Translations under genes and position numbers: made by a program | The notes under the pieces: model-generated | Told to the model about the DNA's origin: nothing | The model's database searches: none | Seen by the model: the letters and a program-made list of their open reading frames with translations, nothing else | Source: a virus | Lineage: Duplodnaviria > Heunggongvirae > Uroviricota > Caudoviricetes | DNA: 41,959 nt | Virus record (IMG/VR): IMGVR_UViG_2690316153_000014 | Span: 1 to 41,959 of that record | Direction: 5' to 3' (one strand) | In this document: positions 1 to 41,959 of the stretch, piece after piece | How positions within the stretch are numbered: the stretch's first letter is position 1 | How the letters are laid out: the number at the start of each line of letters is the position of its first letter

Positions 1-307
1 TATTTACGCAACGCAGGTCGATGGCTGCGGATTGCGGATATTCTTCTTTGTCGATCCAGTTTTTGTTAATGGATAAATCCATCAATTTGTGGACATTTTC
101 GTCGTCCCAGGTCTGGCAGAAAGTGGCCAGGTTCTGACGAGCGTTGCCATCAAGATATAATTCGTCATTGATAATCTGGAATGCGACATCGTCGCGCATT
201 TCGTGCAGCGGAAAACGTTTTGATTCTGCGATAGTGGAAATAGACTTCGCACCAAAACGTGAATCGAGTAGTTCCGACCTTAAATCCGTTACTTGCTTCT
301 TATCCAT
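1..307 (-). CDS. gadB: glutamate decarboxylase GadB, N-terminal part only (gene continues beyond the window start)
   Basis: Reverse-strand translation from the ATG at 305-307 reads [63 protein letters not shown]..., which matches the GadB N-terminus from memory (GadA would start MDQKLLTDF). AAGGAG Shine-Dalgarno on the reverse strand at 314-319. Absent from the ORF track because it is cut by the window edge. Confidence 0.85.
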
Positions 308-386
308 TTTAAACTCCTTAAAATGATTGGATCGCATTAAAAAAGTAGGATTTATCGATAAAGTAAGCAAGTGCAAAGGACTCGTG

Positions 387-406
387 TTTAAATAACAAAA
401 TCCTAA
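387..406 (-). promoter_or_regulatory. GAD box (GadE/GadX-type 20-bp element) in the gadB promoter
   Basis: Reverse complement of 387-406 is TTAGGATTTTGTTATTTAAA, the conserved gad box, about 80-100 bp upstream of the gadB start codon. Confidence 0.7.
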
Positions 407-628
407 TGTTATTTATCGTGAGATATTACGCGAATAATATTTTTTCATTGAAAAACAATGCAATATGAAATTCTTGGGTGGTGGTAAGGTGTTTTATGCT
501 GTTATTTTTATGCGCATTCTGTGTCTCCTGAATTATCACGTAAAAATCAGACCTTAAAATATCACTATTAGTACTTGATTATTATTTTGAACGCATTTAT
601 AAAATTATTACATAAAAATAGCGAATAT

Positions 629-662
629 TGCTAAAATCCCCGCCAACGATGTGTTGACGGGG
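629..662 (-). terminator. intrinsic terminator downstream of pqqL
   Basis: 10-bp stem (638-647 with 653-662, one G-U pair on the minus-strand RNA), 5-nt loop, followed on the minus strand by AUUUU...; begins 7 nt after the pqqL stop. Confidence 0.5.
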
Positions 663-668
663 CTGTTA

Positions 669-3464
669 TTATTTTGGCAATAATACTCCGGTATAAGTAT
701 TTACCGGATAAGAAAGATATTGTTTAACGGCAGTGTTAACATTCTCTACCGTCATTTGTTTCAACAATTGCTCCTGCTCAGTCCATGCTGCAGGATCGTC
801 ATATTGAATAAGACTATTTACAATAGTGTTCGCTAATTGTTGAACGCTACGCTGTTGGATATCGAGGCTGCGCTGAACGTTTTGCTGGTATTCATTCAGT
901 TCTTGCTCACTGATCCCTTTAGCCAGACGCTTAACCATCACTTCATTCGCTAACGTTAACAGTTCATCATGTCGTTCTGGTTGACAAGTAAAAGCCAGCA
1001 AATGACTGATATCTTTGGCCTGAGGATCAACCGAGAGGCGAGAAGAAACGCTGTATGCTCCAGATGCCTGTTCACGAATATTAACACGTAGATCTTTTGC
1101 CAGTGCGACGTTAAAAGCATCGAGCGCCATACGCGTCGCCAGATTAACAGGTGTCCGGGAATCATAACGCTTCCACTGTGAAACCTGTGCCACAGGTTCA
1201 TTTTGTTCTTTTACAGTAACCGATGCGTTGTCCGTCGTGCGAGTTAATGGTTTACCTGCGGCTAATGGCGAATCAGAGTGTTTGATTGATCCTAAGTAAC
1301 GCGTAATTAACGCCACGAGTTTGTCTTCTGAGACATTACCGACAATGACAAACGTGATATCCGCTGGAGATGAAAACAACTGGCGATCGGCAGCCAGCGC
1401 ATCTGCGGCAGTAAACTGTACAATCTGATTTTCTTGCAGTAATTTCGTGCGGTCATCAGCATAGCGCGTCTCAAACATCTGCTGGGCGAATTTCTCCGCT
1501 GGACGCTGGTCGAGCGTTTTCAACGCCTGAATTTGAGCATTTTGTAGCGATGCCCAAATATTGTCGTTAATCGTGCTGTGGGTGATTCGCTGGTTAATCA
1601 ACTGAAAACCAGGTTCAGGGTTATTAGTCCGCGCGCTAACGGAGAGCAACGTATTCATGCCACTGACTTTACTGCTCATGGTTACCGAATTTTCCGCACT
1701 CCAGCGTTTCAGGCTGGAAGAGGAGAGCTCACCAACGCCGCTTCCGCTTACTGCTTTATTTGCCAGCGCGATAAGTGATTTTTGCTGCGCAGGGAAACTT
1801 AAATCGCCTTTATTCGATACGGCAGTAATTTGTAGCTTTTGCTCTTCACCCGCGGATTTTGCCAGAATAACCCTGGCACCATTGGAAAGTGTTAATGATG
1901 TCAGATTCTCAGCCAGCGTTTCTTTGCTGCTAATTTCCGCCTGTGGGTCAGCGTCTACTGTTAACGATAAATTTCTGCCTGGGAAGATGTAAGCCGCCAG
2001 CTTTTTGTTGGCGTACTCTTTTTCCAGCGCCAGGATAGCCGCAGGAGACAATGCTTTTTTGGCGGCAAGCTCATTGTTTACCATTTGCTCCCAAAATGCG
2101 TCCTGGTTCTTTCTTAACTGCTGCCATTTTTCCGCCAGACTTTGCACGGTAATTTGCTGCCACAGATGTTTCGAAAGTTGATATGTCTCTTCCGGCGACA
2201 AGAACGGCGTATTATTTAATGAGCTGGATGCCAGGCGACTGGTCAGCATACGTAAATCACGTTCAGCTTGCTGATCAACCGCATTTTTCAGCCAGGTGAG
2301 GCGGGTAGATTTGACATCATCGAGTTCTTCAGCAGAAAAACCATGCTGATCAATGGTTGCCAACTCTGCCATTAATGCATTCGCAGCATCCTGCATATTA
2401 TCGTCTCGTGCATTTACACGGAAAAACAGCGACTGATAATCGGGTGCAAATTTAACGCTGCGCGCAGTGCCGCCAGAAATAGTCTTCAACTCGCCCGACT
2501 GTATGCGTTCCTGCAGACGTTGATTGAACAGCTGAACTAACATGCTCCATTCAGCTTGTTCGATAAAGCTTTGCTCATCGTTCACTTGTACCATTGGCAG
2601 GCGATAATAGAGTGCGATGCCGTTCACCCGGTTTTCTTTATCATTAATGATATTAAAGCGCAGGTGGTTTTCGGCTTTTGTCGGCCAGACGCGATTTTCA
2701 GCTGCTTTGTTAGCCGGAAGCTTACTTAAATTATCCTTTATCAGCGCCAGCGCTTCTTTACTGTCGATATCGCCGACCACGATAAAGGTCATATTATTTG
2801 GTTGATACCAGCGTTGATAAAATTGGCGCAATTGTGCCGGTGTGACCGTGGCGACAGTATCCATCAGGCCGATAGGTTCACGGTCTAAATTACGGGTATT
2901 AGCCAGCAGGAAAGGGCGGCGCGCCTGAGAGGTGCGCCATTTCGCATCCTGATGGGCACGCCATTCCTCAGTAATTACGCCACGTTCAGCGTCTACTTCG
3001 AGTTTTTCAAAGGTTGCGGCATTACTCCATTCACTGAAGATTGCCATCACTTGTTGCAGATTTTGTTTCTGCGTAGTCGGCAAACTCACCTGATACACCG
3101 TTTCGTCATAGCTGGTATAGGCATTAACATCGCGACCAAAACGCAGGCCCATTGACTCAAATGTTTCGATGACTTTATTACCCGGCCATGTTTTTGTGCC
3201 GTTAAACATCATATGTTCTACAAAATGAGCTACGCCGCGCTCATTGTCTTCTTCCTGCAATGAACCGGTATGAATTTGCAGCCATAAATTTACCTGATCC
3301 TTTGGATGAGCATGCGGATAAATCATATATCGCAAGCCATTGCCCAGTTGCCCGGTAATTAACTTTTCATCCTGCGGTAAGGCGGCGGCAATCAGCCGCC
3401 CGGGGAGCAACAGAGTTGCCACTAACGTCAGTAAGAAACAGAGGTTTCTCATAATTATCTCCAT
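669..3464 (-). CDS. pqqL: periplasmic zinc metallopeptidase, M16 family (PqqL)
   Basis: 931-aa ORF with signal peptide and the inverted zinc-binding motif HFVEHMMF...E; length and synteny (gadB-pqqL-yddB-yddA) match E. coli PqqL. Confidence 0.9.
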   Translation of the reverse strand: MEIIMRNLCFLLTLVATLLLPGRLIAAALPQDEKLITGQLGNGLRYMIYPHAHPKDQVNLWLQIHTGSLQEEDNERGVAHFVEHMMFNGTKTWPGNKVIETFESMGLRFGRDVNAYTSYDETVYQVSLPTTQKQNLQQVMAIFSEWSNAATFEKLEVDAERGVITEEWRAHQDAKWRTSQARRPFLLANTRNLDREPIGLMDTVATVTPAQLRQFYQRWYQPNNMTFIVVGDIDSKEALALIKDNLSKLPANKAAENRVWPTKAENHLRFNIINDKENRVNGIALYYRLPMVQVNDEQSFIEQAEWSMLVQLFNQRLQERIQSGELKTISGGTARSVKFAPDYQSLFFRVNARDDNMQDAANALMAELATIDQHGFSAEELDDVKSTRLTWLKNAVDQQAERDLRMLTSRLASSSLNNTPFLSPEETYQLSKHLWQQITVQSLAEKWQQLRKNQDAFWEQMVNNELAAKKALSPAAILALEKEYANKKLAAYIFPGRNLSLTVDADPQAEISSKETLAENLTSLTLSNGARVILAKSAGEEQKLQITAVSNKGDLSFPAQQKSLIALANKAVSGSGVGELSSSSLKRWSAENSVTMSSKVSGMNTLLSVSARTNNPEPGFQLINQRITHSTINDNIWASLQNAQIQALKTLDQRPAEKFAQQMFETRYADDRTKLLQENQIVQFTAADALAADRQLFSSPADITFVIVGNVSEDKLVALITRYLGSIKHSDSPLAAGKPLTRTTDNASVTVKEQNEPVAQVSQWKRYDSRTPVNLATRMALDAFNVALAKDLRVNIREQASGAYSVSSRLSVDPQAKDISHLLAFTCQPERHDELLTLANEVMVKRLAKGISEQELNEYQQNVQRSLDIQQRSVQQLANTIVNSLIQYDDPAAWTEQEQLLKQMTVENVNTAVKQYLSYPVNTYTGVLLPK

Positions 3465-3508
3465 GCGAAAACCGGGCGAATTTACCCGGTTAAGTAAAAT
3501 CCGAACTA

Positions 3509-5881
3509 TTAAAATTTCATGCTGACATCAAGCCAGAAAGTACGGCCACTGGCGTAGGTCGCCACACCGGTATTCGTTGTATCAACAGCGGTTTTGCTAT
3601 CCAATACATTGAGAATATCGGCACTGATCGTCAGGTTTTGTTGTTTCAGAAATTGTGGCGTCCAGGACAAGCGGGTGTCCCAGGTCAGGCTGCTATCCAG
3701 TTTTTCGTCAACATACTGCTTGTAATCTGAATATTCGCTGATGTATTGCGCATTTGTCTTACCCAGGATAATGCGAGCTTTACGCGCTTCTTGCCAGGCC
3801 AGCGTATTCGCCCACACTAACCCGCTCGGTTGATGCGTGAAATCCATGTTTAAGGAGATCTTTAATGGGTTATTAAAATCTGCCACTGGAACGCTATCGT
3901 AAGAGACCAGATTACCGTTATAAACCACCTGGTTATCACCGGTATTGCTCTCCTCATAACCATTGTTTAACGACAAGTTGCCCTTGCTCTTGATATAGCT
4001 AAAGACAATTTGTGGGTTAATATCTACCTGGCGGATATGCAGGGGTTCGGCCAGTTCAAAACTGAGGCTGAACGAATGCGTTTTGGTTTTGCCATCGTTG
4101 TTATATTCAGTAATGGTGGTTTTAGTCGCGCTGTCGGTACGACTGCTTTTGCTTATTTGATCATGCGCTTCACGGTAAACATAGTTTGCACGCGCAATAA
4201 CGTTCTTACCGATTTTCTGCTGCAATCCCATTGCCAGTTCATCGTTATAAGGCGTTTTCAAATCCTGATAACGCGTCAGAGTTTTATTACCTGATACCGA
4301 TTCCGTCCAGCTATTGCGGATATCACGTAATCCCATATCAAGAATATTCCCGCCATAGTAACGGTTATAACCTGCTGTAATCATTGAGGTTTGATTAGCA
4401 AAAATATCCCATTCCGTCATAAAGCGCGGGGAGATATTGTGGTTTGACAGATAGTTGTCATAGTCATACCGCACGCCGGGCATTAATGACACATTACGCC
4501 AGCTAATGCGATCCGCCATATACAGCGTGTAGTTGTCAATTCCCAGGCTGCCTTTACCTTTATGGTAAATGGTATGGTTAGTTTTCTTTCCGGCAGCATT
4601 AATCACATAGGATTCAGACTGGTTATGGCGTTCAGTCCACGCATCGGAATAGATGTATTCCGCGCCGAAGTAGGGTTGATGCGAAACATTACCCACGGCG
4701 AATTTTTGTCAGTCCAGGCGTGTTTTGAAGGTGTAATTATCTACAGCCTGGGAAATGTGTCCTAATCCGCCACGGGTGCAACGCCCTGTAATATCACCAT
4801 ATGTACATGAAAGTTCGGTGTACCAGATGTCATGATCGTGACGGGTATAATCACTAATATGATCCCAACCAACGGTGGTACGTAGTTTGGCCCATGCGAG
4901 CTGCGTATCCATATCCCATGCCAGACCATAGGATTTATTACCCATTTCGCGATCAGACTGCGGGAAGGTGCTGGTATTATAATCACGGCTGGAGCCGGTA
5001 TATTTTAAGGTTAAATCGTGGGTAAAGCGGTCGCTGGCAAACCAGGTAAATTTGCTCAATGCGGTATCGATAACGTTTTTATACTGTGCCCGACCGGCGA
5101 CAATGCCGTCATTCGAAACATAATCCGCGCGGGTGATATCAGACTGGCGGCGCGATAAACCGGCGGTAACGCCAAAGTTATCAGCGAGTTCCTGATTAAA
5201 CGACAAGGTATAAAAGTTCTTTTTAAAATCTGGGGAGTAATAAGTACTTCCTGAAGAGCCTTGATTAAATGCGCTCTTGTTATTCTCATCGATATGCGAT
5301 GTTAACCAGTCCGAACGCGTAGTGCGATAACCCAGTTTCACGCTGCTATCATCAGCGTTGAAGCGTTTGATCTTTGCATCAATTACCCCGCCATTGAAGC
5401 GACCGAATTCAACCGGCACAAAACTGTCATAAAGCGTCACATTGTCCAGTAAGCTGACATCAAGATAATACCCCTGTGACATCCCGCTAATATTGGTTGC
5501 ACTACTGGCATCGGACTCATTCGCTGGGTTCAAGTTATTAGTGGCACTAATACCGTCAATCAAATAGGCATTCTGATAGGGCGACGCACCGTGAATAGAG
5601 ATTTTCTCCGGGCGAATATCTCCCTGGTTCAACGAGGTACTTTGCGTTGAATCCATGCGTACCGCAGGGTTGGTTCTCAGCAGATCGCTGATATTGCCAT
5701 TCCCGGTCGGTAAACGCTCGATGCTTTCACTGGTGTAATGCGTGTTGCCGTTTACGGGTACAGGGACAGGAGCATAGACCGTCATCTCTTCAAAAACATG
5801 CATGTACATGTTTTTGTCATCGACGGCCTGCGCCACATCAGCGCCACATAAAATGACGCCAGGAATAAGAACTCGCTTCAT
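3509..5881 (-). pseudogene. yddB: TonB-dependent outer-membrane receptor YddB interrupted by an in-frame TGA at 4709-4711 (track ORFs 4709..5881 and 3509..4696 are one frame)
   Basis: Both ORFs are in the same reading frame; 791 codons span the region, matching the 790-aa YddB. N-terminal part has a signal peptide and plug-domain features, C-terminal part ends in the terminal Phe typical of a beta-barrel. The only interruption is one opal codon (revcomp of tca at 4709-4711). Confidence 0.75.
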
Positions 5882-5918
5882 TTATTTATATCTCCGTACA
5901 GCAGGGCTTTTATTGTTT

Positions 5919-7604
5919 TTATAAAACCGCGCTAATGTCACAAATATCATCTGCCAGGTTCCAGACACCGGGTTGATGTGTAACCATAATGACGCCGCTT
6001 GTGGGTAGTTTTTCACGCACTAAACGCAGTAAGCGGATAGCCTCTTGTTCCTCAAGATGAGAGGTAGTTTCGTCAAGAAATATCCATTTCGGACGTCGTA
6101 AAATTAATCGTGCCAGGGCGATACGTTGTTTTTCGCCGCTGGAAAGAATATCTCCCCAGCGATCGTGGTCATGAATACGCGCAGCCAATTTCCCCAGACC
6201 AACCTGATGCAGTACTTCGCTCAACGATTTATCGTCTACGGGCAGGGGAAGTGCTTTACAAATAATCTCTTTCAGTAAGCCGCTTTTGATTAACGGTGTT
6301 TGTGACACATACCAACTGTCAGCAGGAGAAGAAATATCACCTTTAAACCACGGCCAGCAGTGGGATAATGTTTTAAGCAGTGTGGTTTTTCCCGCACCAG
6401 AGTAGCCTTTCAGTAATAGCCATTTGCCTGGCGAAACATGAAAGTTCAAGTTCTCTAATATGATCTTATTATCAGGCGTACGAATACTCGCATTAGCCAC
6501 TTGTACCGCATGTTGGCAATTTTTAGGCTTATTCGTAGGGCGCTGTTCAGTGAGTTGATGGAACTCATACAAGCGATCGATAACCGCAGCCAGCTCAGCA
6601 AGTTCGTCATATTTATAAATAAACCAGCTTAAATTGTTCGATACCAGCATAAATGCCTGGCGCGATTTCATCAGTCCGCCCAGATTGATCTGCCCGCAAA
6701 TAAACTGCGGCAATAACAGAAAGTAGGGAAGAACGCTAAGCGAGCGCGAATAAATATTCTGCCAGTAATCAAGCCACCGCTGACGATTCATTAAACGATG
6801 CCAGTTCTCTTTAATGGTATGAAAATTGTCGCTCAACTCCTGGCGTTGTAGAGACTCAGCATTGCTTAGCGCAATCAGTTCTGCCTGCTTATTATGCTGC
6901 ACAAGATTTGTTCGAAATGTCGCTTCGCTACGTTGTTTTTCCACATTAAGCGGACGAATACGTTTACCAACCTTATGGGTAAATAAAGTTCCACCGATCA
7001 CAATGAGCACAACGGTATAGACCATATACCCCTGGATATTCCATTCTGTTCCACCAACAGTGAATGAGAGCGTACCCGCGCTTTGCCAAAGAATAACGGT
7101 AAAGGTGATCAGCATGCTAAGTGACTGGATGAAGCCAAATGAAAGGCTGAGCGTTTTGCTGATCAGTAAGAGAATGTCTTCAGCGATACGTTGGTCAGGG
7201 TTATCTGTATTTTTATGCTCGCCGTAGATCTGCGTGAAGTAGTAGTTTTTATCTGCAAACCACCGATTAAGGTAGTAATCTGTTAACCATTCGCGCCAGC
7301 GAATAGTCAGTAGTTTAATTAACCATGTTTTGTTTACGGATATTAATACAAAGATCCCCAGCAGGGCAGGGAACCAAAGGACAAGCTGCCAAAGCTTATC
7401 GGTTTCTTTCTGGCTTAGCGCATTGAAAAAATCATTATTCCAGTCGTTTAACCAGACCTGAATTTTAACCACGCCAAGGATCATGGCGAGGATAATAATG
7501 ATTAACAACACTGAAGTTTTATTATTCTTACGCAGCCAAAAGGGCTTCAGCAGACAGAGATACTTTGCTATCAACATACAAAACGTAATGGGAATGGTTA
7601 TCAT
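5919..7604 (-). CDS. yddA: fused permease/ATP-binding ABC transporter YddA
   Basis: 561-aa ORF with N-terminal hydrophobic segments and C-terminal Walker A (GYSGAGKTT), ABC signature (LSSGEKQR) and Walker B (IFLDETTSHL). Confidence 0.9.
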   Translation of the reverse strand: MITIPITFCMLIAKYLCLLKPFWLRKNNKTSVLLIIIILAMILGVVKIQVWLNDWNNDFFNALSQKETDKLWQLVLWFPALLGIFVLISVNKTWLIKLLTIRWREWLTDYYLNRWFADKNYYFTQIYGEHKNTDNPDQRIAEDILLLISKTLSLSFGFIQSLSMLITFTVILWQSAGTLSFTVGGTEWNIQGYMVYTVVLIVIGGTLFTHKVGKRIRPLNVEKQRSEATFRTNLVQHNKQAELIALSNAESLQRQELSDNFHTIKENWHRLMNRQRWLDYWQNIYSRSLSVLPYFLLLPQFICGQINLGGLMKSRQAFMLVSNNLSWFIYKYDELAELAAVIDRLYEFHQLTEQRPTNKPKNCQHAVQVANASIRTPDNKIILENLNFHVSPGKWLLLKGYSGAGKTTLLKTLSHCWPWFKGDISSPADSWYVSQTPLIKSGLLKEIICKALPLPVDDKSLSEVLHQVGLGKLAARIHDHDRWGDILSSGEKQRIALARLILRRPKWIFLDETTSHLEEQEAIRLLRLVREKLPTSGVIMVTHQPGVWNLADDICDISAVL

Positions 7605-7894
7605 TAGCGAAAATTGATTGTGCCATCCAATGATTATCTATGGCAATGATTTACTGATGAAATTTATTTAAGTATCATTTAACAATATGAAATATAAAGG
7701 AATATTTCATTTTCAGTGGTTATGGTTATGCTATTGATAATCAAGGGTATTGCTAATGCCCTGACGCATACCACGTAAGCCAGGATTTTCGCAAGGGAAG
7801 ATGATGATGACGAAACACCCGACAGGAATTTATGTCGGGTGCCTTGTTAAGGTCATAAGAAGGAGGCTAAGAATGGAGTTAAAAGAGAGCGTTA

Positions 7895-9052
7895 TTAATT
7901 ATTCTCCATTTGTTTTGCAACATCCATAATGTGGTAAAGCGGTACTCTGTTCTTAGCTAACTCCACCATGGCGTTCATATAAGGTACCATGGTTGAAAAA
8001 AGGATTTTATAACCTTCGCAAAAATAAGAAACAGTCTCATTGTTTACTTTAGTAATACGATGCTTAGGACAACCGCCATTGCAGATAGGTTTATATGCAC
8101 ATTGCTGACATTTCGCTGAAATCCGTTTTTTTTGCGCTGTCAGTTGTACACTGTTCATCGTTTTGAGTTCAGATTTATTAATGTTTCCAATTTTGTACTG
8201 TGGATAGACAAAATGGTCGCATTCGTAAATGTCTCCATTACTTTCAACAACCAGATTATCCTTGCAGGACTCCTGGAAAATACAACTTGTATGCCCATTC
8301 CCCAAAAAACGGCTGACAAAGCTTTCAAACTGACGAATGAAAATTTCACCCACATCGTTTTTAACCCATTGCATAAAAATGGTTGACATAAACTTGCCAT
8401 AAGCCGTGGGAGGCACAGAAAAATCAATGATACGGAATGTGTTCTCACTATGACCACTGAAATCAATATTCGGCGTCCCGGTTTCGAGCAATTCGATAAA
8501 TTGCATATGTTTACTGCCGATAGATTTTAAAAAATGATAAACCTCAAGAGGGTAATGGACATTAACGTTATTAATGACGGTTAACGTATTAAACTCAACT
8601 TGATATGATTTCAGACGCTCGATGGCTGCTATCACTTTTGCAAAAGTACCGTTACCTGAATTACTGCGTCTGTAACGGTCATGTAACTCCTGGGGGCCAT
8701 CGATCGAGATACCAACCAGAAATTCATGTTCTTTGAGAAAGGCACACCATTCATTATTCAATAAAATGCCATTCGTTTGTAATGCATTAAAAATACGTTT
8801 TTGGCCTGCATAGCGTTGTTGATAGTGAATAACTTTACGGAAAAAATCCAGGCCAGCCAGAGTGGGTTCACCGCCTTGCCAGGTAAAATAGACCTGATTG
8901 CCAGACGCTGCGATATATTGTTTGATGAACTCTTTCAGAGTACTGTCATCCATCCATTTTTCATGAGTAAACTGCGACTCTTTTTCAAGGTAAAAACAGT
9001 AATCACATTTGAGATTACATTGAAAACTGGAGGGCTTGGCTGTAACGTGCAT
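7895..9052 (-). CDS. ydeM: radical-SAM anaerobic sulfatase-maturating enzyme homologue YdeM
   Basis: CNLKCDYC radical-SAM cysteine motif near the N-terminus plus C-terminal cysteine clusters. Start placed at MHVTAKP (385 aa); the track ORF begins 5 codons earlier at 9067. Confidence 0.85.
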
Positions 9053-9103
9053 CGCTATCTCGCTCAATAAGGCGGCGGAAAATTCCGCCGCATGAAGGTT
9101 TAG

Positions 9104-10786
9104 TTATTTCGCTTCGCTTAGTGCTTTCTTGATATTGTTAAACTTCTCCTGATTTACCTCGCTAAGCGGTGGCTGGCTGCTGTCGATAAACTCTCTTACC
9201 ACGCCTTGCATCTCTTTAACGACCTGCGGATTGGCGGCGGCAAGGTTATCTTTTTGCTGTAGATCCGTCAGTTTGTAGAGACCTAACTGATTGTTTTCTA
9301 CTGTATAGACAAGCGAATAATCGTTATTTCTCACCGTATAAGAGAATTGGCTTAAGTCCTCAGTGTTGGGGTTATGCGGGTAATCGTCTGACTGATGGCG
9401 AACAAATTTGTGGTAATTATCCCAGAATGGAATATTTTCCTCGTCAAACCAGTGAGAATAAGAGGTTATCCAGGTCAGATTTTTATGTGGCTCGCCTTGT
9501 TTCTTATCTTGCAACCAGGGCAGCAAGGAAACGCCATCCAGCTTAAGGTCTTTTGGAATGCTGATATCGGCTGCATCAAGAGCTGTCGGGTAGAAATCCA
9601 TTGCGGAAATCAGCTTGTCATAATTACCGGGTTGAAGTTTTCCTTTCCACCACATAAACATTGGGGTGTGAGTACCGCCAGGATAGGTCTGACTCTTATA
9701 GCCTTTTTGCGCCCCGTTCAGCGGCAGAGGACCATCGATAACCGCACCATTATCGGAGGTAAAGAGAATAATTGTATTGTCATACTGTCCGTTTTTCTTC
9801 AGTTGTTCGAGAATGCGTTTTACACCCTGATCAACAGAATAAACGGAAGCGTAGTAGTTATCTGCTGTTTGACTACCGGTATTAAATTGCTTCTGATATT
9901 GATCCGGTGCAGGATTATCATTTGGCAGGTGCGGAGCATTATAAGCCAGGTAAAGCATAAAAGGCTGGTCAAGTGTTTTGGCACGATCAACAACGCCAAT
10001 TGCCTCATCGGTTAACTGATCGCTGATATAACCTTTTGCGGGGACACGTTCACGATTTTTGAACAGTGAAGGGGAGTTGTAATATGCCGTTCCTGCAGCG
10101 TGGAATCCCATAAAGTAATCAAAGCCACGGTTTTGAGGTTGCCATTCTTCCGCAGAAAATGTGGTGAAGTTGTCATGATAGTCACGCGTTTGTTTATCTT
10201 CCGGTACCGGCACATTACTGATTTTTGACAAGTGCCATTTACCTACTGCTGCAGTGTAATAACCATGATTCTGGAATAATTCAGGCAAGAAAGTTTCTGT
10301 TAGCGGAATACCATCCTGAGCATCGGTATTGGAATAGACACCAAAGCGGGCGGGAGCTCGACCGGTCATTATTGCGGCACGGGAGGGGCCGGAAACACCG
10401 TGTGCCACATAGCCGTTAGTAAACCGTACGCCTTCATCCATTAATGAAAGGAGCGTCGGCGTTGATTTTTGTGCAGCTTCAATGGCTTTATCTATCCCTA
10501 TTTTGTAGGTATCGACAACTTCACGATTTTCCATTGTTTTTGGGTCAAAAGATCCCTTATCAAAAGGAAGTTGTCCATAACCAAGATCATCCATGGTTAG
10601 TACGATAATATTTGGCTTTCCTTTGGTACTGTATTCAGTCGGCGTAAAGTCTGAGAAAGCAACGTTTGTTTTGGTTGCTTTCAGCTTTACATCATCTGCC
10701 GCATGAGCAGCAAATGCAGCCATACCAGATGCCAGTATCAAAGATATCGAGGTACTTACGACACTTTTCTTTAATGCAGACTTCAT
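9104..10786 (-). CDS. ydeN: putative sulfatase YdeN (secreted)
   Basis: 560-aa ORF with signal peptide (...AAFAAHA) and sulfatase-family features; directly downstream partner of the maturase gene. Confidence 0.85.
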   Translation of the reverse strand: MKSALKKSVVSTSISLILASGMAAFAAHAADDVKLKATKTNVAFSDFTPTEYSTKGKPNIIVLTMDDLGYGQLPFDKGSFDPKTMENREVVDTYKIGIDKAIEAAQKSTPTLLSLMDEGVRFTNGYVAHGVSGPSRAAIMTGRAPARFGVYSNTDAQDGIPLTETFLPELFQNHGYYTAAVGKWHLSKISNVPVPEDKQTRDYHDNFTTFSAEEWQPQNRGFDYFMGFHAAGTAYYNSPSLFKNRERVPAKGYISDQLTDEAIGVVDRAKTLDQPFMLYLAYNAPHLPNDNPAPDQYQKQFNTGSQTADNYYASVYSVDQGVKRILEQLKKNGQYDNTIILFTSDNGAVIDGPLPLNGAQKGYKSQTYPGGTHTPMFMWWKGKLQPGNYDKLISAMDFYPTALDAADISIPKDLKLDGVSLLPWLQDKKQGEPHKNLTWITSYSHWFDEENIPFWDNYHKFVRHQSDDYPHNPNTEDLSQFSYTVRNNDYSLVYTVENNQLGLYKLTDLQQKDNLAAANPQVVKEMQGVVREFIDSSQPPLSEVNQEKFNNIKKALSEAK

Positions 10787-11116
10787 AAATGTTCCTCTTC
10801 TTATTGTACTTAATTCCGAAGTAATTTTACGAAGAGAAATAAGTGGGTGTAAGTGAAGTTAGTCACATAAAGAGATAGCAGATTTAGCTAAAAAAAGGGA
10901 AATAACAGTCCATAAAGCGTTGACATTACTTTCTGTTCTACTAAGTAATTTCTTGCCGATAAACAACTAATCTATTGATATTTAATAAATTATTGCATTT
11001 TACTGACAAAATGCCGAATTGAGATCATAAATAATCATGCAACAGGTTATGCAAATGCATAAATATGTGATGAATGTCACTTATTTATTTCAATAAATAT
11101 ATCACCTAAAAACAAC

Positions 11117-11153
11117 GCGGGGCAGGGAATGACTGCCCCATTTTTAATTTTTA
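11117..11153. terminator. bidirectional intrinsic terminator between ydeO (3' end) and the ydeN upstream region
   Basis: Perfect 7-bp GC stem GGGGCAG/CTGCCCC (11119-11125 with 11133-11139), 7-nt loop, U-runs on both strands. Confidence 0.5.
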
Positions 11154-11189
11154 CGTAGGGTGCGTGGTTGACTACTCGTTAGCAAATAA

Positions 11190-11951
11190 TCAAATAGCTA
11201 AAGCATTCATCGTGTTGCCCGTATTCATACCCATGTGACTTTGACAACGGTACTCCTTAGAAACTCTCTTCGGACTGTTGCCGAAATGTTTGCGGAACGC
11301 ATAAATAAAATAAGATGTACTGGCATAACCACATTGTTCGGCAATTTTATTGACTGAACCTTCTACGCGTATCAAATTTTTTGCGTGCTGCATTCTGGCA
11401 TCTAATAGAATCTGTGAGAATGTCGTTTGCTCTTGCTTTAGTTTTTTCTTCAACAGGCTTTCACTGATGTACAGGCAGTCACAAATATCTTTCAGCTTCC
11501 ATGGGTGCGCCAGCTTCATGTTGACAATATTTCTCACTTTCCCGGAAACGGATAGCACACCGTTAGTTAATAGTGTAATGAAACCTTTGCATGCGGCAAA
11601 AATAGACAGGCAAGAAAAAAGCAAAAGTTCTGAAAAATTATGATGATTGCGTTCTTCCGAGTTGAGATAAGCAATCATTTCATTAAGCAATCCAGTCGGT
11701 ACATTTGAAGCACGTAAAAACTTCGCAGGAACAGGCATCGTCACTGTCTGGATGTTAGTGCATTGTAGATATTTTTTAATGGTATTTTCATTAAATCCGA
11801 TTTCTTTAAAATGCCGCTCATAAGGTTCAAAATGTGTACGAACAGCGTTATCTACCATCAGGATCTCGCCGTCAGAGAAGGCGTAATCTTTATCTAAAAT
11901 GTTAGCGTTGAAAGCATGATGAATAAATATGACAGAACAAACGAGCGACAT
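11190..11951 (-). CDS. ydeO: AraC-family acid-resistance transcriptional regulator YdeO
   Basis: 253-aa ORF with a C-terminal AraC-type HTH region; conserved position downstream of safA. Confidence 0.9.
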   Translation of the reverse strand: MSLVCSVIFIHHAFNANILDKDYAFSDGEILMVDNAVRTHFEPYERHFKEIGFNENTIKKYLQCTNIQTVTMPVPAKFLRASNVPTGLLNEMIAYLNSEERNHHNFSELLLFSCLSIFAACKGFITLLTNGVLSVSGKVRNIVNMKLAHPWKLKDICDCLYISESLLKKKLKQEQTTFSQILLDARMQHAKNLIRVEGSVNKIAEQCGYASTSYFIYAFRKHFGNSPKRVSKEYRCQSHMGMNTGNTMNALAI

Positions 11952-12025
11952 TTTATCTCCTTAAAACAATAAAGTTTTTATCGATACTTTGTTAACATTT
12001 CAGATTTATAATTTGCTGTTTATTA

Positions 12026-12223
12026 TCAGTCTTGCAAACTATTGATAATGAAATGTGTAAGATCTCTTGCAATGCGACCCATTTCTGAAATACCCAGCTG
12101 ATCAATTGCCGAAAAAATGGCTATCAACGTAAGGGTCAGTAATAAGACAACCACAATTACAGACATGATTTCTTTATAGTTGTCTCTTTGCGTGATTTTG
12201 TTTTTCACTGTGGTCGCATGCAT
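12026..12223 (-). CDS. safA: small membrane connector protein SafA (EvgS/EvgA to PhoQ/PhoP)
   Basis: 65-aa ORF MHATTVKNKITQRDNYKEIMSVIVVVLLLTLTLIAIFSAIDQLGISEMGRIARDLTHFIINSLQD with one transmembrane helix; directly upstream of ydeO. Confidence 0.85.
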   Translation of the reverse strand: MHATTVKNKITQRDNYKEIMSVIVVVLLLTLTLIAIFSAIDQLGISEMGRIARDLTHFIINSLQD

Positions 12224-12334
12224 TTCAAATATGTTTATTTAGCGGATAACGTTAAAAATCGTTAATCAGTATGCTTAATATAACAGGCTGGAGAAAAGAG
12301 GAAATAGGACTGGCACTTCAGTACTGAGCGGAGT

Positions 12335-12352
12335 TTCTTACAGCTGTAGGCA
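12335..12352 (-). promoter_or_regulatory. EvgA box upstream of safA-ydeO
   Basis: TTCTTACA-GC-TGTAGGCA matches the EvgA consensus TTCYTACA-N2-TGTRGGAA; about 110 bp upstream of the safA start. Confidence 0.65.
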
Positions 12353-12470
12353 GAGGTTTATATCTTATAGTATGTAGTTTAATTTAATCCATGTGAGCAA
12401 ATTGCGCGATAATAGTCAATGAGGGATTCTTCTGCTGTGCGGATGACAGCAGAAGAAATGAGAAGAGGCA

Positions 12471-14750
12471 TTAATTTGATGGTTCTAATTCAACCGGAAT
12501 ACTTTTATAGCCAGGAATGCCACTTAATGGATCGTGGTTATCGAGTGTTAGCATGTGATTCGATTCTGGAAAATAGGTCACCAGTGAGCGGTCAGCCATA
12601 GGGTAAATGACCACTTTTAATCTATCCATGCGGCGTGAGCTACGTTTACCGTCTGGCGTGAGCGCAATAAGATTAACTCTTTCGCCGTTTTTTACACGGC
12701 AAATTTTAGCTTGTTTAGCACTCATAAAGACCACATCTCGTTGACCGAATACCCCTCGATAGCGATCATCCATACCATAAATCGTCGTGTTGTACTGATC
12801 GTGGCTGCGTACTGTCGCCATGACCAGCTTACTGTTAAACGCTGAAGAGGGATCTTCTAACAGCCCTTTGCTGGTAATGAAATTAGCCTTACCTGACGGC
12901 GTCATCCAGCGCCTTTCAGCAGCTGCATTTATCAGGTGAAAACCACCGGGATGACGGATGCGTTGGTTATAGTCGGCGAACTCTGGCAGCACAGCTTCAA
13001 TGTCATTGCGAATGCGATCATAATCTTCCACCAGATACTCCCAGGCTACCACGCTCTGGGGTAGTGCTGCCTGCGCGATTCCCGCGACCACTGCACACTC
13101 TGATTTCAGCATTACACCGGCGGGTTTTAACACGCCACGCGAGGCATGAATCATCGACATTGAATCCTCAACGGTTACCGCCTGCGCACCGCTTTTTTGC
13201 ATGTCAATCTCGCTACGTCCCAGAACCGGCAGAATATAGCTATGCCGTGCGGTCAGCAGATGAGAGCGGTTAAGCTTAGTGGCTACGTGTACCGCCAGAT
13301 CTAATTGCGTTAACGGTACAGCGCTCGCTTCCCGATCTGGCATTGCCAGTGCAAAGTTGCCCCCCATGCAGATCAATGCTCGAGCCTGCCCTGTACATAT
13401 TGCTTGCATGCTGGCAATTGCAGCATGTCCAGGTGCTTGAGGTGGTGTGAAGCCATAGCGCTCACCCAGGCGAGCCAGAAACTCTGCAGACGGTTTCTCG
13501 GTGATACCGACGGTTCGGTCGCCCTGTACATTAGAGTGGCCACGTAGTGGGCAGATACCCGCACCAGGCTTGCCAATGTTACCTTTCATCAACAGCAGAT
13601 TGACCAGTTGCTGTACATTCTGGGTACCATGTTCGTGCTGAGTGATCCCCATTCCGTAACAGATAATGGTGCGTTCGGCAGCGGCATATGCGTCAGCCAG
13701 TTCGGCGATTTGTGTCTGACTTAGTCCAGAAATACGTTCGATATCTTTCCACTCGGAATTGAGAACGTCACGGCGTAGCTCGTCAAAGCCGACGGTATGC
13801 GTTTGAATAAATTCGTCATCAAGCAATGAGGGCCGACCTGCGGCACTTGCAGCATCATCGCGCTCAATTAACAGGCGCATCATCCCCTTGAGCAACGCCA
13901 TATCGCCACCAATGCGCACGTTGTAGTAGGCACTGGCCAACTGAGTCTCAGAGTTCGTCAGCATTTCAAACGGGTTTTGCGGTGCGGTAAATCGCTCCAG
14001 GCCACGTTCCTGTAGAGGATTGATGGCGATCATTTTCGCTCCCCGTTTCACTAAAGCGCGCAACGAAGTCAGCATGCGAGGGTGGTTTGTACCAGGGTTA
14101 TGCCCAATGCAAATGACTAAATCGCACTTCTCAAAGTCTTCCAGCAACACAGTCCCTTTACCCACGCCGATACTCGCTGCCAAACCCACACTGGTCGGTT
14201 CATGGCACATGTTGGAGCAGTCGGGAAAGTTATTGCTCCCGTATTCACGGGCAAAAAGCTGATAAAGAAAGGCAGCTTCATTGGAAGTGCGGCCCGAAGT
14301 ATAGAATTCAACCTGATTGGGATCACTATAGCTTTGAAGGCGTGCGCCAATTTCGTCGAAAGCTTGTTGCCAGCTTAATGGCTTGTAACAGTCGCTGACG
14401 GCATCATATTTCAAAGGCTGAGTGAGACGTCCCGCAGCCTCAAGCTCGTGATCTCCCCAGGTAAGTAATGATTGAACCGTATTCTCAGCAAAGAAAGAGG
14501 CATTTACCTGCTTATCCGTGACTTCCCAGGCGATTGCTTTTGCGCCGTTTTCACAAATGTCGAATGACGCACTGTGCTTAGGATCTGGCCATGCACAACC
14601 CGGACAGTCAAAGCCCTCTGGCTTATTCATGTCAAACATGGCAATAACATCCTGGCGTATATCCATCTGCTTACGTACTGCATTCGCTACGGATTTAACA
14701 GCACCCCAACCACCTGCAGCACCCTGGTAGGATTCAATTTTTTTCTTCAT
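12471..14750 (-). CDS. ydeP: molybdopterin-dependent oxidoreductase YdeP (acid-resistance protein)
   Basis: 759-aa ORF with formate-dehydrogenase-like molybdopterin oxidoreductase features (N-terminal Cys cluster CPGCAWPDP); length and position match YdeP. Confidence 0.9.
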
Positions 14751-14993
14751 CTACTTATCCTGTGTGGAAATGAATTATTAGGATTTGTAATAGCGATGAT
14801 GCACAGTACATACAAAGGGATTATCGCCAACATGGATATATAAGAGTAGGGGACTACTCTCTTTCTATTTTTAATCTATTATCGTTAAACAATAGATTAA
14901 ATACGATAAGTTAAGCATCATCTCTCATAGTGTTTAAATTAACATATTTTTCAATATAAAAAATAAGACTCTGGCTTCAATTGTGCGCGGATT

Positions 14994-15011
14994 TTCTTAC
15001 AGGTGTAGGAT
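14994..15011 (-). promoter_or_regulatory. EvgA box upstream of ydeP
   Basis: TTCTTACA-GG-TGTAGGAT, a second near-consensus EvgA inverted repeat, about 245 bp upstream of the ydeP start. Confidence 0.65.
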
Positions 15012-15083
15012 AATAGCCTTCACAAAATAATTATCCGCGCAATTTTCGTGAATGGAGCGCATAGACTAAGATCAAAATCACAA

Positions 15084-15998
15084 TTATTCATAGATAAAAG
15101 TGACACCAATGACTGACTGGACGGTTCCGGCTGCAACCTTGTTTCCTGTTTGTCCATAGGTTGCGCTTAAACCCAGAGGTACTTTGCTTTTATTTACTGT
15201 CCCCAGGGAGACATTTTCTCCCGTAGCCAGTATTTTTCCATTACGCATCAGAGAGACACCCACTCCCGATGCTTTTGTTGCATCAGGTGCTGTGTTAGCA
15301 AACACTTGTCGGCTACTGTCAGTGGTGGCACCCGAAAGATAAAATGAGAGCTTTTGTTCGCTTGAGCAATATACGCCAAGGGGTATTTCTGCGCTTCCAG
15401 GAAAGTCCGGGAGATCCACAGTGACATTACGACTATCAACGGTGCAGCCGCCTGTTGGCATAACAACATTGTTATTTGAAATAATATTCCACGTAAAATT
15501 ACGCGGATTTCCGCTTCCTAATGTTGCAATTTTATACATATGAATACGAGCAATGACTTCCCCCGCTTTTATGACAACTCCACCGGCCGCCCCAACTGGG
15601 GTAATATAGAGTTTTAACGGTAATGGCATCGGTCTCTTATCACCAATATCCAATACGTTGGTATTTGTCGTCAACGGGAAGGGGTAGGTCACATTATTCC
15701 AGTACAGCGATCCTTTATATGACTGTAGGGAGCCTGCGAAAGCTGAGCCTTGTACCAGGTTTATATGATCAGTGTCGTACCAGCCGCCGTAATCATTCCA
15801 GCAACTTATATGCTGAGACAAGTCTACAACCAGATTCTGGCCCGGCTGTATTACAGGGTCGAGATTAACATAAACAGAGGTTGTACCTGCTCCAATACTT
15901 GACCCGCCATCGACATTACAACTGAAGGCAAAAACTTTGCCTGCCATTAATAGAAGATAAATACCGAACAGGACCTTTATACTGATTGTTTTACCCAT
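15084..15998 (-). CDS. ydeQ: FimH-like two-domain fimbrial tip adhesin (F9/Yde fimbriae)
   Basis: 304-aa ORF with signal peptide and a C-terminal pilin domain ending in a beta-strand motif; last gene of the fimbrial cluster. Confidence 0.8.
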
Positions 15999-16056
15999 GA
16001 TATATCCTAAGGTTAAAAATTGATTTAAAAAGAAGGCTAAGAAAATCGAATCGACG

Positions 16057-16560
16057 TTATTGCCAGGTGTAGATCACATTGATTAGCGCCTCGATCGTTC
16101 CCTGGCTTGCGTTTCCATTCACCGTGATAGCTCTTGCCTTAAGTGGAAACTGTGCATTACGAGTGATCTCATCAACAATAACCGTTTTGCTATCGCCATT
16201 TTTTAACGCAGCATCCTGGTCATCCCTCAGCTCTATCTGAATATTTTCGGCAGTACCTTCATTTTTGTAATAACCCGTATTGTCAGTTGAACCTGTCACG
16301 ATTGCCGTCACTGCACTTGTTTCAACCGGACAATCGGTTAATGACAAAGTAATATTGTGCCAGCCAGATGCAGAACCAGGTTGTTGCAGATTGCGCGTAT
16401 AAAGATCCCCGAGATTAACGTTAGCTTCTTTGGTTTGAATAGTGCAGGGTTTAGCGACTACCCGACCATTAACAGTGATAGTGACATCGGCGGCCTGGAG
16501 AGTTGCTGTGAATAACGCGCAAAACGTAGCTAACAGGAACCTCTTGTGAAGTCTTTTCAT
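16057..16560 (-). CDS. ydeR: FimG-like minor fimbrial subunit
   Basis: 167-aa secreted pilin-like ORF with signal peptide and Cys pair. Confidence 0.8.
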
Positions 16561-16572
16561 ATCTGACTCTGA

Positions 16573-17103
16573 TTATTGAAATTCAAGGGTAAAGGTTGCC
16601 GAAGCCCTCACCAGTCCCGGATTGACGGACTTCTGAGTTGACTTCAGACGAGCGGAGTAAGGCAAAATATTGTTCTGTTCTGGTACCAGTGGGATCCACT
16701 GCATCCCGGCATGAAGGTCATTCAGTTTCACCGGACGCATATTTGCGTCCAATATTTCTATACCCAAACCGGAGGCCGTATTGCTTCCTTCATCCAGTTT
16801 CAACAAAGTATTATTTTCTGCATCCTCAATACCGTTAAATGCAACCCGAACCCCCGTTGTCCCTTTGCTGCATTCACTTAACGTAATCTGAAAAGGGACG
16901 ACTGGACTTGTGCTACCGGTCGTTGGAAATTGTCTGGCACTGTTTTTTTGGAGATCTACGGTAAAATTAAGCGAATCCGATGAGACTGTGCAGCCATAAT
17001 CGAGGACGCGCCCGCTAATTTTAATAACGCTATCTGCGGATAAAGCAGAATAGGTGGTTAACCCCAGACATAAACCGAGGAAAATAATGTTATTGTATTT
17101 CAT
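16573..17103 (-). CDS. ydeS: FimF-like minor fimbrial subunit
   Basis: 176-aa secreted pilin-like ORF. Confidence 0.8.
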   Translation of the reverse strand: MKYNNIIFLGLCLGLTTYSALSADSVIKISGRVLDYGCTVSSDSLNFTVDLQKNSARQFPTTGSTSPVVPFQITLSECSKGTTGVRVAFNGIEDAENNTLLKLDEGSNTASGLGIEILDANMRPVKLNDLHAGMQWIPLVPEQNNILPYSARLKSTQKSVNPGLVRASATFTLEFQ

Positions 17104-17116
17104 AATCTATTGTTCC

Positions 17117-19768
17117 TTAGCGACAGATTGCTGTCTGCTGGTTCAGTAAGGTACCAGGAGAAACTTCAGGAAGCTTGTACTCGACAATACAGTTTGAGTT
17201 TTTATCTTTGCCCCATGAAACCTGTAATTTCCCTGACTGTGGAAGTCCAGTCAGATAAACCTGACCGTTTTCTGCGACAATGCTGCCATTTTTATTCTCT
17301 CCGTGTGTGACAATTGCACCGAATGGAACGCTCTTATTACCGTACTTCAACGTCATTAATACTTTCCCGCCGATTTGTGCATTAAATGTTGCTCTGGCAA
17401 TAGCACCGTGAGTTGGGATGACAGTGACCACGGTTTCATCCAGTTCAACATTATCTGCAAGGGAATTCGCGTTAAGAGCAACACGGTTTTCTCTATATTC
17501 TGTCGCAAATGGTAATATGGCATAGCCACGCCAGTCGGTATGAATTCCGGTCTGGTTCTCTATTTTGACATTATCAGCGCCAGGAGCCTTAACCAGAACC
17601 ATTGTGTCGCCCAGCGGCTGTCCAAAGGTGATGCCATCAGCATGAGCAATAATCCCACCACTCATTCCGTAATAAATCTGGCTGCTGTCACCATTCCGAC
17701 TGTAACCGACATTCGTATTACCGTAAGCTCCACGATAATTAAGAGAACTGTAACCACTGGTGCCAGACGATGTATTACCTCCGTGGGTGTTACCGACCTG
17801 AACGCTATAATTCAGGTTATTATCCGGCAGCAGAGTGCCATAAACCCCCGATAGATTGGTCATGCCGCCTTTCAAATCGTTTGACATACTGTAACTGGCG
17901 TTTGAATTACGAAATGCCGACTGACTGTCTGTACGCATCCAATGACTGAAGGGAACATTAAGCGTAAAAGCGAGTAAATGATCCCGATCGTTTTGCCATA
18001 TATTATTGGAATAGCTGTAATTCAGCGAAGTCGTAATATCACCAAACGGCACATTTAATCCAAATGATATTTGCTGGTCGCTGCGTGACGTGTTCCAGTA
18101 ACTTTGGCGACTGGCACTGAAAAATGTCGTACCGTAATTTCCAAGCTGCTGAGAGATGCTTATTTGTTCCTGACCACGCTTACTGTAGAATAGATTAAAA
18201 TAATCAATAAATTGTGTCTGCTCATTGGTGTCTCCGGTAGGAGGCTTGACGGTGTAACCACTCATTCGACTGTAGGCACTGTCGGATAAGTTATAAAAAC
18301 CTTGCGTAGAATAGCGATATCCTGCGACCTGGATATTGGTTCCTGTCTGGTAGAAGGATTTGCTGTAGACGGATTTAACCGATTGCCCGCTGTGACGGGT
18401 GCCATCTGCAAGTGTCGTATTGGCCTGCGTGATATCGAAAGAAAAGGCACCAAAAAGTCCTAAATCTTTACCAATACCAAGGTTGAAGGCCTGATAATCT
18501 TCTGCAATTTGCATTCCGCCATAAGGTGTCCAGTTTCCTTCCAGTCCATGCATCAAGCTACCTTGTATGAACTTGGGGGAGCTTTGCAGGTTATTTCCAC
18601 TACGATATTCCCCCATGGCAAGCGCATAACGCGTATATCCAGCACGTTGGAGAACCGGAACAGACGAATAAGGAACATATAATGTCTGAATACTGCCGTC
18701 TGCCTCTTTTATGGTTACTTGCAGATCACCACCATTGGCGGCAGAGTTGATATCATCAATAGTAAAAGGGCCGGGTGGAACAGTAGTCTGATAAACATCG
18801 TATCCGTTCTGTTTTACACTCACTTGTGCGGTGCCACGGGCAATACCATGAATCACCGGAGCGAAACCATGTTGGCTATCGGGCAACATCGCTTCTGTTG
18901 AATTTATTTTGAGGCCACGAAAGTTCACACTATCAAAAATATCGCCATCGGTATAACTATCACCTACCGTTAACCGTGAGCGTAAGGGAATAATGTCACG
19001 TTCAGCCGACGTATTGATATGCTGCCATTTATTGCTGTTAGATGAATTGCTACTCCCACTGTTATAACTCCACGTTGAGTTATCGCGCAGTCGCCAACTA
19101 CCAATGTTGATGCCACTCTGTAAATTCAAATATGCATAGTTGGATTTTCCTGCATTATGGTTACTACGATTATTAATGGAATTACCATTAAAACTATGAT
19201 TTAGAAGCCCAGCATTTATTCCTTCTTCCCACAGTTCAGGAGAAACATAGCCGCGAGCCATTCTGCCAACATAAATTTGCGGAACGGAGAGTGACAAATG
19301 TTGCTGACCAACATCAAACTCAGTTGATGCGTCGGCCAAACGATCCTGAAGTGGTGTGCATGCGCTGTTGTCCGGCACATGTTTTTCTGCAGAATGTTCC
19401 TTATTGTCTAATAACGCAGATTTTTTTATGCCAAGACTGACAAGAAGGTCTGTACTCAGACATGGGATGAGATCTGCGTTATTATCATCTGCAATAAAAG
19501 TAATATCCCGACTAGTCATAAATTCGTCGTTCAAATAAATGTCGACCCGATATGTACCAGGTGGTGCCTCGCGTCCCTTAGTAAAGGCGGATAAATCGAC
19601 AGATTCAGCAAGATCATTGCTTAAAAACCGTGGATTAAAATAATACTCTGCATCAACGGGAAAAACCGCAGTTGCTAAGCCAAGGGCAATGGTAAGCCGT
19701 GCAAAGCGTGGTAGTATTAACACCTGATGCATACGATATGCCTTAAATGCGGCACGAAAGGCTGTCAT
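17117..19768 (-). CDS. ydeT: fimbrial outer-membrane usher (FimD family), apparently full length
   Basis: 883-aa ORF of FimD-like size and composition; the real start may be the internal Met (MHQVLIL..., coordinate 19732) that precedes the signal peptide. Confidence 0.8.
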   Translation of the reverse strand: MTAFRAAFKAYRMHQVLILPRFARLTIALGLATAVFPVDAEYYFNPRFLSNDLAESVDLSAFTKGREAPPGTYRVDIYLNDEFMTSRDITFIADDNNADLIPCLSTDLLVSLGIKKSALLDNKEHSAEKHVPDNSACTPLQDRLADASTEFDVGQQHLSLSVPQIYVGRMARGYVSPELWEEGINAGLLNHSFNGNSINNRSNHNAGKSNYAYLNLQSGINIGSWRLRDNSTWSYNSGSSNSSNSNKWQHINTSAERDIIPLRSRLTVGDSYTDGDIFDSVNFRGLKINSTEAMLPDSQHGFAPVIHGIARGTAQVSVKQNGYDVYQTTVPPGPFTIDDINSAANGGDLQVTIKEADGSIQTLYVPYSSVPVLQRAGYTRYALAMGEYRSGNNLQSSPKFIQGSLMHGLEGNWTPYGGMQIAEDYQAFNLGIGKDLGLFGAFSFDITQANTTLADGTRHSGQSVKSVYSKSFYQTGTNIQVAGYRYSTQGFYNLSDSAYSRMSGYTVKPPTGDTNEQTQFIDYFNLFYSKRGQEQISISQQLGNYGTTFFSASRQSYWNTSRSDQQISFGLNVPFGDITTSLNYSYSNNIWQNDRDHLLAFTLNVPFSHWMRTDSQSAFRNSNASYSMSNDLKGGMTNLSGVYGTLLPDNNLNYSVQVGNTHGGNTSSGTSGYSSLNYRGAYGNTNVGYSRNGDSSQIYYGMSGGIIAHADGITFGQPLGDTMVLVKAPGADNVKIENQTGIHTDWRGYAILPFATEYRENRVALNANSLADNVELDETVVTVIPTHGAIARATFNAQIGGKVLMTLKYGNKSVPFGAIVTHGENKNGSIVAENGQVYLTGLPQSGKLQVSWGKDKNSNCIVEYKLPEVSPGTLLNQQTAICR

Positions 19769-19809
19769 TATTAATTCCGATTGAGTTTATTATTAATTAA
19801 GTCACTGGC

Positions 19810-20295
19810 TTACTGCATGGTTGCCTTAATACGCGGAGTTAATGCACCGTAATCATTGATCGTCTGAAAACTGATATCCCCGGTTGCAGCATGCGGGATA
19901 TCCACCGATACTTCACCTTTTGGCGGCACCATGGTGTTTGGGAGATTGCTATTTCCTGCTTTCATATTTGTTACGGTAATGAAGTAGGGCGTTGGATTAA
20001 TAAGAGTGAGTTTGCTACCGCTGCGACGAAACCGAAGCATTGCTGGCGCTTCTTCAGGTGCCATTGCCAGGTTCGTGGGGCGATAAAACATTTTTATGCG
20101 GCTAATAATTGCCAGCTGTAATGTATTCTCATTCTTCTGGTCTTTTTCCATAGCAGGAATAGCTTTAACATTCACCCAGAACAGGCTTTCACGGTCGCCT
20201 GGTAACTGATGATTAGTAGCGTTGATTATCCGCAGCGTATTCTCTTTTTTACCTTGCATGGAAAAAAGCGGTGGGGTAATGACAAACTGGGTGTC
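19810..20295 (-). pseudogene. periplasmic fimbrial chaperone (FimC family), 5'-truncated by IS3
   Basis: Frame is open from the IS3 boundary (reads [48 protein letters not shown]...). It matches only the C-terminal two thirds of FimC-type chaperones, with no start codon, signal peptide or N-terminal domain. Confidence 0.75.
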
Positions 20296-20351
20296 TGATC
20301 TTACCCAGCAATAGTGGACACGCGGCTAAGTGAGTAAACTCTCAGTCAGAG

Positions 20352-20660
20352 GTGACTCACATGACAAAAACAGTATCAACCAGTAAAAAACCCCGTAAAC
20401 AGCATTCGCCTGAATTTCGCAGTGAAGCCCTGAAGCTTGCTGAACGCATCGGTGTTACTGCCGCAGCCCGTGAACTCAGCCTGTATGAATCACAGCTCTA
20501 CAACTGGCGCAGTAAACAGCAAAATCAGCAGACGTCTTCTGAACGTGAACTGGAGATGTCTACCGAGATTGCACGTCTCAAACGCCAGCTGGCAGAACGG
20601 GATGAAGAGCTGGCTATCCTCCAAAAGGCCGCGACATACTTCGCGAAGCGCCTGAAATGA
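20352..20660 (+). CDS. insE: IS3 OrfA (InsE-type HTH transposase subunit)
   Basis: 99-aa [34 protein letters not shown]... with HTH and leucine-zipper-like C-terminus. Confidence 0.9.
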
Positions 20661-21523
20661 AGTATGTCTTTATTGAAAAACATCAGGCTGAGTTCAGCAT
20701 CAAAGCAATGTGCCGCGTGCTCCGGGTGGCCCGCAGCGGCTGGTATACGTGGTGTCAGCGGCGGACAAGGATAAGCACGCGTCAGCAGTTCCGCCAACAC
20801 TGCGACAGCGTTGTCCTCGCGGCTTTTACCCGGTCAAAACAGCGTTACGGTGCCCCACGCCTGACGGATGAACTGCGTGCTCAGGGTTACCCCTTTAACG
20901 TAAAAACCGTGGCGGCAAGCCTGCGCCGTCAGGGACTGAGGGCAAAGGCCTCCCGGAAGTTCAGCCCGGTCAGCTACCGCGCACACGGCCTGCCTGTGTC
21001 AGAAAATCTGTTGGAGCAGGATTTTTACGCCAGTGGCCCGAACCAGAAGTGGGCAGGAGACATCACGTACTTACGTACAGATGAAGGCTGGCTGTATCTG
21101 GCAGTGGTCATTGACCTGTGGTCACGTGCCGTTATTGGCTGGTCAATGTCGCCACGCATGACGGCGCAACTGGCCTGCGATGCCCTGCAGATGGCGCTGT
21201 GGCGGCGTAAGAGGCCCCGGAACGTTATCGTTCACACGGACCGTGGAGGCCAGTACTGTTCAGCAGATTATCAGGCGCAACTGAAGCGGCATAATCTGCG
21301 TGGAAGTATGAGCGCAAAAGGTTGCTGCTACGATAATGCCTGCGTGGAAAGCTTCTTTCATTCGCTGAAAGTGGAATGTATCCATGGAGAACACTTTATC
21401 AGCCGGGAAATAATGCGGGCAACGGTGTTTAATTATATCGAATGTGATTACAATCGGTGGCGGCGGCACAGTTGGTGTGGCGGCCTCAGTCCGGAACAAT
21501 TTGAAAACAAGAACCTCGCTTAG
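20657..21523 (+). CDS. insF: IS3 OrfB (InsF-type DDE transposase catalytic subunit); start overlaps the orfA stop (ATGA)
   Basis: 288-aa ORF with an RNase-H-fold DDE integrase core; the overlap with orfA fits the usual IS3 -1 frameshift fusion arrangement. Confidence 0.9.
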
Positions 21524-21674
21524 GCCTGTGTCCATATTACGTGGGTAGGATCACGCAGGGGTCGGCCCATTTGAGCTTCAGATAGGAACGTTTGAATTCC
21601 TTTCACAAAATACATCACATACTGAACGTGAACATTCCCACTTTGATCTTAAGGCCAAAAAGTATGCAGGACTA

Positions 21675-23393
21675 ATGATTTTTAGGGATAGCTTGAGAGT
21701 ATTACCTTATGGTCGAGTAGATAATGATTTCTTCCAGATAGAAGAAAGACGTTCATGGAATGCTGGGCGATATTATTGGTCTAATAGAAGGATTTTTGGT
21801 TATATTGGAATTACTCAATCCAGTAATAAAGAGCTGAAAGATAAGTCGGGGAGAGAGGGATTCATAAGAAACCAGGCTGCAAGAGAACTGAAAACTATTA
21901 TATCTAATTTGTTAACTGAACTTGCTGATAGATTTTTTGGTTCACGTTCTGATGACCGTAAAGAGCTTTTAGAACAAGTTAAGCGTGAAAAAGAGTTAAG
22001 AAAATCTGCTCAACAACAAGCTCGAAAATCAACACAAAAAAGTTTTTCAGAAGCTTTGAAGAATCAGACACCAGTTCTTGATGCTTCCTTGGAGGCTGTT
22101 AAAAGGCTGAAAACTAAGCTTGATAAAACTGATGGTTCGTTAGATTTAAACTATCTTAAAATTATAGACAGTGATCTTACAAACTTAGATGCGTTGCGCA
22201 GTGAAATTAAAACGCCTATCAAACCTCCAAAACTTGGAATGTATGAAGAGAAATATAGAGACTACAGAGATAAATTTAATGAGTTCTCTGCGTATATTCT
22301 ACAAATGAAGTTAGCAATTAATAAACTTGATTCTGAATTAAATAAACTTGAGCCTTCATTGTCAGCGAAAAATCACCTTGAAAAAAATCAAGGTATTATT
22401 AATTCTAAACTAACTAAGTTTAATAACACGATAGAGGAGAAGATACATTCTCTTTTAAAAAAATGGGCCGATGAAATAAAGGTTGATCGAAGTGATTATT
22501 ATGCTAAAACTATATCAGTTGTTGATTCAATAGATAATGATTCACAAATTGAAAATGTGTTTAATTTGCTCGATAGTTTATATGTTGAGTCAGTTGATAC
22601 CCTAACTTTCAAATATCAATCAATAATAAAAGGTCTCGATAGATTATTTGAAGGTATAAACTTAGATTCAGCATTCTCATTATCTGAAGAAGAACGCTCA
22701 TATTTTGAAGAAAAAGCTAAAAGTTTAAACGCGCTTGCACAGTTAGGTATTAGTGTTGAGATAATATCTCATGAACTTGAAGAAATGGATTCTATGGTAA
22801 CCAGAGGACTAAACTCTCTTCCTACTTCTGTAAAAGAACACCCTGGTTTTTCATTGGCGTTAAATGCTCACAGATCGCTTACTCAACAAATACGTTTCTT
22901 ATCACCTTTGAAAATATCAGGTTATCAATCCAGGCAGAGAATAACTGGAAAAAATATCATGGATTATGTCCTGAAGTTCTTTGGGGAGCGTTTCGAACGG
23001 CAACGAATAACTATTGAATTTAGTGAAGAGTTTAAGCAAATCGCAATAACAGATATACCATCAAGGATCTATCCTGTTTTTACTAATATTATCAACAATG
23101 CAATGTATTGGGTCAGTCTGTCAAATAATAGGCTCATAAAGATTGGTTTTGTGAATTCTTTGGTTATCATAGCAAATTCTGGTCCGGCAATTGATACCGA
23201 TGATATCCCGCGACTATTTGAACTATTTTATAGCAAAAGAGCAAATGGACATGGGGTAGGTCTGTATCTATGTCGAGAAAACCTTGCTGTTGCACATCAT
23301 AAAATATGGTATTCAGAACCTGATGAAGGCGATAACTATTTAATAAAAGATGGCGCTAATTTTGTGATCCAGTTCAATGGAGTGGAGTTCTAA
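21675..23393 (+). CDS. cytoplasmic histidine-kinase-like protein (coiled-coil N-terminal region, H-box-like ISHELEEM, C-terminal HATPase_c/GHKL domain); possibly 5'-truncated by IS3
   Basis: C-terminus carries N box (VFTNIINNAMYWV), G1 (IIANSGPAIDTDD), F (LFELFYSKR) and G2 (GHGVGLYLC) motifs. No transmembrane segment. The frame stays open upstream of the ATG back into the IS3 right end (stop at 21546-21548). AT-rich codon usage. Confidence 0.6.
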   Translation: MIFRDSLRVLPYGRVDNDFFQIEERRSWNAGRYYWSNRRIFGYIGITQSSNKELKDKSGREGFIRNQAARELKTIISNLLTELADRFFGSRSDDRKELLEQVKREKELRKSAQQQARKSTQKSFSEALKNQTPVLDASLEAVKRLKTKLDKTDGSLDLNYLKIIDSDLTNLDALRSEIKTPIKPPKLGMYEEKYRDYRDKFNEFSAYILQMKLAINKLDSELNKLEPSLSAKNHLEKNQGIINSKLTKFNNTIEEKIHSLLKKWADEIKVDRSDYYAKTISVVDSIDNDSQIENVFNLLDSLYVESVDTLTFKYQSIIKGLDRLFEGINLDSAFSLSEEERSYFEEKAKSLNALAQLGISVEIISHELEEMDSMVTRGLNSLPTSVKEHPGFSLALNAHRSLTQQIRFLSPLKISGYQSRQRITGKNIMDYVLKFFGERFERQRITIEFSEEFKQIAITDIPSRIYPVFTNIINNAMYWVSLSNNRLIKIGFVNSLVIIANSGPAIDTDDIPRLFELFYSKRANGHGVGLYLCRENLAVAHHKIWYSEPDEGDNYLIKDGANFVIQFNGVEF

Positions 23394-23394
23394 T

Positions 23395-25143
23395 ATGACA
23401 GTGGCAAATTATAATTCTCTTGTCCAGAAAACTTTCTGCGAAAATGCAATTCGTTCCGTTGTCATGATTGATGACGATTTTCTGACGTATTCTGAATCAA
23501 TCAGGGCGTTGAATAACGAAGTTGATTTAGACTACAACAAAATTGACTCATCTAAACGAGCCGCTACTCTTGAGAGCTTTTTTCAATCTAAAAATATGAT
23601 TTGTGATGTTGACAATGGTTCTGTTAATTTCGATGTGGATCGGATTAGAAAATCAGATCTTATTATTGTAGATTATCATCTTGATAATAATGCACCTGAT
23701 AAAACACTTAAACTATTACAAGATTTGAAAGACTCCGATCATTTAAATATGATTGTAATATATACTAGAGAGAATTTAGAAACGGTTTGGATGCAGATAT
23801 CATCGACTCTCAAAGGTGCTCTGGATATCAACAGCTTGATCATTGACTACGATAATGAAGATGTCCAAAGTTATTGGGAAGACGTTGTATTACCGAACTT
23901 AAATGATAATGGTAATAAAGCTCTCACAAGAGATGAAACAATAGCCTATATTAAAGACAGTAAGCCTTGTAGAAGAATTAAAAGATTAATACATGATGAT
24001 GCTGTGTTGGAGGATCAAAAGGATAAAAACTTCATTGCAAAAATGATTGCAGAATATGCTGTGTCTAGAAATGCAATTATTTCTAGCAACACATCTGGCA
24101 ATGTCATTCGGGGTGATGAAAGCGGAGTAAAATGGATTCAATGTGGTAATATCTTTGTCTCCCTATTTCATAAGGTTCAAGATGATCATGAAAACGATGG
24201 AGATAGGATTTGGCAAACTCTCAATGATTCTCTCATTGAATGGAAACCATCTTATTATCAGTTAATAAAATCTGAAATTCAGAATGCAATCGAAGCTGAG
24301 GCTTTATCTTTTGTAAATCATTTGGCTAACGATCATTACGGTCAAGCTGCGTGGTTAAATGAGATATTAAAATCAGACTCGCCTGATATTAGATGTAGAA
24401 ATATTGACTTTGTATTTGGTAATTTATCAGAAGAGCTTTATCAAAGACTTAAAAATAATAATACGCTGGATGAATTTATCAAAAGTGTTTTTGATAGCTA
24501 TTCAAATGAATACGCTAACAGCGGAGTTGCTGCATTGCTCCAATATTGCTCTTCAAAAATGGATCTGCCATCAAATAATGATACTTATCACGAAATGTAT
24601 CATGCTTTAAATATGAATTTGTCTTCAAAGAATTTTGAAGATGGTCATATTTCTACTGGCACTATTTTCTTTGATACAGAGTCGAACAAATGGTATTTAT
24701 GTGTATCTGCGGCATGTGATTTGGTTCCTACTCAGGGTAACGACCCTCACCATGTAAGATTAAGTCCGCACAGGCTCATTAAAGTTCTGGAGCTTTTTAA
24801 CGCCAGTCAGAGTAAAGCATTGCCATTTGCTGAACATTCGAAATATATATATGTAATGCATAAAAATCAAAGAAAATATCTCTCTATTTTCGAAGGGGAT
24901 AAAACGCTTCCTGTTGTTGATTATATGGTGGTGTTGAATCATGGAACAACAGTTGATGGCGAAGAAAAAAATATTATTTCTGCCGTGTTTTTAAGTAATA
25001 TGGATGGCAACGTGCAAAATGTTCCTGTCCGACTCAAACTTAAATCTCAACTGAGAACTGGTTATGCAGAAAGATATCAGGCTATAGCGTCTCAGTATAG
25101 CTCAAGGATTGGTGTGGATTATGTATCAATGATGCTACCATAA
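23395..25143 (+). CDS. response-regulator-like protein: N-terminal receiver (REC) domain plus a roughly 440-aa C-terminal domain of unknown function
   Basis: REC hallmarks: acidic cluster VVMIDDDF, candidate phospho-acceptor Asp in LIIVDYHLD, conserved Thr in MIVIYTRE. GGAG Shine-Dalgarno 7 nt upstream; the ATG lies 2 nt after the kinase stop (an alternative in-frame ATG is at 23377). I recognise no DNA-binding or enzymatic motif in the C-terminal domain. Confidence 0.6.
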   Translation: MTVANYNSLVQKTFCENAIRSVVMIDDDFLTYSESIRALNNEVDLDYNKIDSSKRAATLESFFQSKNMICDVDNGSVNFDVDRIRKSDLIIVDYHLDNNAPDKTLKLLQDLKDSDHLNMIVIYTRENLETVWMQISSTLKGALDINSLIIDYDNEDVQSYWEDVVLPNLNDNGNKALTRDETIAYIKDSKPCRRIKRLIHDDAVLEDQKDKNFIAKMIAEYAVSRNAIISSNTSGNVIRGDESGVKWIQCGNIFVSLFHKVQDDHENDGDRIWQTLNDSLIEWKPSYYQLIKSEIQNAIEAEALSFVNHLANDHYGQAAWLNEILKSDSPDIRCRNIDFVFGNLSEELYQRLKNNNTLDEFIKSVFDSYSNEYANSGVAALLQYCSSKMDLPSNNDTYHEMYHALNMNLSSKNFEDGHISTGTIFFDTESNKWYLCVSAACDLVPTQGNDPHHVRLSPHRLIKVLELFNASQSKALPFAEHSKYIYVMHKNQRKYLSIFEGDKTLPVVDYMVVLNHGTTVDGEEKNIISAVFLSNMDGNVQNVPVRLKLKSQLRTGYAERYQAIASQYSSRIGVDYVSMMLP

Positions 25144-25215
25144 TTATTATATTTTAGGCGTGGTGATTTTTTTTTCGCCATGCCTATTTTATATTTATCA
25201 TCACAATGATGTTGT

Positions 25216-25632
25216 TTATTTTTGTTTAAGTCTTCTAAGCTTCATGCATTCTAATGAGAATAATAATAGAGTTGTGCTGTATATAAAGCCAGAGTTAGTT
25301 AATAACTTTAAATTTAATGCTTCAGGATTTTCACTGAGAAAGTGAAAGGCATAAACTAAGTATACAGCTAAAGTAGCCGTTCCAATTGTTGGTCCAATAT
25401 CGCCTTGATCATGAGGTTCAAGGTTTACATTGAACTTGAAGATTAGCCATTCAAATCCCCAAGTAAAAAAAACAACTAATATCATGGCTGCGAATAATTT
25501 CGCGATGTTATCTGCTGATGGATTCATCAGAACAGATTGTTTCTGAAAAAATTCACAAAGTGAGAGTCCGAAAAAAATAAAAAAAAGTGGTCTGGAACTA
25601 AATTTTTCAAAAACTTTGAATAGGGTTTCCAT
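25216..25632 (-). CDS. small integral membrane protein (about 4 predicted TM helices), unknown function
   Basis: 138-aa ORF with four hydrophobic stretches; AT-rich; sits between the REC-protein gene and the integrase. Confidence 0.45.
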   Translation of the reverse strand: METLFKVFEKFSSRPLFFIFFGLSLCEFFQKQSVLMNPSADNIAKLFAAMILVVFFTWGFEWLIFKFNVNLEPHDQGDIGPTIGTATLAVYLVYAFHFLSENPEALNLKLLTNSGFIYSTTLLLFSLECMKLRRLKQK

Positions 25633-25670
25633 TTTCTTTACCTTCAGGATTATATTAGCTATTCTGATAC

Positions 25671-26900
25671 TTAGGCTACCAGAGCATTTGATCTTTGAGC
25701 TTGAACGTAATCACTCCACCATTGCATCAAACTCTGTCGCTCTATCAGATATTCTGCACGATTGTATGCTGCGATAATTTCATCTTTTTTCGAGTGGGCA
25801 AGCGCTGCCTCAAGAACTTCAGCTCTGAATTTACCAGACTCCTCTGCCGCTGTTCGTGCAATAGAACGCATACCGTGAGCTACAAGCTCGCCTCCGAACC
25901 CCATTCGGATGATAGCTGCGTTGGCTGTTTGTTCATGCATATGATTAAGAGGCGCTTTTATGCTGGGGAAAACCCATTCTCTATGCCCACTTATTGATTT
26001 CATTAATTCAAGGATGCGCAAAGCTTCTTTACTCAAAGGAACTTTGTGAAGCTTTTTCATTTTCATGAAATCAGCAGGAATGTTCCAAATGCTGTTGGTT
26101 GTATCAATATCAGACCACCTTGCGCGAACGGCTTCACCCGGACGAACCCATGTCAACAATTGCCATTCAATTAGCATACGTGTTTCCAACCGGATTGACG
26201 CATTCGTCAAAGATTCCATAAACCTTGGCAATTCGCTTGGGGGAAGGGCAGGCATATTTTGCTTTTTTGGTTTACTGAATCTTTGACCAAGGTTGTCAGC
26301 CGGGTTGAACTCAATAAGTTCTTCAGTAGCTGCCCACCGGAAGATTTCATTCAGACGTGAAATGATACGGCGTAGAGTTTCCAATACGCCTCGTTGCTCA
26401 ATAGGATCAAGGTGTTGTTTTAAGAGCTTAGGTCGGATCTCATTGATAGGGACATTACCCAGACCGGGAAAGACATTTCTCTCTAAGCTGCGCCAGATGT
26501 CTGCTGCATGGTCTTGTGAGATACCTGATGTCTTTACCTTCTCATCTAACCATTTCCGCGCTACGGCTTGGAGAGTGTGCTCAGTAGCACTCTTTAATGC
26601 CTTCGCCTTATCGTTGTTATGGATTTGGGGATCAACACCATTTGCCAGAAAGGAGAGATATTCATCACGTAAGGCTCTGGCTCTTGCAAGGGTAAGGTGA
26701 GGATATGTCCCAAGGCTCATTTTGGTTCTTTTCTTGCTCACTGGTACTGTATACCTGAAATACCAATTTTTCTTGCCTCCTTTCGCCAAAGGAGCGATTC
26801 GTAGAATCAGACCATCACCGTCAAACAAGTTGATTTCTTTATCGGCTGGCTTGGTGCTTTTGATTTCAGTGTCAGTGAGCTTCTTAGCGATTTTTGCCAT
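25671..26900 (-). CDS. P4-type (CP4-57 IntA-like) tyrosine integrase
   Basis: N-terminal arm-binding region MAKIAKKLTDTEIKSTKPADKEINLFDGDGL...WYFRY and C-terminal catalytic region with HxxR and terminal Tyr. Start set at the Met with a GAGG Shine-Dalgarno (track ORF begins 14 codons earlier at 26942). Confidence 0.8.
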   Translation of the reverse strand: MAKIAKKLTDTEIKSTKPADKEINLFDGDGLILRIAPLAKGGKKNWYFRYTVPVSKKRTKMSLGTYPHLTLARARALRDEYLSFLANGVDPQIHNNDKAKALKSATEHTLQAVARKWLDEKVKTSGISQDHAADIWRSLERNVFPGLGNVPINEIRPKLLKQHLDPIEQRGVLETLRRIISRLNEIFRWAATEELIEFNPADNLGQRFSKPKKQNMPALPPSELPRFMESLTNASIRLETRMLIEWQLLTWVRPGEAVRARWSDIDTTNSIWNIPADFMKMKKLHKVPLSKEALRILELMKSISGHREWVFPSIKAPLNHMHEQTANAAIIRMGFGGELVAHGMRSIARTAAEESGKFRAEVLEAALAHSKKDEIIAAYNRAEYLIERQSLMQWWSDYVQAQRSNALVA

Positions 26901-27065
26901 TTTGGGACCCTCGGTTTTTGGACCCTTCTTAGTGGGTCCCATTCAGGGTGCCATAACTCGTAGTTCTCAGCAATTCTCACTGGACGACAATAGACGTAAA
27001 AAAGCCCGCAGAGCTTGTGCTGTGTGGGCTTAGTAGACTTCATTGAACTTCAAACAACTAAAAAG

Positions 27066-27100
27066 TGGTGGAGCTGGCGGGAGTTGAACCCGTATCCGAA
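27066..27100 (-). repeat. attachment-site-like repeat resembling the 3' end of ssrA (tmRNA), not a complete RNA gene
   Basis: Reverse complement reads TTCGGATACGGGTTCAACTCCCGCCAGCTCCACCA (T-arm, acceptor 3' strand, CCA), close to the E. coli ssrA 3' end as I remember it. Upstream sequence has no tag-coding or 5' acceptor region. Lies 166 bp upstream of the P4-type integrase start. Confidence 0.6.
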
Positions 27101-27358
27101 AAATTCTTAACCAATTGAATATTAATGATTTTTCTAATTTAAAATACCTCACGTGCATTTTACGTGCATATTGTAGTACCTCTAACGTCCTGATTCTGTC
27201 CAACATTTTGAAGTGTTTAGGCGCCACTGGGGCGGTGATTAGCGCTGTTTTGTGCTGTTCATAGCACTTCAAGACTATTCAATTCAGAGCAATCGTTGAA
27301 GAATTACCCGTAAGGTAATATCATACTATTTAGGTAACTGCGGTTATCACCATCAAGG

Positions 27359-27394
27359 GCCACTGATGACGCTGTTATCATCAGTGGCTTTTTG
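27359..27394 (+). terminator. strong plus-strand intrinsic terminator (perfect 11-bp stem) upstream of the two-gene cassette
   Basis: GCCACTGATGA (27359-27369), 8-nt loop, TCATCAGTGGC (27378-27388), then TTTTT. No U-run on the opposite strand. Confidence 0.55.
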
Positions 27395-27435
27395 TACCTT
27401 CACTGCACAGCCAGTGAAGTGTTGAGGAGACTAGC

Positions 27436-27777
27436 ATGAGAACAGTAGCGAGAAGATCGATACAGACGATTGAGCGTCGGACTCAACTCGTCAGTTCTTT
27501 TGTTGACTCAAACACAGCAAACGAGTTCTTCGTGAGAAGACTGAGTGATCGTGTCTCCCCGGCACGTCAGCTGTTTATTGTGACATTGAACAATGAGGTT
27601 CGTGACGGTGACGTGATCCCGTTCGCTGAGATCGCCATGAACAAAGAAAAATTGCGCTATGTTGTGAAGCCAGCAGATCAGTATCCTCAGTATGTAAGCA
27701 GTAATCTGCTGAAGAAAATTGAAGCGGCAATTGCTCTATACATGCAGAAGAACTACAGGGAAATTAACTACCATTAA
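27436..27777 (+). CDS. hypothetical protein (113 aa), first gene of a two-gene cassette
   Basis: ORF preceded by GAGGAG Shine-Dalgarno (27424-27429); 11-bp gap to the next gene; I recognise no motif. Confidence 0.5.
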   Translation: MRTVARRSIQTIERRTQLVSSFVDSNTANEFFVRRLSDRVSPARQLFIVTLNNEVRDGDVIPFAEIAMNKEKLRYVVKPADQYPQYVSSNLLKKIEAAIALYMQKNYREINYH

Positions 27778-27788
27778 AAGGTTGCTGA

Positions 27789-28556
27789 ATGGCTCCTGCG
27801 TTAATACCTTCATATAACAAGGACTTGAACATTACGCCATTTGGCGAAAAACGTCTTATTGAGTCATTCTATTTTTTCACTGCCGAGGCTGGCTTACTGA
27901 GGGCTGATGAGTACATTGTCAGTTCTGGTGAGTTTCAGTACTACTTGGATGTGTATCAACTGGGATGTTCCACCGACGACTTTTTTTTAGACTATGGCAG
28001 TGACCTTCTTGATTCGAAGGTTCCAATGCAGGATCTGGTCAATACCCTCTTGGGTCTTGATATGGTAGACGATAACAAAACGATAAGAATAGGTCGTATA
28101 CAGTTCAACGACTTTAATTTTATCGAAGAGAACGGTCAGATGATGACCGGAAAGCAAGTGAAAAGCGCTGTTATCGCACAGGATTTCCAATCAGCAGGTT
28201 TGGCGCGTGAGATCTATAAAATGCTTGCGCGAAAGCATGAGTTTCTCATCTGCGATAACATTCAAAGTATTGCCGGTGGTGCTCTTTGGGCTAGTAGCAT
28301 CATTCGAATTGCCGAGGTACGGATCTACAATTCACGCACGAAGAAATTTATGGACATACTTGGTCCAGGTGCGCGTGGCGTTTCAGGTACTTTGCCATGG
28401 AGTGCGAATGATCTGTCTGTAGATGAGATTGTTCGCTGGGGTCGTGCGTATGATGATGAAAACTGTTGTCGTCACATTGTACATGTTATCTGTAAGGACC
28501 GACTCATTGACGATCAATTTCATGATTATGTTTCGATAGGTGGCGCGACAGAATAA
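27789..28556 (+). CDS. hypothetical protein (255 aa), second gene of the cassette
   Basis: Coding-like composition, tightly linked to the upstream ORF, followed by a terminator; no recognised domain. Confidence 0.5.
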   Translation: MAPALIPSYNKDLNITPFGEKRLIESFYFFTAEAGLLRADEYIVSSGEFQYYLDVYQLGCSTDDFFLDYGSDLLDSKVPMQDLVNTLLGLDMVDDNKTIRIGRIQFNDFNFIEENGQMMTGKQVKSAVIAQDFQSAGLAREIYKMLARKHEFLICDNIQSIAGGALWASSIIRIAEVRIYNSRTKKFMDILGPGARGVSGTLPWSANDLSVDEIVRWGRAYDDENCCRHIVHVICKDRLIDDQFHDYVSIGGATE

Positions 28557-28561
28557 CCATC

Positions 28562-28590
28562 AAAAAGACCCGGCATTTGCCGGGTTTTTT
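28562..28590. terminator. bidirectional intrinsic terminator between the cassette and the prophage integrase
   Basis: A-run, stem ACCCGGC/GCCGGGT (28568-28574 with 28579-28585), loop ATTT, T-run; works on both strands. Confidence 0.65.
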
Positions 28591-28597
28591 CTTCAAA

Positions 28598-29776
28598 TCA
28601 CTTCTTCATTCCAGATTCCATTGCGGTTTTCCCGTCGTATTCAGCCAGGTATTTACCGTAATTGCGGAACAGCATTTCCGGCCCCTTATGCCCCATCTGC
28701 CCGGCAAGCCAGAAAAGGTTTACACCCTGGCTAATGTGTCTGGTGGCGAATGTGTGGCGCGTCTGGTACGGGTTACGGTAGCGCACACCAGCTTTTTTCA
28801 GGGTCGGCACCCATGCTTTTTTACGGATAGCGTCGGCGTTCGTCCAGGGATCTCCCGTTTTCGGATCGCTGAATATGAACTCACTTTTCATAAAGGTGTA
28901 TTGCTTCTGCGCCTGCAGGGCCGCCAGCGCCTCACTGTTCAGCTCCACCTTACGGGTACCGGCTTTTGTCTTGGTGCCTTTAAGTACCCCTACGACACTG
29001 GCCGCCTGTATGTGCGCTGTATTACCTATAAAGTCGATATCGGTCCAACGTAATGCGCATAGCTCAGAGCTGCGTAGCCCTGTATTGAAGGCGAAGCGGA
29101 ACAGATTCTGCCATTCCTGATACTTGCAGTGCTGATATATGGCACTGGTTTCCGCAGGCGCAAACGGATCAACTTCGTAATCGTCGGCGTTCGGTTTACT
29201 GTCGACCACGTGATACCGGCTGGCGCTGACAAGAGTTACCGGGTTAATAGTCAACAGGCCATCAGTTACAGCCTCATCAATGGCGCTGCGCAGAAATGAC
29301 AGGTTATTCCTGATTGTTTTCAGCTTAGTTTTTCGGCTGGCTATCCAATTTTTTAGTACCGCAGGCGTCAATTCTGTTACATGTAGTTTATGTAGTTCTG
29401 ATAGTGCTGATAGACATTTTTCGTAACCGCCAATGGTTGACGGCGACAGATTGCGGTTCATGCAAATTTTCAGGTATTCATCAAGATAGGACTTAATATT
29501 TTTGGTTTTCTTTACTACACCGAATAACTCCAGTTTTTTGGAACTGGGGAAATATTTCGCATATTCAAACGTTCCGCTGGCGATCTGATTTTGTATCTCC
29601 CCTAGCAGGCGCTCAGCATATTTAATACCACGTGTATTTGCCTCAAGCCGAGACAGGGGCTCCCTGCAAAGAACCCCTTTATATGTGAAAGTGATAACTA
29701 GTGTTGAAGCAGTTTTATGCTTACGAATAGTTACTCCTCTTGGCAGAGATAATAATCCTTGTTCTTTCTTGCCCAT
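28598..29776 (-). CDS. lambdoid prophage tyrosine integrase
   Basis: 392-aa ORF with catalytic-domain residues (R in LRSSELCALRW, HTFATRH, terminal Tyr region); an excisionase-like ORF overlaps its start, as in lambda int-xis. Confidence 0.8.
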   Translation of the reverse strand: MGKKEQGLLSLPRGVTIRKHKTASTLVITFTYKGVLCREPLSRLEANTRGIKYAERLLGEIQNQIASGTFEYAKYFPSSKKLELFGVVKKTKNIKSYLDEYLKICMNRNLSPSTIGGYEKCLSALSELHKLHVTELTPAVLKNWIASRKTKLKTIRNNLSFLRSAIDEAVTDGLLTINPVTLVSASRYHVVDSKPNADDYEVDPFAPAETSAIYQHCKYQEWQNLFRFAFNTGLRSSELCALRWTDIDFIGNTAHIQAASVVGVLKGTKTKAGTRKVELNSEALAALQAQKQYTFMKSEFIFSDPKTGDPWTNADAIRKKAWVPTLKKAGVRYRNPYQTRHTFATRHISQGVNLFWLAGQMGHKGPEMLFRNYGKYLAEYDGKTAMESGMKK

Positions 29777-29940
29777 TTTGAAACCTCTATTAAGTCGACC
29801 CAGCGTTCTTTAACTCCGTCGACTTTTAATACATGAACCCCTTCTTTCCATATTCCTCTTTGTATCCGTTTGTTAACGGCATCAACCGTTTCTCCCGCGT
29901 CGCGGCAGTAGGTTGATATAGGCACGCAATCCAGCCCCAT
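29731..29940 (-). CDS. putative excisionase (Xis-like)
   Basis: 69-aa ORF overlapping the integrase start by 46 nt; small basic winged-helix-like composition; called from position only. Confidence 0.45.
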   Translation of the reverse strand: MGLDCVPISTYCRDAGETVDAVNKRIQRGIWKEGVHVLKVDGVKERWVDLIEVSKWARKNKDYYLCQEE

Positions 29941-30098
29941 ACATCACCTCACATAACACTCAGCCCACGGCAGTGGCACCACACGTCAAACATTCGCTTC
30001 ACAACTTCACGACAGTAGAAGCCGTCAACATCTCGCGTCAGGTCATAGCGATTGCCGTAACGCTGGTGGACCCATTGTTCAAATGCTTTATTCATTCT

Positions 30099-30377
30099 TT
30101 ACTTCCTTTTTATGGCTCGTAATTTTTTCAGGTGCTTTTCCTGCTCAGTGTCCGCGAGAATTTTGCGGTACTCCTGGTGGTCAATATGTTCGAACAGGCA
30201 GTTTAACTCACCAATGCGTACCCGCCCGGATCGTCCGTCCATCCGTCGAAAGAACACTGAGTGCTCAGTGATGCGAGTAATCACCACGGGGTATCCGGCT
30301 CTGTCCGTGTATATCTGACCGCGTTGAATCAAAGCGAACATGTGGTTATCCCCATCGACAAATTGAGAACACAACAA
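30099..30377 (-). CDS. hypothetical prophage early protein
   Basis: Minus-strand ORF in the early-left gene string; no recognised motif; start uncertain. Confidence 0.35.
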   Translation of the reverse strand: MLCSQFVDGDNHMFALIQRGQIYTDRAGYPVVITRITEHSVFFRRMDGRSGRVRIGELNCLFEHIDHQEYRKILADTEQEKHLKKLRAIKRK

Positions 30378-30464
30378 ACGCTACTGCGAATACCACCCCC
30401 AGAGTTACGATTGCATCAGGCCAGCTCATTGATTCACCTCCTGCGGCGTCCTGGTATTCGATTT

Positions 30465-31033
30465 TCATTCCGGATGCTCCTGAGCCACATTGAAATCGCC
30501 ATGATCACGACAAGGCATCACAACAAATTCAGGATTGCCATACATTGAGTTGATGATGGAATCAAACTGAATTCTGACCGCTTGCCCGTCACCGGAGGAA
30601 CGTAACTGGACGGGAATAAATTTACGCTCACGACCAAACATCTTCTCTGGATAACTCAGGTAACCCGCCTGGATCACCGGGTGTGTACAGAGGTCAAATT
30701 TTTTCGGAATGATGCGTTCCAAATCCGGAAAACAACCGTCCACCAATTTAATGCCGGTAATGGACAGCCGGCGCTGAAACTGGTCGCGATGAACAGGATC
30801 GGCTCTTTACTAAAAATCAGCTCTGTCGTTTCGGCTTTGGCCGGGACGCCACCTTCGAACTGGACAATGATGTTTTTCTTCGTCCGGATGCCGTGAGTCA
30901 TGCGCAGTGCTACGAAACCATTGGTTGCCTCAATATGTTTTGGCGTGATGTGAAGACCGTTCAGGTAATAACGAACGTCGTTTTTAGCAGCGCACACCAG
31001 AGCGGCGCGAATAAGTTTTGACTGGATGATCAT
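30465..31033 (-). pseudogene. beta-sliding-clamp (DnaN)-like gene covering clamp domains II-III, split by a frameshift (track ORFs 30674..31033 and 30465..30746)
   Basis: Upstream ORF contains DVRYYLNG and ATNG (DnaN has HQDVRYYLNG and ATDGHRLAV). Downstream ORF, in another frame and open upstream to 30806, contains KLVDGCFPDLERIIPK and EFVVMPCRD (DnaN has KLVDGRFPDYRRVLPK and C-terminal AYVVMPMRL). The two frames overlap by about 70 nt. Confidence 0.5.
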
Positions 31034-31779
31034 GCTTTATCCTCCCATCCGATTACCTGAAAAAGCCCCATCTTCGGGTGATACCAGCGTGTGCCGCGTG
31101 GTTCAGCCTCTGACATCATTTGGTGGAACGCCGCCATAAATGTCTCAAGCTCGACGACAGCCCTGCGAGACAACAGACCGTCCGGAGTCATAAATTCGTG
31201 CGTGTCGGTAGGGATGTGGTAGGCGTTGACCAGATTCCGACACTTGGCGTCACTCATTCCGCTTTTGGCTACCACCTGGCGGTAACCGACATATCCGGTG
31301 CGCATTGTGCCGCGTTTGATGTTCTCCACAGCTTTGGTGACCGTTTCGATCTTCTCTTCAACATGACTCAGGCGCTTCTGCTGGCGAACGGCATCGGCGG
31401 CCATTGCAGCGATCATCTCCATTTCCGTCAGCGGCGCGTGAGTTCGGAAATAGCTGTTAACCAGTTCGCGCTGAACCTGCCATGCAAGAGCATCGTTAAA
31501 AGGCTTCGTCAACATCAGGTAACCAGACTCGAAAAGAATGATCCCTTTGGCAGTTCGCGCGGCAAAGGCATCAGAAAGTGACTCCGTACGTATTACGTCC
31601 GCAGTCATTTCAAGAAAATCCACCCCTTCGATAAAGTGAGAACGGTTGCGGTTAAACGCAGCACGGGCGGTACCTTCCGGGCGCTGGTGGACGTCATCAA
31701 TTATTGCAAATGTCACAACACGCTGACCGCGATATTCGATTACCGGAAACTGTTTGTTGTTGATGGTTACAATATTCAT
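31030..31779 (-). CDS. phage antirepressor-like protein (ORF6N/AntA-type N-terminal domain)
   Basis: ORF starting MNIVTINNKQFPVIEYRGQRVVTFAIIDDVHQRPEGTARAAFNRNRSHFIEGVDF... with GGAG Shine-Dalgarno; domain call from motif resemblance only. Confidence 0.4.
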   Translation of the reverse strand: MNIVTINNKQFPVIEYRGQRVVTFAIIDDVHQRPEGTARAAFNRNRSHFIEGVDFLEMTADVIRTESLSDAFAARTAKGIILFESGYLMLTKPFNDALAWQVQRELVNSYFRTHAPLTEMEMIAAMAADAVRQQKRLSHVEEKIETVTKAVENIKRGTMRTGYVGYRQVVAKSGMSDAKCRNLVNAYHIPTDTHEFMTPDGLLSRRAVVELETFMAAFHQMMSEAEPRGTRWYHPKMGLFQVIGWEDKA

Positions 31780-31822
31780 TTTTATCTCCAGACAGCCCGG
31801 CGTGTAATACCGGGCATATGTA

Positions 31823-32650
31823 TTACTTAACCTGAATAAATGGTGTGTTGGCACCGCTGGTCATGTATTGCGGCAGTGTACCGTTCCACTTGTTGATGGC
31901 TTCCAGCTCCATAACACCGGGGTTCTGGCGCAGAGCTTCACCGCGTAAACGAATAGCATCGGCTTCGGCCTGGGCTTTTGTGCGAATCGCATCTGCCTGT
32001 CCGGCAGCTTCCGCGCGCAACATGTTGGCTTCCGCTTCGCGCTGTTTTACTTCCTGCTCGCGTTGCAGGGTTTTCTGGTTCGCCGTGACTTTGGCATTAA
32101 TGCTGTCGATAACAGTAGGTGGGTACTCCGGCTTACCCACATATGAGAGGCTCATTACCTGAATACCGATGGGCGTCATTTCTTCCTGAATGTCTTTAAG
32201 AGCTGCATCCAGCAGCTCAGACTTGCCGCCGTCGATAAATTTGTCGGTGGTCATTTTGCTGGCCAGTCGGTTGAGTGCGTCGGCTATCTTCTGGCGCAGG
32301 TCGGTGTCGGTAATGTCGTCCACGCCTTTGCGGTAGGTCTGAAAGACTGTGGTAACTTTGGATGGATCAACTTTGTAGGCCACGCCGATGTGATAGCCGA
32401 TGGTTGTACCGTCACTCATCTGGAAACTGAATGGATCATCGTAGGTCTTCATCTGCTTAAAGGTCGGGAAGATGTAAACCTCAGTGTTCCATCCCGTCCA
32501 GTAGCGCCCAACACCGACCACTTCACCGACGCCTTTATCGTCGCCCAGTTTGTTTACTTTGATGCCCACATTACCAGGCTCAACGCGATCGCAACCGACA
32601 AGGCCAATGGTCGGCAGAACAAGGGCTAAAGCAAAAAGTAATTTTTTCAT
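31823..32650 (-). CDS. SPFH/band-7 family lipoprotein
   Basis: Lipoprotein signal peptide with lipobox (LVGC), then a prohibitin-like region and an Ala/Glu/Gln-rich coiled-coil tail. Confidence 0.55.
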   Translation of the reverse strand: MKKLLFALALVLPTIGLVGCDRVEPGNVGIKVNKLGDDKGVGEVVGVGRYWTGWNTEVYIFPTFKQMKTYDDPFSFQMSDGTTIGYHIGVAYKVDPSKVTTVFQTYRKGVDDITDTDLRQKIADALNRLASKMTTDKFIDGGKSELLDAALKDIQEEMTPIGIQVMSLSYVGKPEYPPTVIDSINAKVTANQKTLQREQEVKQREAEANMLRAEAAGQADAIRTKAQAEADAIRLRGEALRQNPGVMELEAINKWNGTLPQYMTSGANTPFIQVK

Positions 32651-32835
32651 CTTTTATCCTTAGAAAAAGAAAGACCCTTATAAATGGCATAAATGCAGGG
32701 CGGGGTCAGACACGCCAGAGCAAAGCCAGAAATCACTGCTACCGTATCCTTCATTGATATGAGGGCCGGAACGATTAATCCGTAAATACATGTGATAATT
32801 GCCAGTGATATAACTATTCTGAAATAAATGTTCAT
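32647..32835 (-). CDS. small two-helix membrane protein, translationally coupled to the SPFH gene
   Basis: 62-aa hydrophobic ORF whose stop overlaps the SPFH start (ATGA). Confidence 0.4.
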   Translation of the reverse strand: MNIYFRIVISLAIITCIYGLIVPALISMKDTVAVISGFALACLTPPCIYAIYKGLSFSKDKR

Positions 32836-32895
32836 GGTCCTCCTGATGTATTCGGCTTGCCTTATTTAATTGCGTCATGGTTAATTTCGTTTACG

Positions 32896-33288
32896 TCAGA
32901 ATGGTTTTGTTGCCATCAGTTCGTAATATCCGGCGCTCCATGTGTCATATTTTCTGAACCATTTTTCTGTATACTGTTTCCTGGCGATGAGTCTGCGCAG
33001 TCGTCTGATTGTTCGCTGGTGTGCGCGGGTATACTCTGTGGTTGATTCTCCACGTTTCCATATCTCATTCCTGTTGAAGATAAAACGCTTGTCAGGATAG
33101 CGTTGTCGGAATCCTGAACGTTCAAAAGCGCGGGTGGTCATAAAGAATGCCAGGTAACGAATTGCCGTTTTTCGGGTGAGGCATTTTTTTGTTCTTCCGT
33201 GGCGTGTTACAAAAAATAACGGGCCGACGGGTGTATCATGTTTCTGTAATGCCTGGTCAATGGTGCTGGCGGTGCGGTTGTCGATCAT
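32896..33288 (-). CDS. hypothetical basic protein (prophage early region)
   Basis: 130-aa Arg/Lys-rich ORF in the minus-strand gene string; function unknown. Confidence 0.35.
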   Translation of the reverse strand: MIDNRTASTIDQALQKHDTPVGPLFFVTRHGRTKKCLTRKTAIRYLAFFMTTRAFERSGFRQRYPDKRFIFNRNEIWKRGESTTEYTRAHQRTIRRLRRLIARKQYTEKWFRKYDTWSAGYYELMATKPF

Positions 33289-33503
33289 TTCTTTATTTCT
33301 CCCGAATAACGTTTATGACTCATTACTTCCCAGTTCCGGCCGTCGTCTTTCGATAACAGCCGCCAGCGACGGTTAACCTTCAGACTGAGATATCCGGTGC
33401 GCTGTATCCGATGCGGAAATATCCGTCGGCATCGGTACAACAACAGGACCTGCAATGCCTGCCGGTGGATCCGCTCAGGAATGCGTGTTGCTGTTAATGC
33501 CAC
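33285..33503 (-). CDS. hypothetical protein
   Basis: 72-aa ORF with 4-nt overlap to the downstream gene; weak support. Confidence 0.25.
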   Translation of the reverse strand: MALTATRIPERIHRQALQVLLLYRCRRIFPHRIQRTGYLSLKVNRRWRLLSKDDGRNWEVMSHKRYSGEIKK

Positions 33504-33690
33504 CGGTTTCCTCCTGAGCAGGTGCTGTTATCTGATACCCCGCTCTTTCTGCCAGCCGTATGAATGTATCCATGCTGGCAATCAGCTCGCCATCGCGGAC
33601 TTTGCAGACACCTGTGACTTGGCCATTTTCAATTGTCATAACGATCTGCACTTTTTCGTGCACAACAGATACAGGGGATAAATTAGCCAT
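33475..33690 (-). CDS. hypothetical protein
   Basis: 71-aa ORF contiguous with neighbouring minus-strand genes. Confidence 0.3.
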   Translation of the reverse strand: MANLSPVSVVHEKVQIVMTIENGQVTGVCKVRDGELIASMDTFIRLAERAGYQITAPAQEETGGINSNTHS

Positions 33691-34049
33691 CAGTTAATTC
33701 CTCCGCTGATATATTTTTCTTTCGCGTAATCAATAATCTCTTGAAAAAGGTTGTCTATAATTAACTTTCCGGTTTCAGTCAGGTATTCAGTATGTTGATT
33801 AATCCCGATAGCATTCTGGTATGCAGTGTGGATTTCGGTTTCACCCTCCACCCGGCCCAATTCACCACGGGTAATACCTTCGAAGCGTAACAGCAACTGG
33901 TTTATAAACTGTTCAGTTATTTCTATGGTCGTAATGTTCCCATCAGGAAGGTCAACAATAAGCAGATTACCACCTGTTTTACGTTTTATTCGATGGAGTG
34001 CCGCAACAGCTATACGGCGACGATATGTATTAATGGGTTCATGTGTCAT
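33690..34049 (-). CDS. hypothetical protein
   Basis: 119-aa ORF, same orientation, coding-like composition. Confidence 0.4.
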   Translation of the reverse strand: MTHEPINTYRRRIAVAALHRIKRKTGGNLLIVDLPDGNITTIEITEQFINQLLLRFEGITRGELGRVEGETEIHTAYQNAIGINQHTEYLTETGKLIIDNLFQEIIDYAKEKYISGGIN

Positions 34050-34233
34050 TTGTTATTTCCCGTATGCTTTCCTGAGAAACAGTATTGCAACTGACCAGTA
34101 TCCTGCATTAGCCATTAATAATGCGGTTTTATAAGCACTTCTGTTTTTCATGCATCACCACCATTTTCAGGTTGTGGAAATTCCCGACCAGAGACCGTTA
34201 TGTTTTTATGGGTGATTGTTTATTGAGTTTTCT

Positions 34234-34425
34234 TTATTCGTTGCGCAGTGTGTCGATATACGCGTAAGCCATTTCACAGGTTTTATTCATGGAGCGAATG
34301 AGGCAACATAAATAATCGTCTGTCTCTCCTGAGTCGGGCGAATTCTTAAATATAAATTCAAGCATTGATGTATTCTCTTTTATTTGTGCTGCCACTTCCT
34401 CAAGAATATTTAATGGAGTTTTCAT
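34234..34425 (-). CDS. hypothetical small protein
   Basis: 63-aa ORF with 4-nt overlap to the upstream gene. Confidence 0.3.
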   Translation of the reverse strand: MKTPLNILEEVAAQIKENTSMLEFIFKNSPDSGETDDYLCCLIRSMNKTCEMAYAYIDTLRNE

Positions 34426-34646
34426 GTTCTTTGCTCCTTAAATGCATCGCATGCGCTTCTGGCGTATTGTTGTGCCAGTAAAAAGATATCATCCGAAAGT
34501 TCATCACATTCTTCATCACCGGAAGCCGAAATGATTAACCCCGCTTCAAGCAGTACGGCAATGTGATGAAAAGTTGTCTCCGGTTCGTTGGTAAGGCCTT
34601 TGAACATTTTCATCTTATGCTTCCTCCTGATTTTGTTTATAAGCAT
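34422..34646 (-). CDS. hypothetical small protein
   Basis: 74-aa ORF overlapping the neighbours in operon fashion. Confidence 0.3.
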   Translation of the reverse strand: MLINKIRRKHKMKMFKGLTNEPETTFHHIAVLLEAGLIISASGDEECDELSDDIFLLAQQYARSACDAFKEQRT

Positions 34647-35034
34647 CAGTCAATAACAACATTGGATCACAGCCAAGAACATTAGCCAGAGGGATAAGCA
34701 TGCTGATGGTTGGTTCGTACTCTCCGCTCTCCCACTGGATGATAATTTCTTCATCGAGATCGAGCAGCCTAGCGAGTTCGGCGGTTGTTAAGCCGCAGGT
34801 TTCGCGTTGGGTGCGAATCCGATTCTGGGAATTAATAGCTAAATTTTGTTTGCATAAACGTGACGCGGTGAGGCTATATTTTTGAGTTACAGCCAGGATG
34901 GAGCTGGCAAGTTCAATTAACTCAGGGTTATTGCTGCTATACAGTAGTGCACCAGTCCCTACTAAGAGCTGAATATTCTCAAGAGCATCGTGCTGATTTG
35001 TTGGTAATCCCATATACGATGACATTTTTCTCAT
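34615..35034 (-). CDS. XRE-type HTH protein (C-terminal helix-turn-helix), first gene of the leftward early operon
   Basis: C-terminal segment LTTAELARLLDLDEEIIIQWESGEYEPTISMLIPLANVLG resembles an XRE/Cro-type HTH; gene starts just downstream of the putative left operator region. Confidence 0.45.
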   Translation of the reverse strand: MRKMSSYMGLPTNQHDALENIQLLVGTGALLYSSNNPELIELASSILAVTQKYSLTASRLCKQNLAINSQNRIRTQRETCGLTTAELARLLDLDEEIIIQWESGEYEPTISMLIPLANVLGCDPMLLLTDAYKQNQEEA

Positions 35035-35122
35035 CCTCTATAATTGCTTTGGTGAGTTCGATACCTATGTCAAGATAATAGGTTTACCGATTTCACCTGT
35101 CAATCGGTTTATCGATTTTTTC

Positions 35123-35150
35123 CCAAAAAAAAGCCCACTTAAGAGTGGGC
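35123..35150 (-). terminator. intrinsic terminator of the repressor gene
   Basis: On the minus strand, stem GCCCACT/AGTGGGC with a 4-nt loop followed by U8, beginning 19 nt after the repressor stop. Confidence 0.7.
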
Positions 35151-35168
35151 GGGTTAAATGATTTTTGC

Positions 35169-35861
35169 TTATGCAAAACGGTGTAGTGTCATAGGCCAAC
35201 TGACAATTACTTTTCCGTCAATGTGAAGTTGTTCGAAGTCTTCCGGTTCGATAGCCCAATCCTTGTAAGCTGGGTTGTCAGATATCACCGTTAGAGTATC
35301 TTTGATTTTTTGAAGTCTTTTGATGTGCGATGTTCCAGAGTATGTAAAGGCGTATATACCATCACCATTAAATGTGCGAACTGATACATCTACAAATACC
35401 AAGTCTTCAGGGTCTATTGTGCCTTTCATACTGTCGCCGTGGGCGTTTATTGCTTTGATTGCTGATGCTGGTCTGCCGCCAAAAACTCTTGATGCGTATC
35501 CTGGTTCTATCGCTATAGATCTGACAATATCAGGAAAATCAGAGTTATAACTACCAGGTCCGCAACTATATCTGATGTCTAAAACATCCACGACATACGA
35601 ATCAGTAACCCAATCTTCAGAAATGTTACGTATTTGGTGTGAGTCTGCAGAGGTCACGATTTCCATTGGGCCAACACCCGATGCGAGCCATTCCGGGTTA
35701 ACGCCCAAAACTTTTGCTATTTCGACTGTTTTTCTGGAACCGTTGGCTTTGTTAAGTAGTTGATTAACACTGGACTGAGCCATACCCACTTCTTTGGCCA
35801 GCCTACCTTGCGTAAATTTTGCGTTGCGCATAGCTAAATCAAGTCGTTCTGAAAATGTCAT
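35169..35861 (-). CDS. CI-like prophage repressor with N-terminal HTH and C-terminal LexA/S24 autopeptidase domain
   Basis: HTH region QGRLAKEVGMAQSSVNQLL and C-terminal S24 features (GDSM serine motif, downstream Lys); divergent from a Cro-like gene. Confidence 0.8.
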   Translation of the reverse strand: MTFSERLDLAMRNAKFTQGRLAKEVGMAQSSVNQLLNKANGSRKTVEIAKVLGVNPEWLASGVGPMEIVTSADSHQIRNISEDWVTDSYVVDVLDIRYSCGPGSYNSDFPDIVRSIAIEPGYASRVFGGRPASAIKAINAHGDSMKGTIDPEDLVFVDVSVRTFNGDGIYAFTYSGTSHIKRLQKIKDTLTVISDNPAYKDWAIEPEDFEQLHIDGKVIVSWPMTLHRFA

Positions 35862-35894
35862 TGCGATTTTCCTCCCCTCTCTATCTTGGCTAGT

Positions 35895-35912
35895 TTATCG
35901 GCTTTCCGATAA
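35895..35912. promoter_or_regulatory. candidate operator palindrome in the repressor/cro divergent promoter region
   Basis: TTATCGG-CTTT-CCGATAA: perfect 7-bp inverted arms. Related half-sites (ACCGAT...ATCGGT, TATCGAT) occur at 35085-35116 in the leftward promoter region. Confidence 0.45.
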
Positions 35913-35980
35913 ATATTCTATGTTTAACGTTGAATATCGCTTTTCCTGTTGTTATTATGCGTTCAATAGGAGATGCGATT

Positions 35981-36268
35981 ATGAAACATAAAGCCATAGA
36001 GAAAGCTATTGAGATTCTTGGAAGTCAGCAAGCCTTAGCCAAGCGATGCGGAAAGGCCCAGTCAACAGTCTGCGATTGGTTGAACTGCAAGAACAAGATT
36101 TCACCAGAATTTGTGCCGTTATTGGTTGCAGCTGTCGACGGAAAGATCCAAGCGTATGAATTTCGGCCAGACCTACCAGAGCTTTTTCCACATCCAAGCT
36201 TAGCGCGCACGGGGGAGGTGAAGGGCTTGTATGTCCCAGAATTACGTTCAGACAGAGATGCCATCTAG
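35981..36268 (+). CDS. Cro-like HTH regulator
   Basis: 95-aa ORF from ATG 35981 with AGGAG Shine-Dalgarno; HTH-like segment QQALAKRCGKAQSTVCDWLN; divergent from the repressor. Confidence 0.6.
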   Translation: MKHKAIEKAIEILGSQQALAKRCGKAQSTVCDWLNCKNKISPEFVPLLVAAVDGKIQAYEFRPDLPELFPHPSLARTGEVKGLYVPELRSDRDAI

Positions 36269-36539
36269 GTACTGCCAGGCAGACGAAGAGTGGATTCAGC
36301 AGCAGTTACAGGGGCTGCCTCCGTCACTGAGACGGAAGGTTGCCCTGAAATATGCGGAGGTATACGAAATCACTTTTGACGCTGAGCCTGTTTCATTCCG
36401 CAAGGAGAACAGAGCAAGGCACGAAGCAAACACAAGGCTCCGCCTGTTTGTAAGAAATCAGGGCAGAGCTTTACAGGGGTATACAGCCGAACCTCCCCTG
36501 GCTGGATCGCAATCGCGCTCCTCACTGTTTCGGGTTTAA
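36231..36539 (+). CDS. hypothetical early protein (CII-position gene)
   Basis: 102-aa ORF overlapping the cro-like gene end; function unassigned. Confidence 0.35.
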   Translation: MSQNYVQTEMPSRYCQADEEWIQQQLQGLPPSLRRKVALKYAEVYEITFDAEPVSFRKENRARHEANTRLRLFVRNQGRALQGYTAEPPLAGSQSRSSLFRV

Positions 36540-36952
36540 AGGTACCCGAACAGAAGCAGGCTTAAAGGTGCCTGTTCAGGTTGGCAACCAACTGACCCAA
36601 CTCCTCATGTGTACTAGGGAAGTAGTACGTTTTTATGGGGAAGAGGGTAAGGGGGGTAAGGGGGGATTGGGTGTTGGGGCAGGAATAGGGTCTTTTCCAA
36701 CAGGAGAGATCCATTGGTTAAGTAGATCACTGTCTTAAGGGCGCAATTTAAAAAAACGCCCGTATCAGCAAGGTAGTACAAAGCGCTCAGGCGCTGAGAA
36801 ACGAAAAGGGTTCTTCCTGGAAGAGTGATTTTTCAGAGGAGCTGAATCAGAAGGGAGGCTGGCAGCCTTTGGGGAGGCCACCAGCCATGTGAGGGGGAAT
36901 CCATGAAAACCACATCACAAAATTATTATCTCATCAGCACGGGAGCTGCACA

Positions 36953-38611
36953 ATGGAGCTGACGATCACGCCGAATTTTGCACAGGAACGAGCGTTAAAC
37001 ATGTTGCGCCGTGACTGGAAGGCAAACGACACCTTCATGGTTTACTCGCCAACAGGTAGCGGTAAAACGGGTCTGGCAGCCTTCATAGTTGCTGGTTTTG
37101 TCAGCCGTGGTATGCGTGTTCTGTTCTGTGTTCCGTACACCATCCTGATTGGTCAGACGGCTAATCGGTTCGTGCAGTATGGTTTACCTGGAGATGAAAT
37201 CGGTTATATCTGGGCGGATCACCCGAACTACGATCCGGACCGGAAAATTCAGATTGCCAGCGCTGACACGCTTATTCGTCGTGTTTTTCCTGAAAATATC
37301 GATCTGCTGATTATCGACGAAGCGCACCTGCGTAAAAAACGCATCCTGAAGGATATCGAACGTCTGCGCGGCAAAGGCGTAAAGGTGATTGGCCTGTCGG
37401 GTACTCCGTTTTCTCCGTTCCTGGGCAAATACTATGACCGACTGATTAAGCCGACCACCATCGGCGAGTTAATCCAGCGTGGCGATCTGAGTAAATACGA
37501 ATTTTACGCGCCAACTAAGCCGGATCTGAAAGGTGTTAAAACCACATCTTCGCTTGAGTACGGCCGCGATTACAACGAAACACAGCTGGCTGAAATCATG
37601 TGCGGCTCTACGCTGGTGGGCGACATCGTACAGAACTGGCTGGAGAATGGTCGGGATTTACCTACCATCGCTTTCTGCGTCAACGTAGCTCACGCCAATT
37701 ATCTGACAATCCAGTTTAACCTGGCGGGTGTTAACGCTGAGGTAATGACCGCCGACACTCCGGTAGATGAGCGCCAGACCATCATTCACCGCTTTGAAAC
37801 CGGTGCAACGAAAATCATCGTTAGTGTGGGCGTTCTGGTGGCCGGCTTTGATAGTGACGTTCGTTGCATCATCTACGCCAGGCCAACAAAAAGCGAAATT
37901 CGCTGGTTGCAGGCTCTCGGGCGTGGGCTGCGCACCGCACCGGGTAAAGAGTCCTGCCTTATCTTCGATCACAGCGGCACCGTGCACCGTTTGGGTTATC
38001 CGGATTCAATCGAGTACGACGAGCTTCCCGGTAAGTCTGACGGCATGGAGGAAAGCGCGCGCCGGGCAGTTGAGGAACGGGCCGAAAAACTGCCACATGA
38101 ATGCCCTCAATGCCACTACATGAAGCCAGCAGGCGTCTATGTTTGCCCGAAATGTGGACACAAGCCGCTGCGAGGTGAAGACGTTGATACTGACACTAGC
38201 CGCAAACTTAATAAGCTGGGTAAAAATCAGCATCAGTCGACGAAGGCAGAGAAACAGTCCTGGTGGAGTCAGATCAAATTTTATCAGCGCCAGCGTGCTT
38301 CGCTGGGGCGTCCAGTCAGTGACGGATGGTGTGCTCACACTTTCCGGGAAAAGTTCGGTGAGTGGCCTGACGGACTGAGTAACTTTCCGATGGAAATTAC
38401 CCCTGAGGTAAATAACTACATCAGACACAAACTGATCCGGTTTGCCAAAGGCCACCAGCGGGTTCAGAAGGTCACTGAAAACGCACAAACAACGATTGAT
38501 TTATCTCAGGAACGTGATGAACGACGTGAGATACCGGCAGGCAGTGAGGCCTGGCGCATCATGCAGGCAAAGCACCAACTCCAGAAAAATATAAACAGTC
38601 TGAGTCAGTAA
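36953..38611 (+). CDS. SF2 (DEAD/DEAH-type) helicase, prophage replication module
   Basis: Motif I SPTGSGKT, motif II LIIDEAHL, motif III SGTP, motif VI QALGRGLR, plus a C-terminal Cys cluster (CPQCH...CPKCGH). Confidence 0.75.
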   Translation: MELTITPNFAQERALNMLRRDWKANDTFMVYSPTGSGKTGLAAFIVAGFVSRGMRVLFCVPYTILIGQTANRFVQYGLPGDEIGYIWADHPNYDPDRKIQIASADTLIRRVFPENIDLLIIDEAHLRKKRILKDIERLRGKGVKVIGLSGTPFSPFLGKYYDRLIKPTTIGELIQRGDLSKYEFYAPTKPDLKGVKTTSSLEYGRDYNETQLAEIMCGSTLVGDIVQNWLENGRDLPTIAFCVNVAHANYLTIQFNLAGVNAEVMTADTPVDERQTIIHRFETGATKIIVSVGVLVAGFDSDVRCIIYARPTKSEIRWLQALGRGLRTAPGKESCLIFDHSGTVHRLGYPDSIEYDELPGKSDGMEESARRAVEERAEKLPHECPQCHYMKPAGVYVCPKCGHKPLRGEDVDTDTSRKLNKLGKNQHQSTKAEKQSWWSQIKFYQRQRASLGRPVSDGWCAHTFREKFGEWPDGLSNFPMEITPEVNNYIRHKLIRFAKGHQRVQKVTENAQTTIDLSQERDERREIPAGSEAWRIMQAKHQLQKNINSLSQ

Positions 38612-38612
38612 G

Positions 38613-39581
38613 ATGAAAACAGCAGATGCAGCGAAAGGCCGCTGGCCTGAAATATTAGAGCACTTCGGTCTGCCGCCGATAACCGGAAAAAATCACTTCA
38701 AGGGTGAATGCCCGGTATGCGGTGCACGTGGCAAGTTCCGAATTGACGACCGCGACGGTGCAGGAACGTGGATCTGTGTATGTGGTAGTGGCGATGGTAT
38801 GAAACTTGTCACCCTGACACAGGCGAAGCCATTTAACGAGATTTGTACCGAAATAGACCGCCTGATCGGTAATGATTACCAACGGGTTAAAATCCCGGTA
38901 ACCAGCAGCGCCACCAGCTTACGCAAACGGGTATTGAGCAAGTTTTCAAAACTGGAGGCACTGCGTGGTACATCCGGCGCAGCGTATCTTAATTCTCGTG
39001 GAATATTCAGTCTTCCTGCTGAGGCGATCCGGTTCAATGCCAGGCAGAGACACAACGGGAGTGTGTTCCAGTCTCTTTATTCACTTGCTACGGACGATAA
39101 AGGGGAGTTGTGCTATCTGCACCAGACTCTGCTTGATGGTGATAAAAAAGCAGATATCGGTAGCAGTGCAAAGCGCCTCAAATCCCTGCAGGAAGATAAC
39201 TATTTGGATCACGCTCGTTCTGTAGCTATCCGCATGTTTCCTGTCGCCAGCACTCTGGGTATCGCCGAAGGCATCGAAACAGCGCTGTCAGCGCACCAGA
39301 TTTATAACGTGAACACCTGGGCAACCATTAACAGCGGCTTTATGAAAAAGTTTCGCGTACCAGCTGGTGTTCTGCACCTGATTATTTTTGCCGACCGTGA
39401 CGAGAACAGCGCCACCGGGCTGGCTGCGGCTTGCGAATGTGCTCATGCCAATCTGATGGCAAAGAATGACCTGCAGCGCGTGAGCGTGTACTGGCCGGAT
39501 CACGATGATTTCAACAATATGCTCATGAACGGTGATCAGGTTCGAGAGCTGGTTTTCCATAAGAAAAAGGCGGTTGCGTAA
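38613..39581 (+). CDS. primase-type protein (zinc ribbon plus Toprim-like region)
   Basis: CPVCGARGKF...WICVCGSGDGM zinc-binding motif at the N-terminus and an acidic DRDE segment downstream; start is 2 nt after the helicase stop. Confidence 0.65.
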   Translation: MKTADAAKGRWPEILEHFGLPPITGKNHFKGECPVCGARGKFRIDDRDGAGTWICVCGSGDGMKLVTLTQAKPFNEICTEIDRLIGNDYQRVKIPVTSSATSLRKRVLSKFSKLEALRGTSGAAYLNSRGIFSLPAEAIRFNARQRHNGSVFQSLYSLATDDKGELCYLHQTLLDGDKKADIGSSAKRLKSLQEDNYLDHARSVAIRMFPVASTLGIAEGIETALSAHQIYNVNTWATINSGFMKKFRVPAGVLHLIIFADRDENSATGLAAACECAHANLMAKNDLQRVSVYWPDHDDFNNMLMNGDQVRELVFHKKKAVA

Positions 39582-40438
39582 TGCGTACTGATAATAACGA
39601 ACATAAAGCACTATTCACCATCCCGACGGCAGCGTACAGCTCCGCCCTCGCAAACATCAAGCCCCTGCCAGAGCAACGGAGAATCACCGGGCATAAGCAG
39701 ACTGATGCTTATCTTTGGGTGCTGGAGGTTATCCGTCTGAACGAACCCGCACATCTGGATGCTGCTGAGGCTGCGCTGGTGAAAATTAAAATTTCCCCAA
39801 AAGAGGCTCAGGAACGCTATTCGCGTTATCTGCTGGCGAATGGTTACGAACCTTTCCAGGTTGCGTTCGGCATCATCGGCATGGATAACCCTGCGCAGGT
39901 TATCAGGAACGCCCGGGAGAACATCAAAAAAGCGGCATCAGTCAGGGCTACGTTTGGTAGCTATGAAGCAGCGCTCGAAGATGTGGAAGCAGAGCGGGTC
40001 ATCAGGTCTTCCCAGAAATTTATCAACGATCATCTCTGGGGCTGGACTGCGGCAGAGAAAAAAGCCGGAAGCATTGGCGGCAGCCGCATGAACGAAATTG
40101 ATGAACAGCGTCGGGCATTTGTTGATGGATATCGCGATGTGCTGCCTGAGCCTTATACGCTGTCTGATGTTGTTCGCGAGTTCGTTTACTGGGACTGGCT
40201 CTACAGTGTTCGCCACACTGCAACTAAAGAACAGGGCGATGAGTTTGGTTACTCTGAGCATCACGAATCGGTATATGACCGGGAGCGCTACCTTGAAAAA
40301 TTGCTGGCAACCATCAAACCGGTGACACGCGCTGAAGCCGTGGAGGTGTGCCGCTGGTTTCTGGCAAGTGGTAAGGGTGAATGCATGGAAGACGACGGTG
40401 CAGCGGTCATTCTCAATCTGGTTGGTGAGTGCGAATAA
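39581..40438 (+). CDS. hypothetical protein (285 aa), replication/regulation region
   Basis: ATG overlaps the primase stop; its own stop overlaps the Q-like start (TAATG); no recognised motif. Confidence 0.45.
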   Translation: MRTDNNEHKALFTIPTAAYSSALANIKPLPEQRRITGHKQTDAYLWVLEVIRLNEPAHLDAAEAALVKIKISPKEAQERYSRYLLANGYEPFQVAFGIIGMDNPAQVIRNARENIKKAASVRATFGSYEAALEDVEAERVIRSSQKFINDHLWGWTAAEKKAGSIGGSRMNEIDEQRRAFVDGYRDVLPEPYTLSDVVREFVYWDWLYSVRHTATKEQGDEFGYSEHHESVYDRERYLEKLLATIKPVTRAEAVEVCRWFLASGKGECMEDDGAAVILNLVGECE

Positions 40439-40830
40439 TGCGTGATATTCAGATGGTTCTCGAACGCTGGGGGGCATGGGCGGCAAGTGGTAACGCCGGG
40501 GTGGACTATTCTCCGATAGCTGCTGGATTTAAAGGCCTTTTACCATCCACCGCTAAACCTCGCCCGGCCTGCAGCGATGATGACGGCCTTATCATCGAAA
40601 ACTGCCTTACGCGCCTGAAGAAGAAAAAACCGGACGAGTATTCGCTGCTGGTAGCTCATTATCTGCTGCGCATATCAAAAAGGCAGATTGCCAGAACAAG
40701 AAAGAAGAGCGAAAAGGCAATACGAATTGAGATGCAGATTGCTGAAGGATTTATTGACGGATGTCTGTCGATGCTGGGTGTAAGGCTGGAGATGGACGAC
40801 TGGCTGCCCAAAAAAGTAAAAAATGATTAG
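40438..40830 (+). CDS. phage late antiterminator Q (QuuD-like)
   Basis: N-terminus MRDIQMVLERWGAWAA... resembles DLP12 QuuD-type Q proteins from memory; sits where lambdoid phages place Q, before the late region. Confidence 0.65.
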   Translation: MRDIQMVLERWGAWAASGNAGVDYSPIAAGFKGLLPSTAKPRPACSDDDGLIIENCLTRLKKKKPDEYSLLVAHYLLRISKRQIARTRKKSEKAIRIEMQIAEGFIDGCLSMLGVRLEMDDWLPKKVKND

Positions 40831-41027
40831 CGCGGTCCGCAAAAAGTATGTCAGTATGTTAAGAGTGGTTACTACGCCACACAGCTTAAACCAGCCGCAA
40901 GCGGGTTTTTTTATGGCTGAAATCGGTCCAGTACAGTAAACGCGCTGGCGGCGGTGAATACCGGTCTTTCAGCTTGCTGGCTTTTTCGACAAGAGTTATT
41001 GGTGTGTCACGTTAACCGGAAAAAGAC

Positions 41028-41225
41028 ATGCTGAAACAGCAGGATATGACCGAAACCGCCAGAGTGGTGTTTAATGAATTAAGCGTCACCGAACCGGCGA
41101 TCGTCGGGGAGATTGCGCAGAATACTTACCTTTCACGCGAACGCTGCCAGTTAATACTGACCCAGCTGGTTATGGCGGGTCTGGCAGACTATCAGTTCGG
41201 TTGTTACAGACGCCTTCAGTCCTGA
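41028..41225 (+). CDS. hypothetical small protein (65 aa) downstream of Q
   Basis: ORF ends inside a terminator hairpin; weak Shine-Dalgarno. Confidence 0.3.
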   Translation: MLKQQDMTETARVVFNELSVTEPAIVGEIAQNTYLSRERCQLILTQLVMAGLADYQFGCYRRLQS

Positions 41226-41236
41226 AGGCTTTTTTA
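41212..41236 (+). terminator. intrinsic terminator
   Basis: Stem GCCTTCA/TGAAGGC (41212-41218 with 41223-41229), loop GTCC, followed by TTTTTTATTT. Confidence 0.5.
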
Positions 41237-41689
41237 TTTGTGGTAAATGGGCGGCTGGTGGGTGTGGTGGTTGTTGCTTTCCCGTTGCTGAAAAAGAAAG
41301 CATCAGGCGATTAGCAGGGTATCAGTTACCCGTTGAAATTTTTAAATACCTCACAATTCAGGCGGTTGACTGTTGTCTGGTTTGCGGGGAGTTTGTTAAA
41401 AGAAACTGGCATGGTGAATCCCCCTGTGCGGAGGGGCGATCAGCAACCAGGTATATGGGATAATCGCGGATTCAGGTGCTGATACTGAATTCACCGGGAG
41501 GCACCCGGCACCATGCTTTGCCACAAAAGTGTTGTTTCTGTTTTTCTCAAACTATCATCGTTATCCCTTTATTTCCGGCTGCGCATGGCGTGGCCTTTTT
41601 TTTACGACCAGCCACTGGCAGATGGCCATCCTGTAATTTGATTCCGGTTCCGGCTTTTTAACTCTGTTCCTGTACACGGGAGAAATTCG

Positions 41690-41959
41690 ATGTCGATTAA
41701 ACATTATGATGTTGTCAGGGCGGCGTCGCCGTCAGACCTTGCGGAAAAGCTGACACATAAACTGAAAGAGGGCTGGCAGCCGTTTGGTAGTCCGGTGGCC
41801 ATAACCCCTTATACCCTGATGCAGGCGATTGCAGCAGAAGGTGATGTGGTGGTCAGTGGTGCAACTGAGCCGGAGTGGTACTACGTCATCGTACTGGCCG
41901 GGCAGTCCAATGCCATGGCTTACGGTGAAGGGCTTCCGCTGCCGGATTCATACGATGCT
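41690..41959 (+). CDS. 5' part of a late-region gene, possibly a DUF1737/SGNH esterase (NanS-p-like) protein; continues beyond the window end
   Basis: ORF from ATG 41690 with GGGAG Shine-Dalgarno; reads MSIKHYDVVRAASPSDLAEK...VIVLAGQSNAMAYGEG, containing a GQSN motif typical of SGNH/sialate-O-acetylesterase proteins. Confidence 0.45.
   Translation, partial: MSIKHYDVVRAASPSDLAEKLTHKLKEGWQPFGSPVAITPYTLMQAIAAEGDVVVSGATEPEWYYVIVLAGQSNAMAYGEGLPLPDSYDA

Follow-up and report, generated by a model that had tools for sequence, protein, structure and literature searches.

Evidence that a 20-bp element at the left end of a 41,959-bp window is the GAD box of the Escherichia coli gadBC promoter

Introduction

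Which regulatory element lies at positions 387-406 of this DNA, which proteins would bind it, and how much of the surrounding sequence does it place in a known genomic context? The element is found near the left end of the window, by which we mean the whole 41,959-bp stretch of DNA that was analysed. An earlier note had described it as an exact 20-bp GAD box upstream of a partial gadB gene, as a binding site for GadE and GadX, and as an anchor for the orientation of everything to its right. We conclude that 387-406 is almost certainly the GAD box of the chromosomal gadBC promoter of E. coli, an activator site for GadE-RcsB centred at -62.5, with binding and activation as would be expected from experiments in strain K-12. 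The sequence identity of the site, its genomic context, its geometry, and its conservation are established in the present analysis, and the coordinates are collected in Table 1. The GAD box itself is already known, and is textbook biology.

An exact GAD box upstream of a truncated gadB gene

The minus strand of 387-406 reads TTAGGATTTTGTTATTTAAA (plus strand, TTTAAATAACAAAATCCTAA) and agrees with the GAD box at 20 of 20 positions, being letter for letter the characterised GadE site and 20-bp consensus TTAGGAttTTgTTATTTAAa (PMC4918353). A pattern search that permitted up to 3 mismatches returned this single match in the window. The 20-mer did not occur in any of 100 dinucleotide-preserving shuffles, which corresponds to an in-window chance expectation of 0, and no open reading frame of at least 40 amino acids overlapped the box when both strands were checked.

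The box is followed on the same strand by a glutamate decarboxylase gene, with 80-99 nt between its bases and the A of the gadB ATG, at 307 on the minus strand. The reading frame that opens at this ATG continues past the left end of the window, and its translation is the N-terminus of GadB, residues 1-102; the window begins inside gadB, at codon 102. The alignment by which the earlier note had proposed to check its reading, that of positions 1-700 to the gadB-pqqL region, gave 100% identity to many complete E. coli chromosomes in which this stretch carries the annotations gadB and pqqL, and this part of the window was matched in all 5426 of the 5426 E. coli genomes in the collection. K-12 MG1655, where the gene order is gadC, gadB, pqqL, yddB, differs from the window upstream of gadB by 1 nt across the 361-bp spacer. 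Both the exact box and its placement ahead of a partial gadB were thus described correctly.

As E. coli carries a paralogous promoter, we considered whether the locus could instead be that of gadA, in which the box and its spacing are the same and the coding sequence is nearly identical. However, the translated N-terminus is MDKKQV, as in GadB, where K-12 gadA has ATGGACCAGAAGCTGTTA (MDQKLL). The upstream neighbour is pqqL and not ccp, which together with gadX flanks gadA in K-12, and the sequences on either side of the box match K-12 gadB, not gadA. An assignment to gadA therefore has a negligible probability, and we treat the promoter as that of gadB throughout.

Table 1. Positions of the features discussed, numbered from the first base of the window.
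Feature	Position	Strand	Basis or remark
gadB, 5' part, codons 1-102, truncated at the window edge	1-307 (bases 2-307 coding)	minus	Translation; gadB annotation in K-12 and all top E. coli matches
gadB 5' leader with Shine-Dalgarno sequence AAGGAG (published CsrA-binding GGA motif)	308-333	minus	Sequence
Putative gadB transcription start (+1)	334	minus	gadA primers and gap-free gadA/gadB alignment; agrees with ChIP-exo -62.5
-10 hexamer TACTTT, 3/6 to consensus	342-347 (-13 to -8)	minus	Read from the sequence, given +1 at 334
RcsB (repressor) box CGATAAATCCTA, abutting the -10	about 346-357 (probable limits)	minus	Description in PMC2887963 and gadA/gadB alignment
Spacer between -35 and -10, 17 bp	348-364 (-30 to -14)	minus	
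-35 hexamer TTGCTT, 3/6 to consensus	365-370 (-36 to -31)	minus	Read from the sequence; spacing of PMC2887963
Gap between box and -35, 16 bp	371-386 (-52 to -37)	minus	
Predicted location of the GadE ChIP-exo footprint (box and 6 bp of either flank)	381-412	minus	Coordinate offset and gap-free K-12 alignment
GAD box TTAGGATTTTGTTATTTAAA	387-406 (-72 to -53 relative to the putative gadB +1)	minus	Exact, unique match; same as the published site
Upstream GadX/GadW region, equivalents of the GadX peaks at -184 and -225	498-579	minus	PMC4918353 Supplementary Table 3
Intrinsic-terminator-like hairpin that bounds the gadB regulatory region on its upstream side	638-662	minus	Folding energy
Tyrosine integrases	25671-26942 and 28598-29776	minus (both)	
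DEAD/ResIII helicase	36953-38611		
Zinc-ribbon toprim primase	38613-39581		

Geometry of the gadB promoter

Placing the published gadA primers (-101 to +24; PMC2887963) on the K-12 gadA sequence puts +24 four bases ahead of its ATG, and the ATG at +28, behind a leader of 27 nt. Between box and ATG the alignment of gadA with gadB is free of gaps, so that with a leader of this length the transcription start of gadB would fall at window position 334, by transfer from K-12. Computed from this start, the centre of the box lies at -62.5, and the box, its 16-bp distance from the -35, and its position relative to the start reproduce the published geometry: the GAD box has been placed 16 bp upstream of the -35, with a DNase footprint on gadA from -50 to -76 (PMC2887963), and has been described as a 20-bp sequence 63 bp upstream of the start sites (PMC6128205).

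The gadB promoter was not picked up by a generic sigma-70 promoter scan of positions 1-720, because in each hexamer only 3 of 6 bases agree with the consensus, a quality that fits an activator-dependent promoter. The -10 hexamer was nonetheless unchanged in all 8 E. coli lineages compared below and in gadA. Just upstream of it lies an RcsB box that is kept in gadB except for a C in place of a G at its left end (PMC2887963), and this G/C difference, adjoining GATAAATCCTA, is visible in the gadA/gadB alignment. Further downstream, toeprints of CsrA extend across the Shine-Dalgarno sequence of gadB (PMC11210196).

On the far side of the spacer, right after the pqqL stop codon, the minus strand can form a hairpin with a 10-bp GC-rich stem (-18.6 kcal/mol, z = -5.4) that is followed by AUUUU. 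A consensus terminator scan missed it, yet it is probably the terminator of pqqL, which would insulate the gadB promoter. A separate hit of the terminator scan, on the plus strand at 416-433, was set aside, there being no gene at that place to terminate.

GadE and RcsB as the probable binders of the box

Evidence on which proteins occupy this site comes from K-12. To place the K-12 GadE ChIP-exo peak in the window, at 381-412, we used an offset from U00096.2 to U00096.3 which we take to be +1975. The peak at gadBC covers U00096.2 1570144-1570175 and lies -62.5 from the start (PMC4918353 Supplementary Table 1). In the same study, deleting gadE lowered gadB and gadC mRNA by about 2^6, and the corresponding drop in the data set for the gadX deletion was only about 2^0.6 (PMC4918353). 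In vitro, GadE alone gave no protection of the box, while GadE and RcsB together protected it, the apparent constant being near 10 nM, and a G-to-C change within the box abolished complex formation and activation alike; a second RcsB box, beside the -10, is of low affinity and mediates repression (PMC2887963). These DNase footprints and electrophoretic mobility shift assays were carried out on gadA (PMC2887963) and the GadE ChIP-exo on gadBC (PMC4918353), in each case in K-12 and on an identical box sequence. Published accounts disagree as to whether GadE can bind by itself (PMC2887963 versus PMC13492128), and also as to whether GadX and GadW occupy the box as well (PMC6128205 and PMC13492128 versus PMC4918353).

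The second disagreement bears directly on the identity of the site, since the box could mainly or additionally be bound by GadX and GadW, two regulators of the AraC family, which would compete with GadE and repress gadBC. Repression by GadX and GadW through binding to the GAD box is stated in two papers that cite work from 2001-2002 (PMC6128205, PMC13492128). The genome-wide data point elsewhere: by ChIP-exo, gadBC has GadX peaks at +66, -184, and -225, with nothing at -62.5, and no GadW peak is listed there (PMC4918353 Supplementary Table 3). The effect of losing gadX on gadB expression was below 2-fold, and that of losing gadE above 50-fold (PMC4918353).

The sequence of the window argues in the same direction, as the GAD box neither carries the GadX/GadW consensus AKGKCTGWTWTTWWYMYVAK nor coincides with a GadX ChIP-exo peak, as a 42-bp GadX/GadW site would. 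Allowing up to 2 mismatches, that consensus had one match in the window, AGGTCTGATTTTTACGTGAT at 535-554 (-220 to -201), with 1 mismatch. A match of this quality is expected by chance 0.33 times per window, and it is the position of this one that carries weight. Tramonti reportedly placed the GadX/GadW site in 2006 at about 110 bp in gadA versus about 220 bp in gadB, and the ChIP-exo table also backs the latter distance. We therefore consider GadX/GadW occupancy of the box quite unlikely. The GadE-RcsB heterodimer is the binder supported by the best direct evidence, all of it from K-12, and the pairing of GadE with GadX in the earlier note is a conventional label, of which the GadE half stands (as a heterodimer with RcsB; PMC2887963) and the GadX half probably does not.

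By analogy with K-12, the same GadE-RcsB binding and activation would be expected in the present strain. The LuxR-family protein GadE and the response regulator RcsB would bind the box as a heterodimer, which in turn would recruit or stabilise RNA polymerase, carrying either sigma-S or sigma-70, at a core promoter that is poor in itself (TTGCTT, 17 bp, TACTTT). As a result, glutamate decarboxylase GadB and antiporter GadC would be switched on in acid and in stationary phase. GadX and GadW would act via separate sites some 180-225 bp upstream, RcsB at high concentration would repress through the box abutting the -10, and CsrA would act on the 27-nt leader.

Conservation of the box within and beyond E. 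coli

The 361-bp spacer was found in 5400 of 5426 E. coli genomes, at 90-100% identity. To follow its variation, the window was aligned with K-12 and six lineages spread down the ranking of spacer identity (8 sequences in total, chosen by overall divergence and not by the box). Among these 8 lineages, none of the 20 columns of the box varied, compared with 65 of 365 in the whole spacer. The stretch from the leader through the -35 was equally constant (0 of 63 columns), and 3 of the 16 columns between box and -35 varied. Taken alone, the invariance of the box within E. coli is a modest signal (P ~0.018), with 75 of 346 windows of 20 columns being equally invariant. In 5365 of 5426 complete E. 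coli genomes (98.9%), at least 28 nt of a 30-mer covering the box and the 10 bases upstream of it (387-416) were matched exactly.

Just upstream of the box, 33 of the 91 columns at 407-497 were variable, and the segment between the box and the GadX/GadW region (417-524) forms a hotspot of variation in the 8 lineages, flanked by the box, the core promoter, and the GadX/GadW motif as conserved islands.

Among divergent E. coli, the 10 bases adjoining the box on its upstream side (407-416; minus strand, GATAAATAAC) vary no more than the box does, and they are not common to gadA. Footprints of the GadE-RcsB type extend to -76 to -78. It is conceivable, if rather doubtful, that the functional unit of gadB is longer than 20 bp, with 407-416 serving either as a gadB-specific extension of the GadE-RcsB site or as an overlapping site of another regulator.

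When the gadA and gadB promoters of K-12 are compared with each other, the box stands out as an island of 20 identical positions out of 20 amid diverged flanks. Together with its invariance in the 8 lineages and the 30-mer count, this makes the box a conserved element of both promoters, and of Escherichia more widely, set in flanks that diverge. A scan for the exact 20-mer in one genome per species, 596 Gb in all, returned 25 loci. At 18 of these it was part of a gadA- or gadB-type promoter, in E. coli, Shigella flexneri, E. albertii, E. ruysiae, E. whittamii, and Escherichia sp. E1V33, as well as in one Chromohalobacter contig. Each Escherichia genome in the scan held two copies of the full 20-mer, at gadA and gadBC only. 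Such a scan selects loci on the box itself and does not measure its conservation, for which it was replaced by the divergence-chosen lineages and the 30-mer count given above.

The Chromohalobacter contig (L024, NZ_JAWHTP010000577.1) is 279 bp long with a coverage of 0.73 and carries E. coli gadB promoter sequence; it is probably a contamination of that assembly.

The remaining 7 loci (L014, L016, L018, L019, L022, L027, and L028) belong to metagenome bins from unrelated phyla, mostly AT-rich, with no gad gene nearby, and these 20-mers are chance occurrences. They raise the question of whether the match at 387-406 could likewise be an AT-rich coincidence without a regulatory role, as chance matches can occur in 596 Gb. 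At this locus, however, the expectation within the window is 0, the match sits at exactly the published distance from gadB, and the region is, but for 1 nt, that of K-12, for which GadE binding has been measured. A chance match is thus barely credible here, and the GAD box of gadBC remains the reading on which the following comparisons are based.

Comparison with known GadE and RcsB sites

The closest relative of the element is the GAD box of K-12 gadBC, which has the same 20 bp, the same spacing to the -35, the -10, the start, and the ATG, and the same flanking genes, in a 361-bp spacer that is 1 base apart. We see no difference of substance between the two, which are orthologous sites in different E. 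coli strains. The K-12 site was reportedly described by Castanie-Cornet and Foster in 2001, recognised as a GadE site by Ma et al. in 2003, and as a GadE-RcsB site by Castanie-Cornet et al. in 2010.

The GAD box of the gadA promoter, in the acid fitness island, shares the 20-mer, the distance to the start site, the RcsB box, the -10, and the architecture of the leader, whereas the 16 bp between its box and -35, and everything upstream, cannot be aligned to gadB. A broader likeness exists to the RcsB and RcsAB boxes of NarL/FixJ-type regulators, as the left half of the GAD box, TTAGGA, is similar to an RcsB half-site and the bound complex includes RcsB (PMC2887963). Unlike those boxes, the GAD box is asymmetric and needs GadE as a partner, while RcsB alone uses the low-affinity box by the -10 (PMC2887963). 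Other GadE sites (hdeA/hdeD, gadE, yhiM; ChIP-exo motif TTARGAWWWWAAATA) are bound by the same regulator and share the TTAGGA core (PMC4918353), but are degenerate versions, the full 20-mer being common to gadA and gadBC only.

Limit of synteny and mobile DNA in the rest of the window

The use of the box as an anchor for the orientation of everything to its right, as the earlier note had it, holds for orientation and gene order to approximately 18.3 kb by comparison with K-12 and 20.3 kb by comparison with strain E2865, and fails beyond this point, where an IS3-family element and an island follow. More precisely, the window is collinear with K-12 over 1-18,343 and with E2865 up to 20,296, and the gene order in the collinear part is gadB, pqqL, yddB, yddA, ydeM, ydeN, ydeO, safA, ydeP, and the ydeQRS fimbrial genes. 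E2865 shows an identity of about 99.1% past the first 700 bp and has an IS1203 that is absent from the window. The window as a whole was covered by no complete E. coli genome of the collection.

Within the collinear part, yddB (3509-5881), the gene for a 790-aa TonB-dependent receptor, contains an in-frame TGA at 4709-4711 on the minus strand where K-12 has TGG (Trp), and is split into open reading frames of 390 and 395 aa. E2865 has C for T at base 4709, and its yddB is annotated as intact. In the present strain, yddB is probably a pseudogene.

A fimbrial usher gene at 17117-19768 (minus strand) is full length at 883 aa, as in E2865; K-12 has only the truncated ydeT. Next to it, a gene for a PapD-type fimbrial chaperone is truncated at its 5' end to an open reading frame of 149 aa (19810-20259), the intact gene of E2865 being 711 bp. 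The truncated gene is adjoined by an IS3-family transposase open reading frame at 20657-21523, and it is here, at about 20260-21553, that collinearity with the references ends. No terminal inverted repeats were detected around the IS3-family element. Between this element and the integrase, two overlapping genes on the plus strand (21675-25143) encode a 572-aa protein with a HATPase_c domain and a 588-aa protein with a Response_reg_2 domain (PF19192). The layout of this pair is typical of island cargo, and PADLOC returned no defence-model match for it.

The remainder of the window, 25671-41959, is integrase-bearing mobile DNA that resembles a satellite or a prophage remnant, and encodes, besides the integrases, helicase, and primase listed in Table 1, an SPFH/Band 7 protein. 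Its match in E. coli E110019 (99.9%) lies 1.4 Mb from the gadB of that strain, and in other E. coli the island DNA past about 20.3 kb is found elsewhere in the chromosome. No tRNA gene that could serve as an attachment site is present in the window. The sole Rfam match in the window, to the STnc100 sRNA family, lies inside this mobile region, at 41380-41552 on the plus strand (108 bits, E = 8e-23).

Implications

The present analysis adds nothing to the known biology of the GAD box, and synteny with the reference genomes stops at about 20 kb, where mobile DNA starts. The box is useful only as a positional anchor, which identifies the left end of the window as the E. coli gadB-pqqL region, where the acid-resistance promoter is intact and of wild type. 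Given this promoter, normal control of gadBC by GadE and RcsB would therefore be expected in the strain.

Follow-up and report, generated by a model that had tools for sequence, protein, structure and literature searches.

The yddA-yddB-pqqL operon of the window

The window, by which we mean the whole stretch of 41,959 bp analysed here, carries on its minus strand the three genes of the yddA-yddB-pqqL operon of Escherichia coli. The first gene of the operon, yddA (5919..7604), encodes an ABC transporter of the SbmA/BacA type; the gene is intact (561 aa) and bears the lineage change S303C. The last gene, pqqL (669..3452), encodes a periplasmic M16 protease (PMC6793856) and is also intact, at 927 aa and with the lineage changes I335F and R429H. 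Between these two genes and on the same strand, in the operon arrangement of a gene of the YddB/FusA type, lies the yddB frame (3509..5881), which equals an intact allele (WP_000832496.1) at every base except 4709 and is interrupted by a premature stop codon. A putative Fur box, GGGAATGGTTATCATTAG, was found on the plus strand at 7590..7607, where it overlaps the start codon of yddA; this site matches the published motif (PMC3855560) with no mismatches, indicating that the control region of the operon is intact. The three genes are known to form one transcript, which is released from repression in a fur mutant and rises more than 30-fold in urine, and both yddB and pqqL contribute to the fitness of uropathogenic E. 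coli during systemic infection of mice (PMC3855560). The preliminary description of this DNA had named the same three genes as an uptake system but listed them in the order pqqL-yddB-yddA; the genes were correctly named whereas the order is the reverse of transcription, which proceeds from yddA through yddB to pqqL (PMC3855560).

Direct reading of the minus strand between positions 3400 and 6000 showed that codon 391 of yddB (4711..4709) is a premature opal stop, TGA, in the context AAA ACA CGC CTG GAC TGA CAA AAA TTC GCC GTG GGT; the base immediately after the stop is C (UGA-C). When 3509..5881 was translated in one frame, we obtained 791 codons, of which the last is the terminal TAA; the 790 positions before it contain one stop, at position 391, and equal the length of intact YddB (790 aa; WP_000832496.1). 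The list of ORFs for the window contains two entries at this locus, 4709..5881 (minus strand, 390 aa, ATG start) and 3509..4696 (minus strand, 395 aa, GTG start). That these ORFs share one reading frame and together span the expected length of YddB, as had been claimed from the letters, agrees with the single-frame translation and with the length of the intact protein. The accompanying count of 790 sense codons plus a TGA was, in contrast, one too high, as there are 789 sense codons plus the TGA, divided into a piece of 390 codons and a further 399 in the same frame.

The 5' part of the gene (4712..5881, minus strand, 390 codons) encodes the signal peptide, the Plug domain and approximately the first eight strands of the barrel, while the 395-aa ORF (3509..4696) starts with a GTG at codon 396 and covers barrel strands 9-22. 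A look-up by exact sequence showed that NCBI already has both encoded proteins, each with two accessions, namely CTW57334.1 and CTX72719.1 for the 390-aa protein and CTW57350.1 and CTX72704.1 for the 395-aa protein. Of the contigs that carry them, the longest measures 41,959 bp, and the window therefore represents an entire draft contig.

Identity of the ancestral codon

Comparison with intact alleles indicated which codon had preceded the stop. The allele of E. coli O103:H2 12009 (a single 790-aa CDS, WP_000832496.1) is one base apart from the yddB of the window, at gene position 1173, which corresponds to window position 4709, and there are no indels between the two alleles across 2,373 bases. 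At this position the intact allele has TGG (Trp391) and the window TGA, a G-to-A transition on the coding strand that produces W391*. The intact allele of KSC1031 likewise differs from that of the window only at base 4709 (TGG). Codon 391 is TGG in O103:H2 12009, RM10042, KSC1031 and the sister isolates described below, and there is no compensating change in the yddB of the window. Chance does not account for this pattern, in which one defined base differs within a highly conserved gene that is otherwise identical.

The proposal that the lesion is a nonsense substitution and not an indel is thus upheld, the sole difference from O103:H2 12009 over 2,373 bases being an A for a G, and the alignment to intact yddB that had been suggested as a check returned TGG as the sense codon in both the nearest intact alleles and the sister isolates. 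The possibility that reference genomes have a natural stop at this site, with two separate genes at the yddB locus, was ruled out, because all references that we examined have one CDS of 790 aa at this locus in their RefSeq annotation. We also ruled out a Dcm (CCWGG) deamination hotspot as the origin of the transition, as the neighbouring CCTGG excludes the mutated G. Among 31 homologues, the column for residue 391 is hydrophobic or aromatic (W, F, L, I, M, V or A) and is not invariant.

Authenticity, rarity and age of the stop codon

We have high confidence, on the basis of sequence comparisons, that the TGA in yddB represents a genuine, very recent and clone-specific nonsense mutation that has turned the YddB gene into a pseudogene. 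The opposing explanation is that the isolate truly carries TGG and that the A is a miscall introduced during sequencing or assembly, an explanation that would be compatible with the window being a draft contig, judged at the level of the assembly, and with the TGA allele being missing from complete genomes, JGI metagenome contigs and GTDB representatives. However, the same base is found, within a frame that is 100% identical over 2,373 bases, in GCA_001285005.1 (CYDK01000058.1, a contig of 20,406 bp) and in the assembly that Logan made independently from run ERR178186, reported for two samples; this reproducibility is one of assemblies, and the two NCBI assemblies may share a project and perhaps even an isolate or stock. 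The contig CYDK01000058.1 breaks inside the IS3 element of the window and hence belongs to a different assembly, with other contig boundaries. The remainder of the contig also argues against error, as comparison with the finished genome of KSC1031 detected 7 SNPs and no indels in 20.3 kb (20,296 bases), and a substitution in a non-repetitive and non-homopolymer context is atypical of an Illumina consensus error. We consider a miscall to be extremely improbable, and the caveat of the preliminary description that the TGA might be a sequencing error is unlikely to apply.

The allele is rare. A megablast search with the 2,373-base frame detected yddB in 4,642 of 5,426 complete RefSeq E. coli genomes, and the best 35 of these 4,642 matches all have a score of 4,377 bits. 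A 71-mer centred on the stop produced 4,627 matches in the complete RefSeq E. coli genomes, each with at least one mismatch, and a 55-mer centred on the stop, for which every 28-base megablast seed is forced to include the mutant base, produced no matches to the TGA allele in the 5,426 genomes. A 40-mer containing the TGA was absent from JGI metagenome contigs and from GTDB species representative genomes, and a search of the literature for the run, assembly and protein accessions of the TGA allele found nothing.

An approximate order of events was provided by the other changes in the operon. In comparison to KSC1031 and O103:H2 12009, the yddA-yddB-pqqL operon of the window has four changes, namely I335F and R429H in PqqL, S303C in YddA and W391* in YddB. 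In their exact form both missense proteins of the window are rare, PqqL being found on 4 contigs (in a cluster of 19,456 members) and YddA on 3 (in a cluster of 9,009). Sister assemblies with this rare PqqL allele (GCA_025274305.1/SRR18428517 and GCA_047714685.1/SRR31899002) have an intact yddB of 790 aa, and over 6.3-9.4 kb these sisters differ from the window only at 4709 (G, giving TGG), plus base 279 in one pair. As the sisters share the missense changes but keep TGG, the nonsense mutation is younger than the missense changes of the lineage and is confined to one clone. Whether related strains share the stop had been put forward as a further check; the closest relatives carry TGG, and the mutation is both very recent and limited to a single E. 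coli clone. We ruled out that the three missense changes in pqqL and yddA stem from relaxed selection following the stop, because these changes also occur in sisters with an intact yddB. Besides the stop, all three SNPs of the operon change an amino acid and none is synonymous, numbers that are too few to claim relaxed or positive selection.

A real mutation may alternatively have arisen during laboratory storage or passage and not in a natural host. The allele has been seen only in assemblies that are perhaps from one project or stock (the CTW and CTX protein series and ERR178186), the nearest independent isolates are wild type and yddB is dispensable in LB (PMC6793856), all of which would fit a laboratory event. 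In contrast, the existence of two protein accession series and of contigs of 41,959 bp and 20,406 bp suggests that two samples were sequenced separately. We view a laboratory origin as unlikely while conceding it a small chance.

Predicted effects on the YddB receptor and its operon

YddB is a TonB-dependent barrel of 22 strands that carries a plug at its N-terminus and has a large pocket on its extracellular side; it is a structural analogue of the ferredoxin importer FusA (PMC6793856). Intact YddB matched chain A of PDB entry 6OFR (E = 0, 1740 bits, approximately 99% identity over residues 30-790) and also FusA (4ZGV; E = 5e-80). The only Pfam domain found in YddB was the Plug domain (PF07715) at residues 48-163, with E = 2e-7 and above the gathering score. 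An AlphaFold2 model of the intact protein, derived with 31 homologues, had a mean pLDDT of 85.3 and a pTM of 0.86. In this model, strand 375-391 terminates at residue 391; counted from the plug, it is the eighth of the long barrel strands, and a short turn separates it from strand 399-418.

The window has no uninterrupted ORF for all 22 strands and the C-terminal aromatic end (...SMKF), the rest being coded downstream of the TGA. Translation would be expected to stop after residue 390 and to yield a product consisting of the signal peptide, the TonB box and plug, and about 8 of the 22 strands (four hairpins), such that strands 9-22 (14 strands) and the C-terminal ...SMKF would be absent. A C-terminal strand with a terminal aromatic residue is required for BAM-dependent assembly of outer-membrane proteins. 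As this end of the barrel is missing, the truncated YddB would be unable to close the barrel and would probably be degraded in the periplasm. The protease-associated import by YddA, YddB and PqqL would then lack its entry step at the outer membrane. The preliminary description had envisaged truncation after the N-terminal half of the receptor; the truncation is supported but the term 'half' is not apt, as the approximately 8 of 22 barrel strands that remain are not a usable half.

The 395-aa ORF is preceded by no Shine-Dalgarno sequence in the adjacent 20 nt (TGGACTGACAAAAATTCGCC), and has no signal peptide and no match in Pfam. On these grounds a restart at its GTG was ruled out as the source of a functional product, and the ORF is very probably a by-product of the ORF caller that is not expressed as a protein.

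The stop may also have effects beyond yddB, because pqqL is located downstream and is thereby exposed to possible polarity. The 1.2 kb of untranslated yddB mRNA may lower the expression of pqqL through Rho-dependent polarity, and C-rich, G-poor stretches are present at approximately 570-620 nt after the yddB stop (24-25 C versus 12-13 G in 78 nt).

When set beside the YddB of E. coli (6OFR; PMC6793856), the window has the same gene, locus, yddA-yddB-pqqL operon and Fur box, and differs in that its copy has TGA for Trp391. The comparison with the FusA/FusC system for ferredoxin uptake in Pectobacterium (4ZGV) differs in that the window combines a broken receptor gene with an intact protease gene.

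Readthrough of the UGA codon

Readthrough of UGA in E. coli reflects competition between Trp-tRNA(Trp) and RF2, and readthrough of stop codons occurs at 10^-3 to 10^-2 (PMC10570021). As the ancestral residue is Trp, each readthrough event at the UGA of yddB regenerates wild-type YddB; approximately 0.1-1% of ribosomes would read this codon with Trp-tRNA(Trp), which would be too little for normal expression. UGA-C is reportedly the weakest stop signal of E. coli, according to work by Poole, Brown and Tate in 1995 that PMC9841425 cites, and residual YddB could exceed this generic figure. We found no evidence of a stimulatory structure, since the fold of an 81-nt stretch that includes the stop and the bases following it is no better than those of shuffled sequences (z = -1.0), and no tRNA or suppressor gene was found within the window. 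Selenocysteine insertion and programmed readthrough were ruled out due to the lack of a significant SECIS-like fold, the lack of conservation of the UGA and the lack of a tRNA or suppressor gene in the window. Thus, the earlier caveat that the TGA might be read through applies to basal readthrough but not to a programmed event.

These properties raise the question of whether the stop is itself functional, in that readthrough of UGA-C by Trp-tRNA(Trp) would keep a reduced but useful amount of wild-type YddB, acting as a 'dimmer' and not as a null. The ancestral Trp means that readthrough yields the exact wild-type protein, and the next base is C, said to be the weakest context. Such a function would also draw on a basal rate of 10^-3 to 10^-2 set by Trp-tRNA(Trp) and RF2 (PMC10570021) and on an operon that is induced more than 30-fold in urine (PMC3855560). 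The absence of a stimulatory element in the 81 nt (z = -1.0) and of a tRNA gene in the window speaks against it, however, as does the TGG of the sister isolates, with nothing pointing to a selected recoding site. Moreover, a 100- to 1000-fold drop, combined with possible mRNA polarity, would be a functional null for most transporters. We consider a functional leaky stop very improbable and favour a simple loss of the receptor.

Decay of yddB in E. coli

Other assemblies, found via the 395-aa fragment, have different lesions in the upstream part of yddB, including E356* (GAA to TAA) and 1-bp deletions of T930 and of C1132; a 5-bp deletion at 1122-1126, an internal deletion and one contig with several 1-bp deletions were detected in the same look-up. 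These observations indicate that yddB decays sporadically in E. coli, in a sample of lesions that was ascertained by the search key and that says nothing on rate or selection. There are 302 single-base routes to a stop codon in yddB, including 63 transitions, and the gene has 16 Trp codons.

Codon 391 was also found as TAG in a gut-metagenome scaffold from ENA (ERZ28650874, 3222..3224), in an allele with 14 other differences from the window. This TAG is a separate event and a second natural nonsense allele of W391; a lesion at the same codon is expected because the search key was the exact 390-aa product.

Keying the look-up on an exact protein also generated false carriers. Two contigs (L005 and L007) were rejected as further carriers of the 390-aa product, as they merely end after codon 390, and a third (L006; Logan ERR15738806, 1442..1469) was rejected because the Illumina adapter AGATCGGAAGAGC is fused after ...GACTG. 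In this third contig the stop is made by the untrimmed adapter AGATCGGAAGAGCGTCGTGTAGGGAA following ...CTGGACTG, and a public assembly thus mimics a yddB mutation.

The simplest explanation for the loss of yddB is that a niche-specific gene has decayed neutrally or nearly so. Deletion of yddB or pqqL causes no growth defect in LB, iron limitation included (PMC6793856), and the lack of such a phenotype for yddB fits with easy loss. Given the role in mouse fitness, the loss is not necessarily neutral in every niche (PMC3855560). This case resembles the pseudogenes of accessory outer-membrane receptors that nonsense or frameshift mutations have sporadically produced in E. coli and Shigella lineages, in that there is a single-base lesion, in one clone, with intact neighbours; the only distinction is that UGA occupies a former Trp codon, such that basal readthrough regenerates the wild-type sequence.

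Alternatively, the loss may have been selected, if a phage or protein bacteriocin exploits YddB as a receptor and the nonsense allele was favoured. TonB-dependent transporters commonly serve as receptors for phages and colicins. FusA provides a precedent, being exploited by ferredoxin-type pectocins, and several unrelated yddB lesions occur in public E. coli assemblies, including the independent TAG at the same codon; the large extracellular pocket of YddB would also suit the binding of a small protein (PMC6793856). However, the other lesions were found by searching with identical fragment proteins and their positions are an effect of ascertainment, hundreds of thousands of E. coli assemblies have been sampled for a gene with 302 single-base stop routes, and the TGA allele is confined to one clone with no sign of spread. 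No phage or bacteriocin is known to depend on YddB, and we regard selected loss as quite unlikely. A combination of both ideas, in which there is repeated selection for loss of yddB (due to an unknown phage or toxin using the receptor) and in which UGA-C acts as a leaky null that keeps a trace of receptor, is in our judgement distinctly improbable; the independent lesions are compatible with this combination, but neutral decay would predict them just as well in view of the way in which they were ascertained.

Our preferred reading is that W391* is ordinary gene decay in a structurally characterised receptor gene. For annotation, CTW57334.1 and CTW57350.1 represent one yddB pseudogene and the strain is to be scored as negative for the YddB receptor. 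For work on the uptake of iron or proteins or on fitness outside the intestine, the clone would be a natural yddB null with near-isogenic wild-type relatives in public data, and could help in finding the substrate of YddB and PqqL.

Other features of the window

The start of the window (1..307) lies inside gadB, which is nearly identical to gadA, and CYDK01000058.1 also ends in gadB, 19 bases past position 1. As both contigs end within this near-identical gene, the contig end is a repeat-induced assembly break and not a biological boundary.

A complete IS3 (1,258 bp, 20296..21553) cuts the periplasmic chaperone gene of the ydeQ/R/S-usher fimbrial operon, leaving a 3' remnant ORF of 149 aa (19810..20259) as compared to 236 aa in KSC1031. 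The 3-bp flanks of the element, GTC and CGC, do not form a target-site duplication, and the IS3 joins the chromosome to an unrelated island; this junction looks like an IS3-mediated rearrangement or deletion and not a simple insertion. Besides yddB, the contig has one more inactivated locus for a surface structure, that of the fimbrial chaperone.

On the island beyond the IS3, a two-gene module (21675..25143) adjoins a P4-type integrase (25671..26942). One gene of the module encodes a histidine-kinase-like protein of 572 aa, in which the domains HEF_HK and HATPase_c occur, and the other a protein of 588 aa with a Response_reg_2 domain (PF19192). Neither the HEF_HK nor the Response_reg_2 protein matched the PADLOC defence models; the pair may be a mobile 'conflict system' of kinase and receiver.

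Finally, the region from approximately 27 to 42 kb (27400..41959) is the early region of a lambdoid prophage, with an integrase, a LexA-family repressor, a DEAD/DEAH helicase, a toprim primase and a Q antiterminator. This region is 99.9% identical to a prophage of the aEPEC strain E110019, where the annotation marks several of the genes as frameshifted or interrupted by a stop.

Follow-up and report, generated by a model that had tools for sequence, protein, structure and literature searches.

Mismatched flanks of an IS3 element in an Escherichia coli draft contig: probable joining of two IS3 copies through a collapsed repeat

Gene content on the two sides of IS3

The window, that is, the whole stretch of 41,959 nucleotides that was analysed, is a complete short-read draft contig, CYED01000038.1 of assembly GCA_001284965.2, bounded by repeats at both ends. 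A single copy of IS3 is present in the window, with a fimbrial locus of the core chromosome on its left, and the remnant of a genomic island followed by part of a prophage on its right. The main features, in order along the window, are listed below.

1 to 307, minus strand: 5' part of gadB, the left contig end lying inside the gadA/gadB repeat (the translation runs off position 1)
15084 to 19768, minus strand: ydeQ, ydeR and ydeS of the F9 (yde) fimbriae and an intact usher of 883 aa (open reading frames with 100% identity to annotated KSC1031)
19810 to 20295, minus strand: F9 periplasmic chaperone gene, 3' part comprising the last ~161 codons, cut by IS3 (partial PapD_N and PapD_C domains)
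20293 to 20295, no strand assigned: GTC, 3-bp target duplication of IS3 in the chaperone gene, left copy (the second GTC is on contig CYDK01000066.1)
20296 to 21553, plus strand: complete IS3, 1258 bp (no mismatch to the copies carried by L001, L004 and L005)
20361 to 21523, plus strand: IS3 transposase, the overlapping frames orfA (20361-20660) and orfB (20657-21523), with a programmed -1 frameshift
21554 to 21556, no strand assigned: CGC, the right flank, native ATPase-gene sequence (AA-CGC-AGG) common to 483 of 483 closed genomes with this junction
21555 to 23393, plus strand: 5'-truncated gene of a histidine-kinase-like ATPase, codons 377-988 of 988 (HEF_HK and HATPase_c domains)
23395 to 25143, plus strand: Response_reg_2 protein of 582 aa, the partner of the ATPase (Pfam PF19192; the same gene pair occurs in the intact islands L048-L050)
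25216 to 26900, minus strand: gene for a hypothetical protein of 138 aa and a P4-type integrase of 409 aa (Arm-DNA-bind_3, Phage_int_M and Phage_integrase domains)
27066 to 27101, minus strand: 3' end of ssrA, 36 nt, an attachment-site copy between island and prophage (where homology to the L001 ssrA locus and homology to the L003 prophage end overlap)
27102 to 41959, no strand assigned: left portion of a lambdoid prophage (99.9% identical to that of E110019; integrase at 28598-29776)

Across the left flank, positions 1 to 20295, the window shows 100% identity to the gadB-pqqL-yddAB-ydeMNOP-ydeQRS-usher-chaperone region found in many genomes of phylogroup B1 type. Of these genes, ydeQ and ydeS belong to F9 fimbriae (PMC4850163). 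The uncut chaperone of KSC1031 is a protein of 236 aa, encoded at positions 5588-6298 of L002, and the uninterrupted sequence at the insertion point reads ...GGTGTC/TTTTTGG...; in the window, the gene is cut after codon 75-76, corresponding to a break after L002 position 6073, as expected from the original prediction of a truncated fimbrial chaperone. Beyond the chaperone gene, the order in KSC1031 is fimA, dif, hipBA. The dif site follows the IS3 insertion point at a distance of 2.0 kb and lies between fimA and hipA (L002 8070-8097, equivalent to KSC1031 850,069-850,096), so that any rearrangement at the window IS3 would move or flank dif.

Elements of the IS3 family have a hot spot in the 5' part of the F9 chaperone gene. 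In two other sequencing runs, a 1.3-kb IS629-type element (ends TGAACCGCCCCGG...) is found in either orientation exactly at the same GTC (ends of L038 and L039). The gene carries frameshifts in many unrelated genomes, and for this reason a chaperone product of 149 aa with an internal start (window 19810-20259) is called in 202 blocks of the protein collection; a look-up of this fragment proved not diagnostic, the same product arising from merely frameshifted genes in many genomes. The F9 chaperone gene thus seems prone to frequent decay.

IS3 itself is canonical. Its ends are TGATC...GATCA, with 5'-TG...CA-3' termini; TGATCTTACCC opens and GGGTAGGATCA closes the element. The terminal inverted repeats are imperfect (TGATCTTACCC... 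versus TGATCCTACCC..., with 28 of the first 40 positions matching when checked by hand), and a seeded inverted-repeat search over the window missed the IS3 ends because the mismatches are too many for the seed. The fused orfA-orfB product matches the Pfam families HTH_Tnp_1, HTH_21 and rve (DDE transposase), and RefSeq labels an identical copy 'IS3-like element IS3 family transposase, programmed frameshift'. Annotated IS3 copies 100% identical to that of the window are carried by three closed E. coli genomes.

As originally predicted, IS3 is flanked by GTC on the left and CGC on the right, and no matching 3-bp repeat adjoins it within the window. This mismatch is meaningful because IS3 insertions in the same chaperone gene of EC931 and EC71, 170 and 211 bp from the window site (L004 9371 and L005 9412), are bordered by perfect 3-bp duplications, ATA/ATA and GTA/GTA, respectively, which bears out the premise that IS3 normally duplicates 3 bp of its target.

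On the right, the native DNA of the ATPase gene at the junction reads AAT CCT AAC GCA GGA, so the CGC flank is ordinary gene sequence. The ATPase frame is open from the IS3 edge, and its translation aligns with residues 377-988 of the 988-aa protein P0003 with 607 of 612 identities (99%). The suspected truncation of the kinase-like gene is therefore real, with 376 N-terminal codons lost, despite the RefSeq annotation of an 'intact' protein of 572 aa; the annotated frame begins at 21675 (WP_000577254.1, without a pseudogene mark). Homologues of the 988-aa ATPase are found in Salmonella, Klebsiella and Serratia.

In these three genera, the intact counterpart of window positions 21555-25143 (L048-L050, 7833-13717) consists of genes for a C5 DNA methylase, the 988-aa ATPase with two ATPase domains and the Response_reg_2 protein, and rides on a mobilisable island that encodes a relaxase and the same integrase. 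The methylase-ATPase-Response_reg_2 module looks like a conflict or defence module; a PADLOC scan of the ATPase and Response_reg_2 pair gave no significant match. The C5 DNA methylase and mobilisation genes, which precede the ATPase gene in the intact islands, are all lost in E. coli.

The predicted assignment of the right flank to an ssrA-type island is borne out by the location of the integrase in relatives. In L001, the island integrase is 166 bp from ssrA, and in many genomes the block of truncated ATPase gene, Response_reg_2 gene, 138-aa frame and integrase is directly followed by ssrA and smpB. In the window, the island is followed instead by a lambdoid prophage, which stands between it and ssrA. 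No tmRNA (ssrA) gene was detected within the window with ARAGORN or Rfam, so the ssrA origin of the island is drawn from these relatives and from the 36-nt remnant.

Elements are stacked in tandem at ssrA, the 36-nt ssrA copy dividing the integrase of the old island from the lambdoid prophage. Between the attachment site and the prophage integrase (27436-28556), there are two open reading frames of 113 and 255 aa without a Pfam domain, which accompany this prophage end in thousands of contigs; a look-up of the 255-aa protein returned only relatives with the canonical arrangement. In other genomes, the same prophage end abuts very different sequences, among them P4-like elements (with HamA and a helicase), an EcoRII system and Mu-like tail genes. 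In the late region of the prophage, just upstream of nanS-p, a full-length match to the sRNA family STnc100 was found (108 bits, 41380-41552). The right contig end (41690-41959, from translation of the window end) is formed by the 5' part of nanS-p, which recurs among lambdoid prophages. At the opposite end, gadB has a near-identical paralogue, gadA. With its ends in the gadB and nanS-p repeats, the contig terminates as short-read contigs typically do.

Age and distribution of the two junctions

The right junction, IS3 followed by CGC and the truncated ATPase gene, is present at the edge of the ssrA island in 483 of 5426 closed E. coli genomes. In 478 of the 483, the other side of this resident IS3 is a truncated alpha-amylase pseudogene, ygaQ', next to glaH; at most five lack ygaQ' on the left, which bounds the base rate of real rearrangements at the resident copy at about 1%. 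Like the window IS3, the resident copy lacks a target duplication, with TTC or TCT on the left versus CGC on the right. The right junction is therefore old and long predates this strain; being fixed in the 483 closed genomes, it is no part of a recent event.

Whereas the end point of ygaQ' varies among alleles, that of the truncated ATPase gene never does; the actual rearrangement history of the right flank is thus IS3-associated deletion on the left of the resident copy. One IS3-bearing allele, ygaQ'...GTTATCT/IS3, occurs in E2865 and others; another, ygaQ'...CCCATTC/IS3, is 19 bp shorter. Fusions of ygaQ' to the truncated ATPase gene without IS3 are found in 72 closed genomes, including O111:H- 11128, and comprise at least three alleles. 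Among these, slippage between two GAT triplets, with loss of IS3, explains ...GAGAT-CA-CGCAGG; a further one reads ...GAGATG-CG-CGCAGG. Alleles of this fusion point are located at about 12003 in L001, 1607 in L051, 3767 in L025, 6006 in L027 and 6018 in L028. A hypothetical IS3-bearing allele with a CGC duplication was also sought and was not found; the GTTATCT allele turned up instead.

The distribution of the left junction is very different. Neither the junction of the chaperone 3' fragment with IS3 nor the predicted reciprocal junction, in which IS3 is followed by GTC and the chaperone 5' part, was detected in any of the 5426 closed genomes, and exact-pattern searches for both gave no match in species-representative genomes or JGI metagenomes.

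Three rare protein variants encoded in the window, those of YdeQ, the usher and the integrase, were found in only three to four contigs among 15 billion proteins. In the Logan assembly of run ERR178186, a contig of 20,190 bp breaks off 28 nt inside the left end of IS3 and matches the window without a difference over the 15,240 nt retrieved; the left junction is real at the read level. On the other side, a contig of GCA_025274305.1 begins one base into the right flank, at window position 21555. The link across IS3 thus has a short-read draft contig as its only source. A literature search on the run and assembly accessions found no paper.

The missing half of the chaperone gene could be traced through its product. 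Interruption by IS3 predicts a protein of 76 aa, consisting of chaperone residues 1-75, an aspartate (GAC) and a TGA stop codon supplied by the IS3 end. This exact product is present in the protein database, under accessions that share the ENA prefixes CTW and CTX with the rare proteins of the window. The corresponding contig of a sister assembly, CYDK01000066.1 ('2 samples with this contig' reported), carries the autotransporter-hipBA-fimA-chaperone-5' region, reads ...GGGTAGGATCA/GTC/TTTTTGG... and ends 91 nt inside IS3. Since the 5' half of the chaperone gene is found here directly behind IS3 and GTC, a normal insertion of IS3 with duplication of GTC took place in the chaperone gene, and the two copies of the duplication are split between contigs. 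Matching 3-bp repeats, named at the outset as an observation that would speak against a rearrangement, accordingly exist, but the second GTC is on another contig of a sister assembly, and whether both flank one physical IS3 copy is beyond short-read resolution.

As implied by the search output ('2 samples' and one similar place), the joined window contig is carried by two draft assemblies. The two appear to represent the same clone and are assumed to come from the same pipeline.

Origin of the join across IS3

In KSC1031, the yde locus is on the plus strand at 0.848 Mb, and the resident IS3 and the island are on the minus strand at 2.051-2.052 Mb. The two IS3 copies would have been in inverted orientation before any event (in the KSC1031 frame, with the new copy on the plus strand in the yde frame). 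Because the two regions are on opposite strands, a physical join between them would be an inversion of about 1.203 Mb (25.6% of the chromosome), not a deletion, and one end of this inversion would fall 2.0 kb from dif.

We consider it most probable, at roughly two chances in three, that the window joins two separate IS3 copies that were wrongly connected through a collapsed repeat. Under this scenario, copy 1 would be the old one at the outer edge of the small ssrA island, where IS3-associated deletions have truncated both the ygaQ alpha-amylase pseudogene and the 988-aa ATPase gene; it would supply the right junction of the window, IS3 followed by CGC. Copy 2 would be recent, a copy-out/paste-in insertion into the F9 chaperone gene that duplicated GTC, supplying the left junction of the window, GTC followed by IS3; its own right junction, IS3-GTC-chaperone 5', would be the one on the other contig, in the sister assembly of the same clone. 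The assembler or scaffolder would then have threaded a single collapsed IS3 between non-cognate flanks. The resulting strain would have a plain insertion inactivating the F9 chaperone, along with the usual arrangement of ygaQ', IS3 and island, and no chromosome rearrangement.

The argument is one of junctions. Denoting the chaperone 3' part A, the chaperone 5' part B, ygaQ' C and the truncated ATPase gene D, three junctions were seen in the clone, namely, A with the left end of IS3, and the right end of IS3 with B and with D; the fourth, C with the left end of IS3, we infer from relatives. Simple insertion (pairing A-B and C-D) and inversion (pairing A-D and C-B) yield the same four, so that inserts shorter than 1.26 kb cannot discriminate between the two arrangements. 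Short reads can neither span nor phase an identical repeat of 1258 bp, and the flanks were therefore most likely joined wrongly; that the link across IS3 is in error is what we infer from this. Unless a long-insert library was used, the A-D join of the contig would be uninformative, and the prior for an inversion would decide. This prior is low because at most about 1% of the closed genomes with the resident copy have a non-canonical left neighbour and because the replichore imbalance would be costly.

Two observations speak against a misjoin. First, a purely random error is not expected twice, yet two draft assemblies share the join; a deterministic pipeline would be expected to repeat the same join under either model. 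Second, the two IS3 copies are inverted, so the observed join is the exact product of homologous recombination between them.

The strongest alternative is a real inversion in two steps, which we regard as unlikely and less likely than the misjoin. IS3 would have inserted into the chaperone gene with duplication of GTC, and homologous recombination with the resident copy would then have flipped about 1.2 Mb, yielding chaperone'-GTC/IS3/CGC-island, as in the window, and ygaQ'/IS3/GTC-chaperone 5' elsewhere. The inverted segment would carry along dif and the fimA-hipBA region, and a quarter of the chromosome would change replichore with its polarity kept. Such an event accounts for the inversion-type strand arrangement in KSC1031, predicts the split GTC duplication that is seen, and agrees with the presence of the joined contig in two draft assemblies. 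Large rearrangements in E. coli, moreover, most often stem from recombination between IS copies: about 70% of those in the long-term evolution experiment arose in this manner, and some of the lines became substantially asymmetric (PMC4173774). However, all other assemblies break at IS3; the chaperone-5' contig stops inside IS3 and is not joined to ygaQ'; neither of the predicted junctions occurs in the 5426 closed genomes; and the canonical left neighbour of the resident copy is missing in at most five of the 483 closed genomes that carry this copy. Replichore imbalance of up to about 10% is reported to be harmless and greater imbalance to be costly (PMC4173774), and selection should act against replichores of about 1.15 and 3.55 Mb, which exceed that level by far.

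The same end product, fitting the same junction data, could come from a single step, in which the resident IS3 attacked the chaperone gene by intramolecular transposition, in one replicative event that inverted the segment, added a second IS3 and left one GTC at each of the new junctions. IS3-family elements, however, transpose by copy-out/paste-in via a circular intermediate, a route that is not known to give replicative inversions; the insertions in the same gene of EC931 and EC71 are simple ones with normal duplications, and the other assemblies stop at the IS3 edges, as noted for the two-step event. We consider this route very improbable. Still less credible is the removal of everything between chaperone and island by adjacent deletion or by deletion between direct IS3 copies, one of the mechanisms originally put forward: mismatched flanks next to two truncated genes are its classic signature, and it fits the older history of the resident copy (the ygaQ'-ATPase' fusions and variable ygaQ' ends), but for the left join it is refuted by geometry, since regions 1.2 Mb apart on opposite strands in relatives cannot be brought into the joined orientation by deletion and the interval is core chromosome, and by the content of CYDK01000066.1, which carries the 'deleted' 5' half of the chaperone gene together with fimA, hipBA and the autotransporter.

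What stands of the original interpretation is that both neighbouring genes are truncated, that the right flank is part of an ssrA-type island and that the flanks derive from two different IS3 copies. Its central claim, a rearrangement junction, agrees with the inversion-type geometry but is the less likely option, the link being confined to a short-read draft contig and other assemblies breaking at IS3.

Several more general points follow. An IS with mismatched flanks in a short-read draft contig is no evidence of rearrangement, because all four junctions of read length are the same with or without one. The widely annotated E. coli 'ATP-binding protein' of 572 aa is a truncated remnant of the 988-aa gene product, and IS3-family elements have hit the F9 chaperone gene repeatedly. 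Should the join be real after all, which we doubt, the strain would be a natural EPEC-like, phylogroup B1-type isolate with a 1.2-Mb IS3-IS3 inversion ending 2 kb from dif; gene orientation and polarity relative to replication would be preserved, but the replichores (about 1.15 versus 3.55 Mb) would be unbalanced to an extreme degree that is rare in nature. Insertion of IS3, IS-associated deletion and recombination between IS copies are all textbook processes; however the link is resolved, none of the components is new to biology.

Comparison with known systems

The window element is the same as IS3 of Escherichia coli (IS3 family, IS3 group) in size, sequence, ends, open reading frames and frameshift, and its 3-bp duplication also matches once the window contig and CYDK01000066.1 are taken together; the sole difference is the mismatched pair of flanks in the window contig, not the element.

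The right flank resembles the ssrA (tmRNA) hot spot, the position of CP4-57 in K-12, in having a P4-type integrase by the ssrA 3' end. As at hot spots with tandem elements, an attachment-site copy and a lambdoid prophage are found between ssrA and the older island. The window differs from the CP4-57 position in that the ssrA gene is outside and the island is a decayed remnant cut at IS3.

The flank pattern, with halves of different duplications on the two sides of one element, is also that of IS insertion followed by recombination between IS copies, as in the rbs deletions by IS150 and the inversions mediated by IS elements in the long-term evolution experiment (PMC4173774). Those cases were proven by optical maps or PCR (PMC4173774), whereas here recombination would be known from the contig join alone, and, compared with the inversions of that experiment, the window segment would be strongly asymmetric relative to oriC and dif.

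A further parallel is the chimeric contig that arises through a collapsed multicopy repeat. The window contig is likewise bounded by repeats with one complete IS inside, another contig, in the sister assembly, ends 91 nt inside the same IS, and other assemblers break at both of its edges; it differs from a typical chimera in that the same join seems to be present in two sister assemblies.

Follow-up and report, generated by a model that had tools for sequence, protein, structure and literature searches.

The stretch of viral DNA analysed here, hereafter the window, covers positions 1 to 41,959 of the IMG/VR record IMGVR_UViG_2690316153_000014 (Caudoviricetes; 41,959 nt). Two adjacent genes, coding for a histidine kinase-like protein (ORF A) and a receiver-domain protein (ORF B), lie in it between an IS3 element and an integrase gene, with the following features.

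20296..21553, + strand: IS3 element of 1258 bp, annotated as IS3 in identical loci of E. coli; its right end is the truncation junction.
20352-21523: IS3 transposase orfA/orfB, within the IS3 element.
21554..21674, + strand: in-frame remnant of kinase codons 377-416, lacking a start codon and outside any ORF.
21675..23393, + strand: ORF A, 5'-truncated kinase-like gene; a 572-aa ORF from internal Met417, assigned by Pfam and homologue alignment.
23395..25143, + strand: ORF B, receiver-domain protein of 582 aa (588 aa from an alternative start at 23377).
25155..25186, + strand: terminator-like hairpin with a T-run after it, immediately 3' of the receiver gene; from a consensus scan only.
25216..25632, - strand: 138-aa hydrophobic hypothetical protein, island cargo (hydropathy maximum 2.06).
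25671..26942, - strand: P4-type tyrosine integrase (Pfam Arm-DNA-bind_3, Phage_int_M and Phage_integrase).
27066..27101, - strand: match of about 36 nt to the ssrA 3' end, an attachment-site copy at the right island edge; another integrative element comes next.

A first, sequence-only reading of this DNA had described two AT-rich, translationally coupled genes, and both properties hold: the GC content is 0.343 in the two genes versus 0.446 in the window, and, depending on its start codon, ORF B shares 17 nt with ORF A or begins 1 nt past the ORF A stop codon. With regard to the kinase, the H-box-like ISHELEEM segment noticed in that reading falls within a Pfam HEF_HK domain (PF19191, residues 356-414 of ORF A, E 1e-5, 26.1 bits against a gathering cutoff of 24.1). 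The H-box reads EIISHELEEM, with the His followed by an acidic residue in SHELEE, and the phospho-acceptor, His366 of ORF A and His782 of the full protein, is kept in 11 of 11 aligned homologues. The HATPase_c core, at residues 462-553 (E 2e-11), had been called complete; the domain is indeed there, but the G1 box of this kinase clade is N-S-G-P and not D-x-G-x-G, so that ATP binding by the kinase is not assured, a point against the explanation favoured below. In the family kinase, conservation extends to the GHKL motifs of the N-terminal domain, to the H-box His and to both the N and G2 boxes. Neither ORF A nor ORF B contains a membrane segment (maximum 19-aa hydropathy of 1.38 and 0.96, respectively), in agreement with the absence of a kinase anchor proposed earlier. 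The long coiled-coil region proposed for the first protein is plausible on grounds of its composition.

The first gene had been taken as a whole protein, but it represents the 3' part of a larger one. ORF A corresponds to codons 417-988 of a protein that is 988 aa long when intact; 567 of its 572 residues are identical to the C-terminal 572 residues of an intact homologue. Intact homologues with 99% identity are 988 aa long, and full-length members, ranging from 988 to 994 aa, possess an N-terminal MORC-like GHKL ATPase (PF13589). In ORF A, only the tail of the MORC-like module is left, followed by a helical linker, the phospho-acceptor domain HEF_HK and HATPase_c; unlike the predominant HATPase_c_3 + HEF_HK + HATPase_c architecture, ORF A lacks HATPase_c_3 / PF13589. 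The stretch 21554-21674, which begins with the base directly 3' of the IS3 right end, translates as AGVGPFELQIGTFEF...KKYAGL, that is, residues 377-416 of the intact 988-aa kinase; homology therefore begins at codon 377, and codons 1-376 are missing. Homology to an intact island (L003) likewise ends exactly at the IS3 end (window 21553-27101 versus L003 11127-16673, 98.9% identity). L003 carries a 99%-identical allele of the system, with the methylase gene at 8812-10020, the kinase gene at 10001-12967 and the receiver gene at 12969-14717. The triplets flanking IS3, GTC and CGC, are unequal, hence there is no target-site duplication, and the two flanks do not form one simple insertion site. In E. 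coli, a deletion associated with IS3 thus removed from the ssrA island the methylase gene, which precedes the kinase in intact loci, together with kinase codons 1-376, and no C5 methylase (PF00145) is present in the window. The island had also been described as integrase-bounded, which is true of one side; its left part, including the methylase gene, is deleted. Upstream of Met417, an AGGA offers a plausible ribosome-binding site for ORF A, an observation that speaks against relic status.

The second protein starts, as had been stated, with a receiver domain, and matches PF19192 (Response_reg_2) above the Pfam gathering threshold; NCBI names it 'response regulator receiver domain'. The receiver residues D26, D27, D93, T124 and K260 are conserved across 206 sequences. 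The REC fold, enlarged by a helical insert, covers residues ~1-285, and is followed by a helical bundle (~287-410), a beta-rich domain (~411-553) and a C-terminal helix, so that the output comprises about 300 aa and not the ~440 unassigned residues first proposed. This output module occurs within the same protein architecture in nearly all of the best matches listed by phmmer against 1.84 billion representatives, and harbours a set of invariant residues, N406, C441, R554, R571 and D575, reported here for the first time. Pfam recognises no domain after the receiver, and the two halves of the module have no match at E <= 10. Sequence-profile searches of the PDB with the whole protein and with the C-terminal module gave nothing usable, and Foldseek of the module against the PDB returned noise only. 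None of these Pfam, PDB sequence and fold searches detected a DNA-binding domain in the receiver protein, which bears out the non-DNA-binding output proposed earlier, nor a nuclease fold or motif in either protein. A PD-(D/E)xK reading of the 'D...CDL' segment was dropped, since a lysine partner is missing, D442 varies and no fold supports it. The module may bear a moderate resemblance to CcdB/MazF, which Foldseek, Pfam and PDB sequence profiles did not reproduce. It shares no sequence similarity with the CcdB/MazF/Kid toxin fold and lacks Foldseek support, and its beta-domain segment matches neither PemK_toxin nor CcdB Pfam families at E <= 10. Furthermore, the output domain is larger (~160 aa), a helical bundle lies ahead of it, and Cys441 and Asn406 have no mappable counterpart.

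The pair had been presented as a candidate undescribed system, a view that has to be abandoned. It defines the Pfam families PF19191/PF19192 and was described in silico in 2021, in a study that included an E. coli family member (Bellieny-Rabelo, Pretorius & Moleleki, Genome Biol Evol; PMC8011034). Moreover, Table S5 of DefensePredictor (2026) lists WP_000214990.1 and WP_000577254.1 among its 'predicted novel defense genes', with log-odds of 12.0 and 6.6 for exactly these two proteins. Profile searches gave a divided answer: both proteins exceed the gathering thresholds of their Pfam families, whereas neither they nor the full-length kinase had a meaningful match in PADLOC v2.0.0. NCBIfam and PADLOC scans of the same three sequences returned only marginal or generic kinase matches, far below cutoffs. 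The literature yielded no experimental work on any family member; a V. cholerae paraMORC paper considered as such was rejected, its subject being a Shedu nuclease. The pair agrees with the published one in its adjacent co-directional genes, soluble proteins, link to a C5 methylase and kinship with paraMORC ATPases, but the window copy lacks HATPase_c_3 and the methylase, owing to the IS3-associated deletion. In the 2021 study, the C-terminal module of the receiver protein lay outside the analysis, and the form without HATPase_c_3 was treated as a natural 'group 2' (34 of 222 sequences; PMC8011034). The 572-aa form does not qualify as a natural domain architecture, and the 572-aa E. coli 'ATP-binding protein', being an IS-truncated fragment, is unfit as a cloned representative of the system.

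Homologues elsewhere show the organisation of the intact system. Clustered at 50% identity, the family forms 344 groups, which range from Proteobacteria to Acidobacteria and Planctomycetota, and its carriers are ICEs, Tn7-like transposons and integrative islands. Methylase, kinase and receiver genes recur in this order in Enterobacterales islands and ICEs, in the cargo of Acinetobacter Tn7-like elements, in Acidobacteria and in metagenomes. Counting only loci with enough flank (n=37), a full-length kinase lies directly upstream of the receiver gene, as an adjacent co-directional pair, in all 37, and a C5 DNA methylase is adjacent in 36 of them, across phyla. The gene pairing expected among homologues is therefore found; the conserved unit, however, is not the self-contained two-gene module initially envisaged but a triad with a C5 methylase and a kinase bearing a MORC-like GHKL ATPase. 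This near-obligate methylase partner is new here, and the kinase and receiver stand where a restriction enzyme would be. No conventional restriction enzyme gene was found beside the methylase in loci with precomputed Pfam annotation. The Acinetobacter methylase gene, convergent and next to a small HTH gene, recalls the layout of type II systems. Kinase and receiver have co-evolved (Spearman 0.83), whereas methylases have been exchanged between otherwise related systems (identity correlation 0.40), a swapping that is awkward for a sequence-specific restriction model.

In E. coli, the identical truncation junction occurs in 560 of 5426 complete genomes (~10%), among which neither an intact allele nor a second intact E. 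coli allele was found. Further IS insertions hit the receiver gene in some lineages; in O103:H2 it is broken at codon 453, and the cluster of the 453-aa fragment has 1605 members. Against relic status, most E. coli copies still have both ORFs uninterrupted. Nevertheless, the window copy is probably a relic, the 3' remainder of a three-gene mobile system cut by IS3. As sensor and methylase were lost together, it is most likely inert or uncoupled. The receiver gene differs from the intact allele by 12 synonymous changes and 1 non-synonymous change, and on this ground the relic may keep some residual function.

Taken together, we consider it reasonably probable that the locus is a 3' relic of a methylase-kinase-receiver mobile system, and that the intact family is restriction-modification-like with a phosphorelay. 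The intact system would consist of a C5 DNA cytosine methylase, a soluble 988-aa kinase and a receiver protein of 582 aa whose output module is specific to the family; from its N-terminus, the kinase is predicted to carry the MORC-like GHKL ATPase, a helical linker, the HEF_HK phospho-acceptor and the HATPase_c domain. We infer that the role of the system is restriction-modification-like, in defence or addiction. The methylase would tag self DNA, and the MORC-like ATPase would detect unmarked or foreign DNA and elicit autophosphorylation of the histidine in the HEF box. From there, the phosphoryl group would pass to Asp93 of the receiver, and phosphorylation would free the C-terminal effector, possibly a CcdB/MazF-like toxin acting via N406, C441, R554, R571 and D575. 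In such a system, a cell losing the methylase alone would be expected to attack itself. Against this scheme, neither the kinase nor the receiver protein has yielded a DNA-reading element.

Parts of this scheme are known from other systems. Type II restriction-modification systems with a C5 methylase have in common with the triad the tight linkage of the methylase, the mobile cassette, the sporadic distribution and, at times, a C-protein-like HTH gene and convergent orientation; here, a kinase/receiver pair replaces the restriction endonuclease, none being recognisable. Like the paraMORC/MORC ATPases (Iyer, Abhiman & Aravind 2008), the intact family possesses an N-terminal GHKL domain (PF13589) with conserved ATP-binding motifs and lies beside a Dcm-type methylase on mobile DNA. 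In contrast, GHKL is fused here to a histidine-kinase core with a receiver partner, instead of being associated with helicases or classical nucleases, and the window copy has lost it. The Detocs system was the closest parallel drawn in the sequence-only reading, and the likeness holds for a soluble kinase acting on a receiver domain with a non-transcriptional effector fused to it, and for the defence context. Detocs, attributed to Rousset et al. in 2023, reportedly consists of the kinase DtcA, the Hpt protein DtcB and the receiver-PNP protein DtcC. The present family differs by the absence of a purine nucleoside phosphorylase domain, another H-box family and a near-obligate methylase; it also lacks an Hpt gene, which, as already noticed for the window, is absent from the annotated intact loci too. 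The family unites DNA methylation, a MORC-type ATPase and His-Asp phosphotransfer, themes seldom linked. If the restriction-like model is true, it would represent the second case, after Detocs, of two-component signalling in immunity and the first coupling of such signalling to epigenetic self-marking, with a bearing on how MORC ATPases read the state of DNA.

A bolder version of the scheme, which we put forward tentatively and with some doubt, makes the intact family a new class of epigenetic immunity. In this version, the MORC-like ATPase would read m5C and, through a His-to-Asp phosphorelay, set free a Cys-dependent toxin or nuclease of a kind not seen before, built on N406/C441/R554/R571/D575. 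The relic might in addition keep a sensor-independent activity, the receiver gene being still under purifying selection.

Two other readings of the family appear unlikely. According to the hypothesis of the 2021 study, the pair would be a regulatory two-component system over neighbouring restriction-modification genes and not an effector. Within ten genes of the family, restriction-modification domains show significant enrichment, its genes were up-regulated in Pectobacterium during infection (PMC8011034), and the receiver and H-box residues are typical of such systems. However, the receiver protein has no recognisable DNA-binding domain, the sole recurrent partner, a solitary C5 methylase, comes without a cognate nuclease that could be regulated, and the genes form a compact cassette moving on ICEs, Tn7-like elements and integrative islands. 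Carriage of this kind speaks for a chiefly selfish addiction module, an improbable reading in which the triad, borne by ICEs, mobilisable islands and Tn7-like transposons, would stabilise its mobile elements, the receiver output being the toxin and methylation its 'antidote', with phage defence at most a side effect. The E. coli deletion, which removed methylase and sensor domain at once, fits the idea that loss of the methylase only is not tolerated; on the other side, the fold assignment is weak, and addiction and defence can coexist in restriction-modification-like systems.

It is very improbable that the window pair is a complete and functional two-gene cytoplasmic phosphorelay defence system, Detocs-like but without Hpt: both ORFs are open and coupled, their DHp-like, CA and receiver residues are intact, 'group 2' proteins exist, DefensePredictor rates both proteins as defensive and the receiver gene has few non-synonymous changes, but the ORF starts at an internal Met, 121 nt past the IS3 end, with homologous in-frame codons reaching the junction, the kinase is full-length in 37 of 37 loci, the native promoter and methylase are deleted, and some lineages carry secondary IS insertions. 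The promoter-like sites found 3' of IS3 by a promoter scan are not above chance, which has no bearing on expression.

With regard to the surroundings, the P4-type integrase (25671-26942) and the presence of the family cassette on mobile elements are consistent with the horizontal origin and defence-like context proposed at the outset. The integrase gene adjoins ssrA/smpB in the intact island L003 and in a further locus, L001, as in an ssrA-integrated island. The match between the window and L001 runs to L001 position 17579, inside ssrA (17544-17906), and no complete tmRNA gene was detected in the window by ARAGORN. The 138-aa protein, without a match in Pfam, PADLOC or NCBIfam, is also encoded in L003 and is absent from the other triads. 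The hairpin at 25155..25186 likely marks the end of the operon.

The window DNA derives from an E. coli chromosome, in which two co-directional ORFs occupy 21554-25143 with a GC content of 0.343 versus 0.446 for the whole window. The features of this region are as follows.

20296-21553: IS3, 1258 bp, with its right inverted repeat directly before base 21554
21675-23393, + strand: ORF A, kinase-like, 572 aa; Pfam HEF_HK (PF19191) at residues 356-414, containing 'EIISHELEEM', and HATPase_c at residues 462-553
23377 or 23395 to 25143, + strand: ORF B, receiver protein, 588 or 582 aa; Pfam Response_reg_2 (PF19192), E 4e-31
25216-25632, - strand: hydrophobic hypothetical protein of 138 aa (WP_000448925.1), with the receiver gene on one side and the integrase on the other

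The 582-aa start of ORF B is that chosen by NCBI and found in the intact homologues; depending on the start, the two ORFs overlap by 17 nt, or ORF B begins one base past the ORF A stop. The sequence-only reading had described two AT-rich ORFs with an H-box-like segment, a HATPase_c domain, a receiver domain and no membrane anchor, and this description is accurate according to Pfam, GC content and hydropathy analysis, the latter detecting no hydrophobic segment in either protein. WP_000448925.1 is kept in the intact island, and is absent from other triads.

The ORF A frame remains homologous to intact proteins up to the IS3 junction, 'AGVGPFELQ...' matching a 988-aa protein from its residue 377, and no start codon is present upstream of Met417. 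The closest full-length homologues (99% identical, 988 aa; Klebsiella, Serratia and Salmonella) have a GHKL module, HATPase_c_3 (PF13589), at the N-terminus, and its ATP-binding motifs are conserved. Window 21553-27101 shares 98.9% identity with positions 11127-16673 of the intact island in locus L003, and the similarity stops exactly at IS3. Judged from these alignments, ORF A is a fragment of the 988-aa kinase gene, and the methylase and sensor-side ATPase have been lost from this copy, which is a degraded relic and not the complete new module that had been proposed. As the triplets flanking IS3 are unlike (GTC and CGC), the junction results from a deletion or rearrangement associated with the IS, and IS3 did not simply insert here. 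In window 19810-21553, the left flank of IS3 is a 5'-truncated fimbrial chaperone gene, then an usher operon, the usual E. coli flank on this side being an alpha-amylase pseudogene. Since the join between the fimbrial gene, IS3 and the relic occurs in no complete E. coli genome of the collection, the window may reflect a rearrangement between IS3 copies, or else contigs joined across this repeat during assembly.

Of 5426 complete E. coli genomes, 560 contain the relic, its first base being the same in all; the intact allele is absent from the 5426, and so is a second E. coli allele that is intact. Compared with the intact allele, the relic receiver gene displays 12 synonymous and 1 non-synonymous codon differences, and the kinase fragment 4 and 5, respectively; these differences are few and may predate the truncation. 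Several strains harbour extra IS elements within the relic, and in O103:H2 an IS3-family element cuts the receiver gene at codon 453, the resulting 453-aa fragment forming a large protein cluster of 1605 members. In one such strain, FWSEC0007 (locus L059, 2501-7401), the receiver gene is split at this codon by another IS3-family element, and the relic directly adjoins the alpha-amylase pseudogene, IS3 being absent from the junction. This locus is a case of further decay, and suggests that its original IS3 was lost after the deletion.

In L003 and L004, the same ssrA/smpB-adjacent island encodes, consecutively, a C5 DNA methylase (PF00145, 402 aa), the 988-aa kinase and the 582-aa receiver protein, with a 20-nt overlap between the methylase and kinase genes. 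Further occurrences of the trio are in ICEs of E. coli and of Acidobacteriaceae, in a metagenomic contig and in an Acinetobacter Tn7-like cargo, where the methylase is convergent and has a small HTH gene as neighbour, an arrangement that resembles type II systems. A profile of the receiver protein yielded 44 genome loci, 37 of them with flank enough to judge; a full-length kinase, with both halves, lies directly upstream of the receiver gene in all 37, and a C5 methylase is adjacent in 36 (29 upstream co-directional, 7 downstream convergent). Beside the triad, no conventional restriction endonuclease or Hpt gene was found in loci with precomputed Pfam annotation. Kinase and receiver identities strongly co-vary (Spearman 0.83), and those of the methylase co-vary weakly with either (about 0.4), indicating that systems have exchanged methylases. 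Among triad-type loci, only L044, from a Gemmatimonadetes MAG, lacks a C5 methylase within 7 kb; the methylase of L045 and the receiver gene of L032 each appear as two ORFs. These are possibly pseudogenes or sequencing errors. The 5.6-kb contig DAIPZW010000118.1 (L015), labelled as a Bacteroidales MAG, encodes a receiver protein 100% identical to that of the E. coli relic and likewise only the C-terminal half of the kinase, and is probably a mis-binned E. coli fragment.

The pair had been read as a candidate undescribed module, but its family is already known and catalogued. The pair was described computationally in 2021, in the work from which both Pfam families originate, with 91.6% gene linkage, frequent upstream C5 methylases, restriction-modification genes enriched nearby and a proposed descent from paraMORC ATPases; the C-terminal part of the receiver protein was left unanalysed (PMC8011034). 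The same study counted kinases lacking HATPase_c_3 (34 of 222) as a natural 'group 2' (PMC8011034). The E. coli case shows that IS truncation accounts for at least some of them. Entries of 572 aa from E. coli, Salmonella, Klebsiella and Yersinia are examples of the IS-truncated or mis-called genes that the group probably contains; the full-length form occurs in all 37 judged loci. In Table S5 of DefensePredictor (Science 2026), WP_000214990.1 and WP_000577254.1 are each listed as 'Predicted novel defense gene', with log-odds of 12.0 and 6.6, respectively, the latter protein also showing a remote match to MzaB GHKL; in the tables consulted, the units that were cloned or validated do not include the transcription unit of the pair (PMC13092281). 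No experimental study of the family was found in the literature.

An AlphaFold2 model of the receiver protein (pLDDT 84) predicts a (beta-alpha)5 receiver fold in which a helical insertion of roughly 100 residues separates beta4 from beta5. A helical bundle occupies about 287-410 and a beta-rich domain about 411-553, and the protein ends in a helix. When residues 262-582 were modelled separately (pLDDT 82), the results were mixed: Foldseek returned no significant match, nor did Pfam and PDB sequence profiles of the output module. Almost all occurrences of this module follow this receiver domain, with 344 cluster representatives of essentially one architecture. Among 206 sequences (median identity 31%), the invariant or nearly invariant residues are D26, D27, D88, D93, T124 and K260 in the receiver, and W283, P285, N406, G422, C441 (100%), R554, R571, G573 and D575 in the output module.

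Domain content, conservation of catalytic residues, three-gene linkage, carriage by mobile elements and truncation of this copy are established. We can propose that the methylase would mark self DNA, and that the MORC-like module would sense unmarked or foreign DNA and activate autophosphorylation; phosphotransfer to D93 would then free the output module, which would act as toxin or nuclease, resulting in restriction-like defence or addiction. The disappearance of methylase and sensor domain in one deletion is consistent with harm from loss of the methylase alone. Against this mechanism stand the deviant G1 box, the swapped methylases and the lack of an identified DNA reader, and the CcdB/MazF-like resemblance of the modelled output module is a lead only. 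The canonical G1 box reads D-x-G-x-G. In the kinase family alignment, members from Enterobacterales and Acinetobacter have N-S-G-P-x at this box of the C-terminal HATPase_c (about residues 498-510 of ORF A), and one from Acidobacteria has D-T-G-P-G; from this sequence, the kinase half may have an atypical ATP site. The family is moderately interesting, and the window locus serves mainly as a warning about truncated representatives.

A second integrative element is also present at the ssrA site. Pfam, PADLOC and NCBIfam give no match for its 113-aa and 255-aa ORFs, which are therefore cargo of the island without assignment.

27102-29776: second integrative element, in tandem at the ssrA site
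27436-27777: ORF of 113 aa, adjoining the next
27789-28556: ORF of 255 aa, adjoining the 113-aa ORF
28598-29776, - strand: integrase of the second element

Follow-up and report, generated by a model that had tools for sequence, protein, structure and literature searches.

The locus described here raises the question of whether a kinase-like gene that begins a short distance beyond an IS3 element is a complete gene or the surviving end of a longer one, and, if the latter is the case, whether what has survived still works. The window, by which we mean the whole stretch of 41,959 nucleotides that was analysed, is E. coli DNA and contains one copy of IS3 and no second one. The features in the element and immediately beyond it are the following:

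20296-21553, + strand: IS3, 1258 bp, with TGATC...GATCA ends
20352-20660, + strand: IS3 orfA
20657-21523, + strand: IS3 orfB
21546-21548, + strand: TAG stop that closes the kinase-gene frame, within the IS3 right terminal repeat
21554-21674, + strand: leftover coding stretch without a start codon, corresponding to codons 377-416 of an ancestral 988-codon gene
21675-23393, + strand: gene annotated as a 572-aa 'ATP-binding protein' (WP_000577254.1), corresponding to ancestral residues 417-988

The element is 99.9% identical to IS3-annotated elements of RefSeq E. coli genomes and has the attributes by which the IS3 family is recognised, namely a length of ~1258 bp, TG...CA ends, imperfect terminal repeats, and orfA and orfB with a programmed frameshift. 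Direct comparison of its two ends yields 28 matches in 40 positions, and it is because of this imperfection that an automated repeat search reported no IS3 inverted repeats. The element is not surrounded by a 3-bp target duplication (the flanking triplets are GTC and CGC), as is expected if it reached its present setting through IS-mediated deletion or recombination and not through simple insertion.

An earlier, sequence-only reading of the window had noticed that the frame of the kinase-like gene is open from the TAG in the IS3 repeat to ATG 21675, and all of its coordinates check. There is no stop in this frame over 21549-21674 (42 codons), the ATG is the earliest ATG, GTG or TTG that the frame offers, and the nearest Shine-Dalgarno-like sequence, AGGA, lies at 21668-21671, 3 nt 5' of the ATG. 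Taken alone, the length of the open stretch is only mildly unusual: 7% of its mononucleotide shuffles are free of an in-frame stop, and, of the 29 ORFs in the window that reach 150 aa, one has an open leader of at least 42 codons ahead of its first start. The stretch can nevertheless be considered more than chance because of its homology to 988-aa proteins.

This homology emerged from a search of 5.8 billion proteins in which the query was the translation from 21555, the first full codon past IS3. Full-length homologues measure 975-998 aa and include proteins from Salmonella (P0003), Klebsiella aerogenes (P0005) and Serratia (P0006). The closest of them are 99% identical to the query across all of its 612 residues, 65 of the best 120 homologues are 950-1000 aa in size, and, among the matches listed, every homologue of at least 975 aa has in addition an N-terminal HATPase_c_3 domain (PF13589). 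Aligned with the full-length homologues, as the sequence-only reading had suggested, the window gene covers residues 377-988 of P0003 at 99% identity (607 of 613 residues are identical in the pairwise alignment over residues 376-988). The codons at 21555-21674, upstream of the annotated Met, are identical, 40 out of 40, to residues 377-416 of the 988-aa proteins, and with this match the reservation that the open frame could be a matter of chance falls away. At the level of DNA, the match to an intact Salmonella locus (L003) begins at 21553/21554, which is the last base of IS3, and the sequences are unrelated before that point. By these alignments, a gene of 988 codons has lost its first 376, and the kinase-like gene consists of the 612 that remain; ATG 21675 is evidently the internal Met417 codon of the ancestral gene, and the AGGA "Shine-Dalgarno" is, on the same grounds, merely its Ala-Gly codons GCA GGA. 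Translation of the remnant would be possible only from Met417. The suggestion that IS3 had cost the gene its N-terminus is therefore borne out, both by the 99%-identical 988-aa homologues and by the DNA break at the end of IS3.

The nature of the lost part can be read from the domains that Pfam assigns to the full-length protein:

residues 28-137 of full-length P0003: HATPase_c_3, a GHKL/MORC-type ATPase domain with the motif ELWKNAYDA
residues 772-830 of the full-length protein: HEF_HK
residues 878-969 of the full-length protein: HATPase_c

What had been imagined as perhaps a sensor domain is instead the GHKL ATPase HATPase_c_3, followed by about 240 further residues. This domain is present in the 99%-identical P0003, has no Pfam match in the window ORF and is absent from the entire window. 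Four intact loci, all of them Salmonella-type and situated in ssrA islands, have a gene for a C5 cytosine DNA methylase directly 5' of the 988-aa gene and overlapping it by 20 nt; on the 3' side come a gene for a 582-aa Response_reg_2 protein and then, on the opposite strand, genes for a 138-aa hypothetical protein and a P4-type integrase. The trio of methylase, 988-aa protein and 583-aa protein also occurs, at 72% identity and with other neighbours, in an E. coli conjugative element (ICE), and because it recurs in these different surroundings we take the three genes to be the unit. In the Salmonella locus L003 they occupy 8833-14717. Comparison of the loci shows the ancestral arrangement, a C5 methylase, a HATPase_c_3/HEF_HK/HATPase_c protein and a Response_reg_2 protein on a mobile ssrA island; by the same comparison, the parts removed from the window are the HATPase_c_3 GHKL module, which is paraMORC-like, and the upstream C5 methylase gene. 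No trace of the methylase or of the N-terminal part was found in the window by tblastn, and, at megablast sensitivity, not one of the 5426 complete genomes of E. coli was found to hold the DNA for both. The missing 5' part is consequently not to be found beside another IS3 copy, where the sequence-only reading had proposed to look for it.

Of the ancestral island, the window retains the kinase-core part of the gene, the receiver gene, the gene for the 138-aa hypothetical protein and the integrase:

22740-22916, + strand: HEF_HK DHp domain (PF19191, 26.2 bits against a cut-off of 24.1, E=1.1e-5)
23058-23333, + strand: HATPase_c domain (PF02518, 44.7 bits, E=2.1e-11)
23395-25143, + strand: intact Response_reg_2 (receiver-like) gene, 582 aa, partner of the kinase-like gene
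25216-25632, - strand: gene of the island for a 138-aa hypothetical protein, no Pfam match
25671-26900, - strand: P4-type tyrosine integrase of the ssrA island (Pfam Arm-DNA-bind_3, Phage_int_M and Phage_integrase)
27066-27101, - strand: repeat of the ssrA 3' end, ~36 nt identical (attachment-site repeat of the island), beyond which a second island begins

The kinase core in the window has the H-box SHELEE at residue 365 together with an N-box and a G-box, and the central region of the 572-aa protein is without a Pfam match. Weak similarities of the core to AtoS, PhoR and others in NCBIfam/HMM searches fall far below the respective cut-offs, matches to PDB entries are confined to the HATPase domain, and PADLOC has no model for the kinase-like or the receiver protein and gave a negligible match only. 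The Response_reg_2 gene is adjacent to the kinase-like gene and co-oriented with it, and its product keeps all of the invariant receiver residues (D26, D27, D93 and T124, with the window protein serving as reference) and has no DNA-binding output domain that could be recognised; conserved residues in its C-terminal part include C436, C441 and D442. P0128, a receiver protein of 453 aa whose cluster has 1605 members, gave the impression of a widespread truncated allele, but its record is labelled partial. The 138-aa gene is found in all of the ssrA-island loci, a different gene stands in its place in the ICE, and it probably lies outside the cassette. The integrase is annotated as 409 aa in related loci. 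Similarity to two of the ssrA loci (L001 and L003) stops at 27101, within the annotated ssrA, and no tmRNA gene was found in the window; from about 27066 (query base 67) onward the window is 99.9% identical to E. coli E110019, over 96% of the query in 4 pieces.

The remnant is present at 99% identity or higher in 561 of the 5426 complete E. coli genomes (~10%), in every case on the chromosome, and in 484 of the 5426 the junction between IS3 and the gene is identical. The right junction is constant across carriers and the left flank of IS3 is variable:

loci L001 and L012: 5'-truncated alpha-amylase gene
locus L002: glaH intergenic region
the window, 19810-20295, - strand: 3' portion of the PapD-type chaperone gene of the yde fimbrial operon, interrupted by the left end of IS3

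The strain E110019 displays the undeleted backbone, with ypjA, ypjC, tRNA-Ile, an uninterrupted amylase gene and glaH, and from it the extent of the original deletion can be delimited: with one end at codon 376 of the kinase-like gene and the other in the chromosomal alpha-amylase gene, it took out the remainder of the island in between. The distribution of the junction shows the IS3-linked deletion as an evidently old event in an ancestor of E. coli, one that fixed the joint between the right end of IS3 and codon 377. Several strains have changed further. In O111:H8 and related strains IS3 is gone and the same break is kept, the sequence reading ...gagatgcg up to the break and CGCAGGGG after it. 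In ET479, the gene has been shortened by another ~150 bp through IS1, and the annotation marks the receiver gene as frameshifted. In VE-T10, a 4-bp ATAC duplication in the leftover leader breaks the upstream frame and leaves the annotated protein unaffected. Taken at the level of sequence, this series shows an IS3 that kept remodelling its left side only and was excised in some strains.

The window's own left junction belongs to this variable side and gives grounds for suspecting that the IS3/kinase-gene junction is an artefact of assembly at a repeated IS3. The chaperone remnant matches Pfam PapD_N at profile positions 62-125 only, plus PapD_C, and in KSC1031 the chaperone gene is intact (711 nt), 100% identical to the remnant up to 20296 and located ~1.2 Mb from the ssrA island, so that the window joins regions which are that far apart in this strain; the yde chaperone::IS3 junction itself was found in 0 of 5426 complete genomes. 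Eleven genomes that seemingly shared it were discarded, since in them IS3 lies in the usher gene and the search had merged the pieces. The relevant junction is, however, the right one, which is the same in all 484 of the complete genomes counted above, and the same break remains where IS3 is absent; a chimera is possible at the left junction only, and genuine IS3-IS3 recombination explains that junction equally well. We regard the likelihood of an artefact at the kinase gene as practically nil. Hardly greater is the likelihood that ATG 21675 is the genuine start of a naturally short HEF_HK+HATPase_c gene, with a chance open frame upstream. Such a gene would agree with the 7% shuffle probability of the open stretch, with the RefSeq call of a complete 572-aa protein and with annotations from Pectobacterium, Klebsiella, Salmonella, Yersinia and Morganella, where proteins 83% identical to it have a length of exactly 572 aa. 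Homologues that start at the equivalent Met, which the sequence-only reading had named as evidence against a truncation, thus appear at first sight to exist. In the Klebsiella case (L007, the sole such locus examined), however, a 314-aa HATPase_c_3 fragment stands just 5' of the 572-aa ORF, and the two pieces together match a single 994-aa protein, the frame shifting at residue 309/310. The 572-aa homologue at this locus is one part of a frameshift-split gene and not a natural short form, and as such it does not speak against the truncation. The length of 572 would recur because, whatever the disruption further upstream, Met417 is the next start that the frame offers, as in the two cases examined; the 572-aa proteins of other genera would accordingly be independent pseudogene fragments. 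The naturally short gene is refuted by the 40/40 codon match and by the DNA breakpoint, which falls exactly at the end of IS3.

Whether the truncated gene and its partner retain a function depends on what the intact cassette does. A literature search found no experimental work on the methylase/988-aa/582-aa cassette. From its domain content and from published comparative work we infer that the methylase would mark self DNA, that the GHKL/paraMORC module would detect a DNA-related signal, that the kinase core would autophosphorylate the HEF_HK histidine and pass the phosphate to the Response_reg_2 aspartate, and that the phosphorylated receiver protein would turn on its own C-terminal effector domain. 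In the intact protein, the GHKL module presumably senses or clamps DNA. Because both the ATPase module and the self-marking methylase are gone, the most likely outcome is that the cassette has lost its function as a defence or restriction-modification-like system. The window copy is very probably a truncated remnant that no longer works as the original system and is subject to slow, ordinary gene decay, its two surviving ORFs being most likely a young, slowly decaying remnant.

A different view of the same locus, to which we give a small chance, is that the shortened kinase core still works together with the intact receiver protein, as a two-gene module that is transcribed from IS3 and selected in ~10% of E. 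coli, for example with a kinase that has no further need of the ATPase module. Transcription of the remnant would come from IS3, either by read-through or from P3R, the outward promoter that the element is reported to have (Kanai et al., bioRxiv 10.1101/2021.11.02.466885), and this suits a module of that kind. A promoter scan found no promoter-like site between IS3 and ATG 21675, and one weak site inside IS3, at 21385-21414, that is no better than chance expectation. The lineages without IS3, and hence without its promoter, still keep the remnant, however, and a Shine-Dalgarno spacing of 3 nt is poor, the motif being just coding sequence. Both ORFs are uninterrupted in most of the ~560 carriers, the H-box, the HATPase_c domain and the invariant receiver residues are all preserved, and HATPase_c_3 is likewise missing from the published "group 2" architectures (HEF_HK+HATPase_c, 34/222), which according to that study represent a form that "has lost" its N-terminal domain (PMC8011034). 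To be set against these points are the loss of the methylase and the ATPase module, the strain in which IS1 has cut further and the receiver gene is frameshifted too, and the finding that the sole short form examined in another genus is a split pseudogene.

The substitutions can be read in both directions. Compared with the Salmonella allele, the kinase part has 5 synonymous and 5 nonsynonymous differences (omega ~0.27) and the receiver gene 7 and 2, respectively (omega ~0.07), and the low value for the receiver counts in favour of a module; this divergence looks constrained, but most of it may predate the truncation. Among 10 E. coli loci, where the counts are tiny and the sample was partly chosen for low identity, the remnant has 5 nonsynonymous variants versus 1 synonymous, which weighs against a module, and the receiver gene has 3 versus 2, plus three frameshift-annotated alleles. 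These variants hint at relaxed constraint. The frameshift-annotated receiver alleles may be sequencing errors; one of the loci (L017) also has a frameshifted IS3. Somewhat more doubtful still is a methylase-independent module, driven by the outward promoter of IS3, in which the kinase without GHKL would control a receiver with a putative MazF/CcdB-like C-terminal fold. If it were true, ~10% of E. coli would carry a toxin or abortive-infection module that is regulated by phosphorylation and owes its origin to an IS.

The reading that we prefer, a decaying remnant, makes the case overall one of ordinary IS-mediated gene truncation in a degraded genomic island, and it has consequences for annotation. 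WP_000577254.1 and its relatives, which RefSeq calls complete as "ATP-binding protein", really comprise only the C-terminal 58% of the 988-aa protein, and a truncated-gene flag would suit them better; one 572-aa cluster alone has more than 2000 member sequences. Caution is also in order with regard to HEF_HK "short architectures", some of which are fragments generated by IS elements or frameshifts. The intact three-gene cassette on islands of Salmonella, Klebsiella and Serratia is a candidate defence system that is open to testing, and the E. coli remnant provides a natural loss-of-function comparison for it.

The closest known relatives of the two surviving genes are the HEF_HK and Response_reg_2 families defined by Bellieny-Rabelo, Pretorius & Moleleki in 2021 (PMC8011034). 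According to that study, conserved His, Asp, Thr and Lys positions characterise the pair, the genes are linked in 91.6% of cases, type II restriction-modification genes, especially C5 methylases, are enriched nearby, there is a relationship to paraMORC ATPases, and 83% of members have an N-terminal HATPase_c_3; IS elements, truncation and pseudogenes are never mentioned in it (PMC8011034). The window resembles the published pair in having both domains above the Pfam threshold in adjacent, co-oriented genes, and the architecture of its intact relatives is that of the predominant "group 1", HATPase_c_3+HEF_HK+HATPase_c, a C5 methylase gene lying directly 5'. The window copy differs in being without HATPase_c_3 and without the C5 methylase, through the IS3-linked deletion. 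Prokaryotic MORC-like (paraMORC) GHKL ATPases of restriction-modification systems were reportedly described by Iyer, Abhiman and Aravind in 2008, a study to which PMC8011034 and PMC12137116 refer. The ancestral protein is like them in its N-terminal HATPase_c_3, with GHKL motif I (ELWKNAYDA), and in adjoining a DNA methylase; it is unlike them in that its GHKL module, deleted in the window, forms one protein with a histidine-kinase core and has a receiver protein as partner.

Among systems with experimental support, the anti-phage system Ambrosia consists of five genes, for an XRE regulator, an N6-adenine methylase, a HATPase kinase, a REC-wHTH protein and an HNH nuclease, and all of its components plus the phospho-acceptor Asp of REC are required for defence (bioRxiv 10.1101/2025.09.30.679545). 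Compared by gene content, the intact cassette shares with Ambrosia a DNA methylase, a HATPase-type sensor kinase and a REC protein, but it has three genes, its methylase is of the C5 type, and it has no XRE or HNH component and no recognisable DNA-binding output domain. Ambrosia is the nearest experimentally tested analogue of the cassette, which by its gene set is not a member of that system.

As for the element itself, IS3 has reportedly been described as a mobile promoter by Charlier et al. in 1982. The locus is comparable to the insertion, deletion and excision of IS3 that Kanai et al. demonstrated experimentally (bioRxiv 10.1101/2021.11.02.466885), with the difference that at the window locus a gene was destroyed and no operon was formed. 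Natural isolates display every stage of this process, with deletions of varying extent on one side of the element, and together they offer a clean series of the three steps in nature.

The IS3 element at 20296-21553 connects the ydeP/ydeQRS fimbrial region (window 1-20295) with the ssrA island (21554-27101). Strain KSC1031 is 100% identical to the window up to 20296 and carries the chaperone gene of the yde fimbrial operon whole, at a distance of ~1.2 Mb from the island, and the junction between the chaperone gene and IS3 was found in none of 5426 complete E. coli genomes. The join between the fimbrial region and the island reflects either a strain-specific recombination between IS3 copies (an inversion or a translocation) or else a chimera of the assembly.

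On the right side of the window, similarity to the ssrA loci takes in ~36 nt of the 3' end of ssrA and ends at 27101; no tmRNA gene was detected by ARAGORN in the window. From ~27066 to 41959 the window is matched by strain E110019 in four pieces that cover 96% of the query at 99.9% identity, and this segment looks like a second island, with the following features:

28598-29776, minus strand: integrase
within 27066-41959: DEAD-box helicase and toprim protein

On this evidence, two islands seem to lie in tandem at ssrA.

The gene for the 988-aa kinase-like protein, of which the window retains the 3' 612 codons, has been disrupted in other ways elsewhere:

L007 4734-7719: copy of the gene, 83% identical, Klebsiella pneumoniae (CP141543.1)
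L010 3289-5696: IS1 in place of IS3, E. coli strain ET479

In the Klebsiella copy one frameshift, close to residue 309, has divided the gene into a 314-aa piece with HATPase_c_3 and an ORF of 572 aa, with the methylase and receiver genes both intact; the 572-aa annotations in several other genera may have arisen in the same way. Given such recurrent disruption, the gene might be costly. At the IS1 of ET479 the remnant is shortened by a further ~150 bp, so that it begins at about window position 21700, the left-hand deletion extends to gabT, and the annotation gives the receiver gene a frameshift. In O111:H8 strains and their relatives (L008 near 4010, L009 near 4000) the IS3 that lay between the amylase fragment and the truncated gene is gone, and the junction reads ...gagatgcg joined to CGCAGGGG, with cg in place of ttatct, six bases of the former left flank. 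This is a natural case of imprecise IS3 excision following an IS3-linked deletion.

Mobile elements of at least two kinds carry the intact cassette, and a toxin-antitoxin pair adjoins the remnant island in KSC1031:

L003 1-10020: Salmonella, ssrA-integrated island with relaxase and extra tyrosine recombinases, adjoining bapA
L015 1-6019: E. coli, conjugative element with TraI, TraG, TraU and ArdC, carrying a 72%-identical allele
L012 10669-11839: KSC1031, DarT/NADAR pair

In KSC1031 the integrase of the remnant island is split, and the island is followed not by ssrA but by the DarTG-like DarT/NADAR pair, an arrangement that is a further sign of the stacking of defence islands at the ssrA-island site.

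Follow-up and report, generated by a model that had tools for sequence, protein, structure and literature searches.

A leftover ssrA 3' end at the junction of a lambdoid prophage and a truncated P4-type island

The 41,959-nt stretch of DNA analyzed here (the window) carries two mobile elements that meet at a short copy of the 3' end of ssrA, the tmRNA gene (Table 1). On one side lies a P4-type island with its integrase, its cargo genes and an IS3 element. On the other side begins a lambdoid prophage, whose arm-type integrase is located 1.5 kb from the ssrA-end repeat and is followed by lambdoid early genes up to the end of the window. The first-pass annotation had described an attachment repeat between two integrases, and the family assignments bear this out with a P4-type enzyme on one flank and a lambdoid enzyme on the other, both on the minus strand. 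The P4-type integrase shares 48% identity with IntA of Escherichia coli K-12 (E 1e-138), scores 440.7 bits on NCBIfam NF007246 (cutoff 434) and contains the domains Arm-DNA-bind_3, Phage_int_M and Phage_integrase. It begins 124-166 nt after the CCA of the repeat and is co-oriented with the ssrA 3' end. Open reading frames of the junction and the island cargo were scanned against Pfam, PADLOC and NCBIfam, and the pair between the prophage integrase and the attachment site also against PHROGs.

Table 1. Features at the ssrA-end junction and in the two adjoining elements (window coordinates)
Feature	Position	Strand	Basis
IS3, truncating the island, removing its distal end and joining an unrelated chromosomal region	20296..21553	+	
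Other island cargo: 138-aa ORF and gene pair with HEF_HK/HATPase_c and Response_reg_2	21554..25670	.	Pfam
P4-type (CP4-57 IntA-like) integrase; likely true start ATG 26900, 409 aa	25671..26942	-	
Island-borne trailer, terminator-like hairpin and T-run at its end, like both ends of Salmonella IsrM	26998..27065	-	
Displaced copy of ssrA 328-363 (T-arm, acceptor 3' strand, CCA)	27066..27101	-	ssrA alignment
Exact identity block with intact ssrA, 27 nt, CGGGTTCAACTCCCGCCAGCTCCACCA	27066..27092	-	ssrA alignment
T-loop TTCAACT enclosed by inverted CGGG/CCCG, putative 7-bp overlap region of the phage integrase	27082..27088	-	sequence reading
Two mismatches to ssrA, TA for CG, phage-derived	27093..27094	-	alignment, other phage copies
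Int-proximal 14.9 kb of lambdoid prophage, running past the window end	27066..41959	.	
Non-coding phage arm of attR (one attP arm), 334 nt	27102..27435	-	99.97% identical to E110019 prophage end
Tandem pair ATGCACGT-AAA-ATGCACGT-G, candidate arm-type integrase site	27150..27169	-	repeated in other phage arm
ORF pair (113 and 255 aa) that separates phage int from att and is convergent with int	27436..28556	+	PHROG 2594, PHROG 3307
Prophage tyrosine integrase with N-terminal arm-binding domain	28598..29776	-	Arm-DNA-bind_2 4e-21, Phage_integrase 2e-19

The annotated ssrA gene of the nearest complete E. coli genome (L002:15917-16279) served as reference. Minus-strand positions 27101-27066 (TTTCGGATACGGGTTCAACTCCCGCCAGCTCCACCA, 36 nt) align with 34/36 identity to the final 36 nt of E. 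coli ssrA (tmRNA gene positions 328-363). Both mismatches fall on gene positions 335-336 (window 27094-27093), where the copy reads TA instead of CG, and the final 27 nt (27092-27066) are an exact match to intact ssrA. Proper alignment thus makes the similarity clear and upholds the original description of the segment as the T-arm and acceptor end of tmRNA with a few mismatches. Its length had to be revised. What had been quoted as a 35-nt read is a string of only 32 nt (GGATACGGGTTCAACTCCCGCCAGCTCCACCA, minus strand 27097-27066); the 35-nt span itself fits, as the added TTC at 27100-27098 agrees with ssrA, and position 27101 agrees as well, giving the true match of 36 nt. The copy includes T357 of ssrA, at 27072. 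The 26-mer GGGTTC...CCACCA occurs a single time in the window, with up to 3 mismatches permitted, and in 0 of 100 dinucleotide shuffles at the same tolerance.

Searches for RNA genes gave a consistent picture. ARAGORN reported 0 tRNA and 0 tmRNA genes in the window, and Rfam in gathering mode returned no tmRNA match at the gathering score. In permissive mode the tmRNA model (RF00023) reached 18.6 bits against a cutoff of 47, with a convincing alignment of the 3' end only. A complete structured RNA gene revealed by covariance search had been named as grounds against the ssrA-scar reading, and none was found at the site. The claim that nothing upstream resembles the rest of ssrA also holds, since the alignment drops to random level upstream of 27101. 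Folded alone, the segment forms the T-arm hairpin with a stability no better than that of shuffled sequences (z = -0.24).

The locus was then compared with 5426 complete E. coli genomes. The whole window is contained in none of them, and its parts are found separately, the phage and the left 20 kb in E110019, the junction in PV16-126. A 261-nt junction probe (26940-27200) is covered by at least 80% in 89 of the 5426 genomes, and many more match it only up to 27101, with ssrA annotated beneath the match. Three states of occupancy can be told apart. The island-only state is represented by the O114:H49 genome 90-9280, where smpB, intact ssrA, the same integrase, the cargo, IS3 and a truncated ygaQ follow each other in that order, with 99.84% identity to window positions 20296-27101. 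Here the ssrA gene ends in CCA followed by ctttttagttgtttgaag, exactly as the window continues from 27065 down; the joint reads ...CGGACGCGGGTTCAACTCCCGCCAGCTCCACCA directly followed by CTTTTTAGTTGTTTGAAG..., its right side being the same as the window below 27066. This genome therefore supplies the comparison with an unoccupied, phage-free site that had been suggested earlier: its flanks are precisely joined, with nothing between ssrA and the sequence that the window has from 27065 down.

The phage-only state is found in the aEPEC strain E110019, whose prophage is 99.9% identical to the window over 96% of 27066-41959 (14.9 kb). The two prophages share this nucleotide identity over the int/att end, the TA-bearing attR arm, the arm motif and the ssrA target, and differ in that the E110019 attR abuts native chromosome instead of an island and that its phage carries an extra IS3 family insertion. 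The same phage arm and copy end in ...TTTTTCGGATACGGGTTCAACTCCCGCCAGCTCCACCA, after which the native flank ATCATGATTGG begins; this flank (atcatgattgg) also follows the 14-nt psaA scar of K-12. At the other end, intact ssrA of E110019 continues into the other phage arm, CTTTAAGAAGGACTAC... The tandem state is seen in the O103:H2 genome PV16-126, whose junction is 100% identical to that of the window and whose intact ssrA lies 52.8 kb off, at the other end of a lambdoid prophage with espK, espN and nleL. In strain 'numer 3' a different lambdoid phage occupies the same place beside the same island, and the identity block begins at the same base.

Further lysogens are documented by sequence records. 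PhiR12_1 and PhiR12_5 are 99.4% identical to the window prophage and have the same attL and attR on ssrA, with K-12 MG1655 and E. coli C as stated hosts; in E. coli C the same attR lies beside that strain's own related island. Across PhiR12_1/2/4/5 the likeness to the window prophage covers the int/att end (99.4% identity), the TA-bearing attR arm, the arm motif and the ssrA target. A search for a paper describing the PhiR12 phages found none, and the assignment of the lysogens to K-12 and E. coli C follows the host fields of the records. With the hosts taken from these fields, the records suggest an active phage family and the formation of tandem arrays by such integration.

Taken together, the segment at 27101-27066 is a leftover ssrA 3' end, which serves as attR of the prophage and bounds the P4-type island on its left, ssrA-proximal side; it is a site of DNA recombination and not an RNA gene. 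The joint is exact, with the island ending at 27065 and the int-proximal end of the prophage at 27066, and since the base after 27066 is the first island base, the two elements share the junction. Two proposals of the first-pass annotation are thereby substantiated. The displaced 3' end is the scar of site-specific integration into ssrA, given the base-exact joints in all three occupancy states, and the occupancy is tandem, with a P4-type island on one side, a lambdoid prophage on the other and a common junction, given that the match to the window starts at 27066 in phage-only genomes and extends up to 27101 in island-only ones. An isolated 3' end with two mismatches could also be a decayed pseudogene, left when ssrA was duplicated or deleted by non-specific rearrangement with no integrase involved. 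This origin has next to no probability: the base-exact boundaries recur in independent genomes with different neighbors, the upstream sequence is a conserved phage arm and not degraded ssrA, the mismatches are constant in every phage-arm copy and integrases lie on both flanks. In practice, the three-state comparison refutes it.

The two mismatches are informative about the position of the crossover. E110019, the tandem genome and the PhiR12 records share the TA at 27094-27093, and ssrA keeps CG in all lysogens. Because TA is constant in the phage arm copies, the mismatches derive from the phage attP and not from decay of the scar; the few mismatches noticed at the outset are real, as two bases differ, and they were brought in by the attP arm. 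The contrast between CG in ssrA and TA in attR further places the crossover 3' of position 336. In E110019 both flanks diverge right after CCA, so the exchange occurred at or before CCA. From these two limits we infer a crossover inside the 27-nt block 27066-27092, the right limit being set only by the E110019 comparison, as phage arm and island alike continue with CTTTT after CCA and the identity therefore runs over 32 nt in the lineage of the window. Within the block, TTCAACT (27088-27082) forms a 7-nt spacer between inverted CGGG and CCCG, the geometry of a tyrosine-recombinase core site. Judged from this arrangement of the letters, the phage crossover probably lies at this T-loop sequence, which would represent the overlap region. 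The T-loop is a recognized sublocation class for the crossovers of tRNA and tmRNA integrases, according to the work of Williams (2002/2003) as presented in PMC3603311 and PMC3146451.

Both phage arms carry a further element. A 20-nt pair, ATGCACGTAAAATGCACGTG, occupies 27169-27150 and precedes the CCA end by 84-103 nt. Its second copy is found in the ssrA-proximal arm of PV16-126 and of the PhiR12_1 record, 93-112 nt beyond the CCA of ssrA. There is one copy per phage arm and no other in the window. These pairs are good candidates for the arm-type sites of the arm-binding integrase. A 'terminator' call at 27166-27150 was rejected, as it corresponds to this direct-repeat arm motif, which contains the palindrome CACGTG. 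A terminator-like hairpin is found 128-145 nt after CCA in the ssrA-proximal phage arm, and another, with a T-run, lies in the island at 27016-27002, 50-64 nt past CCA. With hairpins past CCA in both the phage arm and the island, each element supplies a trailer and a terminator to the ssrA gene that it abuts.

The island itself is a truncated, immobile remnant of a CP4-57-like family. A distal ssrA-end repeat was found neither in the window (up to 3 mismatches permitted) nor in the island-only locus (L007), because IS3 has truncated the island. Its cargo pair at 21675-25143 (plus strand) encodes two large proteins, one with HEF_HK and HATPase_c and the other with Response_reg_2, and resembles a two-component module; no defense-system match was obtained for it in PADLOC. 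The left side of IS3 (19810-20295) bears an N-terminally truncated gene for a PapD-type fimbrial chaperone of a ydeQRS/usher cluster, preceded by ydeP, yddA/B and pqqL, and the right side (21554 onward) is the cargo of the ssrA island. The two loci joined by IS3 are about 1.2 Mb apart in K-12, and the 3-bp flanks of the element are unlike (GTC vs CGC). This joint is spanned by 0 of the 5426 complete E. coli genomes. It stems either from inversion (IS3 x IS3) or from a chimeric assembly: since the left 20 kb come from a region some 1.2 Mb off in K-12 and are joined through IS3, the source genome is rearranged or mis-assembled.

In all likelihood, the copy is a hybrid attachment site that originated when the phage integrated into ssrA beside the older, IS3-truncated P4-type island. 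The opposite order would have the phage in place first and the P4-type island using the displaced copy, the phage attR, as its attB. A tandem array results either way, and the copy keeps the 14-nt CGCCAGCTCCACCA used by P4-type elements (table in PMC10107115), so that it is in principle a usable target. This order is nevertheless very unlikely, as the island is an IS3-truncated remnant without a distal repeat and the identical truncated island lies directly after intact ssrA, at 99.8-100% identity, in many phage-free genomes. An island that is truncated, lacks a second repeat and has the same form in phage-free genomes could not integrate in this form, from which we infer that the phage came second. 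The phage moreover is 99.9% identical between island-free and island-bearing hosts, which points to its recent spread.

With the phage as the later arrival, the following course of events can be proposed. The ancestor would have carried ssrA followed directly by the P4-type, CP4-57-like island, already truncated by IS3 and without distal repeat. A lambdoid phage would then have arrived with an attP that mimics the final ~36 nt of ssrA, exact over 27 bases after two mismatches, and would have recombined with the intact gene inside these 27 bases. The likeliest place is the T-loop TTCAACT, which inverted CGGG and CCCG enclose. Its arm-type tyrosine integrase would drive this reaction, acting on the core sites and on the ATGCACGT pairs of both arms. 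Integration would rebuild a wild-type ssrA followed by a trailer and terminator supplied by the phage, and the old ssrA 3' end, with the island still attached, would be displaced by about 50 kb. The 5' side of the copy at 27101-27066, with TA at 27094-27093, would accordingly come from the phage, and its 3' side from the former ssrA. Because the window ends inside the prophage, the partner copy in an intact ssrA is seen only in proxy genomes, PV16-126 and E110019; their prophages measure 47-53 kb, and the intact gene is therefore expected about 33-38 kb beyond 41959. As the left part of the window is rearranged at IS3, the ssrA end of the source genome could also differ.

A partial Rfam match to IsrM (RF02763) extends over 27075-26998 on the minus strand, with 53 bits, E 1e-13 and alignment to model positions 1-20 and 274-329. 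IsrM is a Salmonella sRNA located between STM2762 and STM2763, ~66 kb past smpB, and, like the window segment, sits tens of kb downstream of smpB/ssrA in island DNA. The trailer and terminator behind the att copy align to both ends of its model; the 253-nt body (model positions 21-273) is missing, and with 53 bits against a gathering score of 376 the segment falls outside the family. In this alignment the 5' end of IsrM coincides with the ssrA-end copy, which suggests that IsrM originated at a similar att junction.

It is conceivable that the copy and the conserved trailer and terminator are expressed as a functional sRNA, either a tRNA-like 3' fragment or a short IsrM-like RNA. The match to both ends of a model built on a real sRNA and the terminator-like hairpin speak for such a product. 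Against it stand the IsrM score far below the gathering score with 253 nt of the model absent, the fold that is no more stable than shuffled sequence, and the minus strand upstream of the copy, in which no promoter-like site was found. In addition, the trailer (27065-26998) comes right after intact ssrA in island-only genomes and is fully accounted for as the island-supplied ssrA 3' trailer and terminator. A functional sRNA is therefore extremely improbable. That transcription from the phage arm turns the ssrA end with its trailer and terminator into a short IsrM-like or tRNA-fragment-like RNA, which would give the junction a regulatory output in lysogens only, is likewise highly improbable.

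The integration scar is ordinary and already known biology, and the phage and the island remnant are both present in public genomes. Integration into ssrA that leaves a 3'-end direct repeat and builds tandem arrays has been described (PMC3146451, PMC3603311, PMC11915505, PMC10107115), and the tmRNA locus, taken by many element types in E. coli and Salmonella, ranks there among the hotspots with the most diverse occupants (PMC3603311, PMC3146451). The window agrees with the tandem islands and prophages known at the tmRNA gene, where successive elements are split by ssrA 3'-end direct repeats and the newest lies beside the intact gene; such arrays are the subject of 'Traffic at the tmRNA gene' (Williams, 2003), as referred to in PMC3603311 and PMC3146451. 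The ssrA-GIs of Dehalococcoides are tandem elements as well and use serine recombinases (PMC3146451), whereas the window combines two unrelated tyrosine integrases, an arm-type lambdoid and a P4-type enzyme, and otherwise differs in nothing essential. The mechanism itself adds nothing new. For annotation purposes, the copy fixes the place, between 27065 and 27066, where the P4-type island remnant has its right boundary and the prophage its int-proximal end.

Among known systems, the island compares closely with CP4-57, a cryptic prophage of E. coli K-12, which has its attL in ssrA and its attR in the pseudo-ssrA psaA. Both elements have a P4-type int right downstream of the ssrA CCA in the same orientation, and the window integrase resembles IntA at 48% identity and passes NF007246. 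The distal scar psaA of CP4-57 has 14 nt, CCGCCAGC-CCACCA, and is devoid of T357, which is why excision of CP4-57 inactivates tmRNA (PMC10107115). In contrast, the window copy has 36 nt, includes T357 and received its 5' part from another element, the phage; the island's own distal scar was lost to IS3. Since the copy keeps T357, excision of the phage should regenerate normal ssrA. The predicted repaired attB would consist of wild-type ssrA followed by CTTTTTAGTTG and, unlike the excision of CP4-57 in K-12, phage excision is predicted to leave a normal tmRNA gene. As the copy shows, the prophage family brings along a 3' end and a terminator to replace those of ssrA.

Some minor observations concern the neighborhood of ssrA. 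A second ssrA-end scar, CACTGCCAGCCCACCA, is present in K-12 MG1655 (L005, 30467-30482) near pinH/ypjB, some 5.5 kb past psaA, the annotated CP4-57 scar, and is preceded by ACCAATTCAG as at psaA. By its sequence, the scar suggests that K-12 carries one more tandem remnant at ssrA, namely the ypjA-pinH segment. The motif CTTT(T) directly follows the ssrA CCA both in the phage arm (L002:16280-16284) and in the unrelated P4-type island of the window (27061-27065); the first bases at this place are AAATT in CP4-57 and AATAT in the E. coli C island. The common start of phage arm and island may be a coincidence, or the 3' trailer of ssrA may be under a constraint shared by both.

Other observations relate to the prophage genes. 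The two ORFs between its integrase and the attachment site (27436-27777 and 27789-28556, both on the plus strand) gave no match in Pfam, PADLOC or NCBIfam, and their PHROGs, 2594 and 3307, are of unknown function. The related ssrA phage in strain 'numer 3' (L004) lacks both, and in PhiR12_5 and E110019 they are variably disrupted. By their typical position they are candidates for cargo genes of the 'moron' or lysogenic-conversion kind. A small ORF at the usual xis position (29731-29940) had no family match in Pfam. In the early-right region of the prophage, the sRNA STnc100 is represented by a full-length Rfam match at 41380-41552 on the plus strand (108 bits vs 47).

What the first reader, a model, noticed from the sequence alone, without database searches (positions are those of the whole stretch)
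30465..31033. Prophage-encoded beta-sliding-clamp (DnaN)-like gene, two-domain and frameshifted
The upstream ORF matches DnaN domain II (DVRYYLNG, ATNG). The downstream ORF, in a different frame, matches the domain II/III boundary and the clamp C-terminus (KLVDGCFPDLERIIPK, EFVVMPCRD). The combined product would be about 185 aa, roughly clamp domains II plus a short domain III. A phage-borne truncated clamp homologue could mimic or poison the host clamp. Here it looks inactivated by a frameshift, or the sequence carries an indel error.
Basis: partly seen in the sequence, partly recalled or inferred. Interest (0 to 1): 0.6.

Follow-up and report, generated by a model that had tools for sequence, protein, structure and literature searches.

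The report
Frameshifted prophage mini beta-clamp gene
This is a recently broken (one base lost) prophage copy of a widespread but functionally unstudied phage gene. The gene encodes a cut-down DNA sliding clamp that keeps the partner-binding pocket but lacks the parts needed to close a ring.

Summary
Window 30465-31033 (minus strand) is one gene for a 189-aa DnaN-like protein, split by a single-base deletion between 30797 and 30796 (first base of codon 80).

The deletion is real, not a sequencing error. The same 119-aa truncated product occurs on 203 contigs from independent assemblies. An intact allele that differs only by that base also exists. RefSeq already marks the locus "frameshifted" and names intact copies "beta clamp domain-containing protein".

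Profile comparisons show the architecture is DnaN domain II plus only the C-terminal half of domain III. Domain I and the half of domain III that carries the dimer interface are missing. Almost every residue of the clamp-binding-motif pocket is 80-99% conserved, and the protein is basic (pI 9.1).

My best inference is a non-ring, pocket-only module that binds clamp-binding-motif peptides as a decoy or adaptor. In this window it is dead. Short phage polIII-beta homologues were noted in 2011. I found no functional study, so their function remains unknown.

The parts
30465..31033 (-). Whole pseudogene: a mini beta-clamp (DnaN domain II plus the C-terminal half of domain III), 189 codons when repaired.
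   Evidence: RefSeq ECE110019_RS17465 has the same ends and is flagged 'frameshifted'.
30797..31033 (-). Native codons 1-79, the N-terminal part of the DnaN domain II homologue. It includes DVRYYLNG (30956-30979) and ATNG (30917-30928).
   Evidence: Residues 5-114 align to E. coli DnaN 136-253.
30796..30797 (.). Site of the single-base deletion. The G that is the first base of codon 80 (GCT, Ala80) is missing between these two bases.
   Evidence: Alignment A1. The intact allele in L054 is identical to the window gene except for this base.
30674..30796 (-). Out-of-frame tail of the truncated 119-aa product: 40 nonsense codons plus a TGA stop.
30465..30794 (-). Native-frame codons 81-189 plus stop, now unreachable from the start codon. 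This covers the end of domain II, the linker KLVDGCFPDLERIIPK (30702-30749), the half-domain III module, and the C-terminal strand EFVVMPCRD (30504-30530).
   Evidence: The module matches DnaN 311-366.
31030..31779 (-). Upstream gene for an ORF6N-domain protein (249 aa). Its stop codon overlaps the clamp start codon (ATGA).
   Evidence: The same 4-nt overlap occurs in 101 of 103 related loci.
30346..30468 (-). Downstream 40-aa hydrophobic ORF whose start overlaps the clamp stop codon by 4 nt. It is part of the same leftward early operon.

Best explanation
Window 30465-31033 (minus strand) is a recently inactivated pseudogene of a phage 'mini beta-clamp'. It sits in the leftward early operon of a lambdoid prophage, between an ORF6N-type gene and the DUF4222/xis/int end. 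A one-base deletion in codon 80 truncates the product after 79 native residues, so no functional protein is made in this strain. All of that is shown. The intact family protein (about 188 aa) consists of DnaN domain II plus only the C-terminal beta-alpha-beta-beta-beta half of domain III. It lacks domain I and the first half of domain III, the two parts that form the head-to-tail dimer interface (Ile78/Phe106 and Ile272/Leu273/Glu298/Glu304). It keeps nearly every residue of the clamp-binding-motif (CBM) pocket, which lies between domain II and the C-terminal half of domain III. It is also basic rather than acidic. This anatomy is shown. The inferred mechanism is that the protein cannot close a ring the canonical way. 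Instead it works as a free-standing CBM receptor that binds QLxLF-type tails of clamp partners (polymerases, clamp-loader delta, Hda, MutS/MutL and others). It would then either compete with the host clamp for them (decoy) or tether them to phage DNA without a clamp loader (adaptor).
For: Pseudogene:
- A single G deletion is seen against the intact homologue.
- The identical 119-aa product is on 203 contigs, and the eight loci read are 100% identical across the gene.
- The intact allele L054 differs only by the missing base.
- RefSeq flags the locus as frameshifted.

Family and constraint:
- 64 full-length relatives were found across Enterobacterales.
- A profile search of 1.84 billion representatives gave 1071 hits at E<=1e-10. 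Nearly all of the best 150 are 170-215 aa.
- dN/dS among intact alleles is 0.06-0.16.

Fold:
- AlphaFold2 pLDDT 90, pTM 0.86.
- The Foldseek PDB top 35 hits are all beta clamps.
- BFVD contains many 180-210-aa phage proteins with TM 0.7-0.8.

Architecture:
- Domain II corresponds to DnaN 137-253 (hhalign 98.4%).
- The C-terminal module corresponds to DnaN 311-366: hhalign 96.2% versus 1.4% for the first half; HMM 28.3 versus 3.7 bits.

Pocket (residue list from the review PMC11139829), conservation in 142 representatives:
- R152 99%, L155 96%, T172 90%, G174 99%, H175 89%, P242 98%.
- R246 as R/K 90%, V247 as V/I/L 88%, M362 97%, P363 92%.
- R365 as R/K 87%, Y323 87%, N320 as N/Q 79%.

Charge and context:
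- pI 9.1 (family median 8.3) versus 5.25 for DnaN.
- In virulent siphophages the gene is a lone opposite-strand insert among structural genes, not part of a replication module.
Against: - No binding, oligomerisation or phenotype data exist. No complex prediction could be run.
- Pocket residues are also the most conserved core residues of DnaN, so part of their conservation could be structural.
- R176 and L177 are not conserved (V/I and L/A/M). In the E. coli clade the His175 equivalent is S, F or C. The ligand may therefore differ from canonical CBMs.
- These phages depend on host Pol III, so indiscriminate sequestration of alpha or delta would hurt the phage.
- A non-canonical oligomer, for example four 1.5-domain arcs, is not excluded.
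Confidence: 0.6

Rival explanations
1. The intact family protein is a true processivity clamp. It would oligomerise into a closed ring, for example four 1.5-domain arcs making 12 half-domains, or a mixed ring with host beta. It would support phage DNA replication.
Against: Both canonical ring-closing surfaces are missing: domain I and DnaN 254-310. The half-domains of a clamp alternate in orientation, so a head-to-tail ring of three-half units would need a non-native interface (my inference from the known clamp fold). The protein is basic, unlike loader-dependent ring clamps (trend noted in PMC3201878). The gene is a solitary moron in phages with no polymerase or loader nearby.
Confidence: 0.15
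2. The mini-clamp is the dedicated partner of the protein encoded immediately upstream, an ORF6N/Rha-type DNA-binding protein. It would bind that protein's conserved C-terminal HPx(M/F/V)GxF element and act as a regulatory co-factor. Comparable cases are T4 gp45 with gp33/gp55 and Mu MuC with beta.
For: In 101 of 103 enterobacterial loci the clamp start codon overlaps the upstream stop. In 75 of 103 loci the upstream protein ends with HPx(M/F/V)GxF. This holds although the proteins differ: ORF6N or Rha N-domains with a shared C-domain, a distant C-domain, and an unrelated 84-aa Lar-like zinc ribbon. The motif residues are kept through synonymous codon changes. A phage regulator using the clamp for transcription is documented for Mu (PMC12867686, listed).
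Against: AlphaFold places WYHPKMGLFQ as a confident beta-hairpin inside the folded C-domain (pLDDT 80-91), not as a free tail. 28 of 103 loci and all distant members examined lack the motif. The loci are not phylogenetically independent, and the last codons may simply travel with the clamp gene in mosaic recombination.
Confidence: 0.15
3. The frameshift is an assembly or sequencing error, or is bypassed by programmed ribosomal frameshifting, so a full-length protein is made here.
For: A single-base indel is the commonest sequencing artefact. An A_AAA_AAT heptamer exists downstream in the first frame.
Against: The identical allele is found in at least 8 independent assemblies, 203 contigs, a metagenome and the finished genome. 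The deletion is not in a homopolymer (GATCGCTG to GATCCTG). The only slippery-like site lies about 30 codons downstream. Shifting there would replace the conserved KLVDGxFPD linker with nonsense. The vast majority of homologues encode one continuous ORF.
Confidence: 0.03
4. The protein poisons the host clamp directly, by forming mixed dimers with DnaN monomers.
For: Phages are known to target the clamp, for example Twort Gp168 (structure 7evp).
Against: It lacks both surfaces that DnaN uses to dimerise (interface residues from PMC11139829).
Confidence: 0.05

Closest known systems
Bacterial beta sliding clamp DnaN (E. coli, PDB 1MMI/2POL; TIGR00663; Pfam PF00712+PF02767+PF02768)
   Same: It is homologous and has the same fold over DnaN 137-253 and 311-366. 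The motifs DVRYYLNG, ATxGH, KLVDGxFPD..R(V/I)xP and VVMPxR are shared. The CBM pocket residues are conserved.
   Different: It has 189 aa instead of 366. There is no domain I and no first half of domain III, so the dimer-interface residues I272, L273, E298 and E304 are absent. Its pI is 9.1 against 5.25. It scores 19 bits against the TIGR00663 cutoff of 137.65. It is phage-borne and dispensable.
Short phage polIII-beta homologues noted by Kazlauskas & Venclovas 2011 (PMC3201878). These correspond to RefSeq 'beta clamp domain-containing protein' and PHROG 3007.
   Same: It is the same kind of protein: a phage-encoded truncated DnaN homologue, often in genomes without a polymerase gene. The window gene matches phrog_3007 at E 6e-65. 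Intact alleles carry the RefSeq name.
   Different: The 2011 paper describes the short forms as covering 'the second and third domains'. This family (170-215 aa) keeps only half of the third domain. I found no functional study. The 2016 follow-up calls the role of stand-alone clamp homologues an open question. Here the gene is also broken.
beta*, the UV-inducible short form of E. coli DnaN made from an internal start (Skaliter, Paz-Elizur, Livneh and co-workers, 1996). Cited from my own memory; not found in the searchable library.
   Same: It is an N-terminally truncated clamp lacking domain I.
   Different: beta* keeps all of domains II and III and was reported to act as a clamp, whereas this protein lacks half of domain III. 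beta* comes from the host gene, not from a phage.
Herpesvirus monomeric processivity factors (HSV UL42 and relatives)
   Different: They have two full domains, are eukaryotic viral proteins, and are always paired with a cognate viral polymerase (PMC4889955). There is no detectable sequence relationship.

Membership tests
Bacterial beta sliding clamp (DnaN, TIGR00663) | Three homologous domains (N-terminal, central, C-terminal), about 366 aa. | tested here: not met
   Only DnaN 137-253 and 311-366 are represented. TIGR00663 scores 19.1 bits against a cutoff of 137.65. Only PF02767 is detected, in 15 of 22 members.
Bacterial beta sliding clamp (DnaN, TIGR00663) | Head-to-tail homodimer ring through domain I (I78, F106) and the first half of domain III (I272, L273, E298, E304). 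| tested here: not met
   The segments carrying all these residues have no counterpart in the family (residue list from PMC11139829). The oligomeric state itself is not testable with these tools.
Bacterial beta sliding clamp (DnaN, TIGR00663) | Hydrophobic clamp-binding-motif pocket (subsites I and II). | tested here: met
   Of the 18 distinct pocket residues, 14 are conserved at 79-99% in 142 representatives, counting conservative substitutions. Exceptions are R176, L177, V344 and M364. In the window allele the H175 equivalent is Phe.
Bacterial beta sliding clamp (DnaN, TIGR00663) | Clamp fold (beta-alpha-beta-beta-beta repeats forming an arc). | tested here: met
Bacterial beta sliding clamp (DnaN, TIGR00663) | Acidic protein loaded by the clamp loader that confers processivity on Pol III. 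| not testable with these tools
   Only the charge could be computed: pI 9.1 against 5.25, which points away from it.
Short phage beta-clamp-like proteins (PHROG 3007; RefSeq 'beta clamp domain-containing protein') | One ORF of about 170-215 aa with a domain II homologue and a C-terminal (V/I)(V/I)MPxR strand. | tested here: not met
   The sequence belongs to the family (phrog_3007 E 6e-65; 98-100% identical intact alleles). In this window, however, the ORF is split by a 1-nt deletion, so it is a pseudogene member.
Short phage beta-clamp-like proteins (PHROG 3007; RefSeq 'beta clamp domain-containing protein') | Phage or prophage location. | tested here: met
   It lies in a lambdoid prophage early-left operon next to DUF4222, small ORFs and an integrase. 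Relatives occur in 221 phage records and in IMG/VR contigs.
RusA-like Holliday junction resolvase (the label carried by PHROG 3007) | RusA fold or RusA family signature. | tested here: not met
   There is no RusA hit in Pfam or NCBIfam. The fold and profiles are beta-clamp. The label is a misannotation.
Known anti-phage defence systems (PADLOC-DB) | Match to any defence-system protein model. | tested here: not met
   No hit for the clamp or its immediate neighbours. Only generic HTH hits appear for a regulator at 34615-35034.

The most novel reading that the evidence does not exclude
The intact family may be a previously unrecognised class of phage host-manipulation factor. It would be a monomeric, ring-incompetent clamp fragment pared down to exactly the partner-binding pocket. 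It would intercept or redirect the host clamp interactome (polymerases, mismatch repair, Hda, the delta wrench) rather than attacking the clamp itself. In enterobacterial prophages it might be paired with the upstream ORF6N/Rha-type protein through that protein's conserved HPx(M/F/V)GxF hairpin. The polymorphism at the His175-equivalent pocket residue (H/S/F/C/R/Y) would then reflect tuning of ligand specificity.
Probability: 0.35. Interest if true: 0.7.

Novelty: already known. Interest (0 to 1): 0.35.

Why it matters
For this window it matters little. The gene is a dead copy, and RefSeq already annotates it as frameshifted.

The family behind it is more interesting. More than 1000 representative clusters (at 50% identity) of short clamp homologues exist in phages and prophages of many Proteobacteria. 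They are under purifying selection, and I found no experimental function for them. The literature has asked why polymerase-less phages carry stand-alone clamp homologues (PMC4889955).

The anatomy worked out here gives that question a concrete, testable form: the pocket is kept, the ring interfaces are deleted, and the charge is basic. If the protein is a decoy or adaptor for clamp-binding motifs, it would be a natural minimal scaffold for the drug-target pocket of the beta clamp. It would also be a new way for phages to rewire host replication and repair.

A practical point: PHROG 3007's 'RusA-like resolvase' label is wrong and is spreading through phage annotations.

Tried and rejected
1. 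Sequencing error: rejected. The identical allele is in 203 contigs, at least 8 assemblies and the finished genome.

2. Programmed frameshift or two functional genes: rejected. The deletion is not at a slippery site. The only A_AAA_AAT heptamer is about 30 codons downstream and would destroy the conserved linker. Homologues are single ORFs.

3. Retained half of domain III is the first half plus the last strand, as the first HMM alignment suggested: rejected in favour of the C-terminal half.

4. Defence-system membership: no PADLOC hits.

5. RusA-like resolvase, the PHROG label: no support.

6. Free C-terminal peptide on the upstream ORF6N protein as a cognate clamp-binding motif: weakened, because AlphaFold puts the motif in a confident beta-hairpin of a folded domain. 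It is kept only as a low-probability rival. That model is poor for residues 1-150 (pLDDT <50), so nothing is claimed about them.

I used the 82%-identical P0001 instead.

8. AFDB50 fold search: library unavailable.

9. Literature searches for 'beta clamp domain-containing protein', 'DnaN-like' phage, 'clamp-like protein' phage, and clamp plus decoy found no functional study. The serine-integrase RDF paper was irrelevant. The beta* papers are not in the library.

10. Complex or multimer prediction was not possible with the tools.

Full report
**1. The observation**

The region 30465-31033 carries two overlapping ORFs on the minus strand, in different frames: 30674-31033 (119 aa) and 30465-30746 (93 aa).

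A megablast of 30300-31200 against complete E. coli genomes found a 100% match in E. coli E110019. It also found many 97-99% matches that are one base longer. In E110019, RefSeq annotates exactly these coordinates as a 'frameshifted' hypothetical-protein pseudogene. In strain JNEC-KY202 the same gene is an intact 570-nt CDS, WP_000586690.1, 'beta clamp domain-containing protein', 189 aa.

The DNA alignment shows a single missing G after gene nucleotide 237. This is the first base of codon 80 and lies between window bases 30797 and 30796. The truncated product therefore has 79 native residues followed by 40 out-of-frame residues.

**2. A real mutation, not an error**

- The exact 119-aa truncated product is recorded on 203 contigs.
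- It was read in eight places: seven NCBI assemblies (draft genomes plus the finished E110019 genome) and a gut metagenome. It sits next to three different integrases and attachment sites.
- All eight loci read are 100% identical to the window across the gene.
- The intact 189-aa sequence is on at least 1000 contigs.
- One IMG/VR contig (L054) carries an intact allele identical to the window gene except for the missing base. The deletion is therefore evolutionarily very recent.
- The deletion is not in a homopolymer. The only slippery-like heptamer lies about 30 codons further on, so programmed frameshifting is not credible.
- RefSeq's annotation of the near-identical E110019 prophage also marks the Q antiterminator and a TerB gene as pseudogenes. 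That fits a decaying prophage.

**3. What the intact gene encodes**

A single sequence gives only marginal DnaN similarity: PF02767 E 0.009, TIGR00663 E 5e-4, PDB phmmer E 0.002-0.003, always to DnaN 136-253. Family-level evidence is decisive.

- Sixty-four relatives of about 188 aa occur across Enterobacterales.
- A profile of 22 of them hits E. coli beta-clamp chains at E 1e-13. hhalign gives 98.4% probability for DnaN 137-253.
- A profile search of 1.84 billion representative proteins returned 7225 hits at E<=1e-3 and 1071 at E<=1e-10. Nearly all of the best 150 are 170-215 aa long.
- tblastn finds relatives in 221 phage genomes of Salmonella, Escherichia, Klebsiella, Vibrio, Burkholderia and other hosts.
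- An AlphaFold2 model of an 82%-identical member is confident (pLDDT 90, pTM 0.86).
- The top 35 Foldseek hits in the PDB are all beta clamps.
- BFVD contains many 180-210-aa phage proteins with TM 0.7-0.8.
- Intact alleles evolve under strong purifying selection (dN/dS 0.06-0.16).
- About 100 of 103 related enterobacterial loci have one uninterrupted ORF. The 'two independent genes' refutation therefore fails.

**4. Architecture**

The first profile alignment ran from domain II into the start of domain III and then jumped to the C-terminal strand. Using 142 diverse representatives, I tested the C-terminal module separately.

| Test | DnaN C-terminal half of domain III | First half of domain III | First half plus last strand |
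|---|---|---|---|
| HMM score | 28.3 bits (305-366) | 3.7 bits | 20.0 bits |
| hhalign probability | 96.2%, E 2.7e-9 (311-366) | 1.4% (251-303) | not tested |

The protein is therefore domain II plus the last beta-alpha-beta-beta-beta module of domain III. DnaN residues ~254-310 and all of domain I are absent.

According to the 2024 review of the beta clamp (PMC11139829), the dimer interface is built from Ile78 and Phe106 (domain I) and Ile272, Leu273, Glu298 and Glu304 (first half of domain III). All of these fall in the missing parts. The same review lists the residues of the clamp-binding-motif pocket. All of them lie in domain II, the II-III linker, or the C-terminal half of domain III, which are exactly the parts retained.

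Conservation of the pocket residues in the 142 representatives:

| DnaN residue | Conservation |
|---|---|
| R152 | 99% |
| L155 | 96% |
| T172 | 90% |
| G174 | 99% |
| H175 | 89% |
| P242 | 98% |
| R246 | 90% as R/K |
| V247 | 88% as V/I/L |
| V360 | 80% as I/V/L |
| M362 | 97% |
| P363 | 92% |
| R365 | 87% as R/K |
| N320 | 79% as N/Q |
| Y323 | 87% |

R176, L177, V344 and M364 are not conserved. The protein is basic (pI 9.1; family median 8.3), whereas DnaN has pI 5.25.

**5. Context**

In the window the gene lies in the leftward early operon of a lambdoid prophage. The order, all on the minus strand, is:
- a LexA-family cI-like repressor at 35169-35861;
- small ORFs;
- an SPFH protein at 31823-32650;
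- an ORF6N protein at 31030-31779;
- the clamp pseudogene;
- a 40-aa ORF;
- DUF4222;
- the integrase at 28598-29776.

The clamp start overlaps the upstream stop (ATGA) in 101 of 103 related loci. No neighbour matches a known defence family.

In virulent siphophages the gene is a solitary, oppositely oriented insert among structural genes. This is the case in the Dhillonvirus TheodorHerzl and in Klebsiella phage ZCKP8. In a marine phage it ends the early operon. It therefore behaves as an accessory 'moron', not as part of a polymerase or loader module.

**6. Mechanism**

Shown:
- In this strain the gene is dead.
- The intact protein is a clamp arc that lacks both canonical ring-closing surfaces.
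- It retains the partner-binding pocket under strong constraint.

Inferred: it acts as a free-standing receptor for clamp-binding motifs. It would either titrate host clamp partners or tether them to DNA without a loader, and its basic charge is compatible with direct DNA binding.

I put about 0.95 on the pseudogene, family and architecture statements and about 0.4-0.5 on the pocket-receptor mechanism. The overall figure is 0.6.

Rivals:
- a non-canonical ring clamp (0.15);
- a dedicated partner of the upstream ORF6N/Rha-type protein (0.15);
- direct poisoning of DnaN (0.05);
- sequencing error or programmed frameshift (0.03).

The partner idea came from a recurrent HPx(M/F/V)GxF element near the C-terminus of three different kinds of upstream proteins, present in 75 of 103 loci. 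AlphaFold places this element in a confident beta-hairpin of a folded domain. It is also absent from distant members, so I rate the idea low.

**7. Comparison with what is known**

Kazlauskas and Venclovas (2011, PMC3201878) reported that 5 of 12 phage polIII-beta homologues are short and cover 'the second and third domains'. Their 2016 survey notes that stand-alone PolIII-beta homologues occur without a viral polymerase and that their role is an open question.

RefSeq names intact copies 'beta clamp domain-containing protein'. PHROG 3007 holds the family under the erroneous label 'RusA-like Holliday junction resolvase'. I found no functional study.

Related biology:
- Lambda raises host DnaN through an sRNA (bioRxiv 10.1101/2024.10.31.621285).
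- Mu's MuC recruits the clamp for late transcription (PMC12867686).
- Staphylococcal phage Gp168 binds the clamp (7evp).
- E. coli beta* is a host-encoded, domain-I-less clamp. I cite it from memory because it was not retrievable.

**8. Verdict**

The finding is correct and well localised, but it describes an already-annotated pseudogene of a known, though uncharacterised, protein family. The contributions specific to this analysis are:
- proof that the frameshift is a genuine, recent and circulating allele;
- the 1.5-domain architecture, with the pocket kept and the interfaces deleted.

Interest is modest for the locus (0.35) and higher for the family if the pocket-receptor model proves true.

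Noticed in passing
window 30915-30917 (codon 40 of the clamp gene); loci L017-L126: The residue equivalent to DnaN His175, which bridges the two pocket subsites, is His in 63 of 96 related loci. In the E. coli 189-aa clade it is polymorphic (Ser 13, Phe 9, Cys), and Arg or Tyr occur elsewhere. The window allele has Phe40. It also has Ser146 where the family has a nearly invariant Pro. This could reflect ligand-specificity tuning or relaxed constraint.
   Followed up: partly
window 31030-31095 (C-terminus of the ORF6N gene); loci L017-L126: Proteins encoded immediately upstream of the clamp gene end with a conserved HPx(M/F/V)GxF element in 75 of 103 loci. This holds although they belong to three different families: ORF6N or Rha N-domains with a shared, Pfam-less C-domain; a distant version of that C-domain; and an 84-aa Lar-like zinc ribbon. 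The stop and start codons overlap as ATGA in 101 of 103 loci. AlphaFold models the element as a beta-hairpin in a folded domain.
   Followed up: partly
phage records listed; PHROG 3007: PHROG 3007 is labelled 'RusA-like Holliday junction resolvase', but it is a beta-clamp fragment family. The wrong name has propagated to many GenBank phage genomes, for example IME207, KpV2811, Bas77 and Bcep43.
   Followed up: yes
window 30295-30296 compared with L001 4684-5993: The finished RefSeq genome of E110019 has an IS3 element inserted in the DUF4222 gene next to the clamp pseudogene. It also places the prophage beside ypjA. The window lacks the IS3 and differs by 9 mismatches and 1 gap over 6.9 kb, so it comes from a different assembly or a sister strain.
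   Followed up: partly
window 20352-26942: Between the chromosomal pqqL-ydeP region (1-21553) and the prophage lies a small island. It contains an IS3 transposase (20352-21523), a histidine-kinase-like HATPase_c/HEF_HK protein (21675-23393), a Response_reg_2 (PF19192) protein (23377-25143) and a P4-type integrase (25671-26942). The function of the HEF_HK/Response_reg_2 pair was not examined.
   Followed up: no
L003 2918-3892 (RefSeq E110019; roughly window 40436-41400): RefSeq marks the prophage's Q antiterminator (frameshifted) and a TerB-family gene (internal stop) as pseudogenes. This suggests the whole prophage is decaying. It was not verified base by base in the window.
   Followed up: no
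L114 3001-3318; Salmonella phage Fels-1 NC_010391.1 2529-2849: There are other apparently independent inactivations of the same gene. L114 has a 105-aa truncated ORF. Fels-1 retains only residues 80-187, split over two annotated hypothetical proteins.
   Followed up: no
window 36953-39581: The prophage replication module is a DEAD/DEAH (ResIII) helicase plus a zinc-ribbon/Toprim primase rather than lambda O/P. No polymerase gene is present in the part of the prophage seen in the window, so the phage appears to depend on host Pol III and the host clamp.
   Followed up: no
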